A DNA stretch of 61,015 nt, filler included, from Hausera hauseri (Eukaryota): assembly GCA_046269625.1 (NCBI GenBank). It is 11 parts of 11 records of this genome, joined end to end, with 100 filler letters (N's around TTAATTAATTAA, not from the genome) between each part and the next. Parts side by side here need not be neighbours in the genome. Positions count along the whole stretch, not along the records: positions 51,531 to 56,298 come from JBJURY010443134.1; positions 56,399 to 61,015 come from JBJURY010502242.1; 9 more parts are not named here. The stretch is one strand, 5' to 3'. Under the pieces are notes generated by a model. The model did not search any database, was not told where the DNA came from, and saw nothing but the letters and a program-made list of their open reading frames with translations. This document shows positions 1-61,015 of the stretch, one piece after another. The position numbers and the translations under genes are program-made. Every line of letters begins with the position of its first letter. Position 1 is the stretch's first letter.

Positions 1-119
1 TCATCAATCACTATTTGGATAAATAAAGATTTGTAAATGTTATGTAAAGAAATTTTTATTACTTATGCCTTGCTTTGTTCAAAACAGCTTTGTTCTCAAC
101 CAAAATTTAAACAATTAAT

Positions 120-355
120 GGGTGGGAAAACCCAGTTGGAGCCAGATTGCTTTGTTCCGGGGTGGAATAGTGAAACCCAATCGGCGCCAACTTCGTTTCT
201 CATTGGTCACTTTTCCTTACACATTTTCCTTCCCCCGATGACGTATCCTCTTCCCATTCGCCAGTTTCCCTTCCCCCGATGACGTGTCCTCTTCCCATTG
301 GTTTCTTTCCTTCCCCGAGGGGGGGATTGGCGCCAACTCCTCCCTTCTAACTACT
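120..355 (-). repeat. Dispersed LTR-like repeat (inverted copy of 37727-37950) truncating the neighbouring gypsy integrase
   Basis: Reverse complement aligns by eye with 37727-37950, sharing GGGGTGG(G)AATAGTGAAACCC, GGCGCCA, CATTGG, GATGACGTGT and the terminal CTCCCTTCYAACTACT. Internal ~40-nt duplication at ~225-300. Confidence 0.75.
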
Positions 356-2303
356 TAGGAGTACTGTCAAGGTTATTCAGCTCGAATAATAATCTGATGG
401 AAGTGCCAAATAATGCTTCTGCAGGTAAACAGCCTGTAGAAGTTCATGGTGTGTTCCGCCAGCCAAGCAGAACGTATGGAAAGAGTTTAGTCCAACTGCG
501 ATTGGACTCAGCAAGGATTTTTAGGCACGTTTTCATTGTTCGGTTAAAGCGTTTGAGAAGGCCATTCGATTGGGGATGATATGGTAACGTGTGAATGTGG
601 TTAATTCCCAATCAATTGACAAGAGCTTTAAACAAGTTGGATTCGAACTGTGGACATTGACCCGAAATGATGTGGCGAGGTGATCCAAACCTACTGATCC
701 AAGTGCGGATGAAAACGTCTGCGATGGTTTCTGAGTTGGTGCTCCAAAGCGGGGCGGCCTCTGGCTATCGCGAGGAACGGTCCATCATTGTGAGGTTGAA
801 CTGATGGTCGTTGTCTAAGGGTAGTGGGCTTACAAGGTCAATGTGAACAGATTCGAAACGAGACGTGCAGGAAAAATAAAATAGTGGTGGCTTTAAGTGC
901 TTAGTAACTTTGTATTTTTGGCATGCCACACACTGCCTAACCCATGCCTGCACGCCAGAACGCATCGACGGCCATACTACTTGGCGTTGTAAGAGTCGAA
1001 AAGTGGCTTTGACACCGGGATGACGCAACGAATGAATGCTGTTAAATGCTTCTTTTTGAAGCGACTCAGAAAGGATGATTTTAGGATTATTAGGTTTAGA
1101 AGTGACGATGGCCACACCGTCGATGGTTTTGCACAATTTAAAAAACTTAAGAATGTCAGGAGGTGGCTGGTTTTGTTGAAGTTTGGATTGAGGAAAAATT
1201 GGTGTGAAATCAATCGAGCTGACCGATGGGGACAAAATATCAGCTCCTAAATTGTCGACTCCGTTTAAGTTCTTAATTACAAAATTGAATGTGGATAAAT
1301 ACGATATTTGCCTCTCCTGACGTGGAAAAGGCGATTTCATTGTAAATATTTGAAGCAAGGGTTTGTGGTCCGTTTGTATTGTAAACGTTCGTGCGGTTAG
1401 CAGATGTTTAAAGTGTTTTACGGCAAGGACCACTGCAAGCAACTCTCAATCAGAGGTGGAATATCTTTGCTCTTGTGCTGTGAATTTTCGAGAAAAGAAT
1501 TCCAATGGCTCATGGGATCCATTTATAACTTGATGGAGGACAGCACCTGTAGCTGTTGTGGATGCGTCCGTGGTTAAGAAGAGTTCTGCATGGGAGTCTG
1601 AATAGGCCAGGATTTCTACGGTTTTTAAGTTATCTTTGAGGTGATGGAAAGCGTTGACTAGCTTGGCGGTCCATTGAATGGGCTGTTTCTTCTAGCTAGA
1701 GCTTAATGATGCAAATGGAGCGGTTAGAGTGGAACAATGTGGAACGTACTTATGAATATAGTGCAAGGTTCCGAGGAAAAAACGCATCTCTGTTGATGTA
1801 CGTGGTAGTTGTATGTTTTTGAGCTGTGCGATGCGGTCCGACTGAGGTGAATGTCCGGAGGAGCTAATAACATGTCCTAGGAAGTTAACCTTATGTTGAA
1901 AAAAGGAGCATTTAGAAAAACTGATTTGCAAGTTGTTTTGGTGCAAGCGTTGGAAGATCAAACGTAAGTGTTCAGAGTGTTGTTTTGAGGAGGACGATGC
2001 AATTAAGATATCATCAATATAGGGATAGGCGAAGTCTAAACCTGATAGGACTGTATCTATATGCCTTTGGAAGGTCTGCGAAGTGTTACGGAGTCCAAAA
2101 GGCATGAAAATATATTTTAAAAGGCCGAAAGGTGTAACGACAGCCGTTTTTGGAATATCTGCTGGGGCCACCGGGATTTGATGGCATGCATTGTGTAAAT
2201 CAACGCAAGAAAAGATGGTCGAACCATGGAGCCTGTGAAGGATGTCGCTAATTAATAATAGAGGGTAGGCATCCATTGTATTTATGACATTGAGTTGGCG
2301 GTT
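356..2303 (-). mobile_element. Ty3/gypsy pol remnant (RT-RNase H-integrase), pseudogenised
   Basis: RT motifs DAYPL, KTAVVTPFG, MPFGLRN and YIDDILI in 1692-2384; RNase H TDAS and TDHKPL; integrase H-H-C-C (HSLRHPG...CVAC) and HIDLV...MMDR in 765-1442; stops and frameshifts. Same family as the elements on contigs 5, 8 and 9. Confidence 0.95.
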
Positions 2304-2359
2304 CACAAAAGTTCTCAAGAATATGATTTTGTTAGAATTAGTTCCGAGGATTTTAGAAC

Positions 2360-3010
2360 AAGTGGTGCATTTGCAGTTTGACACAGCAGTTTTCTTACGT
2401 CATTTTGAAATCATTGCAAAAAAGTAAACTGACGTAAAAATTTATTGCGTAATAGATATCTTTAATGGATGAGGTAAATTTGCTTACTTCTGCCAATGTT
2501 TAACTGACTTTTTCTTTATCTATTCGGAATGGTCCGGTAATGATACTCCTCGCAATTATCGTTACAGCAAGATGTAAAGTGATCATTAAAAATGCTGAGC
2601 TAATTGCTAAATACCCGATCATTTTCATCGATCCAACATTTGGATTATTTTGTTGCTTGATGATGAACTCAATCGTTTTCGAATTTATTGCCGTCGAACG
2701 ACTGGATGTACAACGATGCTTCAGACGTCACCGATGTCGTAAGTTTACAGCTTTGACTGCTGAAATGGGCATTCGATGATGAATCCACGTTAATGTGATA
2801 AAACCATAACAAAGGACTACAAATCAGTGCTCCCATTAACATTATTGAAACACAATATTTTTATAAAGGTGACATGCAAACTTGGTGCTGGGTATCGTTT
2901 ATTTTGGATCAAAGCGAGAAGCCGATCAATAGACATTGTGAACATAATGTACCAACTGGACAAATATATAACCCTCGAAACGAATTCCAGTGATTCACAC
3001 ATAAACGTCT
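2360..3010 (-). pseudogene. Degenerate rhodopsin-class (class A) peptide GPCR fragment
   Basis: TM3-like LSSWYIMFTMSIDRLLAL; in other frames TM4-like KYCVSIMLMGALICSPLLWFY, TM6-like MIGYLAISSAFLMITLHLAVTII and TM7-like IYYAINFYVSLLFCNDFK; several stops and frameshifts, and TM5 is not found. Confidence 0.6.
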
Positions 3011-3119
3011 AGGTTCGATCTAGCTTCATACTTACTCGTCCTTTGCTTATAAAATCCAAACGAAAAACTATAAAATCGGCCATAAGACATCTGTACATTT
3101 GCTAATCTCCATTAAAAGG

Positions 3120-4568
3120 AGGAAAATGGCGGTTCGGTCCCATCCAGGGGGGATCGATAAATCAATTTTGCACATGTGCCAATCGATAGTGCACCCGGAT
3201 CACTATCGATCAGTAGAGTGCTAGGCAACGGTGCCACTACGCACCGTTGCTAGGGGCACTTTTGCACTTTTGACAAATCGATCGTGGCACAGTTCAGTAT
3301 TAATCGAATCGATCGGCACAAAGTGCTAATCGATAGTGCACATCAGTGCGCATCGATTGGTGCACATAATAGGTGTGCGGCACATATGCAAGTGTGCAAA
3401 AATCAATAATATCGAATTTCCGATAAATGCAATATTGATGAATAGCACTCGGCACCGGGTGAAATCGGTAGCACGCATGACGGGCTATGTGAATGTGCAG
3501 TTAGAATTTAAATCGGTTGATTGGTTTTTGAATAATTCGCAAGTGGGACCGAACCGCCACAGGCCTTTCTGCTATAAATTTGAAATCAATAATATCAATA
3601 TAGCACATGTACTGGCAGGTGCAGTACTTGATATACTATCGTTCAGTGCAGTACTTGATATTGGTGTGATTTTGGATACGGTTGCCAGAGCACTTTTTCA
3701 CTTTTTCACTTTGCACATTTTTGCAGTTGTGCAGCGTAGGAGTGATGGAATTAATCAGGGTCAAGTGCTAATGGATAGAGCACATCAAGATTCACTTTGA
3801 TATGTGGTGTGCAGTGCAAAAACATGTGTGCAAGTGTGCAAAAATTAATAATATCGAATTTCCGATATTTCCAATATAGATGATTGGGACATGTATCCGG
3901 GTGCATTCGAATGGAAACAAGGTGCAGTATGTGACTGTGCAGTTAGAATTTAAATTTATCGATTAGTTATCGATTAATATCGATCGAAAGTGCAAATTGG
4001 CTATATTTTCGACATGATTTTTAAGCCGTAGAAAGCAAAATTCGATCCAACATTGAGCGAGGATAGATAGGAAATCTACTATGGCGAACTTGAATCTCGA
4101 GACAAAAGTTCGAAATTCGAAGATTTTCGAGCTCCAATATCGAAGTCCGAACGTTTCGGAAAACCTAACAGCGGAAATGGATTCCTCGTATTCGAGAACC
4201 CCTACGCATGTAAAAATTAATCTATGAAAATGTACTATATATGCATAAAATCAATATTTCGAAATAAGCAAAATATGTATTTGAAGCCCAATGAAGTGGA
4301 AATCGATAAATCTAATAGTGGGGCTAAATAGTAAGTCATGCATGCCTAATGGGAATATGGCATCACGTATTCAAAATCGAGTTTACAAGTCGAATACTTG
4401 ACTATTCGAACTCGAAAACTCTGTCAAGCATGCATTATGCGAAAAATTTAATGGAGGAATTCGATTTCCCAGGATCAAAAACCTATATGGCAATCAAGAA
4501 AAGCGCAACGCAGTGCATATTGGTGTATAAAAACAAGGTTTTTTAAATATGGTAAAAGTGCTTAATAA
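3120..4568. repeat. Palindrome-rich non-coding repeat, probably a non-autonomous DNA/rolling-circle element
   Basis: Dense GTGCA and ATCGAT motifs; a ~160-nt block duplicated at ~3370-3530 and ~3806-3970; two perfect 10-bp hairpins at 3182-3210 and 3225-3250. Confidence 0.5.
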
Positions 4569-4668
4569 NNNNNNNNNNNNNNNNNNNNNNNNNNNNNNNN
4601 NNNNNNNNNNNNTTAATTAATTAANNNNNNNNNNNNNNNNNNNNNNNNNNNNNNNNNNNNNNNNNNNN
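4569..4668. other. Artificial contig spacer (44N-TTAATTAATTAA-44N); the same spacer occurs at 10299-10398, 16342-16441, 21663-21762, 27774-27873, 32002-32101, 38093-38192, 43425-43524, 51431-51530 and 56299-56398
   Basis: Ten identical 100-nt blocks; the central 12-mer places stop codons in all six frames. Confidence 0.99.
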
Positions 4669-4722
4669 ATTTGAATTTTATTGGGAATTCCTTCATCCAT
4701 TTTCCATAAAATACATGCCGAT

Positions 4723-5835
4723 TTACTTTGGGTGGCTGATTCTGTGATTTGGGCGGATGTTTTCCCCAGCCCATAATGGTACGCTCTCGCATAGTAGGTG
4801 AAATCCGTAATTTGGTGTTGTTGTCTGGTTTACAAGCCTCCGAGTAAATATTATACTCTGGACGAAAGTTGAAATAGGTATGTTTGGTTTCACTGAGAAA
4901 AGAAGGGATAAACAGTGGGAATGCACTCTAATTGGTTGTCTTGTTTCCAGCGTTCGATATGCGTCAAAACGGATTTTATACCAAATGTATGGGTATAATG
5001 TACAACATGACCGAGTATCATTTCTCTTAAGATAACAGTAATATGGTTGTGCTATAACTGCGGAAACAGGATCGAGCCATATATTGATTCCGTAGTTGCC
5101 AGGTAGCAATTTTGTGGTACGGAAATTTATACATGGGATTTTCGGTTTGAGGTTCATACCAGAAATTTCAATATCATTTTCCAAAAATTGAGCAATGAAA
5201 ACATCACACTCTACTCTATCCGGGGTTTCTAACGTTGTCATATCTTGGTAAGTAGGAACATAAAGAGTCATGTTAGGTTCCCAAGTAGCACTATCCCTAT
5301 TGTAAGCCTTCAATACTACATAGTAGGTGTAAGTCATCCTGTAAGTAATTTGACATGTTTTATTATGCCTTTCAGGAATGGTGCAGCTAGCCTATGCATT
5401 ATGGCTTGATATAAAGATAAACTTCACCTCGTGTTGCACAAAGACCGATGGGTGGGTCTTCATGCAAATACTGGGTTTGGTTTTGTCGATGTGAGCAATA
5501 GTAGCGCGTGCGATCAATTCTGTACTAGCCATTAGTATTTTGCCATGATTGGGTTCCATTGTTGAAGTTTTTACGAAAATTGTCAGTAAAATGAACATAA
5601 CAATACGTAAGTGTCTACCCAAGGTGATGTGAACTTGGTAATGTTCATGTTCTGATTTATTCAAAATGCGAGTTTTAAGTAGAGCGGCTACTTTATGTTC
5701 TTCCGAGTTAGTTAAATCGAGATGCATTTTCCGAATAAATTCGTTGTATGATGTAGGGGCTCGAGTGACTCGTTGAACAGAGATCACTTCTTGTTTGTTT
5801 GGTCCTTTCTGGATAAAATGTGTCTGTGAGCGCAC
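4723..5835 (-). pseudogene. Integrase C-terminal extension: hydrophobic segment followed by a Cys- and N-glycan-sequon-containing domain of unknown family
   Basis: ORFs 5392-5835 and 4723-5337 share a frame, separated by one TAG; hydrophobic LRIVMFILLTIFVKTS; sequons NKT, NMT, NDT, NQT. Confidence 0.5.
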
Positions 5836-8800
5836 ATCAACAACTTTGTACGGTCCTTGACCAGTACGTCTTAATTTTAACGATTTTCCTTTCTTTGCAG
5901 CGGGGTAATAAACCGTTATGTAATCTCCAATTTTATAAGTATGTTATCGTACCTTCCTATTAAACTGTTTCTTGTATCCTGCTCTGTATTATACTTCAAA
6001 TTCTTTTGATTCCCTTTGAAAGTATTCAAGTCCTTTGAGTAGATTCTGATATTGCTCATCCATATGATCACTTGTCTGTAAGGATGATGGTAATAATTCC
6101 GTCTTTAGCGGTAATAAAGGCAATCGTCCAAATATTAATTCAAAAGATGAATAATTGGTGCCTTTAGTAGGGGTAGTATTAATCGCAAAGGCTGTAGTTT
6201 TAAGATTATTTTGCCAATATTTTTGGTCATGTGCTACTTTTGTGGAAAGAATGCCTTGGATTGTACAATTCATCCTTTCAACGATACAGGTACATTGAGG
6301 GTGGTAGGATGCAGTTAACAGATGTTTTTATGGGAATATTTTCGACAGTTTTTCGAAAAATTCGTTGATGAAGTATGGTATGCGATCAGTTAACAACTGT
6401 TTCGGCGTGTCTAGTACGGCTATAACCTCATAGAAAAAGGCTTCCGCCACAGTATCACTAGCCATGTTTTTAAGGGTACTAGTACAACATATCGAGAGAA
6501 ATAGTCAACAAGTGACAATATATATTTATATCCTGAATCGGAAATTGGGAAGGGTCCAGATATATCCATTGAACACACTTCCATTGGCTTCCGAGCTTCA
6601 GGTAGACTACCCAGAAAAGGTTTTACACGAAACCCTCTATCTTTTCTTGTAGCGCACATTTTACACGAAGGTACCCATCCTTCAATATGTTTATTCATTT
6701 GAGGCCAATAATACTTTATGATTATACGCTTCAGAGTCTTATTCAGAGATGGATGTCCAGCTAAATGTAAATCATGTTCTTGTAGCATAGCAGCCTTAAT
6801 TTCCGGTGTGGGTACAATGATCTTAAATGCCCTTTTCTTAAAATTCCATTTTCAATTTTTAGATTCTCTTTGTTTTTTGCATAAAATTGTTGAATATAAC
6901 TTGATACTGGTTCAACTAAATGTCCATTGATTAATTGTTTGACTTGGACAATGAATGGATCCTGATTTTGTAAAGTCTCAATATTCCGGACCTGAGTTTG
7001 TCGTTGGTCGTGTAACATATCGTTAATGATTTTATCATTCAATTGTTTATCATTTTCGTTATCTATTGGCTTATGGACTGCGGCTACTATTTTTTGTATG
7101 GTATTCTCGAATGTGCGTCCGCATCCATATTTTCTTTTCTTGGTCGATATCGATACTCAAGGTTATAGTTCAGAAGTTCTAACTTCCATCTTTGGAGTCG
7201 GCTTGATACATGTCTATTGTCGGAGCGCAGGGATAACAGTGCCTTATGGTCAGTAAATATTATGATTTTATGACCGTAAACATAATATTCGTAATGTCGC
7301 AATCCAACCCGAATTGCTAGTAGCTCTAATTCAATAGTTGAGTATTTTCGCTCTTCATTATTTAAATTTCGTCCTCCACAAGCAGTTACATGCTGAGTTG
7401 TTTCGCCGGGTTTTTCTGAGCTAATATATAACTAATAGCTTTTATGCTAGCTTTAGTTTTTAGACTGAATGGAGGTGAAAAATCCGGATATCTCAGTATC
7501 GGTGCTGATACCATTCGTCTTTTGATTTCGTCAAATGCATTCTGGTTCTCTGCTGTCCATTCCCGTTTTTGGTCTTTTCTTAATAGCTTATATTTGGGCT
7601 GGTTAATTTCTGCAAAGTCTGCTATAAAGGTAGCGTAAAATCCTCTTAATCATAACCAAGCTTTCATTTCGTGTATGTTAGTTGGAGAGGATATTCCAAT
7701 ATTTTAGATATTAAATCAAGACTGGTTGATATACCTTGGTGGGAAACAACAAATCCAAGGTATCTAACTTCCTTCTTGCACCATTCACATTTTCGCGGGT
7801 TTAACTTTAACTTTTCAAACCTGTTTCGATCAAATACTTCTTTTAATTCTACTAAATGTGCCGACCATGTCTTGAATGCGATTAAAATGTCGTCAATGTA
7901 TGAGAATCCTCGTACTCCTTTTAATACTAAACGAATTACTTCTTGAAAAAAGGTGGGTGCTTTTTTCAAACCAAACGGCATATGTCTAAATTGATAAACC
8001 CCTGTATGTTTCTTAAACGCGATTTTCCACCGATTTTCTTCGGATACGGGTATTTGTCAAAAACCACTCTGTAAATCTAATGTGGTAAAATATTTATAAT
8101 CTTTTAGTTCGTCTATAATGTCGCTTATTCGGAGGCATTGGATAAGCATGATTTATCAGATGCTTATTTAATGTAACATAGTTTACACACAAACGGTGCT
8201 GTCGTATTAACTTTCTTGGTCATAAGTATAGGAGAGGGCCATGGCGATTGACTAAGCTCTATAATACCCTTATCTAACATTGTTTGCATTTGCTCCTCAA
8301 CTTCCTTTTTGAGTGCTTTTGGAAAAGGGTACCACTTTGGTATGGGTTGCCGCAATAAATCCATTTCTTTTCCTGTCAACGGGTCAATCATAAATGATAG
8401 TTTGAATTTAACCAAATCGGTTCGCCCGATGTCTGTTTCGTCTTTGGCAAAAATGTCAAGATACTCAAAAACAAAATCGGAAAATTTTTCCAGATATTCG
8501 TCTGATAAGTTTTTCTTCGCTTTTACGAGAACAATATCAAGTACATCTTCAGAATTTTCGTTTTCTTTGGTTGAGATAGCTGCGATTTTATTATTGTATT
8601 CTTCATGACAAGTGGTTTCTAGGGCCCGTCCAATTTTCATTTTTGTGAATAACGTTACATATTTTTGGGTTGGATTTAAAATTTCTATGGGGATAGTTCC
8701 TCCGACTACGTTAACGCAATAATGTGGCAGTCTAAGCCCGTTTCGAAGGATTTTCGGTACAAACTCGATTATACAGTTATCTGAAAATATCGTTTTAGCA

Positions 8801-9577
8801 TGTGTGACCATCCTAGAGTTGGATGGTATTTTCTCAGCATGTCCTACCCAGATGTCCGCTTTACCGTAGATAAGAGGAATATTTTCGTTATTAGGGCAAA
8901 TTGATCCCGATTGTAGGTTTATGTGTACGCCTTCTAATTTTCGCAATACATTCATCCTTAGAATGCATTTTGGATCTAATGCGGTCATTACATAGAAAGT
9001 TTTTTTATTCTTTGTCCGCAAATCCATAATTCGCATTTCCAATATCCATAAGGTTTGCTGCATTGCTGGAAGGCTGAAGTGATACCAAGTGAGTCTTTGG
9101 TGGCTAATTTTATTTGAGATTGTAATTCTTCCGGAATTGCCTGTTTCGCTATTAACGCAACATTAGCTCCAGTATCTACCATAGCATTTAGGTCAAAAGT
9201 ACCGAAATGAACTGTCCTGTGAGGTCAATTATCTCTTAATAGTTTGAGAAAGGTTAGGACGTCGTTTTCATCATCTATATGAGGTTCCATCAAGGTGTAA
9301 CTGGCTGAACAGTATCTAGTCATTCCGTGAACTAATATGACCATTAGACTTTCCAGCGATTGTGTATCATTTTCTGACCCTTTGGGTTTATCTTTGAGTT
9401 CGGTCAAGTCTGTGTGGCAGCTTAAATGCTATGATATTTTTGTTGCTTATTACTGAGTTCATTTGCTGAAATTGCGTAATGTGATTTCCTGTCTGGTTGA
9501 GCTTCTATTAATCTGGTTACTGGGTGATAAGGTACCGGTGGTACCATGCCACATTTGCGTGATACTGGTAATATTAC

Positions 9578-10298
9578 TCAATTATTTTCAATATTTCGCA
9601 TAATAATGGATTGGAGTATTTCTTCTTGAGAGTACTTAGGCATACTACGTAATTTTATGTAATCTTTCTCTCCATAAGGATCAGTTAAGTCTGTTAGATT
9701 GGGTAATTTACAAATAGGCATTGTTTTACTCTCATACGGTGTGGCAGGTAATTTGTGCTTATCCTTTCTCTTTGGCTTCATAAACTTGAATTGTCTCCTC
9801 TTGTCCTTAAGGATTCCTGTTGTAGGATTGTATCTAGGGGCATTACTGTCATCCGAGCTTGATGAGGTATCCTTTGGAAATTGTTTCTCTGATTTGTAGT
9901 CAACATGTTTTTCTAATTTACCTCGCCATTGTTTCTCATGGTAGGCTTTAATGAATTTTCCTATTGGAAAAAATAAAGCACTTATTATGCTTGGCGATAT
10001 TCCCGTTAGATTGTAGATCTCACAAGCATTCAGTACGGAGTTGATACAAACTTTTAAAGTCTGTATAATGAAATAGATTACCAGAAACCATGAGGCTACT
10101 TGGCCGAATCTTAGGAATCCTCCCCACATTTTGTACCACAAATTTGAGACAATTTTGGTGTAGGCATCCGGTGTCCATAATCGATCCTATTTGCTTCTCC
10201 TGCTGTGTCGTCGATTACTCGGTATATCCCTCGATTTACAATTTGCTCTCTCTGTCTCGGATATGCCAAAAACTTTACAAATTAATCAATTTCTTCCT
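9578..10298 (-). pseudogene. C-terminal part of a chuvirus-like (Jingchuvirales G-type) envelope glycoprotein
   Basis: EEID*FVKFLAYPRQREQIVN (10296-10235), a frameshift, then KMWGGFLRFGQVASWFLVIYFIIQTLKVCINSVLNACEIYNLTGISPSIISALFF. This follows my recalled pattern for chuvirus-like G (..imFP.Ek.ailn.. k.W.gF..FG...a..l.i.ii..liK.ii.....g..l...yG.s..l..a.w). A basic/Pro-rich tail follows. Confidence 0.65.
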
Positions 10299-10398
10299 NN
10301 NNNNNNNNNNNNNNNNNNNNNNNNNNNNNNNNNNNNNNNNNNTTAATTAATTAANNNNNNNNNNNNNNNNNNNNNNNNNNNNNNNNNNNNNNNNNNNN

Positions 10399-13326
10399 GA
10401 AGGCGTCGATCGATGCATCAGCTTTTTTCATCGATTTCCACTGACATTCCCAGACCTCGACAACCTTGACTTCGCGGGCGAGATACTCACGTATTTTGGA
10501 GGTTTTTTCAAACAAAGCTGCCAGCGGTTTCTTGTTGACGGGGTTCACGACTTTCCCTTCGGTGATGGGACAATCCGGGTGCCCGTGAAATAGGCACCCG
10601 TGAAACTGATAGGCTGTCTGAGTGCTCTTGCACCAGCCATCGACCTTGACGTGCTTGGGACCGATCGCCATTTCCCCGCCGTTATACTGGGTCTTTAGGG
10701 ATATCCCATGCACGTGCTCAAGCCAGGCCAACCATTCCCGACTTTGTTTGGTGTACGAATTAACGGTGTGTTTCTTAAAACCGTCTTCGCATGTTCGGAC
10801 AATTGCAAAGTCGGTTGGCATATCTTGCGTGAGAGCCCATAAATATAACGCATTTGCGTCGTAACCCTTAATGCTCTTAACTAACTTAGTGCCCCTAATA
10901 CGCGTCTTGTCGGCGGTATGCATTCGATGGAATATAATGCTTGGTCCCCCGACTATATTGTCTCTAAGGGTCTGGTGTAGATCTTGCTGTCGTTTAGAAA
11001 ACAAGGAAAAACTAACGTCTGAGGGAAGGGTTTTAAAAAGATAATTTAAGGTAACCCCGGGGACGCTAATCGCCTGCTTAAAAATATCTACCCCCAACTC
11101 GGTGTAAAACGCGACCTGTCTATCTAACGCCGTTATAAAGGGGACTACGTCTCTGTTGTTGTACCATACAAGGAAATCTTTAAGGGTACGCATCCCCTCC
11201 GCTTTCCATACTTCTCGACAATACTCGTAGTCCTTTTCGGAAATGTTACTATTTTTTAGTGTCGAATGGAAGGCGGAGTGGGGTGGGAGACTAGTTTCTT
11301 CCAACTTGGCTAAGCTATCTATGTACTCGTAGCAGAAGAACCCTTTAGTTTCTTTCACCTTGTATGCGGCTAGATATTTCGAATAAGTGAAGCCCGGCGC
11401 AATATAGTTACAGACATCAAGGAATTTTAGCTTCTGCGTACCTAGACACAGGAAATTATTGTTGCGTTTGACGATATAACTGAAGGGGTCGATAACATTA
11501 TCGAGTTTATTTCCGACTAGGTCGGAAAGGGCCTTAATTAAATAGGGTTTAATAACGTTGATGTCGTACTTTCCACCATTAAAGGAAAGGACCGGCAGCT
11601 CACGCAAGTACCTTTCCAGTTTGTCGGCCAGATCCGTGGCTTTCATATCGACCAGTTTGGAAAAGACATCCGCAAATTCTTTGCATAAGATGTCGTAAGC
11701 GGCGTCAGCGATTGTCACGAGATGTGTTACCATCTGGTTGACCAATGTTTGGGGACATCCCTCGCTGACAAAAGTCTGTGGTTTCTCAAATCCTGGAATA
11801 TTGGAGGCTACTGCAACCGATAAAGGGACATGAAGAGACAGATATTTCGTAGAGTTTGTCTCACTTGGCAAGTCACTTGCCATAAAAAATGTCTCGATAT
11901 CATACGTGGCGCGGAACCTGTATACATATCTAGTATCGACTTCGATGCCGCGTTGAGCAATTTTCTCCAGGATCGTCTCTGGTGGGGTATAAATCCCACC
12001 TTTGCAAACCTCTTTCGAGACACCAGCAACGCAGGTCTTTTCATGTTTTGTCATGAAACAATAGCGCTTCCACAGCTTACCGCATTTGCTACAGCTAAAA
12101 GAATGCGAGGCCTTGTTTATGTCCGATATGTACAGGAAATGAGAATTGAATAACAATAATCTCATCGTTTTGGGGAACAGGCAACTACTTCTAATCTTGG
12201 GGGAGAGAACTTGTTCACTATCAAAATGGAAGACATCAACGTTTACGTTAAAACAAAGTTCGAGTCTTTGCAAGTCTACTAAATCTACGCCGGGGAAGGG
12301 GTCGGCCAGTGACGACCCCTGGAAAACGCACCATTGTTTGAATAATTTTTGTGTTGCTCTTCTAGTATTTTTAACAGGGCCTTTGTTAAAGATGGCTAGA
12401 CAGCGGAAAAAGCAGAGGTTATCAGTGTATGGTTTGTTGTGTGAGTCGTGTTGTAATATATGTATGGCTTTGTTCTCTGTAATAAATTTGGGAATCTCTT
12501 GTAGGCAACCGACAGGAAATTCAAGTAAATTATAAATGTATATAGAGGTCGAGGGTACTGCTTCTACGTAATAGGAAGTATTTGGTCTATTTTTAAGTGC
12601 CATATTCAAAGGGTCCGATTCTTCAACTTCCCTAATGAAAGCTAAAAAATCTTGTCTATTATTAATTAGTTTAGGTCTATCAAAGACACAGCTATTATTC
12701 ATAGAAGCGTGAAAAAATTTGAGTTCTCTGCTATCTCTTTTTCTGAGTATAAGATGGTGCGAGATATTCACCTTGAAGCGGGTCTTTTGGGCGTTGAATA
12801 CCTCCAAGAGGAAGGACCAATCCCGTGTGTGATTAGATGTGGGGGGATGGAAGAAAGTATACGTGGAGAGATATTTTTGGACATTACTGTGTGTTTTGAT
12901 AGCGGGCCAATTATCTACATAGACAGATCTCAGATCAGAAGGGAGAGAAAGCAGTGCCTCATCAGGCAAAACAACAGGCAGACCATCATGAGCATGTAAA
13001 ACCTCACTTGCACCCACACTCTCGCTTAAACTCTTGCTTTCATCCACCCGCTCACTCGCGTTTGCACTGACATTACTCATTTGCTCATTATCGATCGCCT
13101 CGCAAGTATAGCCATCTTCATGTTTCGTCCTTTTGGCAGCAGGTGCAGCCATATCAGATGGGCGCTTGGTGTGTTGTTTAAGGTGGGCTTTGAGTGTGTC
13201 GGAACGCCCGTAAGTGCGCTCACAAAAGGTACATTTAAAGTTCTGTTGCATATGCGTAGTTTCCAGATGTCTTTGGAAATTATCAAATCTTCTAAAGACC
13301 CGTTGACAGACGTCACACTGGTTTTT
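10399..13326 (-). CDS. polB: Polinton/Maverick protein-primed DNA polymerase B (N-terminal C2H2 fingers, OTU-like domain, exonuclease, palm, Vsr-like nuclease insert); intact ORF, C-terminus cut by contig end
   Basis: Over 950 uninterrupted codons; ExoI YDIET, ExoII FNGGKYD, KGFFCYEY, ExoIII YNNRDV, motif A YDANALY, Vsr-like KVDG...YQFHGCLFHGH...VWECQW; DNLCFFRCLA and LFNSHFLYI; an extra in-frame C2H2 finger upstream of the ATG at 13251. Confidence 0.93.
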
Positions 13327-16300
13327 CTGTGAAATAGAGAAAACAGCGTATGTCTTTTCACTAACGAGCTAGTATTCATACACATCACCAAAATTTACTA
13401 ATAATTTTAGGATAATATGCAATGTTAGTAAGCAAACAGCTATTAACAAATTGATGTAAAGAAATATAACTAAGATACACGCTAATGGTAAGCACGTTTT
13501 GTAATAGTAATTCTGTAAGTTTTGCCCTAAACTTTACTACAGACTTTTTCGTTTGCATTAGTGCTAGAACCCTTACCTTACCAAATATTTTACAAAGACA
13601 CCACTAGTAACTACATAATAATTTTACCAATATTAACTAACTGTTCACTAAATATCCATATACATAACTAATTTATAAAACATTTTCTAAATAAAGCACC
13701 TAACTACTAGTCGTGTAACTAAAACTAGGACACTATAGCAGTTCACTACTGTTCACTAATAATTTTCGCTAAATAAAATAACACTAATACTTTTCTTTAG
13801 CGAGTAAAGCGTTGCGTTTTTAAATAAAAGCAACTATTTAAAAAGCACACTCGTAGATTGGACAAATCCTCAACCTGTTTACGGATTATATTATATCTAA
13901 CCTAGATGGTAGTCTTGTAAATCGTAACTGAATCTAGTAATAAAATACAAGTTCACTAACTGAACCCTCCGGCAAATACGTACTTTTTTAACTAACTAAC
14001 CTCTGGTACCTTAAATAGTAATGTAAGCACACTGTGGAAAGAAATATTGTTAGCAATAGCTGATATTTGTATGATAGGACTAACTATTACTAAGTTAGTA
14101 AAGCCGAAAAAAAAATTTAACTAGATGTAGCGCACTCTGATAAAACAAACACAACTAGTGGTTAGTAACAAAATATAGGACAGGTCTAGAGGTTTAAATA
14201 CAGCTAGTAAGTTCTTAAATAGTAAATATCACAACAATTAGTACTACGAAGTGCTTACCTTTCCGTCAGTATGAGCAGATTTAATATGCCTACGTAAATT
14301 TTCATTTAAACTATACTCTTTATGACACACTTGACAAGGAAATTGCTGTGGGATATACAAAAACATGTATTACAAAACTATCCAGTAGAAAGAATACATT
14401 ATTCACCACTCTGTAATACAGTTACCATACTCCCGCCCGGTCACAGGTGTTAGTTACAGCCCGATCAATATATTCCTACAAGTATGTTTGATGCAAACCT
14501 TTTAAAACCAAAAACTGTTCCTAAGTCCCAAACACAGTATTTCCTGTTACAATCTTTTACTGAAAAATGGCAAACAGTTGCCTTAAAAAGAAAACCTGTT
14601 ACAGAACACTGACTACAACATAGCTTGACACAAAACTACACCAAGCCCCCTTCCTAGAAAGTATTTAAATTTTTACCTTTTCTACTTACTAATTCCCGAC
14701 CACCATATAGAAACAACCCATTTACCAAGCATCTTTACAAAACAAAACTAATTCCCAAACACATTGTTACAACCTTTTACCAAAAAACGAGCTCTATTGC
14801 AAACAGTTGCATTAAAAAAAAAAAAAGGAAACCTGTTATAAAAAATATACGTAACAACGTCTATTGCAAATAAGCAAAATACAGGCCTTGCATAATGCTG
14901 AAAACCATGCAGTACATAACTACACCACAAAACCAGGTAGGAAAACATAAGAAGTACCTTAGAATTTTGTTTAGTAAGCTCAACTTCCGTACTAGTACTG
15001 TTCATTGTTTCTGTAAAGAAAAAAAAAAATAAACACGCTTGAAGAAATATGAAGGAATAGCTGGAAAATAATTATCTTCTATGCTTTGGCTATACACCAA
15101 AAAGCGTAAAATATTAATAACAAAAAGGCGCTCTAGGGAAATATAGTTTTCATGCGGAAACCCTAAAATGGCTAAGAATATTCTTAAAATATATATACAT
15201 GTATAGGTGGAAAACCTTGTTAACGAGTATTCTCTAATGAAAAGTCGGTAATTCGTTAACCTAGGAAACGCGGCTGGTAGGATTTTTATCAAATAATTTT
15301 TAACATTATTAAACGCGAGATTACCAAAGAATAGAGGATACGGCTGTGTGGTAATTAAAATAAATGTTATTACTAGTAGAACAGCCATAACTGCGGACAC
15401 GCGACTCTAGTTGTGACAATATGTTACCTACGTGATAGGAACCATAAACCTTTTAGAAATGTTAGGTGGAAAATATTTAAGCCTAATAGAACACTGACAG
15501 GATTTTTATCAAATGATTTTACCAAAGACTGCTGATGTGGGTTAATTAAGCGCTAACATTATCAGAAGAACATCGGTGACCCTATTATGACACTGAAAAG
15601 CGCGGTTAACAAAATACTCACCAGAAGGTCGGTAAACTTGGCGGCTTTGAAGTTGACGACTGAAGAATCTGATGCGTGGTGTAAAGGTATGTTGCAAACG
15701 GTGCAGATTATACTCAGTAGATGAGCCTTATTACGCAATGTCAATGCACGAAAACAATAGTTCCGACTTATGTTATAGTAAACAAAAAATTACGCGACGT
15801 CCCGCTTACGTTATATTCATACGCCAAAAAAGTAGTCCCGCCTTACATCGTACTGTTTTCGGTACCTTAGTAAGTATTTACACAGGGGGGACATTCAACT
15901 TGAAATATCGATGCGTTGCAAATTTTAGTGCGATCTTATCTGCTACCCATATTAACATACATAGCGATGCGTCCTGTTTTTGCGAAAAATGCAGATTTTA
16001 CGGTGATCTTAATCTAACTTGGATAGAGAGTTTCACAAATTTCATTACATAGACCGATCAATATAGTAAAGCCCAGTCCGTTGATTAAGCGACAGGTGCT
16101 GTACATACCGGTGAAACATTAGCATTTATATTATCAACAGATCAAACAAGCGCGCGGGAAATTTTATCATGCGAAAATATCGATGTTGTAAAAGCTCACC
16201 TGGTGTTTCGCGGCAGAAATCTAAATTTGCTCTACTGTTAAAGATTGCTTATTGTATGTTAGTGAAAAATAAAATATATGAAAAATGACGGCGTTTTGTT

Positions 16301-19300
16301 ACTTCTTAAAGTTCTTGTCCATAAGCAACAACTAAGATGTANNNNNNNNNNNNNNNNNNNNNNNNNNNNNNNNNNNNNNNNNNNNTTAATTAATTAANNN
16401 NNNNNNNNNNNNNNNNNNNNNNNNNNNNNNNNNNNNNNNNNTATCTGTTTATTTTTTGAATGAAATTTATTGTAATTAAAATAAATAAATATGTATACGC
16501 CGCTTCATTCTTTGTATCATGTTTGTTTAATAAAAATTTGTAGCATTTTTTGGTGCCGTAGCCCGGGAATTATCTTATGTTTCTGTTCACATTTGGAACC
16601 GCTCTTTGTTAGGGTGTTGTCACGATTTTTTTTATTATTTACTGCTGAATTTCCTTAATGAATAAGAAATAAGTTCATTTAAATATTTACACATTAGAAA
16701 TCCCATTCACAAATAGAGAACTAGTGCGGCCAACAAGCAATTTATAGGTATAATTCGGAATATAGTAAATGCAATAAATCAAAATTCGATAAATGAAACG
16801 ATGAAATTAAAATTAATCAGTCAAGAAAGTCGAATAAAAGTCAATAATTTTTACTCTTGACATTTATTGGAAAACAGCTACAACTTAAAGAACGAATATA
16901 AACCAACTAGGAACGCATAAAACAACTCGTTATACCAACCGGAATCCCGCAGTCAAGCTCGTGTTGTCGTAACATTACCTAAAATATCCAATCCCGGCGA
17001 AGATAAAATTCATTATAAAATCAAATTGTGCGCTTAATAAAAACTCCCAACAGAAAAGTTTTACGATAACAGATAAGAACAATAATCCTTCCACTTATTG
17101 CAATTAGTTATACCACTAAGTAACTGACGATCGGGATTACTCAATTTTCCATTGCAATTTTCTCTACGAATCGCGGTTCTATTCAGTTTTCGTTGGTGAA
17201 TATTCCAAACATCATTTATATAATCCAAAAATACCTGGCAGTCAAATGATTAATATTTTAAAATAATCATTATCAATTACGAATTCCCAACCAATTTAAC
17301 AACAAAGAAAACGTAGTATCCAATAAAATCATTAACACATACAACTCAGTTAGGCATGAGTCATCGCGTAAAGTTCAATGGAAAATAACGCAGTTTGAAA
17401 CAAATGTTCTAAAACATCAGTTGATCGATTCATATGCATATTCGCAGTAGAAGGAATGATTCAATTACACGCAGACTCACATAAAAATAAGCACGTCAGC
17501 AAGAGCTTAATTATTTAGTGTACCTTATGAGTAGAATGCGGCAAAGATTTTTATATTAGTGACCCCATGGAAAAACACATACGCTTGTTGCATGTTAGTG
17601 GCATGCATTGATGCTGGCAATCTGAACAGAAACTTAAGTGAATAAATGTTGGAAATATAATATAAAGGCTGAATAAATGTGTTTTTATAAAGAGGTTGCA
17701 GGGAAGACGAGAATATCTAACAGGGAGTTACAAAGATTACGAAAACTCGAATAACATGCCTGTATTATAGAGACACACAGACTCATGACAGGGCTGACTA
17801 GTTTGCATGCAGACACACACATACAAGTGCAGCAGACATGCTTTTTTGTGAAGTGACTGGCGTGCCTGTCAGATTAATAACATACCTAAAACTTTAAAAA
17901 TTTGCCATTGGAGTGTACCAAAATTAACCACATGACGGAGGGGTTTATCCAGCCGCGGGTTTCGGGGAAATTGCATTATGGGCTGTTGCATCGAAATGTT
18001 TACCAGTATTGCTCATGTCGTTTTGCTCAAAGGGTTCAGCGGGGCGGGGATAGCATGAGGAGTCGATTTTCCATTTCATTTACTTTCGTTGGTTCAATTG
18101 TGCTGACATTTTCGGAGTAATTCAGCGAGGGACTCGATAGGGCATAGTTGGATAATTGACTTTTTGTGGAAGGTAATTTGCTTGCATTCGTCTGGTTTTC
18201 TTTGAATCCGCGGTAGATGGTTCCAAAGCGAATTTTCTTCGTAAATATCCAGAAAAATCGTAGAGATAACTGGTGAATCCGGAAAATTGACAAAAACGGT
18301 TTTCGGGTGTTATTTGAGAAATGTATGTTGTTGATTTGCAGCGAGTGGTTGCCACTGATGTATAACGAAGCAAGAATATAAAAGGCTATAGAGTAATACT
18401 TTGCAGTTAAAAACAATAATAATTAACAATTATAAAAATAAATTATAGCCTTTTAAGCAGTAAAGATTCAACATAAAACGCTAATATGTTTGGTCTATTT
18501 TAAGCAAAACTGAGTTAAATAAATAACTACTATTGACAAAATTTTATCCAATGACGACTGCAAATGTCAAATCGAGTCCGCAGGAAAACAATAATTAGTA
18601 ACTAAGTTAAATGGACATACACACTATTAAGATATGATAACGAAACACACCGTGACCATATGATCAAATATACACAAAACACTGATTAAGTATGAATGTG
18701 TATATAGGTTCAAAACTATATGAAATGAACATAAAACTTTATTGTATGAAATAATCAGTAAGAGAAAATCTTCCATTATAAGATACACTGGCGCACAATG
18801 CGAAGTCGATTCAATTTTACACTGGCCGTCATGTCAGTTTATCGTCACCAGCTATGTTATCACATACGACTGAGGTGGCAATCAACGTGATAAAACTTCA
18901 GACGAAATTATTGACTATTAACGGGAACATCGATGTTGAAAAGTTATAATTCGATCACTTAACGATTAACCAATGTGCATTTAATGTATTTCCCAATTGA
19001 GTAGGAACAGGATGTTAATACTCCGTTATGAGTGTACGACCTTTTCCGCAAATCACAATCTTACCCAATTAAAAATAAATAGGCTTATACTAAAATAATA
19101 AACCAAGGAAAATACTTCATAATCAAAATAAATTGTACTCAATCAACGGAATTTATCAATCCTGGCATCTCGAATTACATACCTGAACTGATCATTAATA
19201 TTTAAACTAACATCAGGAATAAGTAATGTATCCAGAGGGAGGATATTTCCATTTAGTTTCAATCATCCCCGTTGTTGTAAATGAGTTACTCAAATACTAC

Positions 19301-20047
19301 CTCATCAGATAAACAATTGCTAACATTATCATTGTTAGCAAAGCAGAATGGTTTCTAAACATTCGAGAGGATTTTTGGGATTTTCCGGATAATACGGCAA
19401 TACATCCAACATCGGAGTGAAGTCAATATAGCGAAAAAATGAATCCAAGCACTTTCAATGCAATTTATAATGAAACGCTAGTAGACGGATATTACGTTTT
19501 CTTTAAAAAAGTCATAAGTATTGATCAAAATATTAAGTACTAAAGCGTTAGAGAATAATTAGTGTGTATTGCCGTGGGATTATGTATATAGTCAATTTGG
19601 ATAGGGTGAGAACCGAATTAAAATATTTCATATTTAATTGATATCACCGAAAAAAGTATTGAATTGCAAATTACTTATAGGGAATATTTCGTATAAGGAT
19701 AAAGATCGGTTTATTTTATCTTTGAGTTGGATTTTGATTGTAAACTTATGTTCTTAATGGTATATATCGTTTACTATTAAAATTCCGAGACAGTGATAAG
19801 GAAACATGAATATATAGTGAAGATAAATGACTATTTTGATTATACTAAAAGGACCATAAATTATACTAATACTCTGTAATTAAACGAATGTTTTATTTAT
19901 TTCCACATGGAATGTACAAAGTAGTTGAAATGTTGAGATGGTTATATACCTTTATTGAAAGGGCATTCACTTATCTACATAGGGAAACACTGAAATTGAG
20001 TTAATTTTAATAACGGGAAGAGTGTTTTCAAATAGTATGTATTTCCC

Positions 20048-20108
20048 TATGTGTATGTGTATATATATATGTGTGTGTATGTGTATGTATATGTGTGTAT
20101 ATATATAA
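20048..20108. repeat. (TG/TA)n microsatellite
   Basis: tatgtgtatgtgtatatatatatgtgtgtgtatgtgtatgtatatgtgtgtatatatata. Confidence 0.85.
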
Positions 20109-20376
20109 ATTGTAAATAATTAGTTAAATTAAATAGCGTAATTTAAAAATAAAATATTGAATATGTTAAGGATAACGAATTAGCCATTTAACCAATTTAG
20201 ACTCCTAATTTTAGTCAATTGTTTAATCAGTTAATTTTAAGGTACACTACAATTTCGCATAACCTCGATTTTGATTGGTTTATACTAGAAAGTCACAAAA
20301 AGATTTTTTGAAAGTTATTCAAGATAAAATTTTAGACAAGTTCATCGTCGAAAATATAACTTATTAAAAAGTTAAC

Positions 20377-21020
20377 ATGGCTCAAGAACAAGTACAAAAA
20401 CGATTTCATCCCATGCAACATCTTGATGTTGATGTTGAGGAATTTGACGGAGGCCCAAAAAATTGTTTTCATTTTTGGAGTTATGGGTCGCGAAGTTCGG
20501 CAATTGGTTTGGGTGGGAAAGGGGCGATTGGAGGACTGCCGTTGTCACTGACTGACGGCTGTTGACGCTTACAATGATCTGATCGATGACGAAGGGGTAA
20601 ATTGGATGGGGCACAAACCGCTTTTACTGATGAATTTTACCCCACATTGTTTCCACATCAACAGTTGATCAAATTGCAGAACTTATACCGACCATATGAC
20701 GAAAGTACAACACAATATATATGCCTTGGGGCACATTGTGACTCGGTATGTGTTGAGGCTGTTCGACTAGATGCAGTGAAAGGAAATAAAGAATTTGACG
20801 AAAATGAATGGAACATTGATACACTGTTGCTTACACAGTTTTTAAATGGATTAAGCTCTTAATTGAGATGCGGAGTGCAGGCAAAATACCCTGGTGGCTT
20901 TGTTGATGCGTTGAAGGCAGTTCAAATGATGGAGTCCTTCACTCCACCAAAACGACAAAGAAATACCAATAGATTTCCCGAGAATGATTCGCGCGGAGAT
21001 GATAACTGACGAAATTATCG
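20377..21020 (+). pseudogene. gag: Ty3/gypsy Gag capsid region, frameshifted; ATG overlaps a putative LTR/PBS junction (GTTAACA|TGG)
   Basis: Across frames: DVEEFDGGPKNCFHF/LELWVAKFGNWFGW...AVDAYNDL..NW/DGAQTAFTDEFYP...LIKLQNLYRPYDESTTQY...LLTQFLNGLSS*LRCGVQAKYPGGFVDALKAVQMME, which fits the Retrotrans_gag capsid pattern. Confidence 0.7.
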
Positions 21021-21024
21021 CGTA

Positions 21025-21357
21025 GAAAATGATTACAGTTGTTCAACTCAAATGCAACCGTGCCCCTTGTACAACTTGTTTCAACAAATTGCGATCCCCT
21101 TTCATTCAAAAACTCGATCAACGAGGCGAAACTAATGTGACCTTCCAAAGTGGTATATCCTGCCCTTCCTGCCGATAATTGTCAGTTTATTATCACTTCT
21201 CGTATACCTACGATGAACGAAGTCAGCGCCTGTGCCATTGGATTAACCAAATAAACGATGCCACATTAGCAATCAAACTCCGACTCCTCAGCTACATCGA
21301 TATCAGTACCCAGACTGATCCGGAGGACCGAATCTTTTTTCAAAGGGGGGGGAGAAA
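21025..21357 (+). pseudogene. Retroelement-borne RING-domain ORF, 5'-truncated; homolog of 51531-52181, ending in the polypurine tract
   Basis: MITVVQLKCNRAPCTTCFNKLRS...SGISCPSCR*LSVYYHFSYTYDERSQRLCHWINQINDATL...STQTDPEDRIFF aligns with ORF 51549-52181; the first CxxC is missing. Confidence 0.85.
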
Positions 21358-21662
21358 TGTTGGGGTTTTTTATTTAATTCAGAACCCCATTTCGAAAAAA
21401 TAAATCAACCACAAAATGAAACAAAAATTCAATCCAAATTCAGAGAATTCGAACCGAAACAAAAACGACACGTGCTGACATCTATTCGTGATTCAAAAGC
21501 AGTAACACTAACAATAACATATTTGTGATCCGAAATATTAACAATAACAACATTAACAATAACATCTTTGTGATCAGAAATTGTTCAGTGCAAATGAATC
21601 TGACTATGACTATGTGAATATTTTGTTATAAATAATAAATACTTGTATATATATAAACGTCT
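21342..21662 (+). repeat. Polypurine tract (21342-21357) and start of a 3' LTR (TGTTG at 21358)
   Basis: AAAGGGGGGGGAGAAA directly followed by TGTTG; same arrangement as 52152-52170. Confidence 0.75.
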
Positions 21663-22479
21663 NNNNNNNNNNNNNNNNNNNNNNNNNNNNNNNNNNNNNN
21701 NNNNNNTTAATTAATTAANNNNNNNNNNNNNNNNNNNNNNNNNNNNNNNNNNNNNNNNNNNNTATAATATTAATAACATTTACAAATTGTACATTCACTC
21801 CTGGACTACAGCTCTATCTGTGTTATCGTTCCTTTCAATATATTTAGTCCATATTGATAATCACTTCTTTGATGCTGCACATCAGGATCAGACTGAACAA
21901 AATCCATCGAAATGTTCAAGTGGTGGAAAAATTTCCGTGTTTTTGGTGACAAAGTTCACAGTTGGCAATTTATGGCTGCTCCTTATAGAAAATTCACGGA
22001 ATTTTGGATTTGAGTCTAACCCTTCTGTCTGGAGCAGTGCTTTTAACATTTCACTCTTTGCGTTCACTGGGATGGATTTGGTAAGAATATAAATCCAACG
22101 ATAATCACTGTATTTATTTTTTTTTGAATTTTTATGACAAAACAATAAATTAATTCAAATATCAATTTACAAAATTTTTAACAAAACGTAATTATTTCAT
22201 TCACGTCTACCACAGATGCATAGAAGGTGTCGACGTCTTTAGAGGCCAATCTATCCAATTGTAATTATTGTCTCATTCCAAAATTGTCACACATAGATTA
22301 CCAAATCTTAAATTTCTTTTGTTCACCGATTCCTGGTGGTTTCATTTTATAGAGTAACATGAACTTTTGACATTTAAATTCAGGCGTACCATCACAGATT
22401 CGATAAATTTTGTAAATTCTTTTACTCGTTATGAGGGATACTCAAAATGTTCGTGCTTCACCAGAAATCGTTCACACTG

Positions 22480-25400
22480 TTAGACAGTAAATTTTGCAAG
22501 ATGTTTGAATAAATATTGTTGGCACATCTTTGTCAAAATGACAACTTATGTGTTGTATGGTGACATGGTGGGAAGACTCTCCCATTGACACGCTATTTTG
22601 TCCAGTGCGACCACACTTCAAGCACTACATCACCCCCTTGGCAGAAAAGAAACTGTGCAAGGTGGAAAGGAATGATAACGATAATAAGGATAAAAGGAAC
22701 AATGTTTGCCTTCTATTCGGTTTTGGTGTGAGTTAGACGTTGTGTGCCATCACAGAATTTTTCTTTGCTGTAGGTTCTAAATGTCACTCTACGCGCCTTA
22801 CATGATTGGTTTGTGCTTGGTTGTAGTTCGACGTTATGTGATATAGGTGACGAGGAGAATATGTCAAGCAAAGGAGGCAATACAATTGAAGGCGATGAAA
22901 CATTGGGTAAAGGCAAAGAAGGCGAAGAAAGTAGTGAGCATGATGACGGAGAGAGAGGCGAGAAGAATGGAGGAAATGATGATTGAGCGTGGTCGAACAG
23001 TGATCGCTGAAACGGCAAAAAGTCGTTTAAAAAATCGGTAAGAGTAGGAGTTGAGTTTGAATTGGTGGTAGAATTGGTATTAGGGTTGTCATCAATGAAG
23101 AAAGCAGGCTTCAGATTCGAAATGTGGACGTTGTATGGTTTATCGTGGCATACAGTTGTAGCTGTAGGAGATGAAAGATTCAACAGTTTATACAGGTCGA
23201 CATATTGAGGTCTAAAACCTAAAGGCGATTGATCCTTCAACCATACAAACTTGGTGGAGTATAAATCCTTCGGAATATGGGATTTGTTGTTGTTAAAAAG
23301 GTGACAGAATGAATCTGAGCTGACCTCGATGAAGTGAAATTGTGCCGCACGAATGTTTTCGTCTGTAGGGTTGTCGTAGAGATCAGATATCTCAAATAAG
23401 GCCCGAATTGGAGTCCCAAAGAGTATTTTGGCGGGAGAACAACCGGTAGTGGTAGAGGGTGTGTTGTGCCAACCTAGTAGAACAAATGGTAGAATAGTCG
23501 CTCAATTACGATGAGTGTCAGACAAGTTTTTTAGAAAAAATTTCATTGTCCGATGGAACCTTTCAAGAAGGACATTTGCTTAAGAATGATATGGTGTAGT
23601 ATAAAAATGGGATATTCTCAAGCGTTTGACAAGTAACTTGAAAAGTTGTGACTCAAATTATGGACCTTGATCCGTTATTATGTAACGTGGGGAACCAAAG
23701 CGACTATTCCAGATTTTAATAAAGCCATCGGTTACTGAATCAGTGTTTGTTGAACGAAGAGGAACTGCTTCAGGCCAACGAGAAGCACGATCCATCATAG
23801 TAAGTATATGTTGATATCCGTTGTCAGCAGGTAAAGGACCAACTAGATCGAAATCAACTGTATGAAAGCGTGATGTACAGGAAAAGTGGTAAAGTGATGG
23901 TTTAAGGTGTTTGTTGATTTTGTATTTCTGACAGGCTGTGCATTCTTTAACCCAGTTCTGTACATCTTTGCGCATTGATGGCCAAACTATATGACGTTGA
24001 AGCAAGCGAAAGGTAGCTTTTAACCTGGATGATGGAGTGATTGAGTATGAACGAAAGCTGGCTTTTGTAAAGGTAGTGCTAGAATGATCTTTTTATTACC
24101 GGTATTTGACGTATCATAAGCAATGCCATCGACTATCTTGAAAGATTTGAAGGAACTAAGGACAACAGCAGACAGTAGATTTGCCTTTAACACTTTGGAT
24201 GAGAAAATCGGCTCAACTGTGATGGAGCCAACCGACCTCGATAGAAAATCTGCTACCAGATTATCTGTGCCTGAGATGTATTCCAAAACAAAGCTGAACG
24301 TAGACAGGTACGATATATGTTGCTCTTTCCTCGATTATGTGCAGGAGAGGCTTGTGATCAGTTTGAATGACAAATGGACTAGAGATAAGTAGATGTTTGA
24401 AATGTTTTACTGCCAGAACTATGGAGGGTAACTCGCGGTCAAATGTTGAGTAACGGCTCTCGGGTTGTGTAAGCTTCCTAGAATAAAATTCTAATGGCTC
24501 GTCGACGCCATTAGAGATATGATGTAGTACAGCACCAGTAGCTGTGTTTGAGGCATCGGTTGTAAGTATAAGATCTGGCTTGGGTTTCGGATAGGCCAGT
24601 ATTTCTAGTTTTAAGGTCTTCACGCAAGTGATCAAATTTGGTTACCAGATCAGGAGTCCAGTGGATCAACTGCCTCTTTTTTCCGGATAACAAATGTGCA
24701 ATAGGTGCTGTGAGCTCAGAACAATGAGGTACGTATTTGTGGATGAAGTGGAGTGTGCCTAAGAAGCTTTTCATGTCTGTGGTAGTCGTTGGTAAAGTTA
24801 TGTTCTTTAATTCTTGTAGTTGATCCGGTTTTTGAGAGCGGCCGTGAGGAGTGATGATGTGATCTAGGAAATTTACTCGTTTCTGAAAGAAATGACACTT
24901 GGCGAAGTTGACTTGCAAATTGTTATGATGTAATCTGTGAAAGATAATACGAAGGTGTTCTTGATGTTGTTTGACAGATGCTGAGGCAACTAATATGTCA
25001 TCAATATATGAATGAGCGAAGTCAAGTCATGAGAGTACGGTATCAATGTGTCGTTGGGAAGTTTGAGAAGCACGACGTAAACCAAATGGCATAAAGATAT
25101 ATTTGTAGAGGCCAAATGGAGTAATAATAACAGTTTTTGGAATATCATCAGGTGCAACAGGAATTTGATGATATGCTTTATGCAAGTCAATTGTGGAGTA
25201 GGTGTTAGTGCTAGTAAGGCTGTGCATGATGTCATTTATAAGAGGTAAAGGGTAAGCATCCAAGACTGTTAGATTATTTAAGTGACGATAGTCACCACAT
25301 GATCTGTACGTGCCATATTTCTTTGTCACTACATGCAATGATGAATCCCATGGTGATTTAAATCGTCGAATAATGCCCGCCTTTTCCAGTTCATTGAACT

Positions 25401-27330
25401 CTGATTCAACGTCTTTTTATCTGCGAGGTGACAGTGGTCTGACCTTTTGTCTGATAGGTCTTTGGAGTTCGGTAATTATGTGATGATAAGTTGTAGAATG
25501 CGGCTTGAAATTGATGTCCTTCTTGAGAGGGTGGAAACAAGAAGTTTGATATAGGATTTAAGATCAGAACCCAACCATAAAAAAGACGAGGGCATATTAT
25601 TGGAAGAGTCAGTAGCTGTAGTTGATGTAGAATGACTTAACACTTCATAAACAACATTCGGTTCAGCCGATTGTTTAAAGATTGATTTGTTTCCACTTGA
25701 CGAGATTGAAAATATTGATGAATTATTAAGTGTATTGTTATTAGCCAATGAACAGCATAGAAAATTGACATTTGAATGAACAGAGGAAGACAAGATGTAC
25801 GACTGGTCGTCTAGTAAGCATTTTTTGCTATTTGCAACGGAGTTCCTGCGCAAGAGATATCTATTCTTATAGTCCACTAACAAATCGTATGCAGCTGGGA
25901 AATCGGAACCTATTATGGTCGATCTAATACTGGCTATATGAAATTTCCAGGAGAATTTCCCTGGTAGGTTGGAGAATGCGAAAGTCATTTTTGTGGTACC
26001 TACAATGTTTAAAGGTTGACCACAGGCAGTGAAAAGTGGAGGAGAGAAAACTGTGTTGTATGTACGAGCGAAAGACAAACGAAGAAGTGAAAAGACAGCT
26101 CCTGAATCAATGAGGAAGTCTATGTGTGAGGTGTCTCCAAATAACATTTCAGCCTTCAACAGAAAGACTGCAGAGGCGGTGTCGAAACGGCCAGTAGTTT
26201 GAACTATATTGCCTGTACCAGAATGTCCCGTGGCATCTGGTGGTGTTATTGGTTTTTTGAGACTTGTTGGTAGAAAGAGTAGAAATGGTGAGTGCGAGGA
26301 GGTAAAGAAGATGGAGAGAAACTAGAATTCTTTTTATAATGTTTACATCCTGACACGCATGACCTTGCCTTGGATTGATACTTTGTGATAAATGCAGATA
26401 GGGTTGTCTACTGCATAAGGTTCGTCGTAAAATCAACAGCCTAAAACACATTTCCTTGCGTCTCTGTGGAATTTATTGTGATAAAAACACGTCATTCTAC
26501 CATCTCTAGATTTCGACAGAGAAGAGTGCCTTGAAAAACTACGATTGCGCGAATTACGGTTTTCGCTTCCTCGAGGCTCGTATGTCACTGAGTTTGTTTG
26601 TGATCGCAAAAATTGCCTGTTGTAGTGTGTCGAATTGCTTCTGCATTATAATGCAATTGTTGTGCAAACAAAGTGTTGTCTGTGTGTGATGGTATGTGAG
26701 CGGTTGCTGCAGCTACTGGCTGTGAATTATTAGACTGCAAAATATCAAAACTTTTGTCTGCCAACAAGGCGAGTTTTTCAAGGGCAGTAGAGTCGTCTAC
26801 TACAGTAAGCAGAACTCGGATGGAGGTTGCCAAGACGAAAAAAAATACCGATGAAGAAGATCGGCGTTGTTTGTGGGAGTGACGCCCAAGGAGCTCAATT
26901 GCGAGATTGCAGTTTTAAGGAAATTCGATGGTTTTTGATTTCCAATGGCGTGTTTAGTAAAGTATTTCTGAATTATGCTGTCAATGGAAGGGTCGGTGAT
27001 ATGCAGAACTGATTCATACAGCATATCATACGGATTTTAAGAAGTATGTATGTCAGAAAGATTGTTGATTTACTGCTTGATGTTAGCTGGAAGTAATAGC
27101 AGCAAACTGTTCGCCCTCAAAAAGGACTCTGTAATAGGATTGGCTTTAAGTCTTTGCAAGTGGAACTGCAACCAGCTACTACTAGAATTCATCTTGTCTA
27201 GAAAAGAATCCGTGCAGGGGAGATTTGGAGATGTAGTTGGTATGGGGTCGATAGGACGACCAGATCTGGTTTGGTTAAGTTTTCGGCAGAAGGGTCAGGG
27301 TTCGATCTACCCCGTAAACGAAAGTGGATC
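22480..27330 (-). mobile_element. Near full-length decayed Ty3/gypsy element (gag-PR-RT-RH-IN, PPT, 3' LTR start)
   Basis: Gag IGNQKPSNFL and LEKLALLADKSFDI; protease FLIDSGA (~26110); RT CGDYRHLN, MPFGLR, YIDDILV; RH TTDASNTA; IN HHPG..CTAC, MMDRASRWPEA, ITDQG; PPT AAGGGGGTGA followed by TGTAG at 22629. Distal LTR boundary is approximate. Confidence 0.93.
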
Positions 27331-27929
27331 ATGAGACAGATGTCTGGACGTTCGTGGCATGCAAAAGACAAGAGTGAGTCTGAAGGATGTACTATAAGCC
27401 CTTGATGTGTGAAATAAAAATTATAGATGCTATATGATGAAGACACAACGTTATATAAGAACTGTGCTGTTTCGTTGTGTGGAACTTGTAAGGTGGTAAT
27501 GTGTTGGTTGTAGCTAAAGACAAGGAAAGATAATTGTAATGATGTCATCCAAAAGGCGCGATGAAATGCACGGGGGGCTTGGTCGGTTACCTTTTGGATT
27601 AAGAAGCTGGAAACTTTATATTGTAATGATATAATAAATTGCATAATCCTCCTTTTAAACAAATAGTTAGTCCTACCCCAAACTCATTCCCCAGCATAAA
27701 CTTTATTATCTTCCTCCTGGGCCCATTTAATCTCACTTTTGATATACACACATCTTTATTCTTCATTGAAAGANNNNNNNNNNNNNNNNNNNNNNNNNNN
27801 NNNNNNNNNNNNNNNNNTTAATTAATTAANNNNNNNNNNNNNNNNNNNNNNNNNNNNNNNNNNNNNNNNNNNNTTTATTTTTCTTCTTGACTACTTTTAG
27901 AGCAATAGTGTGATAACGATAAATAACGT

Positions 27930-28400
27930 TAAATGTTTTCATTTTGATTTTTCCGGAACTACCGATGTTTCCCAATTAGTCTGATTTATTTTCGTAACAT
28001 CTAATGATTTCGCCGTACTTTTCGAAGATGTCTTTGATATCAACTACTGTCCAACGTGACGAAGCATTTCTTATTTCAACATTATAACCCAAATTTGTAA
28101 GACCTTTCAGAGCACGTTGTCTTTTCCTCTTTTATTTGTAAACCTTCAGCTGCATTTTGGACTTTCAATTTTTTTATTTTGAATCGAGTATTGATGAAAC
28201 ATTTCAATTGCCTTTTCGGCATCAAATGATTTTTCATAATCAACAAAATCGTAGCATTCACTTCGATTTTCTTTATCTCTGACAACATGATGATGGGCAA
28301 TCGGACCTGCTTTACACAATAATTCATATAAATGCCGTTTAAAAAATCCATCTGGCAAATTACTTACAATTAAATTTGTTTCACGTCTATCGCCGGGTGG
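27930..28400 (-). pseudogene. ELAV/Sex-lethal-like tandem RRM gene fragment (divergent or decayed)
   Basis: ETNLIVSNLPDGFFKRHLYELLCKAGPI...VRDKENRSECYDFVDYEKSFDAEKAIEMFHQYSIQNKKI matches the ELAV-family RRM1 layout; a second RRM-like stretch (VEIRNASSRWTVVDIKDIFEKYGEI) follows; stops and frameshift present. Confidence 0.65.
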
Positions 28401-28862
28401 TTTCGTTCGACTCGTTTGCTGTGGTCGGTCAAGTAGTTGTGACGTTTGGAAACTGTTATATAAACCACGATCTTTTGCAAAAAATTAATGGCAACTTGGA
28501 AACATTCTGTCGGTTGGCCACAAGCTAAGTGGACCTTTTATATTAAATAATCAGCTTGAGATGTTGAGGAGATCTATGTTGTTATAAATTGATCCGTTCG
28601 TATACATCTTGAAATGTGAAGAGAATAATCTAAATTGACACTGGAAACAAAAAAGTTATGGCCTGAATGATGATTTCAACATTAATCAACAAATAAAATG
28701 GTTTAATTTACAAATATTAAAACAAAAAATAGTTTTATGAACAAATCACCCATTGGGTGAATGTGGGCATCACAACGAGCACCTGATCTCCTACTCCAAA
28801 CGTCCTTTTTACCGTGGGTCCTTCCTAACTCTGTGTTCCTTCCTTCTGTTCCTTTATTTTTT

Positions 28863-29186
28863 CTATACGTGTTGAAAATTAAAAATGTAGACGAGGGAAT
28901 AGCTTTGAATAATGAAGTTGAACAAGGTTTGTCCAGTAGTCTTTTTACGAACGATCTCAGCTCCATATACAAGTGGATTGGTCCAAATGGGTCTGATTGT
29001 GGAATCGTTAACGTGAACATTCCTACGAATGGTGTGGAAATCGGTGGAGCGTTCGGCGGAGAAAAAGCGACAGGTGGTGGTCGGGAATCGGGCAGTGATA
29101 GCTGGAAGCAGTATATGCGTAGGTCGACCTGTACAATCAATTGCGGAACTGATTTGCCACTTGCTCAAGGAATAAAATTTGAATGA
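28863..29186 (+). pseudogene. ALDH7A1: C-terminal ~107 aa of aldehyde dehydrogenase 7A1 (antiquitin); 5' part absent
   Basis: [14 protein letters not shown]...[56 protein letters not shown]...[10 protein letters not shown] is diagnostic. The upstream in-frame sequence is unrelated and has no AG acceptor at the junction. Confidence 0.9.
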
Positions 29187-29779
29187 AATCACGTCGTTCT
29201 CAACTAATTTTGGCATTTTAGAAATGAACATTTCATGATCATCTTGATAACATATTGTTTTTTTTTATATTTTTTCTTTATCATGTCATTATTTTGTGAT
29301 TTGTTTTTAATGTATACGCTATGTGCGGAAAATCAGATTGTATAAATTTCAGAAACTTTGGAGTTATTTCCTTCCTCATCCTTGTTGGACATTTTATTTA
29401 GAATCTAGTATAATTATTAGGTTAACACGAAAATTCTTGGCGTTAACGTTTATATAAGTATTACTAAAAGCCAAGAACATTAGTATCAAGTTAATAGTAT
29501 GTAGATTCTCCTATAAATTTGAGGCGCACTAAAGGAGTTAAGCAGCGTTGCTGAAAATCAGTAATAGTAAAAACAAAGAATTAGCAAAATAATTGCAGTT
29601 TTGAGGGTTCTGTTTCGAGTGGGAAATTCCAACCCTTCATTCGAAAACCCTTAAAATTTAAAAGAAAATTATTTCAACCATTATTGTTGATCGGTTGAGA
29701 ATGTCGTTAATTTTGGCGTGCTTGTACTGAATGCAAATAAATCTTTTATTTACTGCAAAATTAAAACGATCTGTAGTAC

Positions 29780-30090
29780 TTGTTGGCCGCGGCTGCATCC
29801 ACACCGTCCACATCGTCGCCCAGCTTGGGTAGGGTTGGAAAATCCCCACCCCCTGGTATGTCGGCTAAATCAGAATTTGATCGTTTGTAATTACTCATTG
29901 CAAAGTAACACCAATTGTTGAACATTTTGTGTCTCAAAATACTCATTTGGAAACAAATTTTCCGAAAATTCCAAAATTAAATTATACTTTTAATATTAAA
30001 CTTTTAATTTAAATTCATGGTCGAATTTTTAAAATTTAAAAATGTTTCTAATTTAAATTTAGAATTTCAGTTCTCGATTATATCCTCACA
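29780..30090 (-). repeat. Short 5' LTR (30090-29916, TG...CA), PBS-like TGGTGT and start of an ORF; homolog of 49345-49651
   Basis: Both copies start TGTGAGGATATAAT and continue into TGGTGTT..ATG (MSNYKRSNSDLADIPGGGDF vs MSNLKQSNSDSADIPEGGYF). Confidence 0.7.
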
Positions 30091-31650
30091 AACACAATCT
30101 AAGCGGATAGGCAGAACCACAAAACAAGTACACAAAACGCCAGCAGAGACAAAGTTTGTCACGGAATATACTTATCGGGACGATGACGAAGTCAACCCAC
30201 CAGAAGACTTTCGGCGAGAAGTTACAGACAGCCAAAGGATGGTTCGAAAAAATGATAAAAGCAAACAAATACGGACCATTACAATCATCAATAGCATCCC
30301 CACTAGTGGTAATAAAAATGGGTAGAAATACAGGATTTGCGGGGACTCAGAGCGCTCAACCATGAAACGACTCCGGATAAATACCCTATTCCCAGGATCT
30401 AAGACGTCCTCCAAATCACGGGAAAAAAGAAATTTTTTTCTCAATCGACATGGAGAAGGCGTACTTTCAGATATTGATGGCAGAAGAAGACATACCAAAA
30501 ACGGCCATCACCACGCCATCTGGTATGTTCGAGTTCTTATTTATGCCTTTTGGATTACGAAATGCTCCTACTACGTTCCAAAGAGCAATTGATAACGTCC
30601 TTTGTCCCTATCCATTCGCGGCAGCGTACCTCAACGATCTTATCATAGTGTCAGATACGGAAGCAGAACACACTCAGCATATCAACAATATCAAAACGTC
30701 ACTAACAAAAGCGAACCTGACAATTAACAAAGACAAATGCCAGTTTTCAAAAAAGAATTCGAATTCTTGGGCCAGTAGATCAACAACAAGGGTATCAAAC
30801 CCATGCCATCCAAAGTTACCGCAATAACAAGTTATAAAAACCCGATACAACCAAAGAACTTAAACGATATTGTGGAATGTTAAATTTCTACATTCGATTT
30901 ATTTCACAGGCTGCCACAATAATGAGTCCACTTTATGAATTATCGAAGAAAAGAACAACGAAACTGATATGGTCATCCGAGGATAGCAAACCTTTTGAAA
31001 ATACCGAATAAGCATTAATTAGGGCCTCGGAACTAACGATCCTCGACGACTAAGCACCGACAATAGTACGAACAGATGCGTCCGACACAGCTATCGAGGT
31101 AGTAATCGAGCAAAATGGGAGACCGATATCACTTATCAGCATACAACTATCAATGTGCGAAAGAAAATATAGCACTTATGACCGAGCGTTGTTAGCTATT
31201 TACAAAGCTTCTAAACACTTTCGACATTTTCCTGAGACGACTACAACCGCAATATATATGGATCACAGACCGTTGACCCACCAACATCCAAAAGAACCGT
31301 TGAACCGGCAATGAGTACACTTGCAATATATCTCCGAATTCAACTGTAAAATAGAATACTATCCGGAACTCGATAAGGCTGTGGAGGATGCACTCTCAAG
31401 AACACACGTCCAAAAAATCGATAAATCACACAAATATACATTTCCGTGGCCATTGGAAGATATTCGAAACAGATAACGACTGGAACTAAAGAATCCGTCA
31501 ATGGAATTACTCACCACAAACGGGAGAATCATACAACCACCGTCGCGCCGAAAAGAAGCATTCAGTCTACACCACAATCAAGTACACCCAGGGATTCGAT
31601 GGACAAAGAAACTATTTCAAATTTCATTTACCTGGCACCAAATGTCAAAT
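30091..31650 (+). mobile_element. Ty3/gypsy pol remnant (RT-RH-IN zinc finger), different subfamily from contigs 1, 5, 8 and 9
   Basis: KTAITTPSGMFEFLFMPFGLRNAPTTFQR, AYLNDLII, VRTDASDTAI, YSTYDRALLAIY, HHNQVHPGIRWT; many stops and frameshifts. Confidence 0.9.
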
Positions 31651-31789
31651 GCACATCATGCCACTGACTATATTGCATTTTAGACATTCATTCTTACCCA
31701 ATCCACAAACAATTCAGGAAGTAATTGTGATAACACCCAACCAGGAGCACAGGAAATGAAATGCAATCCTCCATGCAAATTCAGAATCC

Positions 31790-32000
31790 TTTTTCAGTCA
31801 TCTTCAAATTCACTATCAGACAATCTCATGTGTTTTCCTTCACCACTGTACATTGACACTTTGTTATTCTGCTTCCTGTGCATTGGACATGACCGTTTTA
31901 CTTTCCTTCAACCAACACAACAGTTCAAACAATGGTGGTGATCATGGCAAACCATGCGCACATTGAATGTAGAGCGATTCTTTAGGAAAATTGAGCAACA
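31790..32000 (-). pseudogene. Decayed small RING-finger ORF with acidic tail
   Basis: Manual translation CCSIFLKNRSTFNVRMVCHDHHHCLNCCVG*RKVKRSCPMHRKQNNKVSMYSGEGKHMRLSDSEFEDD; RING spacing with two ligands substituted; absent from the ORF track. Confidence 0.55.
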
Positions 32001-35000
32001 TNNNNNNNNNNNNNNNNNNNNNNNNNNNNNNNNNNNNNNNNNNNNTTAATTAATTAANNNNNNNNNNNNNNNNNNNNNNNNNNNNNNNNNNNNNNNNNNN
32101 NTTCCAATGTAATTCACTTTCTATTTTACATAATTTATGTACTGGCCCCTTGTGTGTTTCCCCGTTCAATTTTATCTCCACCACCTTTACAACGTTGTCT
32201 ATCCCAGGGAATACCTTCGTTATTTCTGCCGCTGGCCAATGATTTAACTTTTTATTTTTCTCCAGCAACCATACTTTGTCTCCGATTTTTAGATCTATCT
32301 TTTCTCTTTTTATCCACTCATAACTTCGCCATTCGGATAGGAGTTCACTTATCCATCGATCCCAATATTTGCTGACTAACCTCTGTATAAATCTCCACCT
32401 ATCGGACAAGCTGCTACTGTTTGTTCCGGTTATCTCCCAAGAGATCTCCTCATTGTGTCAGGCTATAATAAAGTGGTTTGGAGATAAAATGACATTATTT
32501 TTACTATCATCGACAACTCTTATTAGAGGCCGGCTATTCGTAATTCCTTCAATCTCTATCAGTAATGTTCCTAATTCTTCATCGGTCAGTGAATTTTCCG
32601 GAAGCAATTTGTTCAACGAACTTTTTACAGACTTGACCATTACTTCATATACCCCTCTGAAGAGATGGCTCGCAGGGGGATTAAATATTCACCTTATTTC
32701 GGTGTCCTTGAGCGCTCTCCTGAGACTATTTGTGCCGATCTTAAATTTGTACACCTCTCTGTTAACTCCAATAAATGTTCCCCCGTTGTCGGAGACTATC
32801 AACGAAGGTCTTCCGCTTCGACTTATAAAACGTTTGAGTGCTTTTAAAAATGAATTAGTGTCCAACCCCGCCAACACTTCGATGTGTACTCGACGACAAA
32901 GTAAACATGTGATTAGACATATGTACCTTTTTTCATGTGCTAACCCTTGTCTTTGTCGAGTTTTCACTGTCCTGCGAAGTCAATCCCGACTTTATCAAAA
33001 GCTTTTTGCGGTAATTGTGTCCTAAACGTCGGTAACAACTCCTCTATCGCTCGTATTCCCTTTGCATTTGCCCTCCTACAAATCCTACAATAGTTCTGAT
33101 AGGCTTTAACTAACTTCTTCATCTTGGGAAATCAATACCTACTGCTTAACTCCGCAACTTGGTGGTTGACTCCCGCGGCGTGCCGTAAACTCAGATATGT
33201 ATCCTCGATGATTAGCTTCATTACGATACTCTTTGAAGACAGTATTATTGGATACTTTTGTTCCCAATTCAACCAAGATGTTGTTATTAGGCGATTATTT
33301 GATCTCAGTACTCCTTCATCGTCTAAAACGGGGTTAGATTTTGCAATAGAACTCCTGAGGCTAATATCCTCCTCGGATCGTAAATTCTCTATTTCTGTAT
33401 GGAATTCCTTCCCTTGGTCCTCCTTTATTATTTCCAATTTTGCCTTTCTTCTTAGTTCTGTCTTACGTAGATCACTATTTTCCTCCTTCTTTATGATTTC
33501 CTCAATCTTAAGCCTAATTGTTCCTTTCCAACGAGATTCTACACATTGTTCGGTGTCACCCACATTATCCTGTCTTCGGTGTTCTTTTTCCGATGAATTA
33601 TTTTTTAACGACATCAATGTGATTTCATCTTTCCTCCTTTCCTCATCCTTCGGCTTTGTTAATTCTCTGGGTTGGGAACGCCATTGATCTTCCGCCTTCC
33701 TAAGAAACTCTGGGCCATTCCACCACTCCCTTTTGTTTTGTAACTCATCAACATCTAATCCCCTAGAAAGGTAGTCCACATGGTTATGTTCTGTGTTTAC
33801 ATAGTTCCATTGTTTTCCGGTCGTTTCCTCTTGGATAAATCCAACTCTGTTCGCGACGATCGTTTTGTAATACTTGTTGCAGCCTTTTATCCAATCCAAT
33901 ACGTTCATGCTGTCCATCCAGTAATGTATATCTTCCTTCTTGTTGTCCAATGTCTTTCTTACTTTTCTCCCCAGCTTAACCTTATACAAGCTGCCATCAG
34001 TTCCAGTCTTGGTATGGCGACAGATTTTACCGGTGTCACCTTACCTTTTGAGCATACGATCACTACTTTAACTTTTTCTTCTACTATCGACCTTAAATAA
34101 GCAACCGCTCCATAATCCCATCTCGAGGCGTCGCAGAAAATGTGTATTTTACTATTATCACCTTCTTGGAAGTATAAATATCTTGGCACCGTTATTGTAC
34201 TCAAGTTCTTAATCCCTTTCAGCCATGTCCTCATTTTTTCTCTCAATTCCTCGGGAATTTTTTCGTCCCAATACACATTCATAATCCACAGTTGCTGCAA
34301 AAACATTTTCCCCAACAGTTTATAACAACTGAAGAAGCCTAGCGGATCGAATACTTTCGCTAATGTGCTTAATAATGTTCTTTTAGTTACATCTGACTCT
34401 TGCTTATTACGATTTTCAAATTCGAATATATCCTCTTTGATATTCCACTTCATTCCCAACGTTTGGTAACAGCGTCAACATTTTCTAATATGTTAAATTC
34501 CTTAGCTCGGTCATTGATAAGGATTATGTTCGTTAATTCACTAGAATTTGACACCCATTTGTGAGGTTTCATCCCAGCACTTTCCCATATCTCACTTAAT
34601 TTATAGTACAGCGAAACAGCTTCTTTTTCAGTGCCAACTGATTCAATACAATCATCCATGTATGTAAAATTTCCTATTGTTTCCACGGCTCTGGGGACAT
34701 TTCCTTTGAATTTCTCGGCATTGTGTCTTGATATCAGTTGCGCCAAAAACGGATAGGAGTTCAACCCAAATACCAAACGATTAAACTCATACGTTTTGAG
34801 CTTCCCATCCTTGTACCAAAGAAATCTCAAGTATTTCTTATCCTGTTGTTTCACCTTAATTTGCAGGAACATTTCCTGGATGTCGCATATGACCACCCAC
34901 GGCCATTTTCTCATCCTTAACATAATGTCCACAATATCCAGTTGTAACTTCAGGACGGGATCTAGGAAATCGTTCAGGCACTTTCCTCGATATTTTGAAG

Positions 35001-36177
35001 AACCATCGAAAACTGTCCTACATTTTGTGGTGTCTCTATCGGCCTTCGTAACTGGGAATTGCGGTAACAACCAAGCTATATCCGGTTTTTCCTGCTCCTC
35101 CACTAATCGAATGCACCCTTCTTTGCTGTGTGCTTCTATCACTTTTTCATACGCTGCTTTTGCCGTCTCATCCTTGTCCAGCTTTCTCTTTAAGGTTTCC
35201 AACCTTTTATGTGCTATCCGTTTGTTGCATTCCATTTCAGGTTGTATCCTTCCCTTCAATGGCAACGGCACACAGTATCTATTCACCTCGTAAGTTGTTT
35301 CATCCAATATATTCTTTACTGTTTCCTTGTCTTGTTCAGACCTCTCAGACTCTTCCACGTCCATATTAAACTCAATCTCCTATAATCGACTCAAGTCGTT
35401 TTGAATTTCTTCTGCCCTTGTCCAGAAAGCTCTCACAAAATTGCTATTTATAATTTTCTTTCCCTTTTTTATTTGCCTTACACAGGTCCAACCTAACGGG
35501 GTTAATCGCGCCACCGGTGCATACCTTTTACCGCATACCTATTTGATTGACCTGTGTAATTCTATAAAATTCGCCCCTATGATCCCATTCACTTCCGACC
35601 TGGATGACATTTCGGGGAACTTTAAATCCTTTAAGAGTGGCCATTTCTGTCTTTGTATGAACCAATTTACTGCCCTCATTCGCCCCGTTGAATTTCTCAT
35701 AGCCAACGTTTTGAAATTTACTTCTATTGACTGTTCCATATTTAGTAACATCATTTTAACTCTATTGATAAACATCTTGGTTTATTTTCCTCCGAGAACT
35801 GCTATCGTCAGCTTTTCTGTCTTCTTACTAACACCCAATTCTTCACACAGTTTTAAATCTACGAAAATCTCGGTGTTGGCATCGTCCAAAAACATTATTG
35901 CCTTTTTCATTCTATCCCCATTTTTTAACCACACTTCTATTGTCCTTAACGTTACCATCTCTTCTTCTTTGTTTCCCTCTTGAGAGCCTTGTGTCACATA
36001 TGCTCTAACACCTTTTTTCTCATTCGATGTCTCTTTTCCTTTTTCATATTCTGTCGTCCATGGCAGTGAATCTTCTGCTGTCCTACGTGTTATGTTTTCC
36101 TGAGAACTTTCAATTTTTCTCCCTACTTCCTTTTCTTCGCAATTGTTTTTGACATTTTTCATGTTATCCATTTCCCC

Positions 36178-36324
36178 ATGTAGAAACCTACAATTATTCC
36201 TATACTTACATTTCCCTTTTTCAAGGTACCAACATAACCTTCTTTGATCATCCTTGCTAGATTGATGTAGGTATTTACAATTCTTTCCGAATTTGCACCA
36301 TCCGTTCTTATCAAAATTCCAGCA
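36178..36324 (-). other. Tandem CCCH zinc fingers in BEL/Pao Gag
   Basis: CWNFDKNGWCKFGKNCKYLH (C-x8-C-x5-C-x3-H) and CWYLEKGKCKYRNNCRFLH (C-x7-C-x5-C-x3-H). Confidence 0.9.
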
Positions 36325-37431
36325 TCTCTGGAACTGATCTTCTCGCTGTATGTTGTGGTGGCTAGATTGTACCTCCCTTTTAACTTCTCGATCTCTTATT
36401 TTGGAATCCATGTTCTCGATATCTCTATTAACAACCCGTGATCTTTTCGTAAAATACAATATTCCATCTCCTATTAGTGTGCATCGACCATCTTGACTTG
36501 GTTTGAAGGCTTCGATTTCTCTCATTCTCTCTATGATATTTCTCCTAACCATCGCTTCTATCTCGATCCAATTTTTCAATTCCATGACTGTTCTATCCGA
36601 CTTTTTCTTGATCACATGCCCTTCCAATAGAAGCACAATTCATTCAGGAAGATTTTCAACGAGGCTTTGGTACAATAGCCCTCCACTAAGTTCTCCCGTT
36701 CTCCCTAGATTCCTCAATCTTACAATTATTCCTTCTAACAACGCCACAAACTCATCTAGCCCTTTAATATCTTCCTTCTCTATCACCCGAAATCTTATGA
36801 CTTCGGTCATAAACGCTGCATAATAACGTTGTTCACCTCCATAATAGGAATCCAATGTCTCCAGTGACGCCCTAGATACTTCTTCTGATAGGTCGAAATT
36901 TCCAATCAGCCTTTTCGGCTCACCTTACAAGCACTGGTTCAGCTGCAGTTGTTTATATATTTTCGACATTGGGGTTTTGTGGATAAAAGTGTCAAAAGTC
37001 CTTTTCCATTTATCGTATTTGGTAATTAGCCCACCAAACTTCGGCAACTCTAATTTTTGTAACTTTGGTAATATTACTATTTTCGTTTTCTCCTTTTCAG
37101 GCCTTCCATTGGCGATCATCATCTTATTTTCTCTTGAGCTCCTCTCATAGATGATTGCGTTGATTTTTTTGTTCTGATCGTCTAGTTTCTCCATATCATT
37201 TTCTAACAATGTGAGGTTCTCCTTTTTTCTCAACTTTCTCGCCGTGGTGGCTAGTATACTCAACTCCCTTTGAAGATCGGTAAACGATTTATCATACTTC
37301 TCATGATATATTTCGTATTCATGATCATTCAAGTTCACATCCATCAACTTCCTTCGAATAGCTGAAAGATCGTTGATGTATTTACGTCGCTCAGATATCC
37401 TACCTTACAGTTCGTCTGCAATTATTTTACT

Positions 37432-37659
37432 CCCACCTTTTAACCGTAACTGCAAATGAACAGTCGAATCCTTTTGAATATAATATTCGCTAAGTTTCCG
37501 AAAATCCTTTAGTTCTTTCCCAATGCAAATTAATTGTTGTTGGTATGTTGGAATCCCCTCCCTTTTCTCGACAATCAACTTTAGTTCCTCCACTTTATCC
37601 GACATTTTTACTAATATCGCCATTATTTTTCCCGAAATTGTCTCAAGAAATATCGTTCA
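37432..37659 (-). pseudogene. Ubiquitin-like domain in frame with BEL/Pao Gag
   Basis: [75 protein letters not shown] aligns without gaps to 76-aa ubiquitin; 38/76 identities by hand count. Confidence 0.93.
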
Positions 37660-37726
37660 TTTCCCTTCTTTAATTTTTGTTGTGTCTTCTTGCTCTAATT
37701 CCTGAGTACTTCTCTTTAATCCTTCT

Positions 37727-38092
37727 TAGTAGTTGGAAGGGAGGACTTTGCGCCAACACCCCTCCTTCCGCAGGGAAGGAAGGAAGCCAATAGGAGGAGA
37801 ACACGTCATCGAGGGAAGGAAAACTGGCCAATGGGAGTCGAGGAAAACTGACCAATGAGGAAGAAAGGTGGCGCCAAGTGGGTTTCACTATTCCCACCCC
37901 TAGAACAAAGCATTCTGGTGCAGAATGGGTTTCACTATTCCCACCCCTTATTTATTGGTCGGGTATAAATAAAGGCCTTGGAAATAGCATGGTATTGTGC
38001 GACAAATGGTATGATTTTAAATCTGTTTAATTAATTATATACTTAGGAAATAGAAATTAAACGTCTCACAAAGGAAATATGTAGTGGTAAAA
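37727..38092 (+). repeat. LTR-like, promoter-motif-rich repeat inserted antisense at the 5' end of the BEL/Pao ORF
   Basis: Three CCAAT boxes, ACGTCA, GCGCCAA twice, GGTTTCACTATTCCCACCCC twice (37881, 37928), TATAAATAAA at ~37964; homologous to 120-355. Confidence 0.65.
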
Positions 38093-38192
38093 NNNNNNNN
38101 NNNNNNNNNNNNNNNNNNNNNNNNNNNNNNNNNNNNTTAATTAATTAANNNNNNNNNNNNNNNNNNNNNNNNNNNNNNNNNNNNNNNNNNNN

Positions 38193-41100
38193 CGTGATCC
38201 TGCTTGTTCTTCATACAGCACTTTTCATCACCCCTCGACCGCCAAACAAAACCCGGGGAAAAGGGAGGCGTTCGTTCCCAGACATGAGCATCGCGCGGGG
38301 AACAACAAACCCTTGATCTCGTATGGCAAGGGAACAAACCATGTTGGCACCACATCACCCTCCGTGGCTGAGTTAAAATCCATATATCGCGACAAAAGGA
38401 GAAGCAGAAGCGGAAAAGGTGAAAATATATTTAAAAGTGGTCTTTTCAAGGCGTAAAGTTCCCTGTTGGTATTTTACTCTGCAATATTTGTTGAATTTTA
38501 TGATTTTGCTTGCTTGTGTACGTGGTTTCTTTGTTTTCAACTGATTTTGGTGTAAAACCGATGTTAGTTTTGGGATTGTGTTGAGTGAAGGTCGAAGTGA
38601 AGAAGTAGAGGGTTTCAAAGGAGGATGAGATGAAGGATAATAGGGACTATAGTTTGAGAGAGGCGGAAGTTGCAAAGTGGAAATGAGAGGAGTAGAAGAT
38701 GGTTGGTTAAGAAGAAGGAAGATAGAAGACACCGGAGATGACGAAGATGTGGAAGGAGAAAGAGGGAGAGAGAGGGGACGCTGAATAAGGGCAAGACGGA
38801 AGAGAGTAAAAAGATGAAGAAGGTGAAGGAGAGGAGTTGGAAGGTGACATGCAAGAGGTTGGAATGATGAAAGGCGCATATGGAGAGATTGGTGAAGTAG
38901 AAGTGGTGATTACCGGAGAAAGTCTCATAGGTGAGAAAGCAGGTTGTCACCAGTGGATGCAGGAGGAGCTAAGAGGCTTGAAAGTGCAAAATGGGATGGG
39001 AAAAGAGGCGATGAACTGTCAAACAAAGTTGAAGTAGAAGGATTAAGAGAAAACGTAGGGAAAAGTGGATTAAAGGATTGAACAGAAATAGGGGGTAAAT
39101 TTTTGGATTGCTGCGCTTTGCGGAAAGATGTTGGTGGAGAAATGGTCACGATGGGGGATGTATCGTCAAGGAAGATGGCCGGATTAGCGTTGTTGATGTG
39201 GACTGTCACTTTTTGTCGTTCTTGAGGATGATGACGCTGTGGGAGTGTAAACAATTTACTTGGTAAGGGCAACCTACTGAGGTTGAAAACCACACGGCGT
39301 ATGATTCTTTAGCCATGCGAACTTTGCAGTATAAAATCGTCGGGTATGTAGGGTTTAGTGTCGTGTAAAAGTCTACAAAATGAGCCTTTGCTGATCGCAA
39401 CAAAGTGTCTCTGAGCCGCTTGTACGGTTTTGTCTGTAGAAATATTATCCAGCTTAGCCAGGTCGAATAATAGTCCGATAGAATTACCAAATAATGCTTC
39501 TGCAGGTGAACAGCCTGTAGAAGTAAATGGTGTGTTCCGCCAGCCAAGCAGAACGTATGGACGGAGTGTGGTCCAACTGGGATTGGCTCAGCAACGATTT
39601 CAAGAGACCTTTTTAATCGTTCGGTGGAAGCGTTCGAAAAGGCCATTTGATTGAGGATAATAGGTGACGTGTGAATGTGGTTAATTCCCAATCGATTGAC
39701 AAGAGCTTTAAAAAGGTTGGATTCAAATTGTAGACCTTGGTCCGAGATGATATGGCGAGGTGATCCAAACCTGTTGATCCAAGTGCGAATAAAAACGTCT
39801 GCGATTGTTTCTGTGTTGGTGCTCCGAAGCCGAACAGCCTCTGGCCATCGCGAGGCACGGTCCATCATAGTGAGGATGAACTGATGGCCGTTGTCTAAGG
39901 GTAGTGGTCCTACTAGGTCAATGTGAACATATTCAAAACGAGACGTTTAAGGAATATGATATAATGGTGGCTTTAAATGCTTAGTAGATTTGTATTTTTG
40001 GCATGCCACGCACTGCCTAGTCCATGCATGTACGTCAGAGCGCATCGTCGGCCATACTACTTAGCGTTGTAAGAATCGAAATGTGGCCTTGGCACCGGAT
40101 GGATGTTGTTGAATGCTTCTTTTCAAGCGATTCGGAAAGTATGATTTTAGTATTATTAGGTTTGGAGGTGTCAAAGGCCACATCGTCGATGGTTTTGCAC
40201 GATTTAAAAGATTTCAGGATTTCAGGAGGTGGCTGGTTTTGTTCAAGTCTAGATTGAAGGTGAGTTGGTGTAAAATAATTCGAGGTGACCGATCGGGACA
40301 AAAAGTCAGCTACTAAATTGTCGATTCCGTTTAAGTGCTTGCTTTCAAAATTGAATGTGGACAAATACGATATTTGCCTCTCCTGAAGTGGAGAAGGCGA
40401 TTTCTTGGTAAGAATTTGAAACAAGAGCTCGTGGTTCGTTTGTATTGTAAAGGTTTGCACGGTTAGCAGAGGCTTAAAGTGTTTTGCGGCAAGGACCATT
40501 GCAAGCAGCTCTCTGTCAAAGGTGAAATATCTTTGCTCTTGCGCCGTAAATTTTTGAGAAAAGAATTCTAATGGCCAATAGGAACTATTTTTGACTTGAT
40601 GGAGGACAGCAATTGCAGCTGTTGAGAATGCATGCGTGGTTAAGAAGAGTTCTGCATGGGAGTTGGGATAGGCCAGGATTTACACGGTTTTTAAATTATC
40701 TATGAGGTGATCAAAAGCGTTAAATTCTTGGCGGTCCATTGAATAGGCTCTTTTTCTTGCCAGAGCTTTGTGATGAAAATGGAGCGGTTAGAGTGGAACA
40801 GTATGGAATATACTTACGAATAAAGTGCAAGGTTCTGAGGAAAACAGGCATCTCTGTTGATGTACGTGGTAGCTGTATGTTTTTGAACTGTGTGATGCGC
40901 TCTGACTCAGGTGAATGTCCGGAGGAGCTAACAACATGTCTCAGGAAGTTGACCTTATGTTAAAAAAGGAGCATTTGGAGAAATTAATTTTCAAGTTGTT
41001 TTGGTGCAAGCACTGGAAAGTTAAACATAAGCGTTTGGGGTGTTGTTTCGAGGAAGTTGATGCAATTAGGATATCATCGATATAGGGATAAGCAAAGTCT

Positions 41101-42375
41101 AAGCCTGAAAGAACTGTATCAATATGCCTTTGGAAGGTCTGGGAAGCGTTACGGAGTCCAGAAGGCATTAAGGGGTATTCAAAAAGACCGAAAGGTGTAA
41201 TGACAACCGTTTTCGAAATGTCTGCTGGGGCCACCGGAATTTGGCGGTATGCTTTGTGCAAATCAATGCAGGAAAAGATCGTCGAACCATGAGGCCTGTG
41301 TAGAATATCGTTGATTAATGGTAGAGGGTATGAATCCATTGTTGTTATGGTGTTATGTTGGTGGTAATCATCGCATGGGCAAAAGATGCCATCTTTTTGG
41401 AACCACATTTAGTGGTGAATACCAGGGGATTTGGATCTTCTGATTATTCCTGATCTTTTCAGTTCGAGAAACTCAGCTTCCACTGCCCGTCTGCGTCGAG
41501 GCGACAGTGGGCGGAACTTTTGCCGAATTGGTCGTTGACGTGCAGTTACTATGTGATGGAAAGTGGATTGAGGTGGTACGCATGATTTGTCTTTCTGCAA
41601 CAGACGCGTGCAGGAAGACGAAATGTATTGTTGTAGATCAGAAGACAATGATAAGAATTTATCCGATGGTGTCGATGAATGGTAACTGGATGCAGTTGAG
41701 GTAGGAGTTGTATAAAAGGTGTTGTGACAAGGTGGTATCAGGTGCAAGATGTTCGTGTTGAAGATGGTGTTGGTAGCTGTACTATCAGTAATAGGTGACA
41801 CGCAGTTGACAATATCGTATTTGTTGCAGTAATAAAAATTTCTACATAATGATTGATTATAAAAGTAAGTTAAATCAAAAGTCGGTTACTTTGGTATTGA
41901 CTTGCTGTAAGCGATCGCCCGGGCGGTCACCGAAATGCTGCTAATTTGATTAAAATTTTTTCTGCTCTTTAAGGAACATCGTTTGCAGTCTAAAAATAAA
42001 TTATAGTAGGACAGAAATTTTAAACCCAATATAGGAGTGCGTACGTTGGCTGCTGTAAATTTCCAAGTGAATGTGTTGGGGAAATTTGGAACAGTGAAAG
42101 TTAATTTGGTAACACCAAAAGTTTGCAAATGTTTACCGGACGCAGTGAACAGTTGCTTTCTTGATGTAAAATTGTTTTGGATGTGCTGTGTTGGTGGTAA
42201 TAAAGAAATTGCTGCTCCGGCGTCTATGAAAAAATTAATATATTGTTTTGGTGGAGTGACGACTGTTTCTTTCAACGTGAATACAGCAAAGGAAATGTGT
42301 TGGCTATCTTTTTGTAGGTTGTTGCATTTGCTAGAACTTGCCGTGTGTCCTAGCGGCGAAATCAGTTTTTTGTAG
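38193..42375 (-). mobile_element. Ty3/gypsy element (PR-RT-RH-IN, PPT, partial 3' LTR), decayed
   Basis: FFIDAGA protease; YIDDILI RT; MMDRASRWPEA and ISDQG integrase; Ser/Pro/Leu-rich tail; GGAGGGTGA followed by TGTGG at 38354; closely related to 356-2303. Confidence 0.94.
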
Positions 42376-42389
42376 GTGGCGAGTTTATT

Positions 42390-43424
42390 AGGGAGAGTGA
42401 GGGACACTGCACCAAGTTTATTCTCCTACCTCGAGACCCCCCCCAGGATTGATAATCAATAATTTTATATGGGGAAAATAGGAAATCAATATTATTGATT
42501 GGTGCAGTCGTGGTTTTACTATTCCCACCCCCAAGGGAGTGGAGGACACTGCATCAAGCTTATTTTCCTATCTCGAAACCCCCGCAGGATCGATATTTTT
42601 ATATGGGGAAAATTAGGGAATTAATATTATTGATTGGTGGAATCGTGGTTTCACTACTCCCACCCCAAAAAAATTTTAAAATATCGATTTTTCGACAATT
42701 TTTCAAAAATTTTTTCAAAAGTGAATAATGTGCATTTTCGAATTTTGTATCTAATGGTATGAAAAGAAAATTTTTTTCGAAAAATTGTTTTTCGAACTCG
42801 AATATATTTTCACCAAGTTTTAGAATAATTTTAATTGAAAGTGCAGAAATTTTCAGTTTTCTAAGCTCTTTCGAATGGTATATGTCGCAAGTCTGTACGA
42901 CCTTTGGAACCGAATATACAACGATTCGAATATTTCGGAAAAATTTTTCAAAATGCGATATCTCCGCAACGAAAAATCATATTGAAGTGAGGTGAAGTTT
43001 ATCCGATAGAGAAAAAATTCTCTACCTTGGGCATAAACTATTCGAAAAATTTTTTTCGAACTCGATTTTTCTAATTACCGAGTTTTTGAATATTTTTGAG
43101 TCCTACATTAAAAATGTTCATTTTATTTATGTCTATTGAATGGTACAGGTCGCAAGTCAATACCGCTTATGGATTCGAATATATATCGATTCGAATATTT
43201 CGAAAAAATTTTTCAAAATGAAATATAACCGCAAAGAAAAATCATATTGACATGCAATCAAGTGGGTTAGATGCAGAAAAAAATTCTCTAGCGACCAGGC
43301 CTAAAAAGATCGAATTTCACTTTAAGAAAAATTCGATTTTCAGTGTTTAAAATATTCGAAATGCAATATCTCAGCCTCCAGAGGTCGTATCGACCTGCGA
43401 TCAAGTTTGCGGGAATCAGGAACA
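42390..43424. repeat. Composite tandem repeat, probable end of a non-autonomous DNA element
   Basis: Two ~135-145-nt units (42390-42533, 42534-42666), each ending GGTTTYACTAYTCCCACCCC, then two ~250-nt units (~42777-43024, ~43042-43290). Confidence 0.75.
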
Positions 43425-44016
43425 NNNNNNNNNNNNNNNNNNNNNNNNNNNNNNNNNNNNNNNNNNNNTTAATTAATTAANNNNNNNNNNNNNNNNNNNN
43501 NNNNNNNNNNNNNNNNNNNNNNNNAAAAAAATCGAAGTTTAGTGGACCACAAAGAGATATCACTTTTGAATTTTTAGGCCATTCATTTCATATTCTGTAC
43601 CAACTCCGATGCTTCGTAAATATGTCTTTTCGTATCAGCAATAAAATTCCAAACATTTTCGATAAGTGCCTTTGCAGTATATATATCGTTTGAATCTTCA
43701 ATCTTCACATTATTAAACCATAACATTGCTTCTTTAATTCTTTAATAATTCCAACAAAAACGTTAAATCCAAATGATAGAAAATAAACCATGTATTTCAA
43801 ATTAAAAATTACAAAATCTTTATCTACAGTCAATTTTTCAATATATACAACTATTAGCTATTGTTAAATCTTCTGCATTTCCTTTGACAGTGTTTGGATA
43901 TTTCAAAATATCTCAAAAGTCGTAGTAACATGTATTGCAAGGCGGAGAAATTTACAAAGATGCCCGAGAAATGCAAACAGCATAATTGGTTAAACACATT
44001 TCTAAAAAGAAACACG

Positions 44017-44302
44017 TTAAATTTGATTATCTGTAGAAACACGACGAGAGCGACAAAAACAATACATATTCTCTCGAAACATTGGCGACATTGCACAATA
44101 GACAAAAAAAGTTCATGGGATATGTTATGAGTATGACAAAATTACAGATATGATAAACATACGTCACCCATTGTACATAAGAATCCTCACTCAATATGAC
44201 CATCGACGTGTAGACCGTTACGACACATCCAGTGGGTATTTCTACGAATAAGAACACAACAAGTACGACGATTACCATCTTTGACATCGACGAAATATCC
44301 AA
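44017..44302 (-). pseudogene. TM6-TM7 of a sex-peptide/myoinhibitory-peptide receptor-like GPCR
   Basis: SKMVIVVLVVFLFVEIPTGCVVTVY and ICNFVILITYPMNFF/VYCAMSPMFRENM resemble the SPR-type VFLLVEIP and SYPINFAIYCGMSRQFRETF motifs; a 1-nt frameshift in a T7 run could be a sequencing error. Confidence 0.7.
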
Positions 44303-44334
44303 TATATTTACATAATAGTACTCTTCTGCCTGCT

Positions 44335-47300
44335 AGGAGGGAATATTGAAAAAGTATGAGATGACGTAAACATTTCAATTGCCGGATATTGACGAAAAGG
44401 AAATAACTGTTGTATCTTTTATATGGGGTACAATTCACCCCAAATTGGGAGATGAATGAGAGAAATTTAATGATTGACGACTCCTGTCTTCACTCGAACG
44501 AATTGTGTCCGCAACGTTTGACTTGAATGATGATCTGATATACGAATTGGGAGACAAATGAGAGAAATTTAATGATCGACGACTGCTGTATTCACTCGAC
44601 CGAATTGTGTCCACAACGTTTGAGATTGACGACCAGCAACTCCGGAGAGGGACTCGAGCGCGTCCACGGCCGCGGAACCACATCAACCCCCCTCATTGCA
44701 GATGAGAAACCATGTAACTGAAAAAGAATTATGAAGATAATACGGATGACAACAATGAATCGCAACAAGGAATAACGTTTGGTTCCTATTCAGTTTTAGT
44801 ACGGGTCAGGCGTTGTGTGCCATCAAAGAACTTTTCTCTGCTGTACGTATTGAATGTTACTCTGTGTGGATTACTCGATAGATTTGTGCTGGGCTGTTGA
44901 GCGATATTGTGTGATGGGGATGATAGCGATAATGAGTCAAACAAAAAGGGCGATGCAACTGGAGGTGATGTAAAGTCATTTAGAAAATCAGTAGGAGGGC
45001 TAGCGAAGTCTGAGTTGGAAGTAGATTTGGTATATGGAATGTCGTCAATGAAGAAAGCAGGATTCAGATTCGAAATGTGGACGTTGTAAGGTTTATCGTG
45101 GCGTAAAACGGTAGCTGTGAGACGAAAGATTCAGCAGTTTCTACGGGCCAACATATTGAGGTCTAAAACCTGAAGGCGACTGATCCTCCAACCATACAAA
45201 CTTGGCGGAGTATAAATCCTTCGGAATATAGGATTTGTTGTTGTTAAAAGGGCGACAGAATAAATCTGAGTTGACCTCGACAAAGTGAGATTGTGCTGCA
45301 CGAATGTTTTCATCTGTAGGGTTGTCGTCGAGATCAGAAAGCTCAAATGAGGCCCGAATTGGAGTCCCAAAGAGTGCTTCGGCTGGAGCTCAAGCGGTAG
45401 TGGTCGAAGGTGTGTTGGGCCACCCTAATAAAACAAAAGGTAGAATGGACGTCCAATTGCGATGAGCGTCAGCCAAGATTTTTGAAGAGACTTTCATTGT
45501 ACGATGAAACCTTTCAAAAAGGCCGTTTGCTTGAGGATGATATGGTATAGTATGAAAATGAAATATTCCCAAGCGTTTGACAAATGATTTGAATAGTTCC
45601 GACTCAAATTGTGGATCTTGATCCGTTATTATGTAACGTGGGGAACAAAAGCGACTGATCCCGATTTTAATAAAGGCGTCGGCTACTGAATCAGTGTTTG
45701 TCGAACGAAGAGAAACGGCTTCAGGCCAACGAGAAGCACGATCCATCATAGTAAGTGTGTGTTGATATCCGTTGTCGGCGGGTAAAAAAACAACTAAATC
45801 AAGATAAACTGTATGAAAGCGTGATGTACAGGGAAAGTGGGAAAGTGGTAGTTTAAGGTGTTTGTGGATTTTGTATTTTTGACAGGCTATGCATTCTTTA
45901 ACCCAGTCGTGTACATCTTTGCGCATTGATGGCCATACTACATGACGTTGAAGCAAACGAAATGTTGCTTTCGAACCTGGATGATGGAGTGAATGCGTAT
46001 GAACAAAAGCTGGCTTTTGTAAAGGTGGTGCTAGAATGATCTTTTTATTATCTGTATTCGACGTATCAAAAGCTATGCCATCAATGATCTCGAAGGATTT
46101 GAAAGAACTGAGAAAGTCAGCAGATGGTTGATTGGATTTTAAGACTTCAGATGAGATAATCGGCTCAACTGTAATGGATCCAACCGATCTCAATAAAAAA
46201 TCAGCTACCAAGTTATCTGTGCCTGAGATATCTTTCAAAGCAAAACTGAACGTAGACAGGTATGATATATGTCTCTCTTGCCTCGGTGATGGCTCTTTTA
46301 ACGACATGATGTGCAGCAGAGGCTTATGGTCAGTTAGAATGACAAATAGACGAGAGAGAAGTAAGTGTTTAAAGTGTTTTACTGCCAGAACTATGGCGAG
46401 TAACTCACAGTCAAATGTGAAGTAACGGCTGTCGGGTTGTGCAAGCATCCTAGAATAAAATTCTATTGGCTCGTCGACGCCATAAGAGATCTGGCATAGT
46501 ACAGAGCCAGTAGTTGTGGTTGAGACATAGGTTGTAAGAATAAGATCTGTCTTTGGTTTCGGATAAGCCAGTATTTCTACGGTTTTAAGACCTTCGCGCA
46601 AGTGATCAAACTTGGTAACTAAATCAGGAGTCCAGTAAATCAACTGCCGCTTTTTTTCGGATGACCAATGTGCAAAAGGTGCTGTCAGCTCAGAACAATG
46701 AGGTACGTATTTGTGGATAAAGTGGAGTGTGCCTAAGAAACTTCTTATATCCGTAGTAGTCGTTGGTAGAGTTATGTTCTTCAATTGTTGTAGTCGATCC
46801 GGTTGTGGAGAGTGGCCGTGAGGCGTGATGACGTGACCTAGGAACTTTACACGTTTTTGAAAGAAATGACATTTGGAGAAGTTAACTAGCAAATTGCTAT
46901 GATGTAATCCGTGAAATATAATACGAAGGTGTTCTTGATGTTGCTTGATGAACGTAGAGGCAACTAAAATGTCATCAATATATGGATGAGCGAAGTCTAG
47001 GCCTGACAGTACGGTATCAATGTGCCGTTAAAAATTTGAGAAGCACTACGTAAGCCAAATGGCATAAGGATATATTCGTAGAGGCCAAATGAAGTAATAA
47101 TAGCAGTTTTTGGAATATCATCAGGTGCAACAGGAATTTGATGATATGCTTTAAGCAAGTCAATTGTGGAGTAAGTATTAGTGTTGGTAAGGCTGTGTAG
47201 GATGTCATCTATGAGAGGTAAAGGGTAAGCATCCAAGACTGTTAGATTATTTAACTGACGATAGTCAACGCATGGTATGTATGTGCCGTCTTTCTTCGTC

Positions 47301-49300
47301 ACAACATGCAAAGGCAAAGCCCATGGTGATTTGGATCGTCGAATAATGCCCGAATTTTCAAGTTCATTGACCTCTGATTCAACAGCTTTTCGTCTGCGAG
47401 GTGAAAGTGGCCTTACCTTTTGTCTGATAGGTCTTTTGTGTTCGGTGACTATGTGGTGATATTTTGTAGAATGCGGCTGGAAATCGATGTCCTTCTTAAG
47501 AGTACGGGAACACGAAGTTTTAATCTAGGATTTAAGATCAGAACCCAACGATAAGAATGATGAAGGCATATTATTGAAAGAGTCAGTGGCTGTAATTGAT
47601 GTAGAATGACTGAATAATTCATTAACAATATTTGGTTCAGCCGATTGTTTCAAGATTAATTTGTTCTCACTTGACGAGATTGAAAATATTGCTGAATTGT
47701 TAAGTGTGTTGTTATCAGCCGATGAACAAGATGTCAAATTCATATTTAAATCAACAGAGTAAGACAAAGTGTCCGACTGGCCGTCTGATGAGCATTTGTT
47801 AAAATTTGCAACGATGTTTCTGCGCAGGAGGCATTTATGCTTGCAGTCTACTAACAAATCGTATGCAGCCAAGAAATCGGACCCTATTATGGGCAATCTG
47901 ATGTTGGCTATGTGAAATTTCCAGGAGAATTTCCCTGGTAGGTTGGAGAATGTGAAAGTCAGTTTTGTTGTACCTACAATGTTCAAAGGTTGACCACAGG
48001 CAGTGAAGAGTGGAGGAGAGAAAACTGGAGCGAAAGACAAAGGAAGAAGGGAAAAAGCAGCTCCTGAATCGATAAGGAAGTCTATTTGTGATGTGTTTCC
48101 AAATAACGTATTAACTTTCAGCAGAAAGACTGCAGAGGCTGTGTTGAAACGGCCAGACGATTGAACGATATTGCCTGTACCAGAATGTGCCGTGGCATCT
48201 GGTGGCATTACTGGTTTTTTGGACAATGTTGGGAAAACGAAGACGAATGATGAGTACGAGGAGGCGAAGAAGATGGAGGAAATTAAAATTCTTTTTATAA
48301 TGTGTACATCCTGGCACGCACGACCTAGCCTTGGATTGATGCTTATTGTGATAGACACAAATGGGGTTGTTCACAGCGTACCGTTTGCTGTAGATCCTAC
48401 AACCCAAAAAAACACTTCCCACCATCCCTTTGAAATCGCGTGTGATAAAACAGGTAATGCGTCCGCCAGGTGAAACGGATCGAGCAGAGTGTCTGGAAGT
48501 GCTTCTCTCCCTTAGAGGTTTGTTTTCGCTTCGTCGAGGCCTATTTAGATTATTTAGTTGAATAGTGATGGCTAGAATTGACTGCTGTAACTCGTCAAAC
48601 TGTCGCTGCATCAATTGTAATTGTTGTGAGAATGAAGTGTGGTCTGTGTGTGAAGGTGTATTAGCGATTGCTGCAGCTACTGGTTGTTGACTATTAGACT
48701 ACAAAATATCAAAACTTTTGCCTGCCAATAAAGCAAGCTTTTCGAGGGCCGTTGAGTCGTCTACTACCGTGAGCAGCGCTTTGATTGAGGTTGGCAAAGA
48801 TTAAAGGAAATACCGACAAAGAAGATCGGCATTGTTTGTAGGAGTTACGCCTAAAGAGCTCAGTTGAGAGATTGCAGTTTTCAGGAAATCTGATGGTTTT
48901 TGATTTCAGATGGCGTGTTCATTAAAGTATTTTTGAAATATGCTGTCAATGGAAGGGTCGGTGATATGCAGAAATGATTCATAAAGCATATCATATGGGC
49001 TTGAGGAACTAAGTATATCAGCAAGATTGTTGATTTACTGCTTGATGTTAGCTGGAAGTAATAGCAGCAAACTGTTTGCCTGCAAAACGGAGTCTGTGAT
49101 ATGATTGGCTTTAAGCCATTGCAAATGAAACTGCAACCAGGTATGACTAGAATTCATCTTGTCTAGAAAAAAATCCGTGCAGTGGAGATTTGGAGATGTA
49201 GTTGGTGTGGGGTCGATAGGACGACGGCCAGATCTAGTTTTGGTTAAGTTTTCGGCAGAAATGTCAAGATTTGATCAACCACGGATACAAAGATGAAGTG
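44335..49300 (-). mobile_element. Near full-length decayed Ty3/gypsy element, sister of 22480-27330, with 3' LTR from 44682
   Basis: Gag 49260-48300; FLIDSGA; RT CVDYRQLN and YIDDILV; 500-aa RH-IN ORF 45390-46892; PPT GAGGGGGGTTGA followed by TGTGG; LTR has two ~82-nt direct repeats (44440-44522, 44543-44624) and TATAAAAG. Confidence 0.94.
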
Positions 49301-49344
49301 AGGTGGATGATTTTGAAGAAAGATGCAGAAAGTTGATCATGGAT

Positions 49345-49651
49345 ATTGTTGGCTGCGAGCGCTCCACACCATCCACGTCATCGCCCAGCCGGGTTAGGGT
49401 TTTAAAATACCCTCCCTCTGGTATGTCTGCTGAATCAGAATTGGATTGTTTGAGATTACTCATTGAAAAGTAAACACCAGTAGAAATTTTTATTGTAATC
49501 CAAATTATTTATTTTGAAACAAATTTTCTAAATCCAAATCAGATTTGCAATATTACCTTAGAAATTTAATTAATTAATTTTAATTAAATTTTTCTAAATT
49601 ATTCCAAATTACAATCTTAATTTAAATTCTCTTATCAATTATATCCTCACA
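49345..49651 (-). repeat. LTR/PBS/ORF-start repeat (homolog of 29780-30090) interrupting the piggyBac 3' end
   Basis: TGTGAGGATATAAT starts exactly where the transposase sequence breaks off (VHPR|CEDII). Confidence 0.7.
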
Positions 49652-51203
49652 ACGTGGATGGACCAATCTTTCTTCAATGTAGGACTTTGAAAATTGAAAG
49701 GTCAAATGCAACAAAAACTGCTTCCTGTCACCAGAATAACCTCGCTTTCGCATTATTAAGAAAGCATTGTAACACGAAACATCTAGGATATTGTAGTGAA
49801 CAAGCATTAGCGATCGCACAGTTTTTCTGCGATATGTAAAGGTTTTGGTTCGGTTATAATCGGTGATGAGGACAGGCTTTCTTTGAATATCATCATTTAT
49901 TTCTAGACCAGAATGAGATGAGCTCAACATCATAAGATTTTTGTTTCTTTTGGGCAATTAAAAACAAACAACTATTTTCTTTTCATGCTCAAACAAGAAA
50001 TTTGGTGAAAATATTTTTCTGTCTTTAATAACTTTCAAGCTTTGAGGAATATCCCTCCTGTTAGTGTTTAAATTCCCAAGCAATGATAATTGTTTTTTGA
50101 GAAGCTCTGTGGCTAATGTATGTCATGAAAAATAACGATCAGTTACAATTTCTCTCCCCGATCCATGATACGGTTCTGTCAGTTACATTACAATATGAGT
50201 GCCTAAGTTTCTGTGCGGTTCCAAACGATTTCCTCTAGAGTAAATTAAAAAATTTAAAGTATAACCGGATGAAGATTTACAATTCCAAAAACTTTGAGCC
50301 CAAATTTTCTTGGTTTGCTTGGCATATAAGTTCTTCCTGGTATTCGTCCACGGTAGCCAAATAACTGTTCATCCACGGTTAGAAAAAAGTCAGAAACATA
50401 AAATCTTCTATGGTTTCCATTGAACAAGGATATTAAGTCCCTTACAGCTGCAAGTTTGTCATCTCTCTTATGTTATCATATCTCAAGGTTCTGAGGAAAA
50501 ATGTAAAGCGATTTTATGACATGCATATTCTGTAAAAGGGACGTGCATTGACAGAATCCCACAACAAACTCAAATCATTGAAGTTATCTCTATCACGTCC
50601 TGCACGCAACATGATTGCAATACCAGCAAGGTATGCATCATAAGGAAATTCACGATAAATATGCTTATTTGACACATTGGCAGGCAAATTTTGCCGAATT
50701 GCCTTAACTTTCAGATTTGAATAGCGGAGATTTGTCCGTACAATAAATTCAGAATAAATGATGTAGAATGATTCCATCTCATTGACAGGATTAGCCATGA
50801 CCTTGGGTTGTTCTGTGACAATGTTGCATTGCCTAAATCGATTTGAAAATGGTTGTTTGTTAAATGAAACACCAGTCCATGACATTTCAACATCGTTTCT
50901 AGGATCAGTGTTCAATCTTTCCCCAGTACCATCAACACGGTCATCATCTGAAATAGAAACATCCTCCTCACTGTCTTCAACTTCCACTTCAAGTTCACCT
51001 TCGCTTGTCTCTATTCCATCATCACATTCAGAACTGCTTTCATTCTCTAAAACATTGTCATTTGACATTTCATCTGCATCATCATCAGACATGTCAGTTG
51101 CAGTTTTATTATTACGGACGTGGACATTCTCGTCATCTTCGTCACCAAGTAAAATTTGACAGGCTTCCACAAATGCATTATGACTTTCTCTCATCATTTC
51201 CAA
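49652..51203 (-). mobile_element. piggyBac (PGBD-like) transposase pseudogene
   Basis: Acidic N-terminus; PFYRICMS*NRF; LTVDEQLFGYRGR, YMPSKPRKFGLK, IVTDRYFS, MMLSSSH, KPVLITDYNRTK, NILDVSCYNAF; the GGVD segment carrying the third catalytic Asp is missing. Confidence 0.92.
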
Positions 51204-51530
51204 GAAACAACAAGTGCAGTATAATTATTCTTAAATATTATAAATAAGAAAAATAAGACACTACATTGCTATATTAACAACAGATAACTGATGGGACCCG
51301 ATTGTTAGTTAGGGAATCCTGCAAAAGTCCGATCAGAAATCGAAATTGGGATAAAGAAAAGAGTATGCGTGTACATAGAATGTATGTGTGTATAGGAATG
51401 GAAACGGGTATATTGGTATCATATGTATAGNNNNNNNNNNNNNNNNNNNNNNNNNNNNNNNNNNNNNNNNNNNNTTAATTAATTAANNNNNNNNNNNNNN
51501 NNNNNNNNNNNNNNNNNNNNNNNNNNNNNN

Positions 51531-52181
51531 TTACCCCATATAAATGTTATGACTCTTCTACGACAGCCATCTTCAATACCACATCCACGTTATCAACCTG
51601 AACGAATCACTAGATCATTGCCTGAATTGCCAGTGCAGGTACCCACAATAATACCTACACCAACTATTTCGTATAGTCCACCATTACCAATATCTTTACA
51701 AGAAGACTGGTTCCCAGTCTTTAAAAAATGTCCGATTGACCTTATATCTGATCTAGCCCCTCCTGACTTATGGGCAACACTACAATCTCACTACTACGAC
51801 CAACTCCCTACATACGAATGTACTATATGTCTTACCGAAAGAATAACAGTAGTTCAGTTTCAATGCAACCACAAATTATGTGCAACCTGTTTTAACAAAC
51901 TTCGATCTCAATCCCTCAAATCGATCAATCCAGAAGATGCTCTTCAAATGACTTTTCAAAACGGTATCTCATGCCCATACTGCCGACAACCATCAATTTA
52001 CTACCATTTTTCCTATATCTATGACAATCGAACTCAACGATTATGCCATTGGATGAATCAAATAAACGATGCAACATTGACAGTAAGACCCCGAAATCTC
52101 AGTTTTATCGATGTCAGTACCCAGAGTGATCCGGAGGACCGAATCCTTTTCAAAGGGGGGAGAAATGTTGAGATACTTTAA
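51531..52181 (+). CDS. Pro-rich linker plus C3HC4 RING domain ORF ending across the PPT/LTR junction; open to the contig's 5' edge
   Basis: CTIC-x11-CNH-x2-CATC-x27-CPYC at 51819-51983; ends PEDRILFKGGRNV; no stop between 51531 and the first ATG. Confidence 0.88.
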   Translation, partial: LPHINVMTLLRQPSSIPHPRYQPERITRSLPELPVQVPTIIPTPTISYSPPLPISLQEDWFPVFKKCPIDLISDLAPPDLWATLQSHYYDQLPTYECTICLTERITVVQFQCNHKLCATCFNKLRSQSLKSINPEDALQMTFQNGISCPYCRQPSIYYHFSYIYDNRTQRLCHWMNQINDATLTVRPRNLSFIDVSTQSDPEDRILFKGGRNVEIL

Positions 52182-52600
52182 CAAACAATATTCTGTATAA
52201 CTTCTCCATGATTGAGATACTTTAACAACCTCTTTTATTTAGTTGTTAAGCCTCCATGATAGGCATTTTTATTACGCTGTTGATTGTAGATTATTTGTGA
52301 ACCTTTTCGTTCTACAACCACTTTTGTAACCATCATGAGACTTTTCGTTCTACAATCACTTTTGTAACCATCACGAAATAACAGATTATTTTAAATTGTA
52401 AATTAGTCACTCACTTAATTTTAGAATTGGATTTAAGAATTCGTCAGAATTAGTCACTCACTTGATTTAAGAAATTAGATTTAAGAATTCGTCAGATTGA
52501 CGTCATCCACAGGAATTTAAAATAACAAATAGAATTAAAAATAGAAATTTATAATCAAATCGATAGGTATAAATACGTGAAAACATTTGCAAACGACACA
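52152..52600 (+). promoter_or_regulatory. PPT (52152-52165) and U3-like start of a 3' LTR with duplicated motifs, CRE and TATA box
   Basis: AAAGGGGGGAGAAA|TGTTGAGATA; three pairs of direct repeats (from ~52168/52212, ~52303/52341, ~52401/52449); TTAGTCA twice; TGACGTCA at ~52497; TATAAATA at ~52568. Confidence 0.7.
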
Positions 52601-53968
52601 CTTTTTTCTTCATACATAATCCGACGTAGTAAAATTTGAAGCGTTCTGGTAGCTTCTATAAATTATTAGAATAATCTTTAATTTTATAGAGTAGTCAATC
52701 ATACCGAACTGATCATTCATTTCTGAGAATAATTGAAATCTAATTCTATACCTACTACTATCCATATGGCTGCACAGAGAAATCCTAATTTTGATTCCCT
52801 TGAAAGTAATGATGGTAAGCAATTGATTTGTCATTGAGTTTGTATCTATTGATGTATTTATTTTGTTATACAATAAATTATTCTGAAGATAAATCCAAGA
52901 GACTCAAAATGATAATTGAAAATCGGATTGGAGTCTTAATGAATTAAAATTTGTGTTATAATAGATGATTTATTCAGGTGTTCTAAATTATTTATTAAAA
53001 GGAATTGCTAAAATCCATTCCAAGAAATGAGTCGAAAGGCGAATTGTTTGTTAGAAACGAACTGATCATCGATCAATGTTCATTTTACAAAGGACCCGAC
53101 GTGCAATAGTGGCTCGGCTCAGCAGCTTTAATGAAGGAAAATATGAAGAGATACGGAGAAATTATACAAACGGAGATGCGACACTCTGTGTTGGGGATTG
53201 GGTTATTTTATATATATCCGGGATGGTGAGGAAATATCGTAATGTAATTTTGTCTGCAATTTATCTGAATCCAGTGATTTCTAATTTGATAAAATATTTT
53301 ATGTGTTTAATGCCCTTGAATTATTCAATCTATTAATTAGGATTTAATGAGTTTGAGGGTTACACCTTGTACGAATCGTCGGGAGATTTGAGTATTATAG
53401 ATAATGTGGATGGTTTTATGTAATAATCTCCTTTAGAAGTTTAAAAGAAAGGAAAAGAAGAAAGTTGATTGTATTTTTGTATCATTATGCCCCTTAAATG
53501 AAAATCAATTTTTTTAATTAAATAAAGTATCAAACAAAAGCTTTGAACAATAAGTGATTTAATGTATTGGGGAATCATTTAGATCTTTGACGATGTTTTT
53601 AAATTTTGTGTTCAACCGATGGCCAGGTATAGTATTACGAATGGTTGGTTTCAATGTTGTTTCAAGATTTACTGATGTGAACTTCGGTCGTAGCAAGGAA
53701 TTGATGGGAGGCTATCCAAGTCATCTATATGAAACAAAGGCGGTTTAACAGCTGAATGCAATCGACAACTACAAGGAGGTGAATTCGGAATTACCAGGAT
53801 TGATTGCGTCGGGGTCACTCAGTCAGTTGTGGTCATGATGTATATGTATATGAGGGTATGTATGTACATGTACGGGGATGGCAAATTTTGTTTACCTGGT
53901 GATCTGGCGTTGATGTCAATAAAAATAAATTAAATAGGTCAGTACTTATATTGTAGCTCTCCAACAAT

Positions 53969-54175
53969 ATATTAGAGTTGAATTACGCAGTAGATATATA
54001 TTGATAAAACTCTTTTATTATTTAATGAATATTTCCGATAAGATTTTATTATAATAATTATCCTTGTGACAATGTATTAGAGTTGAACAGCAAAGTAGAC
54101 ATATCGTGGTATAACTCTTTTTATTATTTAATGAGTATTCCTGATAGGATTTTATTATGATAATTATCCTTGTGA
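53969..54175. repeat. Two-copy ~105-nt tandem duplication
   Basis: TATTAGAGTTGAA...AACTCTTTTTATTATTTAATGA...ATAATTATCCTTGTGA occurs twice. Confidence 0.85.
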
Positions 54176-54974
54176 GTGATATCTGCATGTGATAACAAAT
54201 TGGTTCGAATTGGATCTAGTCTCGTACACTTCATGAAGATATGAATATGCACCGACCCTTGAGAAATTAGCGTTAACAAAAAACTTAGTTGTTATGACTG
54301 TTAGAAGACGTTGATAACAGGAGATTTAAATTGTGGGACCTATGTATTTATGTAGCTCAGAATTTCAAATTGAGTGGAGCGATTGATTGTTTGAACTCTC
54401 GTTATGAGACTAATTGTTCAGAATATTTCTCTTGTTCCATTAAAATATTATTAGAGGAAAGAAAATGAGGTGTAGGAACTAATAAAGGTATGAAAATAAA
54501 TGTTGCTTGTAGAAAATAGCTCTAACAATGTTAAGGCTTTATTCTTAAAAGAATGAATGCACGGTATGAGTCAGATACCAGAGTGACCATATGACCTAAC
54601 AAGATGATTCAAAGATCAGAGTAGAAAACCTAACGAATAGAAGAATAATAGACGACACAATAACCAAATAACAACCTTGGGCGCAGATTACCTTGGTAAT
54701 CCTACCGCCACCGAACAAACACACCTTCAGGTTACATATATGTTGGAGGATAAAGGAAGTTAAAGGAAAAGACGAATACAATACAGGAGTTAAGCGAATT
54801 ACAATGGTTTAATGGACGTCATGAAAGCAGTTGTATATATCAAAGATATTACAATAATCCAACATATAAACTGGTGCCCCGAGTGAGGACACCTTTAGAT
54901 TATACAAGAAAAGATTGTGATTAAAATGATAACTGATAATTTTAGGAAAATTTTACCTGGATTTTGAAATTTAG

Positions 54975-55285
54975 ACAGCAAGTACGGACCAGTGCAGTGT
55001 GAAATTTGCTTTGGACCACTGGGTCGGCATTATGCACTTTTTCGGTGCACACACATTATGTGTGTTAATTGCGCAGACCGTTGGCTATCGAAGAGCCAAA
55101 CGTGCCCCTTCTGCAGAAGAAAAATAAGCTCATATCAGTGTCGGGGAGCCACTGTGGTGGTAATTCCAGATGATGAAGAAGATGAACAAGAAAATGAAAT
55201 GGAGGAGGACCCGAATGAACTTTATGTATTAGGACCAAATCAACTTGTGCAAATGCCTATTTCATTATGTATTAAATACAGATAG
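54975..55285 (+). CDS. Small C3HC4 RING protein or exon with acidic tail
   Basis: CEIC...CTH..CVNC...W.....CPFCRR; no ATG before the RING; AG acceptor at 54973-54974. Confidence 0.8.
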
Positions 55286-55489
55286 TATAGAATTGAGTTA
55301 TGGGCTGATGGTTTTGAAGCTGTTTAAATTAGAATGAGTGATGAATTAGTTGATCTAAATGAACAATATGTATATGTCTTAAGGAAGTGGTCTGCAAACC
55401 ATGAGCGGGATAAAAGGAGGGAAATGACAAATAATATTGATTCAATAAATTAAAGTTTAAGGAATTGGATTGAGTAATATTGATTTTAG

Positions 55490-55725
55490 GTTGCATCATC
55501 TGTAAAAGATTTCCGGAAACTTGGGATGAGGAAGAGAATCCCTGTCCCCTATGTTATTTAGTGGAGAAATTAAGTCAACCAGAAGATTTATTCGAGTGCG
55601 GTCATTGCGGGGAAGAGGCTAACTTAGGCTTAATGACGTTGGATGAAGATTACCGTTTATTATGTCCTGTTTGCGCCTTGTCGTGGAATGATTTCGAAGA
55701 AATTAACAAATTGATTAACTTATGA
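55490..55725 (+). CDS. Small acidic protein or exon with four CxxC pairs
   Basis: CIIC, CPLC, CGHC, CPVC; preceded by TTTTAG (55488-55489) and followed by AATAAA. Confidence 0.6.
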
Positions 55726-55790
55726 AATTTGTAATGGAAATAAATAAATTGATTATTGTACCTAGTGAAATTTGGTTTCGTTTATTGTAG

Positions 55791-56203
55791 AAAGATGCCC
55801 TATCTGTTTGGATAACATGGCATGCGAAAGGACGGTGCTACCATGCCAACACCAGTATTGTACTCAGTGCATTAATACTTGGTTAAATGAACAGAGTAAT
55901 TGCCCTTGTTGTCGACGAGTTTGCACGTTTTGCTGGGTATGCCTTAAATTGGTGACAGATAATCTGATTGTTCTATCGTGTCGACATGTGTTCTGCCAAC
56001 CGTGTATTTTGGAGTATTTGGGATGCTGTCAATGTTGTCCTTACTGTCTTGAATCAGTGGACTTTTATGTTGCAGAAGGAGTGATCACATATCTAAATAT
56101 GGATAATCGCTCATCCATAATATTGGTAATTGATGAGGACGATGGCAGTTGGCCGGAACAGTGGAGAAACCCATCACCTTATACGATATTAGACTTTAAA
56201 TAA
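55791..56203 (+). CDS. Tandem double C3HC4 RING protein or exon
   Basis: CPIC...CQH..CTQC..W....CPCCR immediately followed by CWVC...CRH..CQPC...CPYC; preceded by TTTATTGTAG (55789-55790); stop overlaps AATAAA. Confidence 0.82.
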
Positions 56204-56399
56204 AATTGAATTATTAATAAAATTAATTGTGGTAAATTGTTCGTTTCGATTTCTTAAGGTTATTCCCCCAATTTGAATTCCATATCTATATTATCTCANN
56301 NNNNNNNNNNNNNNNNNNNNNNNNNNNNNNNNNNNNNNNNNNTTAATTAATTAANNNNNNNNNNNNNNNNNNNNNNNNNNNNNNNNNNNNNNNNNNNNC

Positions 56400-56500
56400 G
56401 GACATCTCGTTGTTTGTCAAATGTGTTCCACCAAAAAACCCACCTGTGTCACGAATGTAAATGCGCTATAATGGAAATTGTACACATTTATTACGAATGA
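56400..56500 (+). pseudogene. C-terminal IAP/MDM2-type RING fragment
   Basis: GHLVVCQMCSTKK/HLCHECKCAIMEIVHIYYE* with one frameshift fits the terminal GHLVxCxxC...CxxCR..I....iy pattern. Confidence 0.55.
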
Positions 56501-56826
56501 CTTCTTCAATAACAAAACGAAGAGGTGTAATGGGCTTCAATGACGTGGAGGTAATTTTAACTAGTATGCATCATTGTGATAAGACAATACTCACAAAGTA
56601 AATGTCTATTGTTTACAATGAAAACAAACCGGAATGAACAAATTTGACAAATATGGATGCAATTTCATTTCACGTTTGTCTTCTTTAAGCAATGTCTTTG
56701 GAAAACAATTCAGCAGGTAACATTTCCACGAGTCTCTTAAAAAAGCCACGGCAGAACAATTATTCGCTCAGAAATTCTCGGTTGTATAACGGATACAACT
56801 TACATTATCTGCGCAACGCTATTTAA

Positions 56827-57159
56827 TTGCCATTGACGCAAACGGTCAAAATCATACCGGTGGAGGATGGTCTATTGGTGGAAAAGATCAGCGACGATGA
56901 TTTGGATACAATGGAAGACATTATTAGAAAAGGTGATAGTGACTTGGTGTTGAGTAACGATATCCGAGATACATCGTCAATTTTTCTCAAAGAAAATAAG
57001 GCAAAAATTGTCAGTTCACATGGCGGAGAAAGAGCAGCAGCAGCAGTTGTGCCACCGGAAGGAGCTAGAGGCTACCTGACATTGAAGTTCAGAGGATTCA
57101 AGGAAATGAGCGACGTCAAATCCACAATATGGAAAATTGGGAAGTTTACAATGATTTAA
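56827..57159 (+). CDS. Hypothetical Polinton-associated protein, possibly an OB-fold ssDNA-binding protein
   Basis: 110-codon ORF convergent with polB; beta-strand-like C-terminus GYLTLKFRGFK...IWKIGKF; the fold is a guess. Confidence 0.3.
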   Translation: MPLTQTVKIIPVEDGLLVEKISDDDLDTMEDIIRKGDSDLVLSNDIRDTSSIFLKENKAKIVSSHGGERAAAAVVPPEGARGYLTLKFRGFKEMSDVKSTIWKIGKFTMI

Positions 57160-57427
57160 CTGACTTTGTCTTTTTGATTTTAGTTTTTCTCTGATCAATA
57201 AGTAAATGTATTCGTGTTACATATTTTGTTTTCTACAAAGTTATTCTTTTACTTTTACTTTTATCTTATATAATAATAATAGGTTAAGTAACCAAAAGCA
57301 AAACACAAAAGACACTGAACAAAGAACGTTATTAACATTGAAATAAATTAATGTACAAAAGATAATTGTCACAATATCGAGACCAGATTGAACTGCCTGT
57401 ATATGATCTGATACCATCGAACGTGTT

Positions 57428-60400
57428 TTATTTCAACCTCCAATGTCCATATGCCCAACTCTTATTTCGATCCACGCACTTTCGCTTATCATCTTTACAT
57501 GACAAAGCGACTTTCGCACTAATTATTGTATACAGCTGGTGCTCAATTGATCGGATGATCGTTTGAGACACAACAGCCATTGATTGTCCTCCTTCTGCTG
57601 CTGCTGCTTCATATATACGGCAATAATCACCGTGGCTGATTTTTATCTGTCTCAGCTGGACTCCTTTTGCCCGAATTTTCGGTTCACAGTCCGTCAGAAG
57701 ACTGTAGCACTTTGGCCGTAGGAATATCTATTTCTGATATTGAACCTTGCCTTCACTTTCATCCTTGAAGCAGCCGATTTTGTTGGTGATCGCGCTGTTG
57801 TACAAAGGATGACCGGTGAATAGTTAGACGTGTCCAGTAATCCATCTAACTGTATTTCCTGCAGTAGTTGTTCGCGATTGACTTTTTTCAGCCCCAGGAA
57901 AAAACTGTCTGTTTCACCGGCAATTATACTAATGTCACAGCCGCCAAACATTTGCCAGTAATGTGCCAAATCGCGATACTGTAGCTCATACATCCACAAC
58001 TTGCTCAAGTCCAATACCACTTGTCCGATGTAACTTGGCCGGTCCAAAACGACTTCTTTTCTGTTTAATAGGACCGCAACCAATCCGTCGGCGACGTTCA
58101 TTGACCGTCGAAACTGCGCCTTACTCGTGTATATGACCAACCGCTTTTAGCTATTGCATAGGCGTAATTGAGCCGCTTTTCAAAATCTTCACAGTTGTTC
58201 CGTACAGGGAATTGTCTTTCAGCTTGTAGTAGTCCTTTTCGAATTTTGTACAAACTGCGGCACCTTTCTCCGAATTTCCATCTATGTACGCCTTGAATAT
58301 GGAAGCCTGAGCAAATCTAATTTCACGATGCAGCTGTGTGACGCGAACACCGAGCTGTATGTAGAACTGTAGCAGATGCCAATTGACCACGTAATTCAGC
58401 TTCGATTCATGCTTTATGAGGAGTTTTTTCACTTTTGAGCCAGGTGGACATTGGTTAAATTGTGCAACAGGTAAATCGTCCAAAACGTCATGCAGCTCAT
58501 CTGGTACCACGAGATAGACCTCTATCAGGTATCCAATTGAGCCTGCCATGTCTGTTCGTGGTAGATTGATCATTATGTTGTCCAGATCTTGTCCGTCAAC
58601 AACCCATTCGAATGAACCGTACGGCAAGGGTTGTGAAAGCGCCCAGTTGAACGGGTTATTAATATCAATATGCAGCAGTGATGTGGTATCGGTAGCACGG
58701 ACCTGATGCTTGTTAACAAATGTCATGCCGTCGTGAATATCAACATCAAACAACCGGTACATTTCCAGGTCTTGGAGTAGCTCAGTGTCTCGATCCACTG
58801 ACATTAAAGCTGACGCCCAACTCATTCCTGGTATGGAATAAAAGCTGAGTGGCTCCAGCCTATCTTCAGCCAACGCTTTCGCTCGAAATGCTTAAAACAC
58901 ATAGGCTAATAAGTACATGTCCAGTTTAAGATACTGGAGCATGTAATCCAACATATTTCTACATCTGAGTTCTGTACAACACCTCTGTGCTTTCTGGTAT
59001 TCATCCTCTGCGATACCTGTCCATTGCGGCGGTAATTCATCTGCTGTGCGGAGTCGCTCATACGATATTGCAAAGTCATATGGGAATAAGCCTTTTTTGC
59101 GTCCCATATGTGCGGGGAACTGCGTCAGTGCTATCGGCACATCTGGCAAGGCATTTACCAGCTTTGAGAAATTGCAATGAATCGAGGAAGCAAACCTGGA
59201 ACCGGTTTATACGAGCAGACAGTGACAGGTATTTCTCCATCGTAGTCGGAATTATGGATAGTTTCCAGTGCGGAAATCCGTTTATTGCCCATTTCAAAAT
59301 ATGATGACATTCATAACCCCGGAAGTTATGAAAAATCGCCGGCAGGAATGGCCGCATACGCCTTTGCAAATTGCATGAATTACATGCTGCTCCGAGATAT
59401 TGACCGGTAAAATGATCGTGATCTGGTATGAGCAGTTCGTGTGCATTAAACTGTAATATTGTGACACAGGTAACATTCATGTGACTGCGATTTCAGTTTT
59501 CACTATGGTTTGCAACTGCTACAAGAAATAGTGTACATAATTCCATCCGTGGAAAGCATAATATTGAGGATGACCTGCATCTTTTATTGGGACAACCAAC
59601 AGACCTACGGCGATTGGAACATGTTTTTGGTCATATATGTTGTACCGTGGTAAGATAGCTTCGATATCGGCATATACCACATATGCCGGACTGTCTGTTT
59701 TTGACCAATCAGTGAACCTGAGTTTCTGTTTGACGGGCATGTCATACATTGTGGTTCCTGATGAATTTTGTCTGCACAGAGTCACATGTTTTACCAATGT
59801 TGTTTCCGACCTGAATCCTTGAAGATATACAGGCTGCCATTTACACTATCCGTTTTTGGAGGAAATGGTCATGCTTCATGTTCAGTAGTTTGTCCATATT
59901 TGTCACTGCAACGTAATGGTACTTTTCTTTTCGTTCCAGTAGCAAAAAATTTACTGAACAGCGGCTATTTGTGTTCCGACTACGATGGATTATATCCACA
60001 TGAGGGTTTTTGTAAATTTCTTCATCCACCGGTATTTCTAACATGGTGTTGTACCGGAACATGTTGATTTCCGGTGTCGGATTACGCCGCTCAAAAGTCA
60101 GAATGGATTTCAGTTTCTCAGCATCCAGCTTTCATCGAAATCCAGTTCGGCAAAATATTTCTGATACTATTTTGGACGAGATGCACTATGTCTGTCTACT
60201 TCGTCATATTTCAATACCGCGAGAATACTGTAAATAAAACAGTATTCATCATTGGTATTTTTTACATTTACTACCGCCAGACTGCTTTAGAGCTGCAGGT
60301 GTCGTCATGAATGATCGTCCAGACAAATATATTACATCACTCAACTTTTTTTATGATAAAACCGAGAGTGACAATTTTTATAATTCGCCATTCACCACCC

Positions 60401-60850
60401 TTTCCAGTGTAGTTGGCGATTTTTTCATCCAGCTTTTCGCCTACGTCAGCAATAAAATCTTCGGAATACAGTACGGCTCGATGTGAAAGTACCATTGTTT
60501 CCTTACACCTTCCAAATTTTTAAATTCTGCAAGTGCATAATATTGCACTTTGCAGTCATGTTGTTGGAATTTGGCCACCTCTGTTTTTAGCCGGTTACGC
60601 ACATGAGTAGATACATCCTTCAGTTTTCACCGACATGTCCACCTTCATGTCCACGTACGATCTGTTTAGATCGTACCTGACTGTAATGTTGGCATCCTGT
60701 TCTTGTTGAAGCTGTTCCTGCTGCTGCTGATGGTGCTGGGTACTGTTTCTGATTAAGTCGTCAAGACTTGTTGAGGCCTCACGTTTCCTACTGGTTGCTG
60801 AGGGATGCTGCTTCTGCTGGTTGAGTCTATAACTAGTTGTTTTTTCGACC
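57428..60850 (-). pseudogene. polB: Second Polinton/Maverick protein-primed PolB (HNH/endonuclease VII insert type), heavily frameshifted
   Basis: YHYVAVTNMDKLL; ExoI VYADIEA; DHDHFTGQYLGAACNSCNL; ExoII FHNFRGYE; KKGLFPYDF; ExoIII YLKLDM; motif A HIDINN...LSQPLPYG; motif B KLKDNSLYG; motif C GETDSF; C-terminal KDDKR...AYGHWRLK* at 57428. The 5' limit is approximate. Confidence 0.92.
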
Positions 60851-61015
60851 GCTTAAACTGGTTTAAGTGGCCTTTGTGTAGGTTATAAAATTATTCATAG
60901 TTGATTTCATCAGCTATAGAACAACCGGAACAAACGTAGGCCCGTTTACCGTGCACCGTTGTGGCGCCATGGTACTGCTCCATTGCACTATGGCAACCAT
61001 CAATGTCATACACTC

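Follow-up and report, generated by a model that had tools for sequence, protein, structure and literature searches.

The window analysed here, a stretch of 61,015 nucleotides from Hausera hauseri, consists of 11 short contigs with N spacers between them. On its minus strand, the 5.6-kb contig at 4669-10298 carries the C-terminal part of a glycoprotein (G), followed by a linker and by a protease (PR), a reverse transcriptase (RT), an RNase H (RH) and an integrase (IN), an order obtained with Pfam and tblastn. In the direction of reading, the features are:

10189..10275, minus strand: fragment of the G stem, which a frame change separates from the part downstream (tblastn to P0020 705-733 and P0010 658-686, 28% identity)
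9850..10186, minus strand: G membrane-proximal region, transmembrane (TM) segment (about 10034-10090) and juxtamembrane segment (PF24664, E 4e-13)
9578..9849, minus strand: hydrophilic tail, in frame with G and terminated by a stop
9225..9577, minus strand: distal linker, the most variable part among copies (break count, copy comparison)
9015..9224, minus strand: retroviral-type aspartic protease, DTG at 9176-9168 (RVP, E 4.6e-5; tblastn to P0020)
8195..9014, minus strand: PR-RT spacer and RT N-terminus (27% to P0023 1495-1732, a homologous region in env-pol polyproteins; no Pfam family above cut-off)
7398..8194, minus strand: reverse transcriptase and connection, broken (RVT_1, E 1.3e-17)
7093..7392, minus strand: RNase H (RT_RNaseH, E 6.7e-21)
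5833..6839, minus strand: integrase (H2C2, core and C-terminal part), broken (Integrase_H2C2, E 1.3e-16; rve, E 3e-4; tblastn to P0020 and P0023)
4723..5832, minus strand: extension of about 370 codons in frame with the integrase C-terminus, with an internal stop at 5392-5394

The stem fragment lies in a different frame from the TM part, and G is cut by the contig end. Both contig ends fall in or near coding sequence, with gag, the ectodomain and the LTRs lying beyond them; positions 4669-5000 hold no purine run of at least 10, and the contig has no second match within the window. Because every domain is broken, this copy is a dead element. Its RVT_1, RT_RNaseH and Integrase_H2C2 matches fit a gypsy-type pol, and the order PR-RT-RH-IN, seen with both Pfam and tblastn, is that of Ty3/gypsy elements (Metaviridae). 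A BEL/Pao pol of the Anakin type was considered and rejected, as the protease is RVP, no Pao-type peptidase family is present and pol aligns with gypsy-type polyproteins.

The ORF at 9578-10186 matches the Monjiviricetes_fusion family (PF24664) with 48.7 bits against a cut-off of 27 (model positions 522-627 of 653), and of its 18 phmmer matches, drawn from 1.84 billion proteins, 17 contain this family as well, the 18th being a WD40 false positive. Both results bear out the chuvirus-type G proposed in the initial annotation, and on the PF24664 match, which concerns the C-terminal about 110 residues, the protein is a class III (gB-type) env. A homology check of the G peptide, also suggested there, was positive for Pfam, whereas solved structures gave no true match and two weak unrelated ones. 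The hydropathy profile of window G shows a main peak of 1.7, corresponding to the TM segment, and a second, weaker peak of 1.4; in P0005, P0010, P0020 and P0023, G ends with one strong hydrophobic segment. A solo chuvirus EVE, i.e., G without retroelement domains, was rejected because PR-RT-RH-IN adjoins G.

In agreement with the initial annotation, which had placed env before pol and had described G and PR as nearly continuous, PF24664 is followed by RVP, RT, RNase H and integrase on one strand, with env directly upstream of pol and within 2000 nt of it. The 626 nt between the point where the G match ends (9850) and the protease ORF (9224) require a minimum of three breaks, namely the stops 9578-9580 and 9225-9227 plus one frame change, as opposed to 8.5 +/- 1.6 in shuffles of the linker, of which 1 in 1000 scored as low. 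Within the distal linker, the G frame stays open to about 9425 (some 50 codons beyond the stop 9578-9580) and the protease frame is open from about 9428 (some 67 codons ahead of the protease), with a single stop, 9225-9227, immediately before the protease. Break density is 4.8 per kb in the linker versus 2.7-4.0 per kb in three long pol segments. Taken alone, the distal half (9580-9225, 356 nt) is not significantly open (144/1000 shuffles), and the same holds for the short RH-IN segment (153/1000 shuffles); one of eight control stretches from another contig also scored three breaks. Some details of the earlier description shift. The single frameshift placed near 9410 is present as a frame change, but at about 9425-9480, and G itself contains another, near 10187; likewise, the gap of about 400 nt holds when counted from the G ORF stop (354 nt), whereas G homology ends about 625 nt before the protease. 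The reported lack of gag, PPT and LTR in the gap stands: there is no CCHC knuckle in 9000-10298, purine runs of at least 10 in 9225-9850 occur only inside the G-tail ORF, and the interval between G and protease contains no LTR-like repeat, knuckle or PPT-like run. The WGxF motif and the first protease motif are about 316 codons apart in the window and 148-842 codons apart in nine relatives.

Other copies of the element come from one public run (X1), possibly made from the source sample and hence not independent evidence of habitat; no RNA dataset is listed as containing the element. X1 contigs fall in every one of the element's 30 bins, and of 3691 contigs 2856 are less than 95% alike, so that the element belongs to a multi-copy family whose members have diverged. 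At the stop before the protease, other copies differ (16 contigs, 526/643 of the depth), and small indels occur among copies at 9438-9478 (1-3 contigs each), so that the breaks at these two places look copy-specific; this also bears on the frameshift, whose conservation among copies the initial annotation had wished to see checked and which appears to belong to individual copies. The stop 9578-9580 is absent from the difference sites listed (40 of 141 rows). At the post-integrase stop, other copies differ as well (4 contigs, all of the depth). Among the listed difference sites, a selected subset of rows, third codon positions account for 14 of 25 in the G tail (9573-9857; p=0.016), compared with 1 of 11 in the distal linker (protease frame) and an even 7/7/7 split over codon positions for the 21 in the post-integrase region; the latter two regions thus lack the bias seen in the tail.

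The same contigs bear on whether the junction is real. It could be a chimera, in which the end of an env and the pol of another element were joined by deletion, nested insertion or recombination and then spread as a non-autonomous family, or which is a product of assembly. Such an origin would fit the fragmentary assembly, the roughly tenfold fall in summed depth at 9434-9557 and the loose ends in the linker, where six contigs run into unlike sequence at 9412; among the contigs listed, none spans TM to protease. However, one diverged contig runs colinearly through 9183-9537, most of the linker, with 61 differences and one gap in 356 letters, which makes a one-off nesting artefact unlikely, and none of the three listed joints crosses from tail to protease. 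The near-open linker and the gap free of LTR-like repeat, knuckle and PPT-like run also speak against a chimera, as does the pol half, which independently resembles polyproteins of the same order. The G tree, discussed below, leaves some room for it, since it ties window G to the env-pol clade without firmness. On balance we regard a chimera as highly improbable, and with it the deletion or nesting artefact that the initial annotation had named as fatal to its reading.

Intact relatives show what the layout may have been before decay. An aspartic protease shares the ORF of G in 5 of 17 G relatives and is missing from it in the other 12. P0020 (4844 aa) and P0023 (3003 aa), from clusters of fused G matches, and two loci from a metagenome scan, L001 (3703 aa) and L002 (at least 3426 aa), each encode G-PR-RT-RH-IN within a single ORF; in L001, a zinc knuckle of gag (zf-CCHC, 356-372) lies ahead of G. 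As all four full-length relatives are single ORFs and the L001 knuckle precedes G, a gag-env-pol polyprotein is the likely original state. We therefore think it probable that the locus is a decayed Ty3/gypsy copy with a chuvirus-type G before PR-RT-RH-IN, most likely encoded as one (gag)-env-pol polyprotein. The Env-Pol polyprotein first suggested for this locus thus gains support as a likely arrangement, natural single ORFs of the same layout being known. The env-pol alignment scan gave 2 relatives among 65 metagenome stretches and none among 56 from viral contigs; with window proteins as queries, DNA scans gave 0 of 145 metagenome and 0 of 3 viral-contig stretches; and word-based protein searches gave 0 of 419 candidates for the G tail (longer proteins), 0 of 50 for the post-integrase ORF and, for the PR-RT spacer (longer proteins), 1 of 2258, this being P0025, a gypsy pol without a G family match.

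A different expression strategy would keep the same gag-env-pol order. Here env would be its own ORF ending at 9578-9580, with Pol reached by readthrough, programmed frameshift or splicing, and an Env-Pol fusion would be either not obligatory or a minor product. The G ORF does end in a stop, one that does not appear in the 40 of 141 difference rows listed, the distal linker by itself is not significantly open, and the search of Chary & Hayashi, as its text describes it, accepted a distance of up to 2000 nt from ENV to POL (PMC13524379). Yet both reading frames continue into the linker, from G past its stop and from the protease upstream, the two remaining breaks vary among copies, and the four full-length relatives are without exception single ORFs. 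We consider separate ORFs unlikely and retain the single polyprotein as the preferred reading.

Pol comparisons point towards these polyproteins. Window RNase H is 43-47% identical to P0020, P0023, L001 and L002 as against 31% to P0025, and the N-part of integrase 37-43% as against 31%, whereas the RT core does not separate them (38-39% to the four, 36% to P0025). The outgroups are few, namely P0025 and four ORFs of other gypsy copies in the window; by sequence identity, window pol appears closer to the env-pol polyproteins than to these few other gypsy sequences. The G tree, built on about 95 residues and 20 rows (P0008 was excluded as a false match and P0019-P0023 were not added), unites the fused proteins in one strong clade (100/99), with window G beside that clade rather than nested in it, on a long branch of 1.17 and with support of 84/76. 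A profile of the 12 non-fused G proteins scores window G at 78.9 bits versus 62.6 for the fused profile.

A separate question concerns origin. The initial annotation had inferred an independent capture, in which this lineage would have acquired its G from a chuvirus-like virus on its own and not together with the env-pol elements of the flatworm type. The long branch, an identity of at most 35% to any relative and the higher score of the non-fused profile would agree with such a capture, as would the statement that published GAG-ENV-POL elements are not monophyletic (PMC13524379). Against this, the G tree places window G, if weakly, beside the fused clade, pol points to the env-pol group too, and Chary & Hayashi argue in the same text for a long history of gB-type env in gypsy elements, with an ancient presence followed by rearrangement of the ORFs (PMC13524379). 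An independent capture thus seems rather doubtful to us.

Every component of the initial idea has a precedent. Non-canonical ERVs of nematodes reportedly carry a continuous gag-env-pro-pol ORF. By description, these ERVs resemble the window element in combining a Metavirus pol, an RNA-virus-type glycoprotein and a flipped env/pol order (Sacco et al., 2022; PMID 35550022). The env-before-pol order in gypsy elements is not unprecedented, being already in print (PMC6431247; PMC13524379). In 2019, planarian Burro elements were described with env in frame between gag and pol (Arkhipova & Yushenova, PMC6431247), and the passages on Burro/GYPSM1 give one polyprotein, an env matching arthropod and fish mononegavirus fusion proteins and, as in the window, an extra domain between PR and RT (PMC6431247). 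Burro ORF1 has about 4,900-5,100 aa and includes BIR, ankyrin, MATH and BCL2-like domains (PMC6431247), none of which was detected by Pfam in the window ORFs scanned, the region upstream of env lying outside the contig.

GAG-ENV-POL Ty3/gypsy elements with gB-type env have likewise been reported from Nematoda, Bryozoa and Platyhelminthes, together with 114 arthropod gypsy elements whose glycoproteins share homology with the chuvirus-like glycoproteins that mosquito BEL/Pao elements carry (Chary & Hayashi, PMC13524379). The window element is like the GAG-ENV-POL HSV/gB-type errantiviruses of that work (PMC13524379) in its Ty3/gypsy pol, its class III env before pol and its multi-copy state. It is unlike them in the broken, truncated state of this copy and in a G with only 25-36% identity to P0005, P0010, P0020 and P0023. 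By eye, six Schmidtea ENV rows of that paper share a Y-VYQESDF-like motif with the same four proteins; the passages concerned are silent on whether env and pol share one ORF (PMC13524379). Anakin, a mosquito BEL/Pao element, also holds a chuvirus-type glycoprotein inside an LTR retroelement, but its pol is BEL/Pao while that of the window element is gypsy, and the passages on Anakin report no env-before-pol order (PMC7642597). With the window element, a small published class in which a class III fusogen stands between Gag and Pol gains a divergent lineage.

This class raises the question of how Pol is packaged without a Gag-Pol fusion, to which an anchor in the Env tail would be a testable answer. 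Drawing on topology and on analogy with the intact relatives, we infer the following course. Gag would be made first, in the cytosol, and a signal within the polyprotein, located before G, would direct the ectodomain of G to the ER lumen. The TM helix of G would stop transfer, and the tail, PR, RT, RH and IN would stay cytosolic, anchored to G; Gag ahead of G and Pol after it would each be tethered to the membrane. With G standing between Gag and Pol, a conventional Gag-Pol fusion could not bring Pol into particles; with that route blocked, the membrane anchor would replace it by concentrating Pol beside Gag and G at the membrane, the site of assembly. The element's own protease would later free the domains, and G would drive membrane fusion into another cell, probably of the germline. 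The weaker second hydrophobic peak of G may be a helix lying on the membrane surface, since a helix crossing the membrane would make Pol lumenal, which is unworkable for a fused Pol.

Pol may be followed by a further membrane protein, a lead that the initial annotation did not take up. In the window, the frame after integrase has one break versus 11.75 in shuffles (0/1000 as low) and a weak signal-like hydrophobic stretch near 5630-5575 (hydropathy 1.5), and residues 29-250 of the translated part contain nine cysteines and three N-glycosylation sequons; hydropathy gave no TM segment and Pfam no family for this extension. All four full-length relatives have a hydrophobic segment or signal, an ectodomain and a TM segment after integrase, at these positions:

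L001 10066-10866: post-integrase membrane module
L002 9536-9970 and 4811-5257: post-integrase membrane module, with an extra copy between protease domains
P0020 4380-4700: post-integrase membrane module
P0023 2611-2882: post-integrase membrane module

The modules are related to one another, L001 being 33% identical to P0023 over 210 residues and the P0020 module scoring E 0.0003 against a profile built without P0020. An AlphaFold model of the L001 module from four sequences (mean pLDDT 51) has two all-beta domains and matches tandem FN3 structures (best E 7.7e-7, with TM-scores of only about 0.2-0.35) as well as FN3-type viral proteins, and for the P0022 module Atlas gave FN3-receptor leads at 0.81-0.84. 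With low confidence, the model thus suggests that the L001 module is tandem FN3-like. No similarity between the window extension and the module of the relatives was detected by BLASTP, HMM (-2.3 bits, within shuffles) or hhalign (probability 0.3), a single-sequence fold of the extension was uninformative (pLDDT 33) and Atlas gave only a lead of 0.77; the likeness of the two would be one of position only. We did not find the module in print: the Burro section of PMC6431247 mentions no membrane module after integrase, and 'fibronectin' occurs 0 times in the text of PMC13524379, while figures, Repbase reports and subscription papers may describe it. As a tentative reading, which we would not yet favor, env-before-pol elements might be two-glycoprotein retroelements with the window extension as a highly diverged version of the module in a separate lineage. 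Within one polyprotein, Pol would then have a gB-like fusogen ahead of it and, after integrase, a second membrane protein, of type I and bearing FN3-like domains in tandem, an arrangement that we hold to be possible to the same limited degree. If so, the second protein could act beside the fusogen as a separate attachment or receptor-mimic protein.

The relatives show further additions. Several aspartic-protease domains occur in the env-pol polyproteins P0020, P0005, P0010 and L002, and P0020 also has ankyrin repeats and protease-like domains after integrase. Additionally, L001 (12085-13470, E 0.0011) and L002 (10617-12104, E 1.4e-5) each have, as a separate ORF further downstream, one that weakly matches the RNase_T exonuclease family, and L001 has another ORF of 222 aa without a family.

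The other contigs of the window hold gypsy, BEL/Pao-like and DNA-polymerase fragments, a mix that appears to resemble what the repetitive part of an animal genome contains. Four related, decayed gypsy copies lie on separate contigs (356-2400, 22694-27128, 39437-42425 and 44767-49093), form two closer pairs with 84-90% identity and gave no G match. A broken element at 33132-37404 (minus strand), with CCCH-type zinc-finger motifs in the ORF 35782-36639, is from its motifs presumably BEL/Pao-like. From motifs, we also take the minus-strand stretches 50514-51224, 51531-52181 and 57694-58891 to be a piggyBac-like N-terminal ORF, a RING-finger ORF and DNA-polymerase-B-like fragments, respectively. 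At 10399-13368 (minus strand), an open ORF of about 990 aa combines two N-terminal C2H2 zinc fingers with family-B DNA polymerase motifs and is, we assume, Polinton/adintovirus-like.

Follow-up and report, generated by a model that had tools for sequence, protein, structure and literature searches.

As their standard module for packaging and chaperoning RNA, retroviruses and LTR retrotransposons use the CCHC knuckle. In a BEL/Pao-like Gag from Hausera hauseri, two CCCH fingers stand in its place between capsid and protease, and the locus raises the question of whether they are an accident of a single copy or the trait of a lineage, where they came from and what they might do for the element. 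The window, that is, the whole stretch of 61,015 nucleotides that was analysed, consists of 11 separate pieces of 4-8 kb joined by N-linkers and is mostly made of repeats; because the pieces were joined from separate records, those adjoining the element provide no genomic context for it. Positions 32102-38092, read on the minus strand, are a degraded copy belonging to an LTR-retrotransposon lineage that derives from BEL/Pao. Pfam domains follow each other there in the order ubiquitin, DUF1759 capsid, zf-CCCH, reverse transcriptase (RT), Pao-type RNase H and pieces of an integrase (Table 1). Ubiquitin, capsid, fingers, protease and RT share a single frame broken by stops only, and frameshifts occur at the beginning of ubiquitin, where this copy has the start codon in another frame, and again beyond the RT end. 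The ubiquitin domain reaches 60.6 bits on PF00240 (cut-off 25.4) and has its C-terminal diglycine. The DUF1759 fragment of the window is 61/94 identical (65%) to the relative P0003, which itself scores 59 bits and, like the relative P0153, passes the cut-off for this domain. No long direct repeat representing an LTR pair is visible within the piece, which ends at the integrase C-terminus, and no tRNA genes were found in the whole window.

Table 1. Parts of the BEL/Pao-derived element, listed from its 5' end in window coordinates
Feature	Position	Strand	Evidence
Ubiquitin domain with diglycine end, directly before Gag in the Gag frame	37432..37656	-	PF00240 over 37408-37656, E 1.3e-16
Gag N-terminal helical region and capsid start	36928..37404	-	93/155 identical to P0003, 53/151 to P0153
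Capsid, DUF1759, fragment between two stops	36643..36924	-	21.3 bits, under cut-off 25.4; E 2.8e-4
Capsid end	36502..36639	-	25/45 identical to P0003
CCCH finger 1, C-x8-C-x5-C-x3-H	36265..36324	-	PF00642; ligands and two aromatic positions invariant in P0001, P0003 and P0009
CCCH finger 2, C-x7-C-x5-C-x3-H	36178..36234	-	PF18044, PF00642; ligands invariant in the three Gags
Aspartic protease, LDDA-type motif, stop inside	35542..35949	-	Relatives match PF13650
Reverse transcriptase, YMDD, frame shared with ubiquitin, Gag and fingers	34453..35379	-	RVT_1 30.5 bits, cut-off 29.6; E 3.7e-7
Pao-type RNase H (Peptidase_A17)	33962..34474	-	Pfam E 7.2e-42
Stretch between RNase H and integrase	33135..34040	-	112/276 identical to P0153
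Integrase, H2C2 zinc site and rve core	32102..33131	-	Integrase_H2C2 E 0.002, rve E 3.4e-4; broken by stops and frameshifts, both scores under cut-off on the fragments

Upstream of the ubiquitin domain, positions 37700-38092 are a very high-copy repeat (depth 67,000-114,000 in run X1) that is ~70% like window positions 110-361, and an Rfam search of 37600-38092 gave no match. Elsewhere in the window, the piece 4669-10298 holds, among broken frames, an open frame at 9581-10186 (minus strand) for a fusion glycoprotein of the Monjiviricetes (chuvirus) type (PF24664, E 4e-13), which may belong to an element with an envelope or be an endogenous piece of a virus. A frame of 990 aa encoding C2H2 fingers at 10399-13368 (minus strand) and a stretch at 57697-58891 (minus strand) that weakly matches protein-primed DNA polymerase B (PF03175, E 0.006, below cut-off) look like pieces of Polinton/Maverick or related DNA elements. 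The pieces 1-4568, 21763-27773, 38193-43424 and 43525-51430 are four related Gypsy-type elements, with two pairs ~84% identical. Within the BEL/Pao-derived element, the protease motif at 35875-35890 reads D-D-A/G or D-E-A/G, not D-S/T-G, in most sampled relatives. Such motifs are taken for inactivating changes in PMC554778; their constancy suggests a working variant of the protease. The motif was not found in the supplements of PMC3118150.

Both fingers lie in the open frame P0001 (35785-36639, minus strand), separated by a linker of 10 residues, and have the C-x7/8-C-x5-C-x3-H spacing of zf-CCCH domains. On the window Gag, PF00642 scores 34.8 bits against a gathering cut-off of 20.5 (E 1.5e-8) in two stretches, and PF25585 and PF18044 likewise exceed their cut-offs on the fingers. 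The two CCCH fingers that the initial annotation had noticed between capsid and protease are true zf-CCCH domains by Pfam, in frame with Gag-Pol, and its statement that 35782-36636 contains no CCHC knuckle is borne out by a motif scan of the whole window, where the strict form C-x2-C-x3/4-H-x4-C occurs in none of the six frames and the sole loose CCHC motif lies at 50602, in a different piece. When the six-frame translation was shuffled 300 times, a single CCCH motif arose at 0.077 per shuffle, at least two in 2/300 and a tandem pair in 0/300. In base composition the finger DNA matches the remainder of the element, consistent with an old event. An AlphaFold2 model of P0001 was too poor for a fold search (mean pLDDT 37.7).

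Relatives show that the fingers are not confined to the window. A phmmer search against 1.84 billion representatives returned 450 matches, and among the 150 of these that were listed three have likeness to a BEL capsid or protease: P0003 and P0009 each carry two CCCH fingers between capsid and protease without CCHC, and P0113 is a fragment of the ordinary CCHC type. P0003 agrees with the window in 60-65% of Gag residues and at 23/49 positions of the finger pair, and the linkers on both sides of the fingers have diverged past alignment between the two. All 8/8 zinc ligands and three aromatic positions are nevertheless invariant among the Gags of the window, P0003 and P0009. P0153, from the cluster of P0009, is a polyprotein of 1926 aa in one open frame with capsid, two CCCH fingers, protease, RT, RNase H and integrase, and no CCHC occurs in its nucleocapsid interval; its RT is identical to that of the window at 134/292 positions (46%), its second finger reads C-x7-C-x4-C-x3-H and its linker has 3 residues. 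The CCCH-bearing families found number three only (window, P0003 and P0153/P0009). A word-index search with P0001 among proteins of 500-2000 aa gave no match and, as it missed P0003 as well, was evidently insensitive. Locus scans of JGI metagenome contigs with profile A2 and with P0153, and of IMG/VR viral contigs with profile A2, returned no relative. Several BEL/Pao frames are fused to host domains, namely P0003 at ~700-1016 (CFAP58), P0160 (PF00225 and others) and P0165 (PF02176), which are probably misjoined gene models; the CFAP58 tail of P0003 was left out of the analysis.

Contigs from run X1 point in the same direction within their limits. To the piece, 8737 contigs aligned, at a depth of 178-290 over the finger region, 238-360 in the two bins towards the protease and 991 towards the capsid, and one contig, 84% identical with 53 differences over 334 bases, spans the capsid end through finger 1. 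No contig joint skipping the fingers was seen among the 15 examined of 53. X1 may be the window's own source, so its copies add no independent support. The shared layout in diverged families, together with the X1 coverage, makes the CCCH fingers a family trait. That they could be an insertion into this copy or a chimera of the assembly is suggested by the degraded state of the copy and by the joining of the window from separate pieces, but the fingers are in frame with Gag-Pol, the same position is occupied in P0003 and P0153, which come from other records, and the diverged X1 contig bridges capsid end and finger 1. This explanation, which deserves practically no credence, is refuted by the layout of P0003 and P0153 and by their clade with the window in the capsid tree. 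Neither is the pair unique to the window copy, since P0003 and P0153/P0009 carry it too, nor do siblings retain CCHC knuckles, these closest relatives having two CCCH fingers and no CCHC.

Outside these families, the nucleocapsid of BEL/Pao elements is of the CCHC kind. The triple Cys-His box is given as the hallmark of Pao/BEL Gag, Tas excepted, in PMC554778, and as a distinguishing feature of belpaoviruses in 10.64898/2026.03.22.711591. A search with P0153 found 663 full-length relatives, and in the best 120 of these CCHC-type knuckles lie between capsid and protease in every case (120/120); 115 show the triple-box pattern in full, and a triple-box profile gives 43-91 bits for the five others. 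CCCH fingers were found in none of these best 120, whose top score on a CCCH profile was 2.5 bits over whole proteins. Profile A2, searched among proteins of 1779-5000 aa, retrieved 10 proteins, all of the CCHC type, four of them additional relatives. The expectation that a BEL/Pao Gag normally carries a cluster of CCHC knuckles is thus confirmed in 120 of the best 120 of 663 relatives, and the HMM comparison of zf-CCCH with the knuckle that the initial annotation had proposed separates the two kinds, CCCH Gags matching the CCCH profile and their relatives the triple box.

The order of events was read from trees of RT (122 rows, with an IQ-TREE run on 39 consisting of 11 clade rows and every fourth other), RNase H, RH-IN and capsid (34, 30 and 29 rows), all of them midpoint-rooted, without a Gypsy or Copia outgroup and without named reference elements. 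Under this root, the window is nested among PF05380-bearing polyproteins in four trees. A Pfam ubiquitin domain is present in 6/120 (best 120 of 663 relatives), and all six join the window in one clade of 11 rows in the 122-row RT tree, supported at 100/99 in the 39-row IQ-TREE run and at 100/99 in the capsid tree. Ubiquitin or a diglycine tail stands directly before Gag in 10 of the 11 rows (seven whole domains and three tails or partial matches, the remaining row being incomplete), and CCHC is kept in nine. The window and P0153 pair in RT (87/83, a bootstrap that had yet to settle), RNase H (SH 90) and RH-IN (SH 93). In the Pol trees both are the longest branches, and long-branch attraction may account for part of the pairing seen there; they are not long in the capsid tree, which unites window, P0003 and P0153 in one clade at 100/100.

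Midpoint rooting, and this rooting only, gives CCHC as ancestral, ubiquitin as gained on the stem of the clade and CCCH as having replaced CCHC once and later. At the level of sequence, these comparisons establish that the ancestral triple Cys-His box was replaced in place and in frame by a non-homologous tandem zf-CCCH pair, and that this swap, on a branch within the ubiquitin-headed clade, has been inherited since. CCCH Gags are a small, old BEL/Pao branch. The swap of the nucleocapsid module claimed at the outset therefore stands at the level of the lineage, the next relatives of the CCCH Gags keeping the triple box; the RT phylogeny suggested for placing it gives P0153 as nearest kin and puts it inside the ubiquitin-headed clade, and the claim that it was the second acquisition, after ubiquitin, agrees with the nesting of the trees under the midpoint root only.

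Ubiquitin or a diglycine tail is fused before Gag in the window and in P0157-P0161, P0163, P0165 and P0171, with two ubiquitin units in P0159. P0153 has the ubiquitin tail motif only, its body going undetected by Pfam and by a ubiquitin profile, which also failed to detect the tails of P0003 and P0157. The diglycine at the Gag junction suggests that host deubiquitinases probably remove the head by cutting behind it.

The fingers would have reached Gag either by remodelling of the knuckles or from elsewhere. In-place origin by remodelling and duplication finds some footing in the spacing of the box itself, as the last Cys of knuckle 2 and knuckle 3 already give C-x5-C-x4-C-x3-H, as the second finger of P0153 has x4 between its second and third Cys, and as a loose CCCH pattern runs across knuckles 2 and 3 in a few relatives, among them P0167, P0247 and P0264. 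Profile scores, however, keep the two folds apart. On a CCCH profile of 855 cellular-type fingers, which was built from matches to the window's own protein and thus leans towards the window, though the independent Pfam model agrees, the fingers of the window (30 and 27 bits) and P0003 score 27-37 bits and those of P0153 28 and 12, whereas BEL boxes do not exceed 7.8 bits; CCCH Gags, in turn, do not exceed 3.1 bits on the BEL-box profile, against 43-91 for true boxes. The fingers moreover carry glycines and aromatic residues in the pattern typical of CCCH proteins of cells, and no intermediate was seen among the 124 relatives examined. Remodelling is accordingly highly improbable on these mutually low scores, and the module would have come from outside the BEL box.

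No donor stands out, and the initial annotation's view of the fingers as host-derived finds no clear backing among the matches listed. Among the listed matches, finger-pair scores are 162 for P0003 and 153 for P0046, followed by a makorin-like protein (P0103) and several multi-CCCH proteins at 113-123. P0046, a Logan record of 316 aa that is 46% identical to the finger pair over 59 columns, has two fingers behind an N-terminal part that is predicted to be helical, a Gag-like layout, and this best non-BEL match is possibly a retroelement Gag, perhaps of another superfamily with the same swap. Its ESM Atlas neighbours belong to CCCH, CCHC and Copia-Gag clusters, all under 0.9 and hence leads only, as are the matches of P0153 430-700, likewise under 0.9; an AlphaFold2 model of P0046 was too poor for a fold search (mean pLDDT 34.9). 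Exchange between retroelements and capture of a host mRNA are of roughly equal standing as sources of the fingers. P0046, as the closest non-BEL pair and Gag-like in layout, hints at a wider reading, tentative and rather doubtful at present, in which CCCH is a second working kind of nucleocapsid that has displaced CCHC repeatedly and passed between retroelement superfamilies. If true, a host-type RNA reader would give the ubiquitin-headed BEL/Pao lineage sequence-specific selection of its genome.

From their position and conservation, the CCCH fingers are probably the nucleocapsid of these elements, most likely binding element RNA for packaging. TTP- and CPSF30-type fingers hold one zinc each and stack aromatic residues on the bases of single-stranded RNA. 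By analogy, each finger would bind one zinc ion, and its basic and aromatic residues would grip single-stranded RNA; the window pair is basic, with 12 K/R against 4 D/E, and retains the aromatic residues that stack on bases in those fingers. The pair might then select or condense element RNA during capsid assembly, and the basic flanks may carry part of the role in primer annealing and chaperoning. The main competing explanation is that the knuckles were lost outright, basic residues package the RNA and the CCCH pair is an accessory module, which could bring RNA or Gag to RNA granules, affect RNA stability or compete with host CCCH restriction factors. Elements without knuckles lend it some weight: PMC554778 reports Tas of Ascaris to be without the triple box, and Atlas-virus (Belpaoviridae) capsids bind and package nucleic acid without zinc knuckles according to 10.64898/2026.03.22.711591, which means that the CCCH fingers need not be the RNA packager. 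In the window, the 184-residue capsid-to-protease interval has 38 K/R, but also 30 acidic residues, leaving it weakly basic outside the fingers. The fingers, moreover, occupy the exact nucleocapsid slot, the interval in CCCH Gags (121-189 aa) falls inside the 96-210 aa of CCHC relatives (n=117), and no examined relative is without both kinds of finger. The accessory explanation is unlikely on this balance, and RNA packaging by the CCCH pair is the preferred one.

The CCCH branch suggests that the RNA-packaging module of a retroelement can be replaced by an unrelated one. It amounts to a natural swap experiment, in which a lineage kept a full open Gag-Pol after an unrelated RNA-binding fold had taken the place of the knuckle, and it tells apart the nucleocapsid functions that depend on the knuckle fold and those for which a zinc-stabilised grip on RNA suffices. 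CCCH proteins such as ZAP are host restrictors of retroelements, which makes the same fold on the side of the element notable. Classification by motif can also miss BEL/Pao elements without the triple box.

In the literature covered, nothing was found on CCCH fingers in the Gag of BEL/Pao or other LTR elements, nor on ubiquitin-headed BEL/Pao elements, although subscription journals, Repbase Reports and GyDB lay mostly outside this scope and an earlier mention is possible. CCCH fingers in ORF1 of Ngaro find no mention in the passages covered of PMC3783388 and PMC6681497, and the CCCH mentions in PMC2864245, PMC10799480 and PMC9447858 are unrelated to Gag. Among known CCCH proteins, TTP/TIS11d, CPSF30/Yth1, MBNL1, makorin and Unkempt share the finger spacing and the glycine and aromatic signature, and the best sequence matches in the PDB are tandem fingers of the TTP type (E 5e-7 to 1e-5) and, by profile, CPSF4 (E 6e-8). 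The window pair nevertheless differs from TTP/TIS11, which has two C-x8 fingers and an 18-residue linker, in its shorter linker and its C-x7 second finger. Among retroelements, the finger of Troyka (C-x2-C-x8-10-H-x4-C, PMC12440569) is non-standard but, unlike that of the window, still CCHC, and Tas has no triple box, like the window, the passage concerned in PMC554778 naming no replacement. The ubiquitin-headed clade (P0157-P0161, P0163, P0165, P0171 and P0254) groups with the window in the RT and capsid trees, and all nine of its members, in contrast to the window, keep CCHC knuckles. With BEL/Pao elements at large (Pao, BEL, Sinbad, Suzu, Tas, Dan and Flow; PMC554778, PMC3118150), the element shares the order PR-RT-RH-IN and, in its domains, the DUF1759 capsid, aspartic protease, RT, Pao-type RNase H (PF05380) and integrase, and its RT shows 40-47% identity to the 20 BEL/Pao polyproteins that match it best. 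It departs from them in its ubiquitin head and in having two zf-CCCH fingers instead of the triple Cys-His box and, lacking this hallmark, is best filed as a BEL/Pao-derived variant rather than as a canonical member.

Follow-up and report, generated by a model that had tools for sequence, protein, structure and literature searches.

The window analysed here, a stretch of 61,015 nt from Hausera hauseri, consists of 11 contigs joined by N-linkers. The element under study lies on contig 10, at positions 51531-56298 (JBJURY010443134.1). The features identified on this contig, and one related copy on contig 4, are the following:

51531..52181, + strand: 3' part of a multi-RING ORF, with a Pro-rich linker and a C3HC4 RING, its reading frame still open where the contig begins
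52152..52165, + strand: polypurine tract (PPT), recognized from its sequence; contig 4 repeats the PPT-TGTTG junction at 21344-21362
52166..54864, + strand: probable LTR of 2,699 nt, TGTTG...CAACA, with 5-bp inverted termini, the PPT before it and a primer-binding site behind it
52166..52600, + strand: U3-like part of the LTR, with three short direct-repeat pairs, a CRE-like motif at 52498 and a TATA motif at 52568, its function suggested by sequence
52766..52814, + strand: candidate leader coding exon, ATG plus 16 codons plus 1 nt, followed by a GTAAG donor, phase 1
53964..54175, + strand: unit of about 106 nt duplicated in tandem, the two copies 84% identical (blastn self-comparison), overlapping a competing LTR end
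54305..54468, + strand: candidate phase-1 terminal exon of 53 codons (acceptor scan), with AATAAA at 54481 and 54495
54872..54889, + strand: primer-binding site (PBS) of 18 nt, complementary to tRNA-Met, 7 nt past the LTR end at 54864
54975..55285, + strand: RING exon R1, C3HC4 with an acidic tail, acceptor AG at 54973-54974, phase 1, ATG-less before the RING
55490..55725, + strand: zinc-finger exon Z2, C4-C4 with four CxxC pairs, acceptor AG at 55488-55489, phase 1, AATAAA at 55739
55791..56203, + strand: double-RING exon R3 with a conserved acidic/Trp tail, acceptor AG at 55789-55790, phase 1, AATAAA at 56199 and 56216
20377..21362, + strand (contig 4): related decayed copy, in which a gag-like ORF is joined to the distal RING ORF half, followed by PPT-TGTTG

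Position 52166, which the original prediction had named as the start of an LTR, is a genuine LTR start. The sequence TGTTGAGATA begins there immediately after the purine run 52152-52165, the junction is found in a second copy, and 53 records of run X1 diverge behind 52169. The PPT side is tied to the LTR start by a run X1 record covering 51989-52171 and by joints from 52173. The letters after TGTT are not common to copies, and a 10-bp inverted end is therefore not expected. The predicted promoter motifs, the CRE-like TGACGTCA at 52498 and TATAAA at 52568, are also present.

The PPT, the termini and the PBS were observed directly. TGTTG at 52166 and CAACA at 54864 form a 5-bp terminal inverted repeat, and positions 54860-54889 read as CAACA, 7 nt and the 18-nt PBS. 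The PBS differs at one position from an engineered HIV-1 PBS-Met (PMC1084362). The PBS-Met motif has a single match in the window, where 0.01 would be expected with 3 mismatches or fewer, and it was not found in the seven supplements of PMC13524379. A tRNA gene as the source of this match was rejected, since no tRNA gene was found in the window. A PBS-like site on contig 4 (16551) differs from the one at 54872-54889. Downstream, the PBS is connected with R1 by a run X1 record spanning 54867-55011 (depth 27.7), and three more joints connect the two in other copies. The contig thus likely runs in the order internal 3' end, PPT, 2,699-nt LTR, PBS, internal 5' end. It contains one LTR and neither host flank, so that a target-site duplication and a second LTR are out of view. 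Within the 2.7 kb, the LTR start does not occur a second time. In run X1, parts of the LTR are present in two versions, one exact and one diverged, which may represent alleles or a second copy.

The depth steps along the contig are equally direct observations. Taken as contig depths summed, and not as copy numbers, the run X1 values are 17,007-39,887 on the PPT side up to 52166, 6-41 across the LTR interior (52326-54710), 18,710 in the PBS bin (54860-54919) and 46-3,192 downstream of the PBS, over the RING cluster. Run X2 displays the same profile, with values of 390-843 on the PPT side, 0-22 in the LTR interior, 311 at the PBS and 0.2-60 behind it. The RING genes belong to a repeated element, as had been predicted.

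It had been proposed that the entire interval from 52166 to 56298 is one LTR of 4.1 kb, reaching to about 56301 and enclosing the RING genes. The contig does end in TATCTCA at 56298, the seven letters expected before a terminal ACA, and AATAAA occurs at 56199 and 56216. Since the + strand of the window has eight occurrences of TATCTCA, a match at the contig end would have been improbable beforehand (about 1e-4 to 4e-4), but this match was chosen post hoc. The LTR end and PBS in the middle of the interval, at a depth level with that of the PPT side, and depth steps of three orders of magnitude contradict the proposal, and the RING cluster lies downstream of both the LTR end at 54864 and the PBS at 54872-54889. 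The two run X2 records that pass 56298, among those listed, do not read ACA there and run on for some 108 nt; one record of 809 nt extends 187 nt further. Position 56298 is not among the best 12 of 140 loose ends in run X1. As the letters after TGTT vary, a 10-bp inverted terminus would not be expected at 56298 either. A comparison of depth along the interval had been suggested as a check, with copies that end earlier named in advance as evidence against the claim; depth is uneven and the other copies diverge. We regard the 4.1-kb LTR as highly improbable, and the claim is withdrawn.

A competing LTR end had been noted at about 53965. The motifs are there, AATAAA twice followed by CAACA (53918-53966, with CAACA at 53962-53966), and they would suit an arrangement of two copies in the same orientation, in which a 3' LTR ends at 53966 (1.8 kb) or earlier and is followed by a spacer and a short 5' LTR (54741-54864 or 54501-54864). 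A 7-bp inverted pair at 54741/54864, longer than the 5-bp pair with 52166, and the low depth across 52326-54710, which resembles that of single-copy DNA, are consistent with such an arrangement. An LTR end at about 53966 was nevertheless rejected because it has neither a PBS nor a depth step and is spanned by an unbroken run X1 record (53845-54033), and a start at 54501 because another record runs across it unbroken (54134-54708). A start at 54741 was rejected on the basis of depth, which is 131 at 54680-54739 as compared to 33 at 54740-54799. Together with a joint that ties 54730 to 54860 in another copy, this drop indicates that the end part of the LTR reaches upstream of 54741. Further, no second U3-like sequence was found, and a G-rich skew continues unbroken over 52961-56298. 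Two copies are therefore an unlikely explanation, and one that would still leave the RING genes downstream of the second copy's PBS.

The depth of 6-41 and the divergence of the records suggest that 52166-54864 is likely a low-copy variant in a family with diverging LTR interiors. Depth over the RING cluster falls well below that at the PBS, so that most PBS copies carry other content or a version less than 85% alike. The LTR interior is in turn shallower than the cluster, which implies that most RING-bearing copies have another LTR and that the leader exon is known from a single variant.

A contig assembled from pieces of different subfamilies, joined through short conserved PPT and PBS words into an order that exists in no chromosome, would be in agreement with the short contigs, with the very deep repeats at both junctions and with the finding that none of the records listed spans the whole stretch. 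However, the records and joints described above connect the PPT side with the LTR start (51989-52171) and also the PBS with R1, and each junction is natural for an LTR element. Such a chimera is in our view very unlikely.

The three Cys-rich ORFs behind the PBS had been described as RING/zinc-finger genes. Three RINGs are indeed present in two of these ORFs, whereas the third, Z2, is a C4-C4 finger and not a RING. R1 matches Pfam zf-RING_2 (E 1.8e-9) and RING E3s in PDB, the best of which is RNF4 (E 2.6e-8), and R3 matches zf-C3HC4_2 in two stretches (E 1.3e-13). Z2 gave no match to a RING family in Pfam and lacks RING spacing, and its single-sequence fold was uninformative. RING spacing above the Pfam cut-offs was identified in R1, R3 and the ORF on the PPT side. 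R1 and the first RING of R3 retain the Ile, Trp, Pro and next Arg that contact E2 in active RINGs; the second RING of R3 has neither this Trp nor this Arg. R1 and R3 are predicted to be small ubiquitin ligases. In the scanned ORFs, Pfam identified no MATH, BIR or BCL2-like domains.

The RING exons begin at least 111 nt past the LTR end and are thus not LTR-internal coding regions of the sag or nef type; of the candidate exons, only the leader and those without a RING fall within the LTR. The candidate exon at 54305..54468 has no Pfam match. None of the three Cys-rich ORFs has an upstream ATG. In each of the three, a phase-1 acceptor lies within the first 30 nt, a property found in 8 of 270 ORFs of at least 60 aa across the window, these three included. 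The phase equals that of the ATG leader exon in the LTR, which belongs to the only one of nine strong donors in 52166-54980 that has an open phase-1 ATG. An ATG leader between the PBS and R1 was rejected, as none located there has a donor.

Differences between copies were taken from tables of the 40 best-supported rows. Of the 24 single differences listed in the three exons, 16 are synonymous, as compared to an expected fraction of 0.30 (p 2e-4). For the PPT-side ORF, 8 of 12 listed differences are synonymous, and the bias over all 36 has a p of 6e-6. Positions 55284 (the R1 stop codon), 55487 and 55780 (both before acceptors) were excluded from these counts. At 55487, the commonest of the differences preserves the pyrimidine-AG acceptor of Z2.

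The protein search with R3 covered the best 150 of 1,290 representatives at E 0.001. Eight were inspected in detail, and only P0005 matched past the RING motif; it is 46% identical to R3 and retains all Cys/His and the tail. A plant RING-H2 repeat protein, P0004, was the top match. Near-length protein searches with R3 and the PPT-side ORF returned nothing. Related-locus scans were blank for viral contigs (R3, P0001, two alignments and two DNA motifs) and for prokaryote genomes, and the metagenome scan gave eight loci, all of them chance motif matches without further likeness.

The RING ORF predicted to precede the PPT is present, with a Pfam zf-C3HC4 score of 23.5 bits against a cut-off of 21. 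The ORF crosses the PPT and extends 16 nt into the LTR. It is 63% identical to the C-terminal half of P0001, a stand-alone protein of 425 aa which retains the Cys/His pattern and has additional Cys-rich RING-like domains, suggesting that the ORF before the PPT codes for a multi-RING protein of its own. The C-terminal residues of P0001, RGEKC, would fit the PPT-TGT junction read in another frame. P0001 was the single one of 33 candidates that a search for longer proteins yielded, and this result speaks weakly against a Pol-RING fusion. The decayed copy on contig 4 shares 73% DNA identity over 335 nt, with differences of 26/21/44 by codon position. Its upstream ORF, interrupted by stops and frame changes, has a putative gag-like motif; neither Pfam nor PDB gave support for gag, and the single-sequence fold reached a pLDDT of 34. 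Pfam was blank on six frames of contig 4 at 16742-20343. On contig 10 (51531-56298) no RT or integrase was found, nor any pol on or linked to it; the related-locus scans of viral contigs and prokaryote genomes were blank.

These data are best read as a family of LTR retroelements whose internal region carries accessory RING genes at either end. More specifically, we consider it probable that 52166-54864 is a 2.7-kb LTR with a PPT and a tRNA-Met PBS, and that the RING/zinc-finger exons are spliced accessory genes in the 5' internal region of a high-copy LTR retroelement. Several points weigh against this reading: the contig has neither host flank, RT, integrase nor a supported gag, the cluster and the LTR interior are shallow, the 7-bp inverted pair at 54741/54864 is the longer one, the PBS-like site on contig 4 is different, and an R-U5 of 2.3 kb with several AATAAA would be unusual. 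The order PPT-LTR-PBS would result if an assembler passed through both LTRs of a single element, nearly identical to each other, or if a tandem pair had one LTR in common. Transcripts would begin near 52600, and the donor at 52815 would join the acceptor at 54973, 55488 or 55789. With its own poly(A) signal for each exon, one promoter could yield several small proteins, and unspliced read-through would provide genomic RNA. The multi-RING gene before the PPT would be a separate gene at the other internal end. The RING proteins may recruit host E2 and have silencing or restriction factors of the host degraded, or alternatively act as E2 decoys.

The cluster could instead have been captured as cargo, with a DNA virus, a Polinton-like element or a host gene family as its source, and inserted behind the PBS in one subfamily, where it would use a leader of its own or a trans-spliced one, or would have become dispensable to the element. 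The depth of the cluster reaches about 1-15% of that at the PBS, Polinton-like contigs occur elsewhere in the window, and in the ESM Atlas the closest clusters consist of small viral RING proteins (0.90-0.92, fewer than 170 shared features), a weak lead. Against this origin, the synonymous bias and the intact motifs of the 46% relative indicate selection during amplification, another RING gene is present at the PPT end in nearly all family copies, and the exon phase equals the phase of the LTR leader. We judge captured cargo to be improbable, and prefer the spliced accessory genes. A broader proposal, that an abundant animal LTR family carries a ubiquitin-ligase arsenal which degrades silencing factors, made up of a conserved multi-RING gene and an exchangeable alternative-last-exon cassette served by a start-codon exon in the LTR, is speculative and on balance doubtful. 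The cassette so conceived comprises RING, C4-C4 and double-RING exons and non-RING exons inside a hypervariable LTR.

Retrotransposons are usually viewed as passive targets of host silencing, and few are known with counter-defence genes. If correct, RING genes at both internal ends that are selected during amplification would provide a testable case of a transposon-encoded E3 ligase, and a leader with an alternative-last-exon cassette would parallel complex retroviruses in a separate lineage. A literature search, mostly at abstract level and with thin coverage of subscription journals and Repbase, returned no LTR element with stand-alone RING genes.

In complex retroviruses, which include accessory genes such as HIV nef, MMTV sag and those of foamy and epsilon-retroviruses, one LTR promoter and donor serve several accessory exons. 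As in these viruses, the ORF on the PPT side crosses the PPT and enters the LTR, but the overlap is only 16 nt and the RING battery lies behind the PBS, not in U3. Retroviral accessory proteins also hijack host E3s and are not known to be RINGs themselves. Accessory E3s that act in the way suggested above are known from DNA viruses, namely herpesvirus ICP0 and baculovirus IE2/PE38, and the RING of equine herpesvirus ICP0 (1chc) was matched in the PDB search (E 1.1e-5). These viral E3s share with our candidates a C3HC4 RING with E2-contact residues in a genomic parasite; they are large proteins with substrate-binding regions, whereas the proteins predicted here have 90-150 aa and are nearly RING only. 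The extra ORF of the plant elements Ogre and Retrosat2 is positioned before gag. These elements resemble the one described here in their long LTRs (2-6 kb) and in having an ORF in addition to gag-pol, although in the available parts of the reports their extra ORFs are single and of no known function (PMC6431247, PMC3485330), as opposed to several ATG-less RING/zinc-finger exons.

Bdelloid rotifer LTR elements carry exchangeable ORF3s as separate units expressed from spliced messages, a similar organization; according to the main text of that report, from which the word RING is absent, the ORF3s code for env-like proteins or enzymes and follow pol (PMC5408684). Tandem LTR elements with a common LTR are described with the same PPT-LTR-PBS order in the accessible part of the source (PMC13570524), and a collapsed assembly of the two LTRs of one element explains this order equally well. 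Similar in theme are Burro and GYPSM1, giant gypsy-like planarian elements with thousands of copies and long LTRs, as presented in the portion of the report consulted (PMC6431247). Burro is likewise an invertebrate LTR element with ubiquitination-linked extra domains, some of them on upstream accessory ORFs. According to the same portion, however, its extras are MATH, BIR, BCL2-like, SUMO-like and ankyrin domains and an AIR1-type motif, mostly within a polyprotein of 4,900 aa (PMC6431247). What sets the present element apart, in a distinction drawn from description only, is its stand-alone C3HC4 RING genes, apparently spliced and located at both internal ends.

The 3' part of a multi-RING open reading frame (the PPT-side ORF, 51531–52181, +) opens the contig at 51531–56298, and a purine run at 52152–52165, the polypurine tract (PPT), directly precedes TGTTG at 52166. 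The genomic context of this contig was taken from protein searches and from two public sequencing runs kept as contigs, X1 and X2, in which the share of sampled words was 60% and 11%, respectively. X1 may be the source of the window itself and would then lend no independent support. Summed contig depth is no copy number, and only orders of magnitude are used. The same ORF end, PPT and TGTTG recur on contig 4 (73% identity, 335 nt), followed by unrelated sequence. The summed X1 depth up to 52166 is 17,007–39,887, and 53 records in X1 and 7 in X2 diverge from the window sequence behind 52169. Thus, the PPT-TGTT junction is common to a very large family with unlike LTR interiors, which bears out the original prediction of an LTR start at 52166.

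Features of the contig downstream of 52166
From 52766, 49 nt, +: candidate leader exon, about 200 nt behind a TATA box, donor 52815
54305–54468, +: candidate phase-1 exon in the LTR, 53 codons, poly(A) signals
54872–54889, +: tRNA-Met primer-binding site (PBS), one mismatch to an engineered HIV-1 tRNA-Met PBS (PMC1084362)
54975–55285, +: R1, RING exon
55490–55725, +: Z2, C4-C4 finger exon
55791–56203, +: R3, double-RING exon

CAACA occurs five times on this contig, and only the occurrence at 54860–54864 has a PBS, 7 nt behind it. Compared with the HIV-1 PBS-Met clones of PMC1084362, the site matches the input clone at 16/18 positions and the final-A clones at 17/18. It is the sole match to the motif in the window, where chance alone would give 0.01 matches with as many as 3 mismatches allowed, and a tRNA gene check ruled out a tRNA gene. 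The depth of the bin 54860–54919 (18,710 in X1, 311 in X2) is on a par with the PPT-side level; it is 10–172 over 54560–54859, and the X1 depth over 52326–54710 is 6–41. The PBS behind CAACA and the depth together give the order 3' internal end, PPT, 2,699-nt LTR, PBS and 5' internal start, and we regard this overall PPT-LTR-PBS geometry as likely. Such an order is expected if both LTRs of a single element, being nearly identical, were traversed in assembly, or else if elements in tandem have one LTR in common, an arrangement described in PMC13570524.

A ~4.1-kb LTR encoding RING genes and ending at 56298, as originally predicted, is refuted by the LTR end and PBS at 54860–54889, by the uneven depth and by sequence past 56298 that is not ACA. 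The comparison of depth along 52166–56298, named as a check, revealed steps of orders of magnitude. At 56298 the depth stays at 474–1,381. Among the matches listed (12 of 140 loose ends, none from X1 at 56298), both X2 records passing this position go on, for a median of 108 nt, and not with ACA; an 809-nt record extends 187 nt beyond it. The last seven letters of the contig do fit the expected terminus, a match of low prior probability (the word occurs 8 times in the 61-kb window), and this is the one point still favouring the longer LTR. An LTR end at 53966, which overlaps a 106-nt tandem duplication, was rejected, as it has neither PBS nor depth step and one record spans it. A 7-bp inverted pair at 54741/54864 would define a 124-nt LTR (54741–54864), rejected because the shared sequence extends farther upstream (depth 131 at 54680–54739; a joint from 54730 to 54860).

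All three Cys-rich genes lie downstream of the PBS, and not inside the LTR as had been proposed. The predicted three RING domains were confirmed, with one in R1 and two in R3 above the Pfam cut-offs; in Z2, with its four CxxC pairs, Pfam detects no RING. One X1 record covering 54867 to 55011 links the PBS to R1, as do three joints in other copies. The depth over the cluster (46–3,192) indicates that it is repeated, although most copies with the PBS lack it at 85% likeness. No ATG precedes the first CxxC in any of these exons. A T-rich pyrimidine-AG (54973, 55488, 55789) stands immediately before each of them and puts it in phase 1, a configuration shared by 8 of the window's 270 ORFs (these three counted), and AATAAA follows each exon (55444 for R1, 55739 for Z2, 56199/56216 for R3). 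Among nine strong donors in 52166–54980, only 52815 has an open phase-1 ATG. Because of the phase-1 acceptors, the AATAAA signals and this lone donor, we propose that one promoter and one leader would feed alternative last exons. Judged from these sequence signals, splicing of the leader exon, known from a single LTR variant, to the RING and finger exons is somewhat favoured. A longer phase-1 candidate in the LTR, from 52978, is interrupted by two stops.

One X1 contig (depth 6.5) skips 46 nt with GT..AG ends (52647–52694) just before the leader exon, which looks like a 5' UTR intron lost in another copy, as from reverse transcription of spliced RNA. The GC skew is −0.31 in the PPT-side ORF (51531–52165) versus +0.17 to +0.29 across the LTR cargo and RING cluster (52961–56298), all on the + strand, a flip that could reflect separate origins for the two sets of genes.

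Single differences in other copies, taken from the best-supported rows (best 40 of 421 and best 40 of 110; three rows outside the coding exons omitted), were synonymous in 16/24 cases in R1, Z2 and R3 and 8/12 in the PPT-side ORF, with a fraction of 0.30 expected, a bias that points to selection. Of the remaining listed differences, 11 alter a residue and one, next to a further changed site, would by itself create a stop. Both RINGs and the acidic/Trp tail are conserved in P0005, a 127-aa relative of R3 at 46% identity. The PPT-side ORF has a 425-aa relative, P0001, from a contig of 19,467 nt. Pfam places a RING close to each end of P0001, and a third Cys-rich block separates them; this relative indicates that the ORF encodes a stand-alone protein and not a Pol fusion. 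R1 matches solved RING E3s, among them RNF4 and a herpesvirus ICP0 RING. By analogy with viral RINGs, we tentatively suggest that the RING proteins could serve as accessory E3 ligases, or as decoys for E2, that counter host silencing. In the ESM Atlas they lie nearest to clusters of small viral RING proteins (0.90–0.92, fewer than 170 shared features), a weak lead towards a viral origin.

The PPT, LTR and PBS identify an LTR retroelement. Contig 4 joins the RING ORF to another ORF whose motifs, in our reading, resemble a gypsy capsid, and this arrangement suggests gag(-pol) in the middle of the element; Pfam, PDB and fold prediction gave no support for the capsid likeness. A non-autonomous element is possible. 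The same contig holds a PBS-like site at 16551–16568, presumably tRNA-Phe-like, behind AATAAA...CA. Between this site and the gag-like ORF, a decayed, AT-rich stretch of ~3.8 kb that resembles coding sequence (16740–20340) had no Pfam match and represents either other 5' cargo of the same family or a second element.

The window comprises 11 contigs of 4–8 kb with N-TTAATTAATTAA-N linkers, across which neighbours carry no meaning. Most contigs are decayed gypsy-like, BEL/Pao-like and Polinton-like pieces, probably of an animal genome; since almost all are retroelement or Polinton-like fragments of the host genome, the sequence set is a bin of repeats. Contig 2 (4726–10186, −) carries a gypsy-like element with the end of a Monjiviricetes (chuvirus-type) fusion glycoprotein (PF24664, E 4e-13); it lies on the strand of protease-RT and upstream of it, as an env-like gene before pol. 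A second long ORF behind the integrase had no Pfam match. The BEL/Pao-like element on contig 7 (35785–36639, −) has two CCCH zinc fingers in the gag region (PF00642, E 1.5e-8). Of two Polinton-like regions (10354–13368 and 57694–60700, both −), the first holds a 1,005-codon ORF with two C2H2 fingers and the second a weak match (PF03175, E 0.006) to a protein-primed polymerase B, which is broken. We take 49622–51224 (−), without a Pfam match, to be a piggyBac-like remnant and 28149–28484 (−) to be an ELAV-like RNA-recognition motif.

In the literature searched, of partial coverage, we found no LTR element that carries stand-alone RING genes at either end of one element together, and none with a shared-leader RING cassette; the main texts of PMC5408684, PMC13524379 and PMC6338049 do not contain the word RING. 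Burro (PMC6431247), Ogre, Retrosat2 and rotifer elements (PMC5408684) already offer examples of additional ORFs, long LTRs and domains related to ubiquitin. With the 4.1-kb RING-encoding LTR refuted, what stays is an accessory-gene-bearing LTR element in a new form.

What the first reader, a model, noticed from the sequence alone, without database searches (positions are those of the whole stretch)
51531..52181. Ty3/gypsy family carrying a RING (E3-ligase-type) domain at the very end of its coding region
Seen: an intact C3HC4 RING ORF whose last codons (PEDRILFKGGRNV) are the PPT and the TGTTG LTR start. A diverged second copy at 21025-21357 has the same PPT/TG junction and lies directly behind a gypsy gag. 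Differences between the copies are mostly synonymous, e.g. YYHFS is tac tac cat ttt tcc in one and tat tat cac ttc tcg in the other, suggesting selection on the protein. Established: this is the position where chromoviruses carry a chromodomain on integrase, and RING domains bind E2 enzymes. Inference: the RING is fused to Pol/IN through the Pro-rich linker (frame open to the contig edge), or is an accessory ORF. Either would give the element its own ubiquitin ligase, perhaps against silencing factors or for chromatin targeting.
Basis: partly seen in the sequence, partly recalled or inferred. Interest (0 to 1): 0.85.

Follow-up and report, generated by a model that had tools for sequence, protein, structure and literature searches.

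The report
RING-finger gene ending a high-copy retroelement
A highly repeated mobile element, probably an LTR retroelement, carries an intact RING (ubiquitin-ligase-type) gene whose last codons double as the element's polypurine priming signal, which is unusual, but nothing seen here links it to an integrase or to the Ty3/gypsy group.

Summary
Positions 51531-52181 (+) are a 216-codon frame, open to the piece's 5' edge. It has a canonical C3HC4 RING that scores over Pfam's cut-offs. Its last codons run through a purine tract (52152-52165) into TGTTG (52166).

Contigs of two public runs show the ORF is very highly repeated. The repeat stops at 52169, exactly at the tract/TG junction. Metagenome relatives (P0001, P0006) read the same nucleotides in another frame, so the tract is kept as DNA, as a polypurine tract would be. 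Nine of the 12 best-supported differences between copies are synonymous.

Two parts of the interpretation are not shown. No gag, RT or integrase lies in the piece or in any relative found. Upstream of the Pro-rich linker the relatives carry two more RING-like modules, not integrase. An accessory multi-RING ORF is therefore likelier than an integrase fusion.

New finding: 2.7 kb downstream, a narrow, very high-copy segment holds an LTR-type end (CCAACA, 54859-54864) and a PBS-like 18-mer (54872-54889). Three more RING ORFs follow where gag would be expected. The piece probably reads internal 3' end, one LTR, internal 5' start.

Verdict: a new variant of a known kind. The superfamily is unverified.

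The parts
51531..52181 (+). C-terminal 216 codons plus stop of a multi-RING ORF. The frame is open to the piece's 5' edge, so the ORF is cut off there.
   Evidence: It is 59-63% identical to residues 207-424 of P0001.
51531..51704 (+). Pro-rich linker (aa 1-58), 53-62% identical to the relatives.
51819..51983 (+). C3HC4 RING finger (aa 97-151) with a long 27-residue loop before the last Cys pair. Its motifs are C-T-I-C-L at the first pair and C-P-Y-C-R at the last.
   Evidence: Pfam PF00097 and PF13920 score over their cut-offs, and the best match is PF24921 XB3/XBAT31-type RING. Weak match to the TRAF6 RING. All 8 ligands are invariant in the relatives.
51990..52127 (+). Post-RING extension (aa 154-199), the most conserved part of the protein at 70-80% identity. 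H159, C172 and H173 are invariant.
52152..52165 (+). Purine tract read as a polypurine tract (PPT). It lies inside the last codons of the ORF.
   Evidence: Unique 19-mer with the TGTTG. The same nucleotides are read in another frame in P0001 and P0006. The repeat boundary is at 52169.
52166..54864 (+). Candidate single LTR of 2,699 bp, running TGTTG...CAACA. The interior is low-copy and AT-rich, with a TATAAATA at 52567-52574. Tandem duplications lie at 52298-52373, 52401-52496 and 53964-54175.
   Evidence: Only one LTR copy is visible, so its extent is inferred.
54859..54864 (+). LTR-type 3' terminus CCAACA, the inverted complement of the TGTTG at 52166.
   Evidence: One contig of run X2 begins to match exactly at 54859.
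54872..54889 (+). PBS-like 18-mer beginning TGG, 7 nt after the CA end. It lies inside a narrow, very high-copy peak at about 54800-54900.
   Evidence: No tRNA of this genome was available for comparison.
54968..55285 (+). RING ORF a (stop-to-stop 105 aa), followed by an acidic tail. There is no ATG before the first Cys pair.
   Evidence: Pfam PF13639 38.5 bits, PF13920 37.4 bits. All 4 listed copy differences are synonymous.
55474..55725 (+). ORF b, with four CxxC-type pairs (degenerate RING or zinc ribbon). There is no ATG before the first pair.
   Evidence: Only sub-threshold Pfam hits.
55769..56203 (+). ORF c, with two tandem C3HC4 RINGs. There is no ATG before the first pair.
   Evidence: Pfam PF13923 51 bits and PF00097 49 bits, two stretches each.

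Best explanation
The ORF is the C-terminal part of an accessory multi-RING protein. It is encoded at the extreme 3' end of the internal region of a very high-copy LTR-type retroelement. In full-length relatives the protein is at least 425 aa: two degenerate RING-like modules, a Pro-rich linker, one canonical C3HC4 RING, and a strongly conserved 46-residue extension. Its last codons overlap the polypurine tract, and the frame closes within five codons inside the LTR. The tract and the TG start are kept as nucleotides because they prime plus-strand synthesis and form the LTR end. The protein is kept by purifying selection on the lineages that go on copying. By inference only, the canonical RING recruits a host E2 and makes the element's own ubiquitin ligase, with the degenerate modules and the extension serving as partner or substrate-binding parts. 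The piece then most likely runs through one LTR (52166-54864) into a primer-binding site and the 5' start of an element of the same kind, which opens with three further RING ORFs instead of a recognisable gag. Shown here: the RING, the copy number, both junctions, and the frame-independent conservation of the tract. Inferred: the retroelement identity, the single-LTR reading, and the ligase activity. Unknown: the superfamily, whether gag-pol lies in the unseen middle, and the substrate.
For: The RING scores over Pfam's cut-offs and all 8 ligands are invariant in relatives about 60% identical. Summed contig depth is 17,000-41,000 over 51531-52166 against 9-47 over 52326-54710. 56 contigs run on unlike from 52169, and their continuations are loosely alike (both consensuses start AGG and share TTAATTA), as diverged LTR starts would be. 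P0001's last seven residues plus stop are encoded by window nt 52148-52171 in another frame, at 100%. Four independent ORFs all close within five codons of the tract. 9 of 12 best-supported differences are synonymous. Copies range from 99% or more to under 90% alike, and the family is present in two organism labels. A frameshifted relative, P0002, shows that decayed copies also exist. Downstream, CCAACA mirrors TGTTG and is followed after 7 nt by a TGG-led 18-mer. Depth is only 36-42 at 54753 and 54773 and 210 at 54912, yet the bin means are 2,148 and 5,187, so a narrow very high-copy peak sits on this junction. The stretch between the two junctions carries tandem duplications and a TATA-like motif.
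Against: No gag, RT, RNase H or integrase appears in the piece or in any relative. Only one LTR is visible, so there is no LTR pair and no target-site duplication. The PBS-like site could not be matched to a tRNA and lies 7 nt from the CA end, which I judge longer than usual. The two repeated blocks differ about tenfold in depth, so they may belong to different families. A 2.7 kb LTR whose interior is low-copy while both flanks are very high-copy is unusual. The three downstream RING ORFs lack an ATG before their first zinc pair. The structure prediction failed. No outside locus could be fetched.
Confidence: 0.6

Rival explanations
1. The RING region is fused in frame to the C-terminus of Pol/integrase, in the place where chromoviruses carry a chromodomain.
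For: The frame is open to the piece's edge. P0001's first RING-like module begins at residue 3, and metagenome gene callers start at an ATG, so the true frame could continue upstream.
Against: In P0001 and P0006 the 206 residues upstream of the linker are RING-like modules with no integrase signature. P0001, P0004 and P0005, from three contigs, all start at the same M-E-C. A search without length limit of 1.84 billion representatives found only proteins of 161-425 aa.
Confidence: 0.12
2. It is a non-autonomous LTR element whose internal region encodes only RING proteins, from the modules right after the PBS to the ORF ending in the PPT. It would be copied in trans by an autonomous partner.
For: The PBS-like site is followed within about 80 nt by RING ORFs where gag should start. 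No gag or pol appears in 4.8 kb or in the 425-aa relative. The piece can be read as internal 3' end, LTR, internal 5' start.
Against: The middle of the element is unseen. The 5' block is about tenfold less abundant than the 3' block. No similarity beyond generic RING links the 5' block to P0001's N-terminal half.
Confidence: 0.2
3. It is not a retroelement. It is a hugely expanded host RING gene family, or the end of another class of mobile element such as a DNA transposon, Helitron or Maverick, and the purine tract and TG are coincidental.
For: No reverse transcriptase is seen. The atlas look-alikes are generic short RING proteins, many from large DNA viruses and Polinton-like viruses. The repeat ends abruptly at 52169 with varied continuations.
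Against: The tract plus TGTTGA is conserved across different reading frames. The continuations after 52169 resemble each other rather than random flanks. A mirrored CA end and a TGG-led site sit in a second very high-copy peak on the same strand and in the right order.
Confidence: 0.1
4. The piece holds two separate LTR elements rather than one shared LTR. The first element's 3' LTR would start at 52166. Unrelated low-copy DNA would follow. A second element would have its own short 5' LTR, for example 54750-54864, which has a 7-bp terminal inverted repeat TGTTGGA/TCCAACA.
For: The perfect 7-bp inverted match bounds 115 bp just before the PBS-like site. The two blocks differ in abundance. A stretch at 53648-53842 is 97% identical in a second organism.
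Against: Depth at 54753 and 54773 is only 36-42, the same as the 200 nt upstream, so there is no step at 54750. There is no similarity between 52166 onward and 54750-54864 beyond TGTTG.
Confidence: 0.25

Closest known systems
Chromoviruses (Ty3/gypsy elements with a chromodomain at the integrase C-terminus; PMC3248453 and the Gao et al. 2008 paper it cites)
   Same: An extra, non-enzymatic protein module sits at the very 3' end of the coding region, next to the PPT, in a high-copy LTR element.
   Different: The module here is a RING, not a chromodomain. Three or more zinc modules fill at least 425 aa. No integrase is seen upstream, and the relatives suggest a separate ORF. Membership in Ty3/gypsy is untested.
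Orchid Ty3/gypsy elements with an added ORF encoding an AlkB-type m6A demethylase (PMC9289625)
   Same: A lineage of LTR elements has fixed an additional ORF with a host-type enzymatic domain, which that paper calls a rare event.
   Different: The domain and pathway differ (ubiquitin ligase type versus RNA demethylase). Those elements were shown complete, with LTRs, PBS, PPT and gag-pol.
Ginger1, Helitron and Mutator transposons carrying OTU or Ulp1 proteases and PHD fingers (PMC2836005)
   Same: Mobile elements that encode a part of the ubiquitin/SUMO pathway, for which the authors proposed a role in transposition.
   Different: Those are DNA transposons, and their domains remove ubiquitin or SUMO. 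This is a retroelement-type end, and its domain would attach ubiquitin.
Viral RING E3 ligases and RAG1's N-terminal RING (RAG1: PMC10799480 and its reference 33; viral examples from my own knowledge, for instance herpesvirus ICP0 and baculovirus IE2/PE38)
   Same: A RING encoded by a selfish or virus-like element, thought to redirect host ubiquitination.
   Different: There is no sequence relationship beyond the RING fold. The best sequence matches are plant XB3/XBAT31-type (Pfam, below cut-off) and TRAF6 (E about 1e-3) RINGs.

Membership tests
RING finger, C3HC4 type (Pfam PF00097 / PF13920) | Eight zinc ligands in C3HC4 order and spacing | tested here: met
   C97, C100, C112, H114, C117, C120, C148, C151. 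All are invariant in P0001, P0005 and P0006.
RING finger, C3HC4 type (Pfam PF00097 / PF13920) | Profile score at or above the curated cut-off | tested here: met
   PF00097 scores 23.5 against 21, and PF13920 scores 27.7 against 27. PF24921 has the best E-value but scores below its cut-off of 50.
RING finger, C3HC4 type (Pfam PF00097 / PF13920) | Cross-brace fold | tested here: inconclusive
   The AlphaFold2 model had mean pLDDT 31.7 with a 4-sequence alignment, so no fold search was run.
Active RING E3 ligase | E2-contact residues: Ile/Leu around the first Cys pair, Pro after the seventh ligand, and a basic residue after the eighth | tested here: met
   The sequence has C-T-I-C-L and C-P-Y-C-R. 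The first half aligns to TRAF6's C-P-I-C-L. Which residues matter is from my own knowledge of RING-E2 structures.
Active RING E3 ligase | E2-dependent ubiquitin transfer | not testable with these tools
   This needs an in vitro assay.
LTR retrotransposon | Polypurine tract directly 5' of an LTR that starts with TG | tested here: met
   Tract at 52152-52165, then TGTTG. The repeat boundary is at 52169. Conservation is frame-independent.
LTR retrotransposon | Two LTRs in direct orientation, with TG...CA ends and a target-site duplication | not testable with these tools
   Only one candidate LTR (52166-54864, TGTTG...CAACA) fits in the 4.8 kb piece.
LTR retrotransposon | Primer-binding site complementary to a tRNA 3' end just after the 5' LTR | tested here: inconclusive
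   A TGG-led 18-mer lies at 54872-54889, 7 nt after the CA end, in a very high-copy peak. The piece has no tRNA gene and no tRNA set of this genome was available.
LTR retrotransposon | gag and pol (protease, RT, RNase H, integrase) | tested here: not met
   There is no such Pfam match in any frame segment of 45 aa or more in the piece, or in P0001, P0002 or P0006. The element's middle is outside the piece, so this does not exclude them.
Ty3/gypsy (Metaviridae) | RT-RNase H-integrase domain order and RT phylogeny | not testable with these tools
   No pol sequence is available.
Chromovirus-like C-terminal integrase fusion | Extra domain in frame with, and directly after, the integrase | tested here: not met
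   In the relatives, the 206 residues upstream are RING-like modules and the ORF starts at M-E-C.

The most novel reading that the evidence does not exclude
This is a very high-copy, recently active LTR retroelement lineage whose internal region is bracketed by, or consists only of, RING-finger ORFs. There would be about seven zinc modules: three or four right after the PBS in the place of gag, and three ending in the PPT. These would be retroelement-borne ubiquitin ligases kept by purifying selection. They would act either as counter-defence against host silencing or restriction, or as cargo of a non-autonomous element that spreads RING genes by the thousand.
Probability: 0.3. Interest if true: 0.8.

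Novelty: new variant of a known kind. Interest (0 to 1): 0.62.

Why it matters
LTR retroelements rarely fix extra protein domains. The known cases (the chromodomain, and the AlkB demethylase ORF in PMC9289625) each revealed how an element deals with its host. Some DNA transposons carry enzymes that remove ubiquitin or SUMO (PMC2836005). In seven full-text searches I found no description of an LTR element that encodes a RING. A RING ORF present in thousands of copies, conserved at the protein level and interlocked with the PPT, would be a direct handle on whether retroelements use the host ubiquitin system. It could do so as many viruses do, to remove restriction or silencing factors, or to steer integration. 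This is testable with an autoubiquitination assay and a substrate pull-down. For genome annotation, it also warns that large 'RING families' in repeat-rich genomes may be transposon cargo.

Tried and rejected
- **Sequence relatives.** The search for homologous proteins found nothing with the 216-aa ORF or with ORF c, and only P0006 with P0001. The representative search gave three hits. One of them, P0003, is an unrelated generic RING.
- **Genomic context.** Cluster look-up gave only unnamed ENA metagenome entries.
- **Collection scans.** All were blank: metagenome contigs by protein and by the tract pattern, viral contigs, and prokaryote genome contigs.
- **Structure.** AlphaFold2 failed at pLDDT 31.7, so I ran no fold search and made no complex prediction.
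- **Atlas.** It returned only generic RING clusters scoring under 0.9.
- **Pfam on the low-copy middle.** Ten frame segments gave nothing, so a host gene there is not supported.
- **LTR end by inverted repeat alone.** The result was ambiguous. CCAACA at 54859-54864 was accepted only together with the TGG-led site and the depth peak.
- **Short 115-bp LTR (54750-54864).** Considered and ranked lower, because depth shows no step at 54750.
- **Literature.** Seven word searches found no RING-bearing LTR element. A search for the PBS-like string found only unrelated primers.
- **Not done.** I built no consensus of copies, no repaired frame and no joined-exon model.

Full report
**What is there**

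The piece is 51531-56298, 4,768 bases at about 33% G+C. On the + strand, a frame is open from the first base for 216 codons and stops at 52179-52181.

The frame has four parts:
- a Pro-rich stretch (aa 1-58);
- a C3HC4 RING with ligands C97, C100, C112, H114, C117, C120, C148 and C151, and a long 27-residue loop before the last pair;
- a 46-residue extension after the RING;
- a tail encoded over the purine tract 52152-52165 and TGTTG at 52166.

Pfam places the RING over the curated cut-offs of PF00097 (23.5 against 21) and PF13920 (27.7 against 27). The best E-value goes to the XB3/XBAT31-type RING, which also has a long loop, but that score is below its cut-off. Among solved structures the nearest is the TRAF6 RING, and only weakly (E about 1e-3). 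The motifs C-T-I-C-L and C-P-Y-C-R carry the Ile/Leu, Pro and basic residue that active RINGs use to hold and activate an E2. Which residues matter is my own knowledge; that they are present is read from the sequence.

**It is a repeat, and the repeat ends at the tract/TG junction**

I laid Logan contigs of two public runs on the piece. In run X1, 5,423 contigs matched. Their likeness to the piece was 99% or more for 550, 95-99% for 1,138, 90-95% for 2,049, and lower for 1,686.

Summed depth along the piece is as follows:

| Region | Summed depth |
|---|---|
| 51531-52166 | 17,000-41,000 |
| 52167-52325 | 768 |
| 52326-54710 | 9-47 |

Fifty-six contigs run on unlike the piece from 52169, four bases into TGTTG. 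Their continuations are not random. The consensus in each of the two runs starts with AGG and shares a TTAATTA a few bases on. The window's own continuation is a further diverged version of this.

This is what a fast-evolving LTR start behind a conserved coding end looks like. It rules out a single-copy host exon. A second organism label (X2, 553 contigs) also holds the family.

**The tract is kept as DNA, not as protein**

Searching 1.84 billion representative proteins without a length limit gave three hits:
- P0001 (425 aa, 61% identity);
- P0002 (179 aa), a copy whose N-terminal 120 residues do not align with the family (probably a frameshifted, decayed copy) but whose last 58 residues match;
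- P0003, an unrelated RING.

A word-indexed search added P0006 (383 aa).

The window ORF ends FKGGRNVEIL. P0002 ends FKGGRNVRVC. P0001 and P0006 end FQRGEKC. tblastn shows that FQRGEKC is encoded at 100% by window nt 52148-52168 in another frame, and the next codon there is TGA (sequence).

Four independent copies therefore close their ORF within five codons of the tract, in two different frames, on compatible nucleotides. That is the signature of a cis-acting element, a polypurine tract plus LTR end, lying under the end of a gene.

**Selection on the protein**

The window ORF, P0001 and P0006 are 58-63% identical to each other. All are intact and keep all eight ligands. The post-RING extension is the most conserved part at 70-80%, against 51-59% for the RING itself.

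Of the 12 best-supported single-base differences that one search lists inside the ORF, 9 are third-position synonymous changes (P about 0.004 against one third). The tool keeps only the best-supported sites, so this is a biased sample and no substitute for dN/dS.

**What lies upstream: more RINGs, not integrase**

P0001 and P0006 extend 206 residues beyond the window's edge. That stretch holds two further Cys/His-rich modules:
- the first matches RING profiles, with one ligand lost;
- the second is a conserved CC-x-C...CC...C-x2-C...C-x2-C-x2-C pattern.

No integrase, RNase H or RT match appears. P0001, P0004 and P0005 come from three contigs and all begin M-E-C, two residues before the first module.

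This makes a direct integrase-linker-RING fusion unlikely and favours an accessory ORF. An in-frame continuation beyond the called start is not excluded.

**What lies downstream**

From 52170 to about 54790 the DNA is low-copy and AT-rich. It contains three tandem duplications, 38 bp x2, 48 bp x2 and 106 bp x2, and a TATAAATA at 52567. No frame segment there matches Pfam.

Depth then behaves oddly. It is 36-42 at 54753 and 54773 and 210 at 54912. Yet the bins 54711-54869 and 54870-55028 average 2,148 and 5,187. A narrow segment of roughly 100 bases must therefore be as abundant as the RING ORF itself.

That segment holds CCAACA (54859-54864), which is the inverted complement of the TGTTG at 52166. 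After 7 nt comes an 18-mer that starts TGG (54872-54889). Read as the complement of a tRNA 3' end, the 18-mer gives CCA, an A discriminator, C72 and C61. This fits the general tRNA pattern as I know it, but it is weak evidence. One X2 contig begins to match exactly at 54859.

The order PPT, TG...CA, TGG-site on one strand fits a single 2,699-bp LTR flanked by an internal 3' end and an internal 5' start. Three situations would give such a read-through:
- tandem elements that share an LTR;
- a one-LTR circle;
- an assembler's path through a collapsed LTR.

Both ends of this short contig lie in high-copy sequence, which suits the assembler-path explanation.

A rival reading places a separate short LTR at 54750-54864, with a 7-bp inverted repeat TGTTGGA/TCCAACA. 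No depth step at 54750 supports it.

**More RING ORFs where gag should be**

About 80 nt after the PBS-like site, three ORFs follow on the + strand:
- ORF a, 54968-55285: a RING scoring 38.5 bits for PF13639, then an acidic tail;
- ORF b, 55474-55725: four CxxC-type pairs, below Pfam cut-offs;
- ORF c, 55769-56203: two tandem RINGs, 51 bits for PF13923.

This block is repeated too, with depth 450-5,000. Of the 17 listed differences inside these three ORFs, 9 are synonymous, including 4 of 4 in ORF a. The block shares only generic RING similarity with P0001's N-terminal half.

None of the three ORFs has an ATG before its first zinc pair. Each is preceded within 7-24 nt by a TAG whose G is the first base of a codon. 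A short ATG-led frame at 52766-52814 ends with one extra G before GTAAGC. So a spliced leader would be in phase with all three. By my count this phase agreement has odds of only about 1 in 8 by chance, so it is a lead and no more.

**What it most likely is and does**

The best reading, at 0.6, is an accessory multi-RING ORF at the 3' end of a very high-copy LTR-type retroelement, interlocked with its PPT. Retroelement identity rests on the two junctions, their copy-number signature and the frame-independent tract. It does not rest on any reverse transcriptase, which was not seen.

Ligase activity is inferred from an intact, conserved RING with E2-contact residues. The degenerate modules could act as the inactive partner of a RING pair, and the conserved extension could act in substrate binding or dimerisation. 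The invariant residues C67, H159, C172 and H173 might form a further zinc site. All of this paragraph is inference.

**Comparison with what is known**

In position the ORF resembles the chromodomain of chromoviruses (PMC3248453). As a fixed extra ORF it resembles the orchid gypsy AlkB ORF (PMC9289625). In pathway it is the counterpart of the OTU and Ulp1 proteases of Ginger1, Helitron and Mutator elements (PMC2836005).

Membership in Ty3/gypsy could not be tested. Membership in the integrase-fusion class was tested as far as the relatives reach, and was not met.

Seven full-text searches found no LTR element described with a RING. That shows only that none was found with those words.

**Limits**

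All scans of the metagenome, viral and prokaryote collections were blank. The structure model was unusable. The source organism is coded and was not identified. Depth figures are summed contig depths, not copy numbers.

**Verdict**

This is a new variant of a known kind. Interest is 0.62: a specialist would find a RING-bearing, PPT-interlocked retroelement ORF in thousands of copies surprising. The missing gag-pol link keeps it short of a firm claim.

Noticed in passing
window 54800-54900 (CCAACA 54859-54864; TGG-led 18-mer 54872-54889): A narrow segment is as abundant as the RING ORF itself and looks like an LTR 3' end plus a primer-binding site. It lies 2.7 kb downstream of the PPT/TG junction, on the same strand.
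   Followed up: partly
window 54968-56203: Three further RING-type ORFs (four zinc modules) form a second, about tenfold less abundant, repeated block directly after the PBS-like site. None has an ATG before its first Cys pair.
   Followed up: partly
window 52766-52820 and 54969-54974, 55484-55489, 55785-55790: A 16-codon ATG-led frame ends with one extra G before GTAAGC. TAG acceptor-like sites just before ORFs a, b and c all put their G at codon position 1. A common spliced leader would therefore be in phase with all three.
   Followed up: no
window 54750-54864: A perfect 7-bp inverted match, TGTTGGA/TCCAACA, bounds 115 bp just before the PBS-like site, which suggests a possible very short LTR. 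Depth at 54753 and 54773 is only 36-42, so no copy-number step supports it.
   Followed up: partly
window 52298-52373, 52401-52496, 53964-54175: Three two-copy tandem duplications (38, 48 and 106 bp) lie in the low-copy stretch between the two junctions, as is often seen in LTR U3 regions.
   Followed up: no
window 53648-53915: A contig of the second organism (run X2) matches 53648-53842 at 97%, and X2 depth reaches 22 in bin 53757-53915, while most of the surrounding low-copy bins read zero in X2. This is a conserved or repeated island of unknown nature, with no Pfam match.
   Followed up: no
window 51990-52127 (aa 154-199) and aa 67: The extension after the RING is more conserved (70-80%) than the RING itself (51-59%). 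The invariant residues C67, H159, C172 and H173 could form an additional zinc site.
   Followed up: no
window 51531-52330 versus 52900-56298: GC skew changes sign along the piece: strongly negative (-0.41 to -0.14) over the RING ORF, and positive (+0.1 to +0.4) from about 52900 to the end, including the downstream RING ORFs.
   Followed up: no
window 55168-55198: A 12-nt periodic repeat encodes the acidic tail (DDEEDEQENE) of RING ORF a.
   Followed up: no
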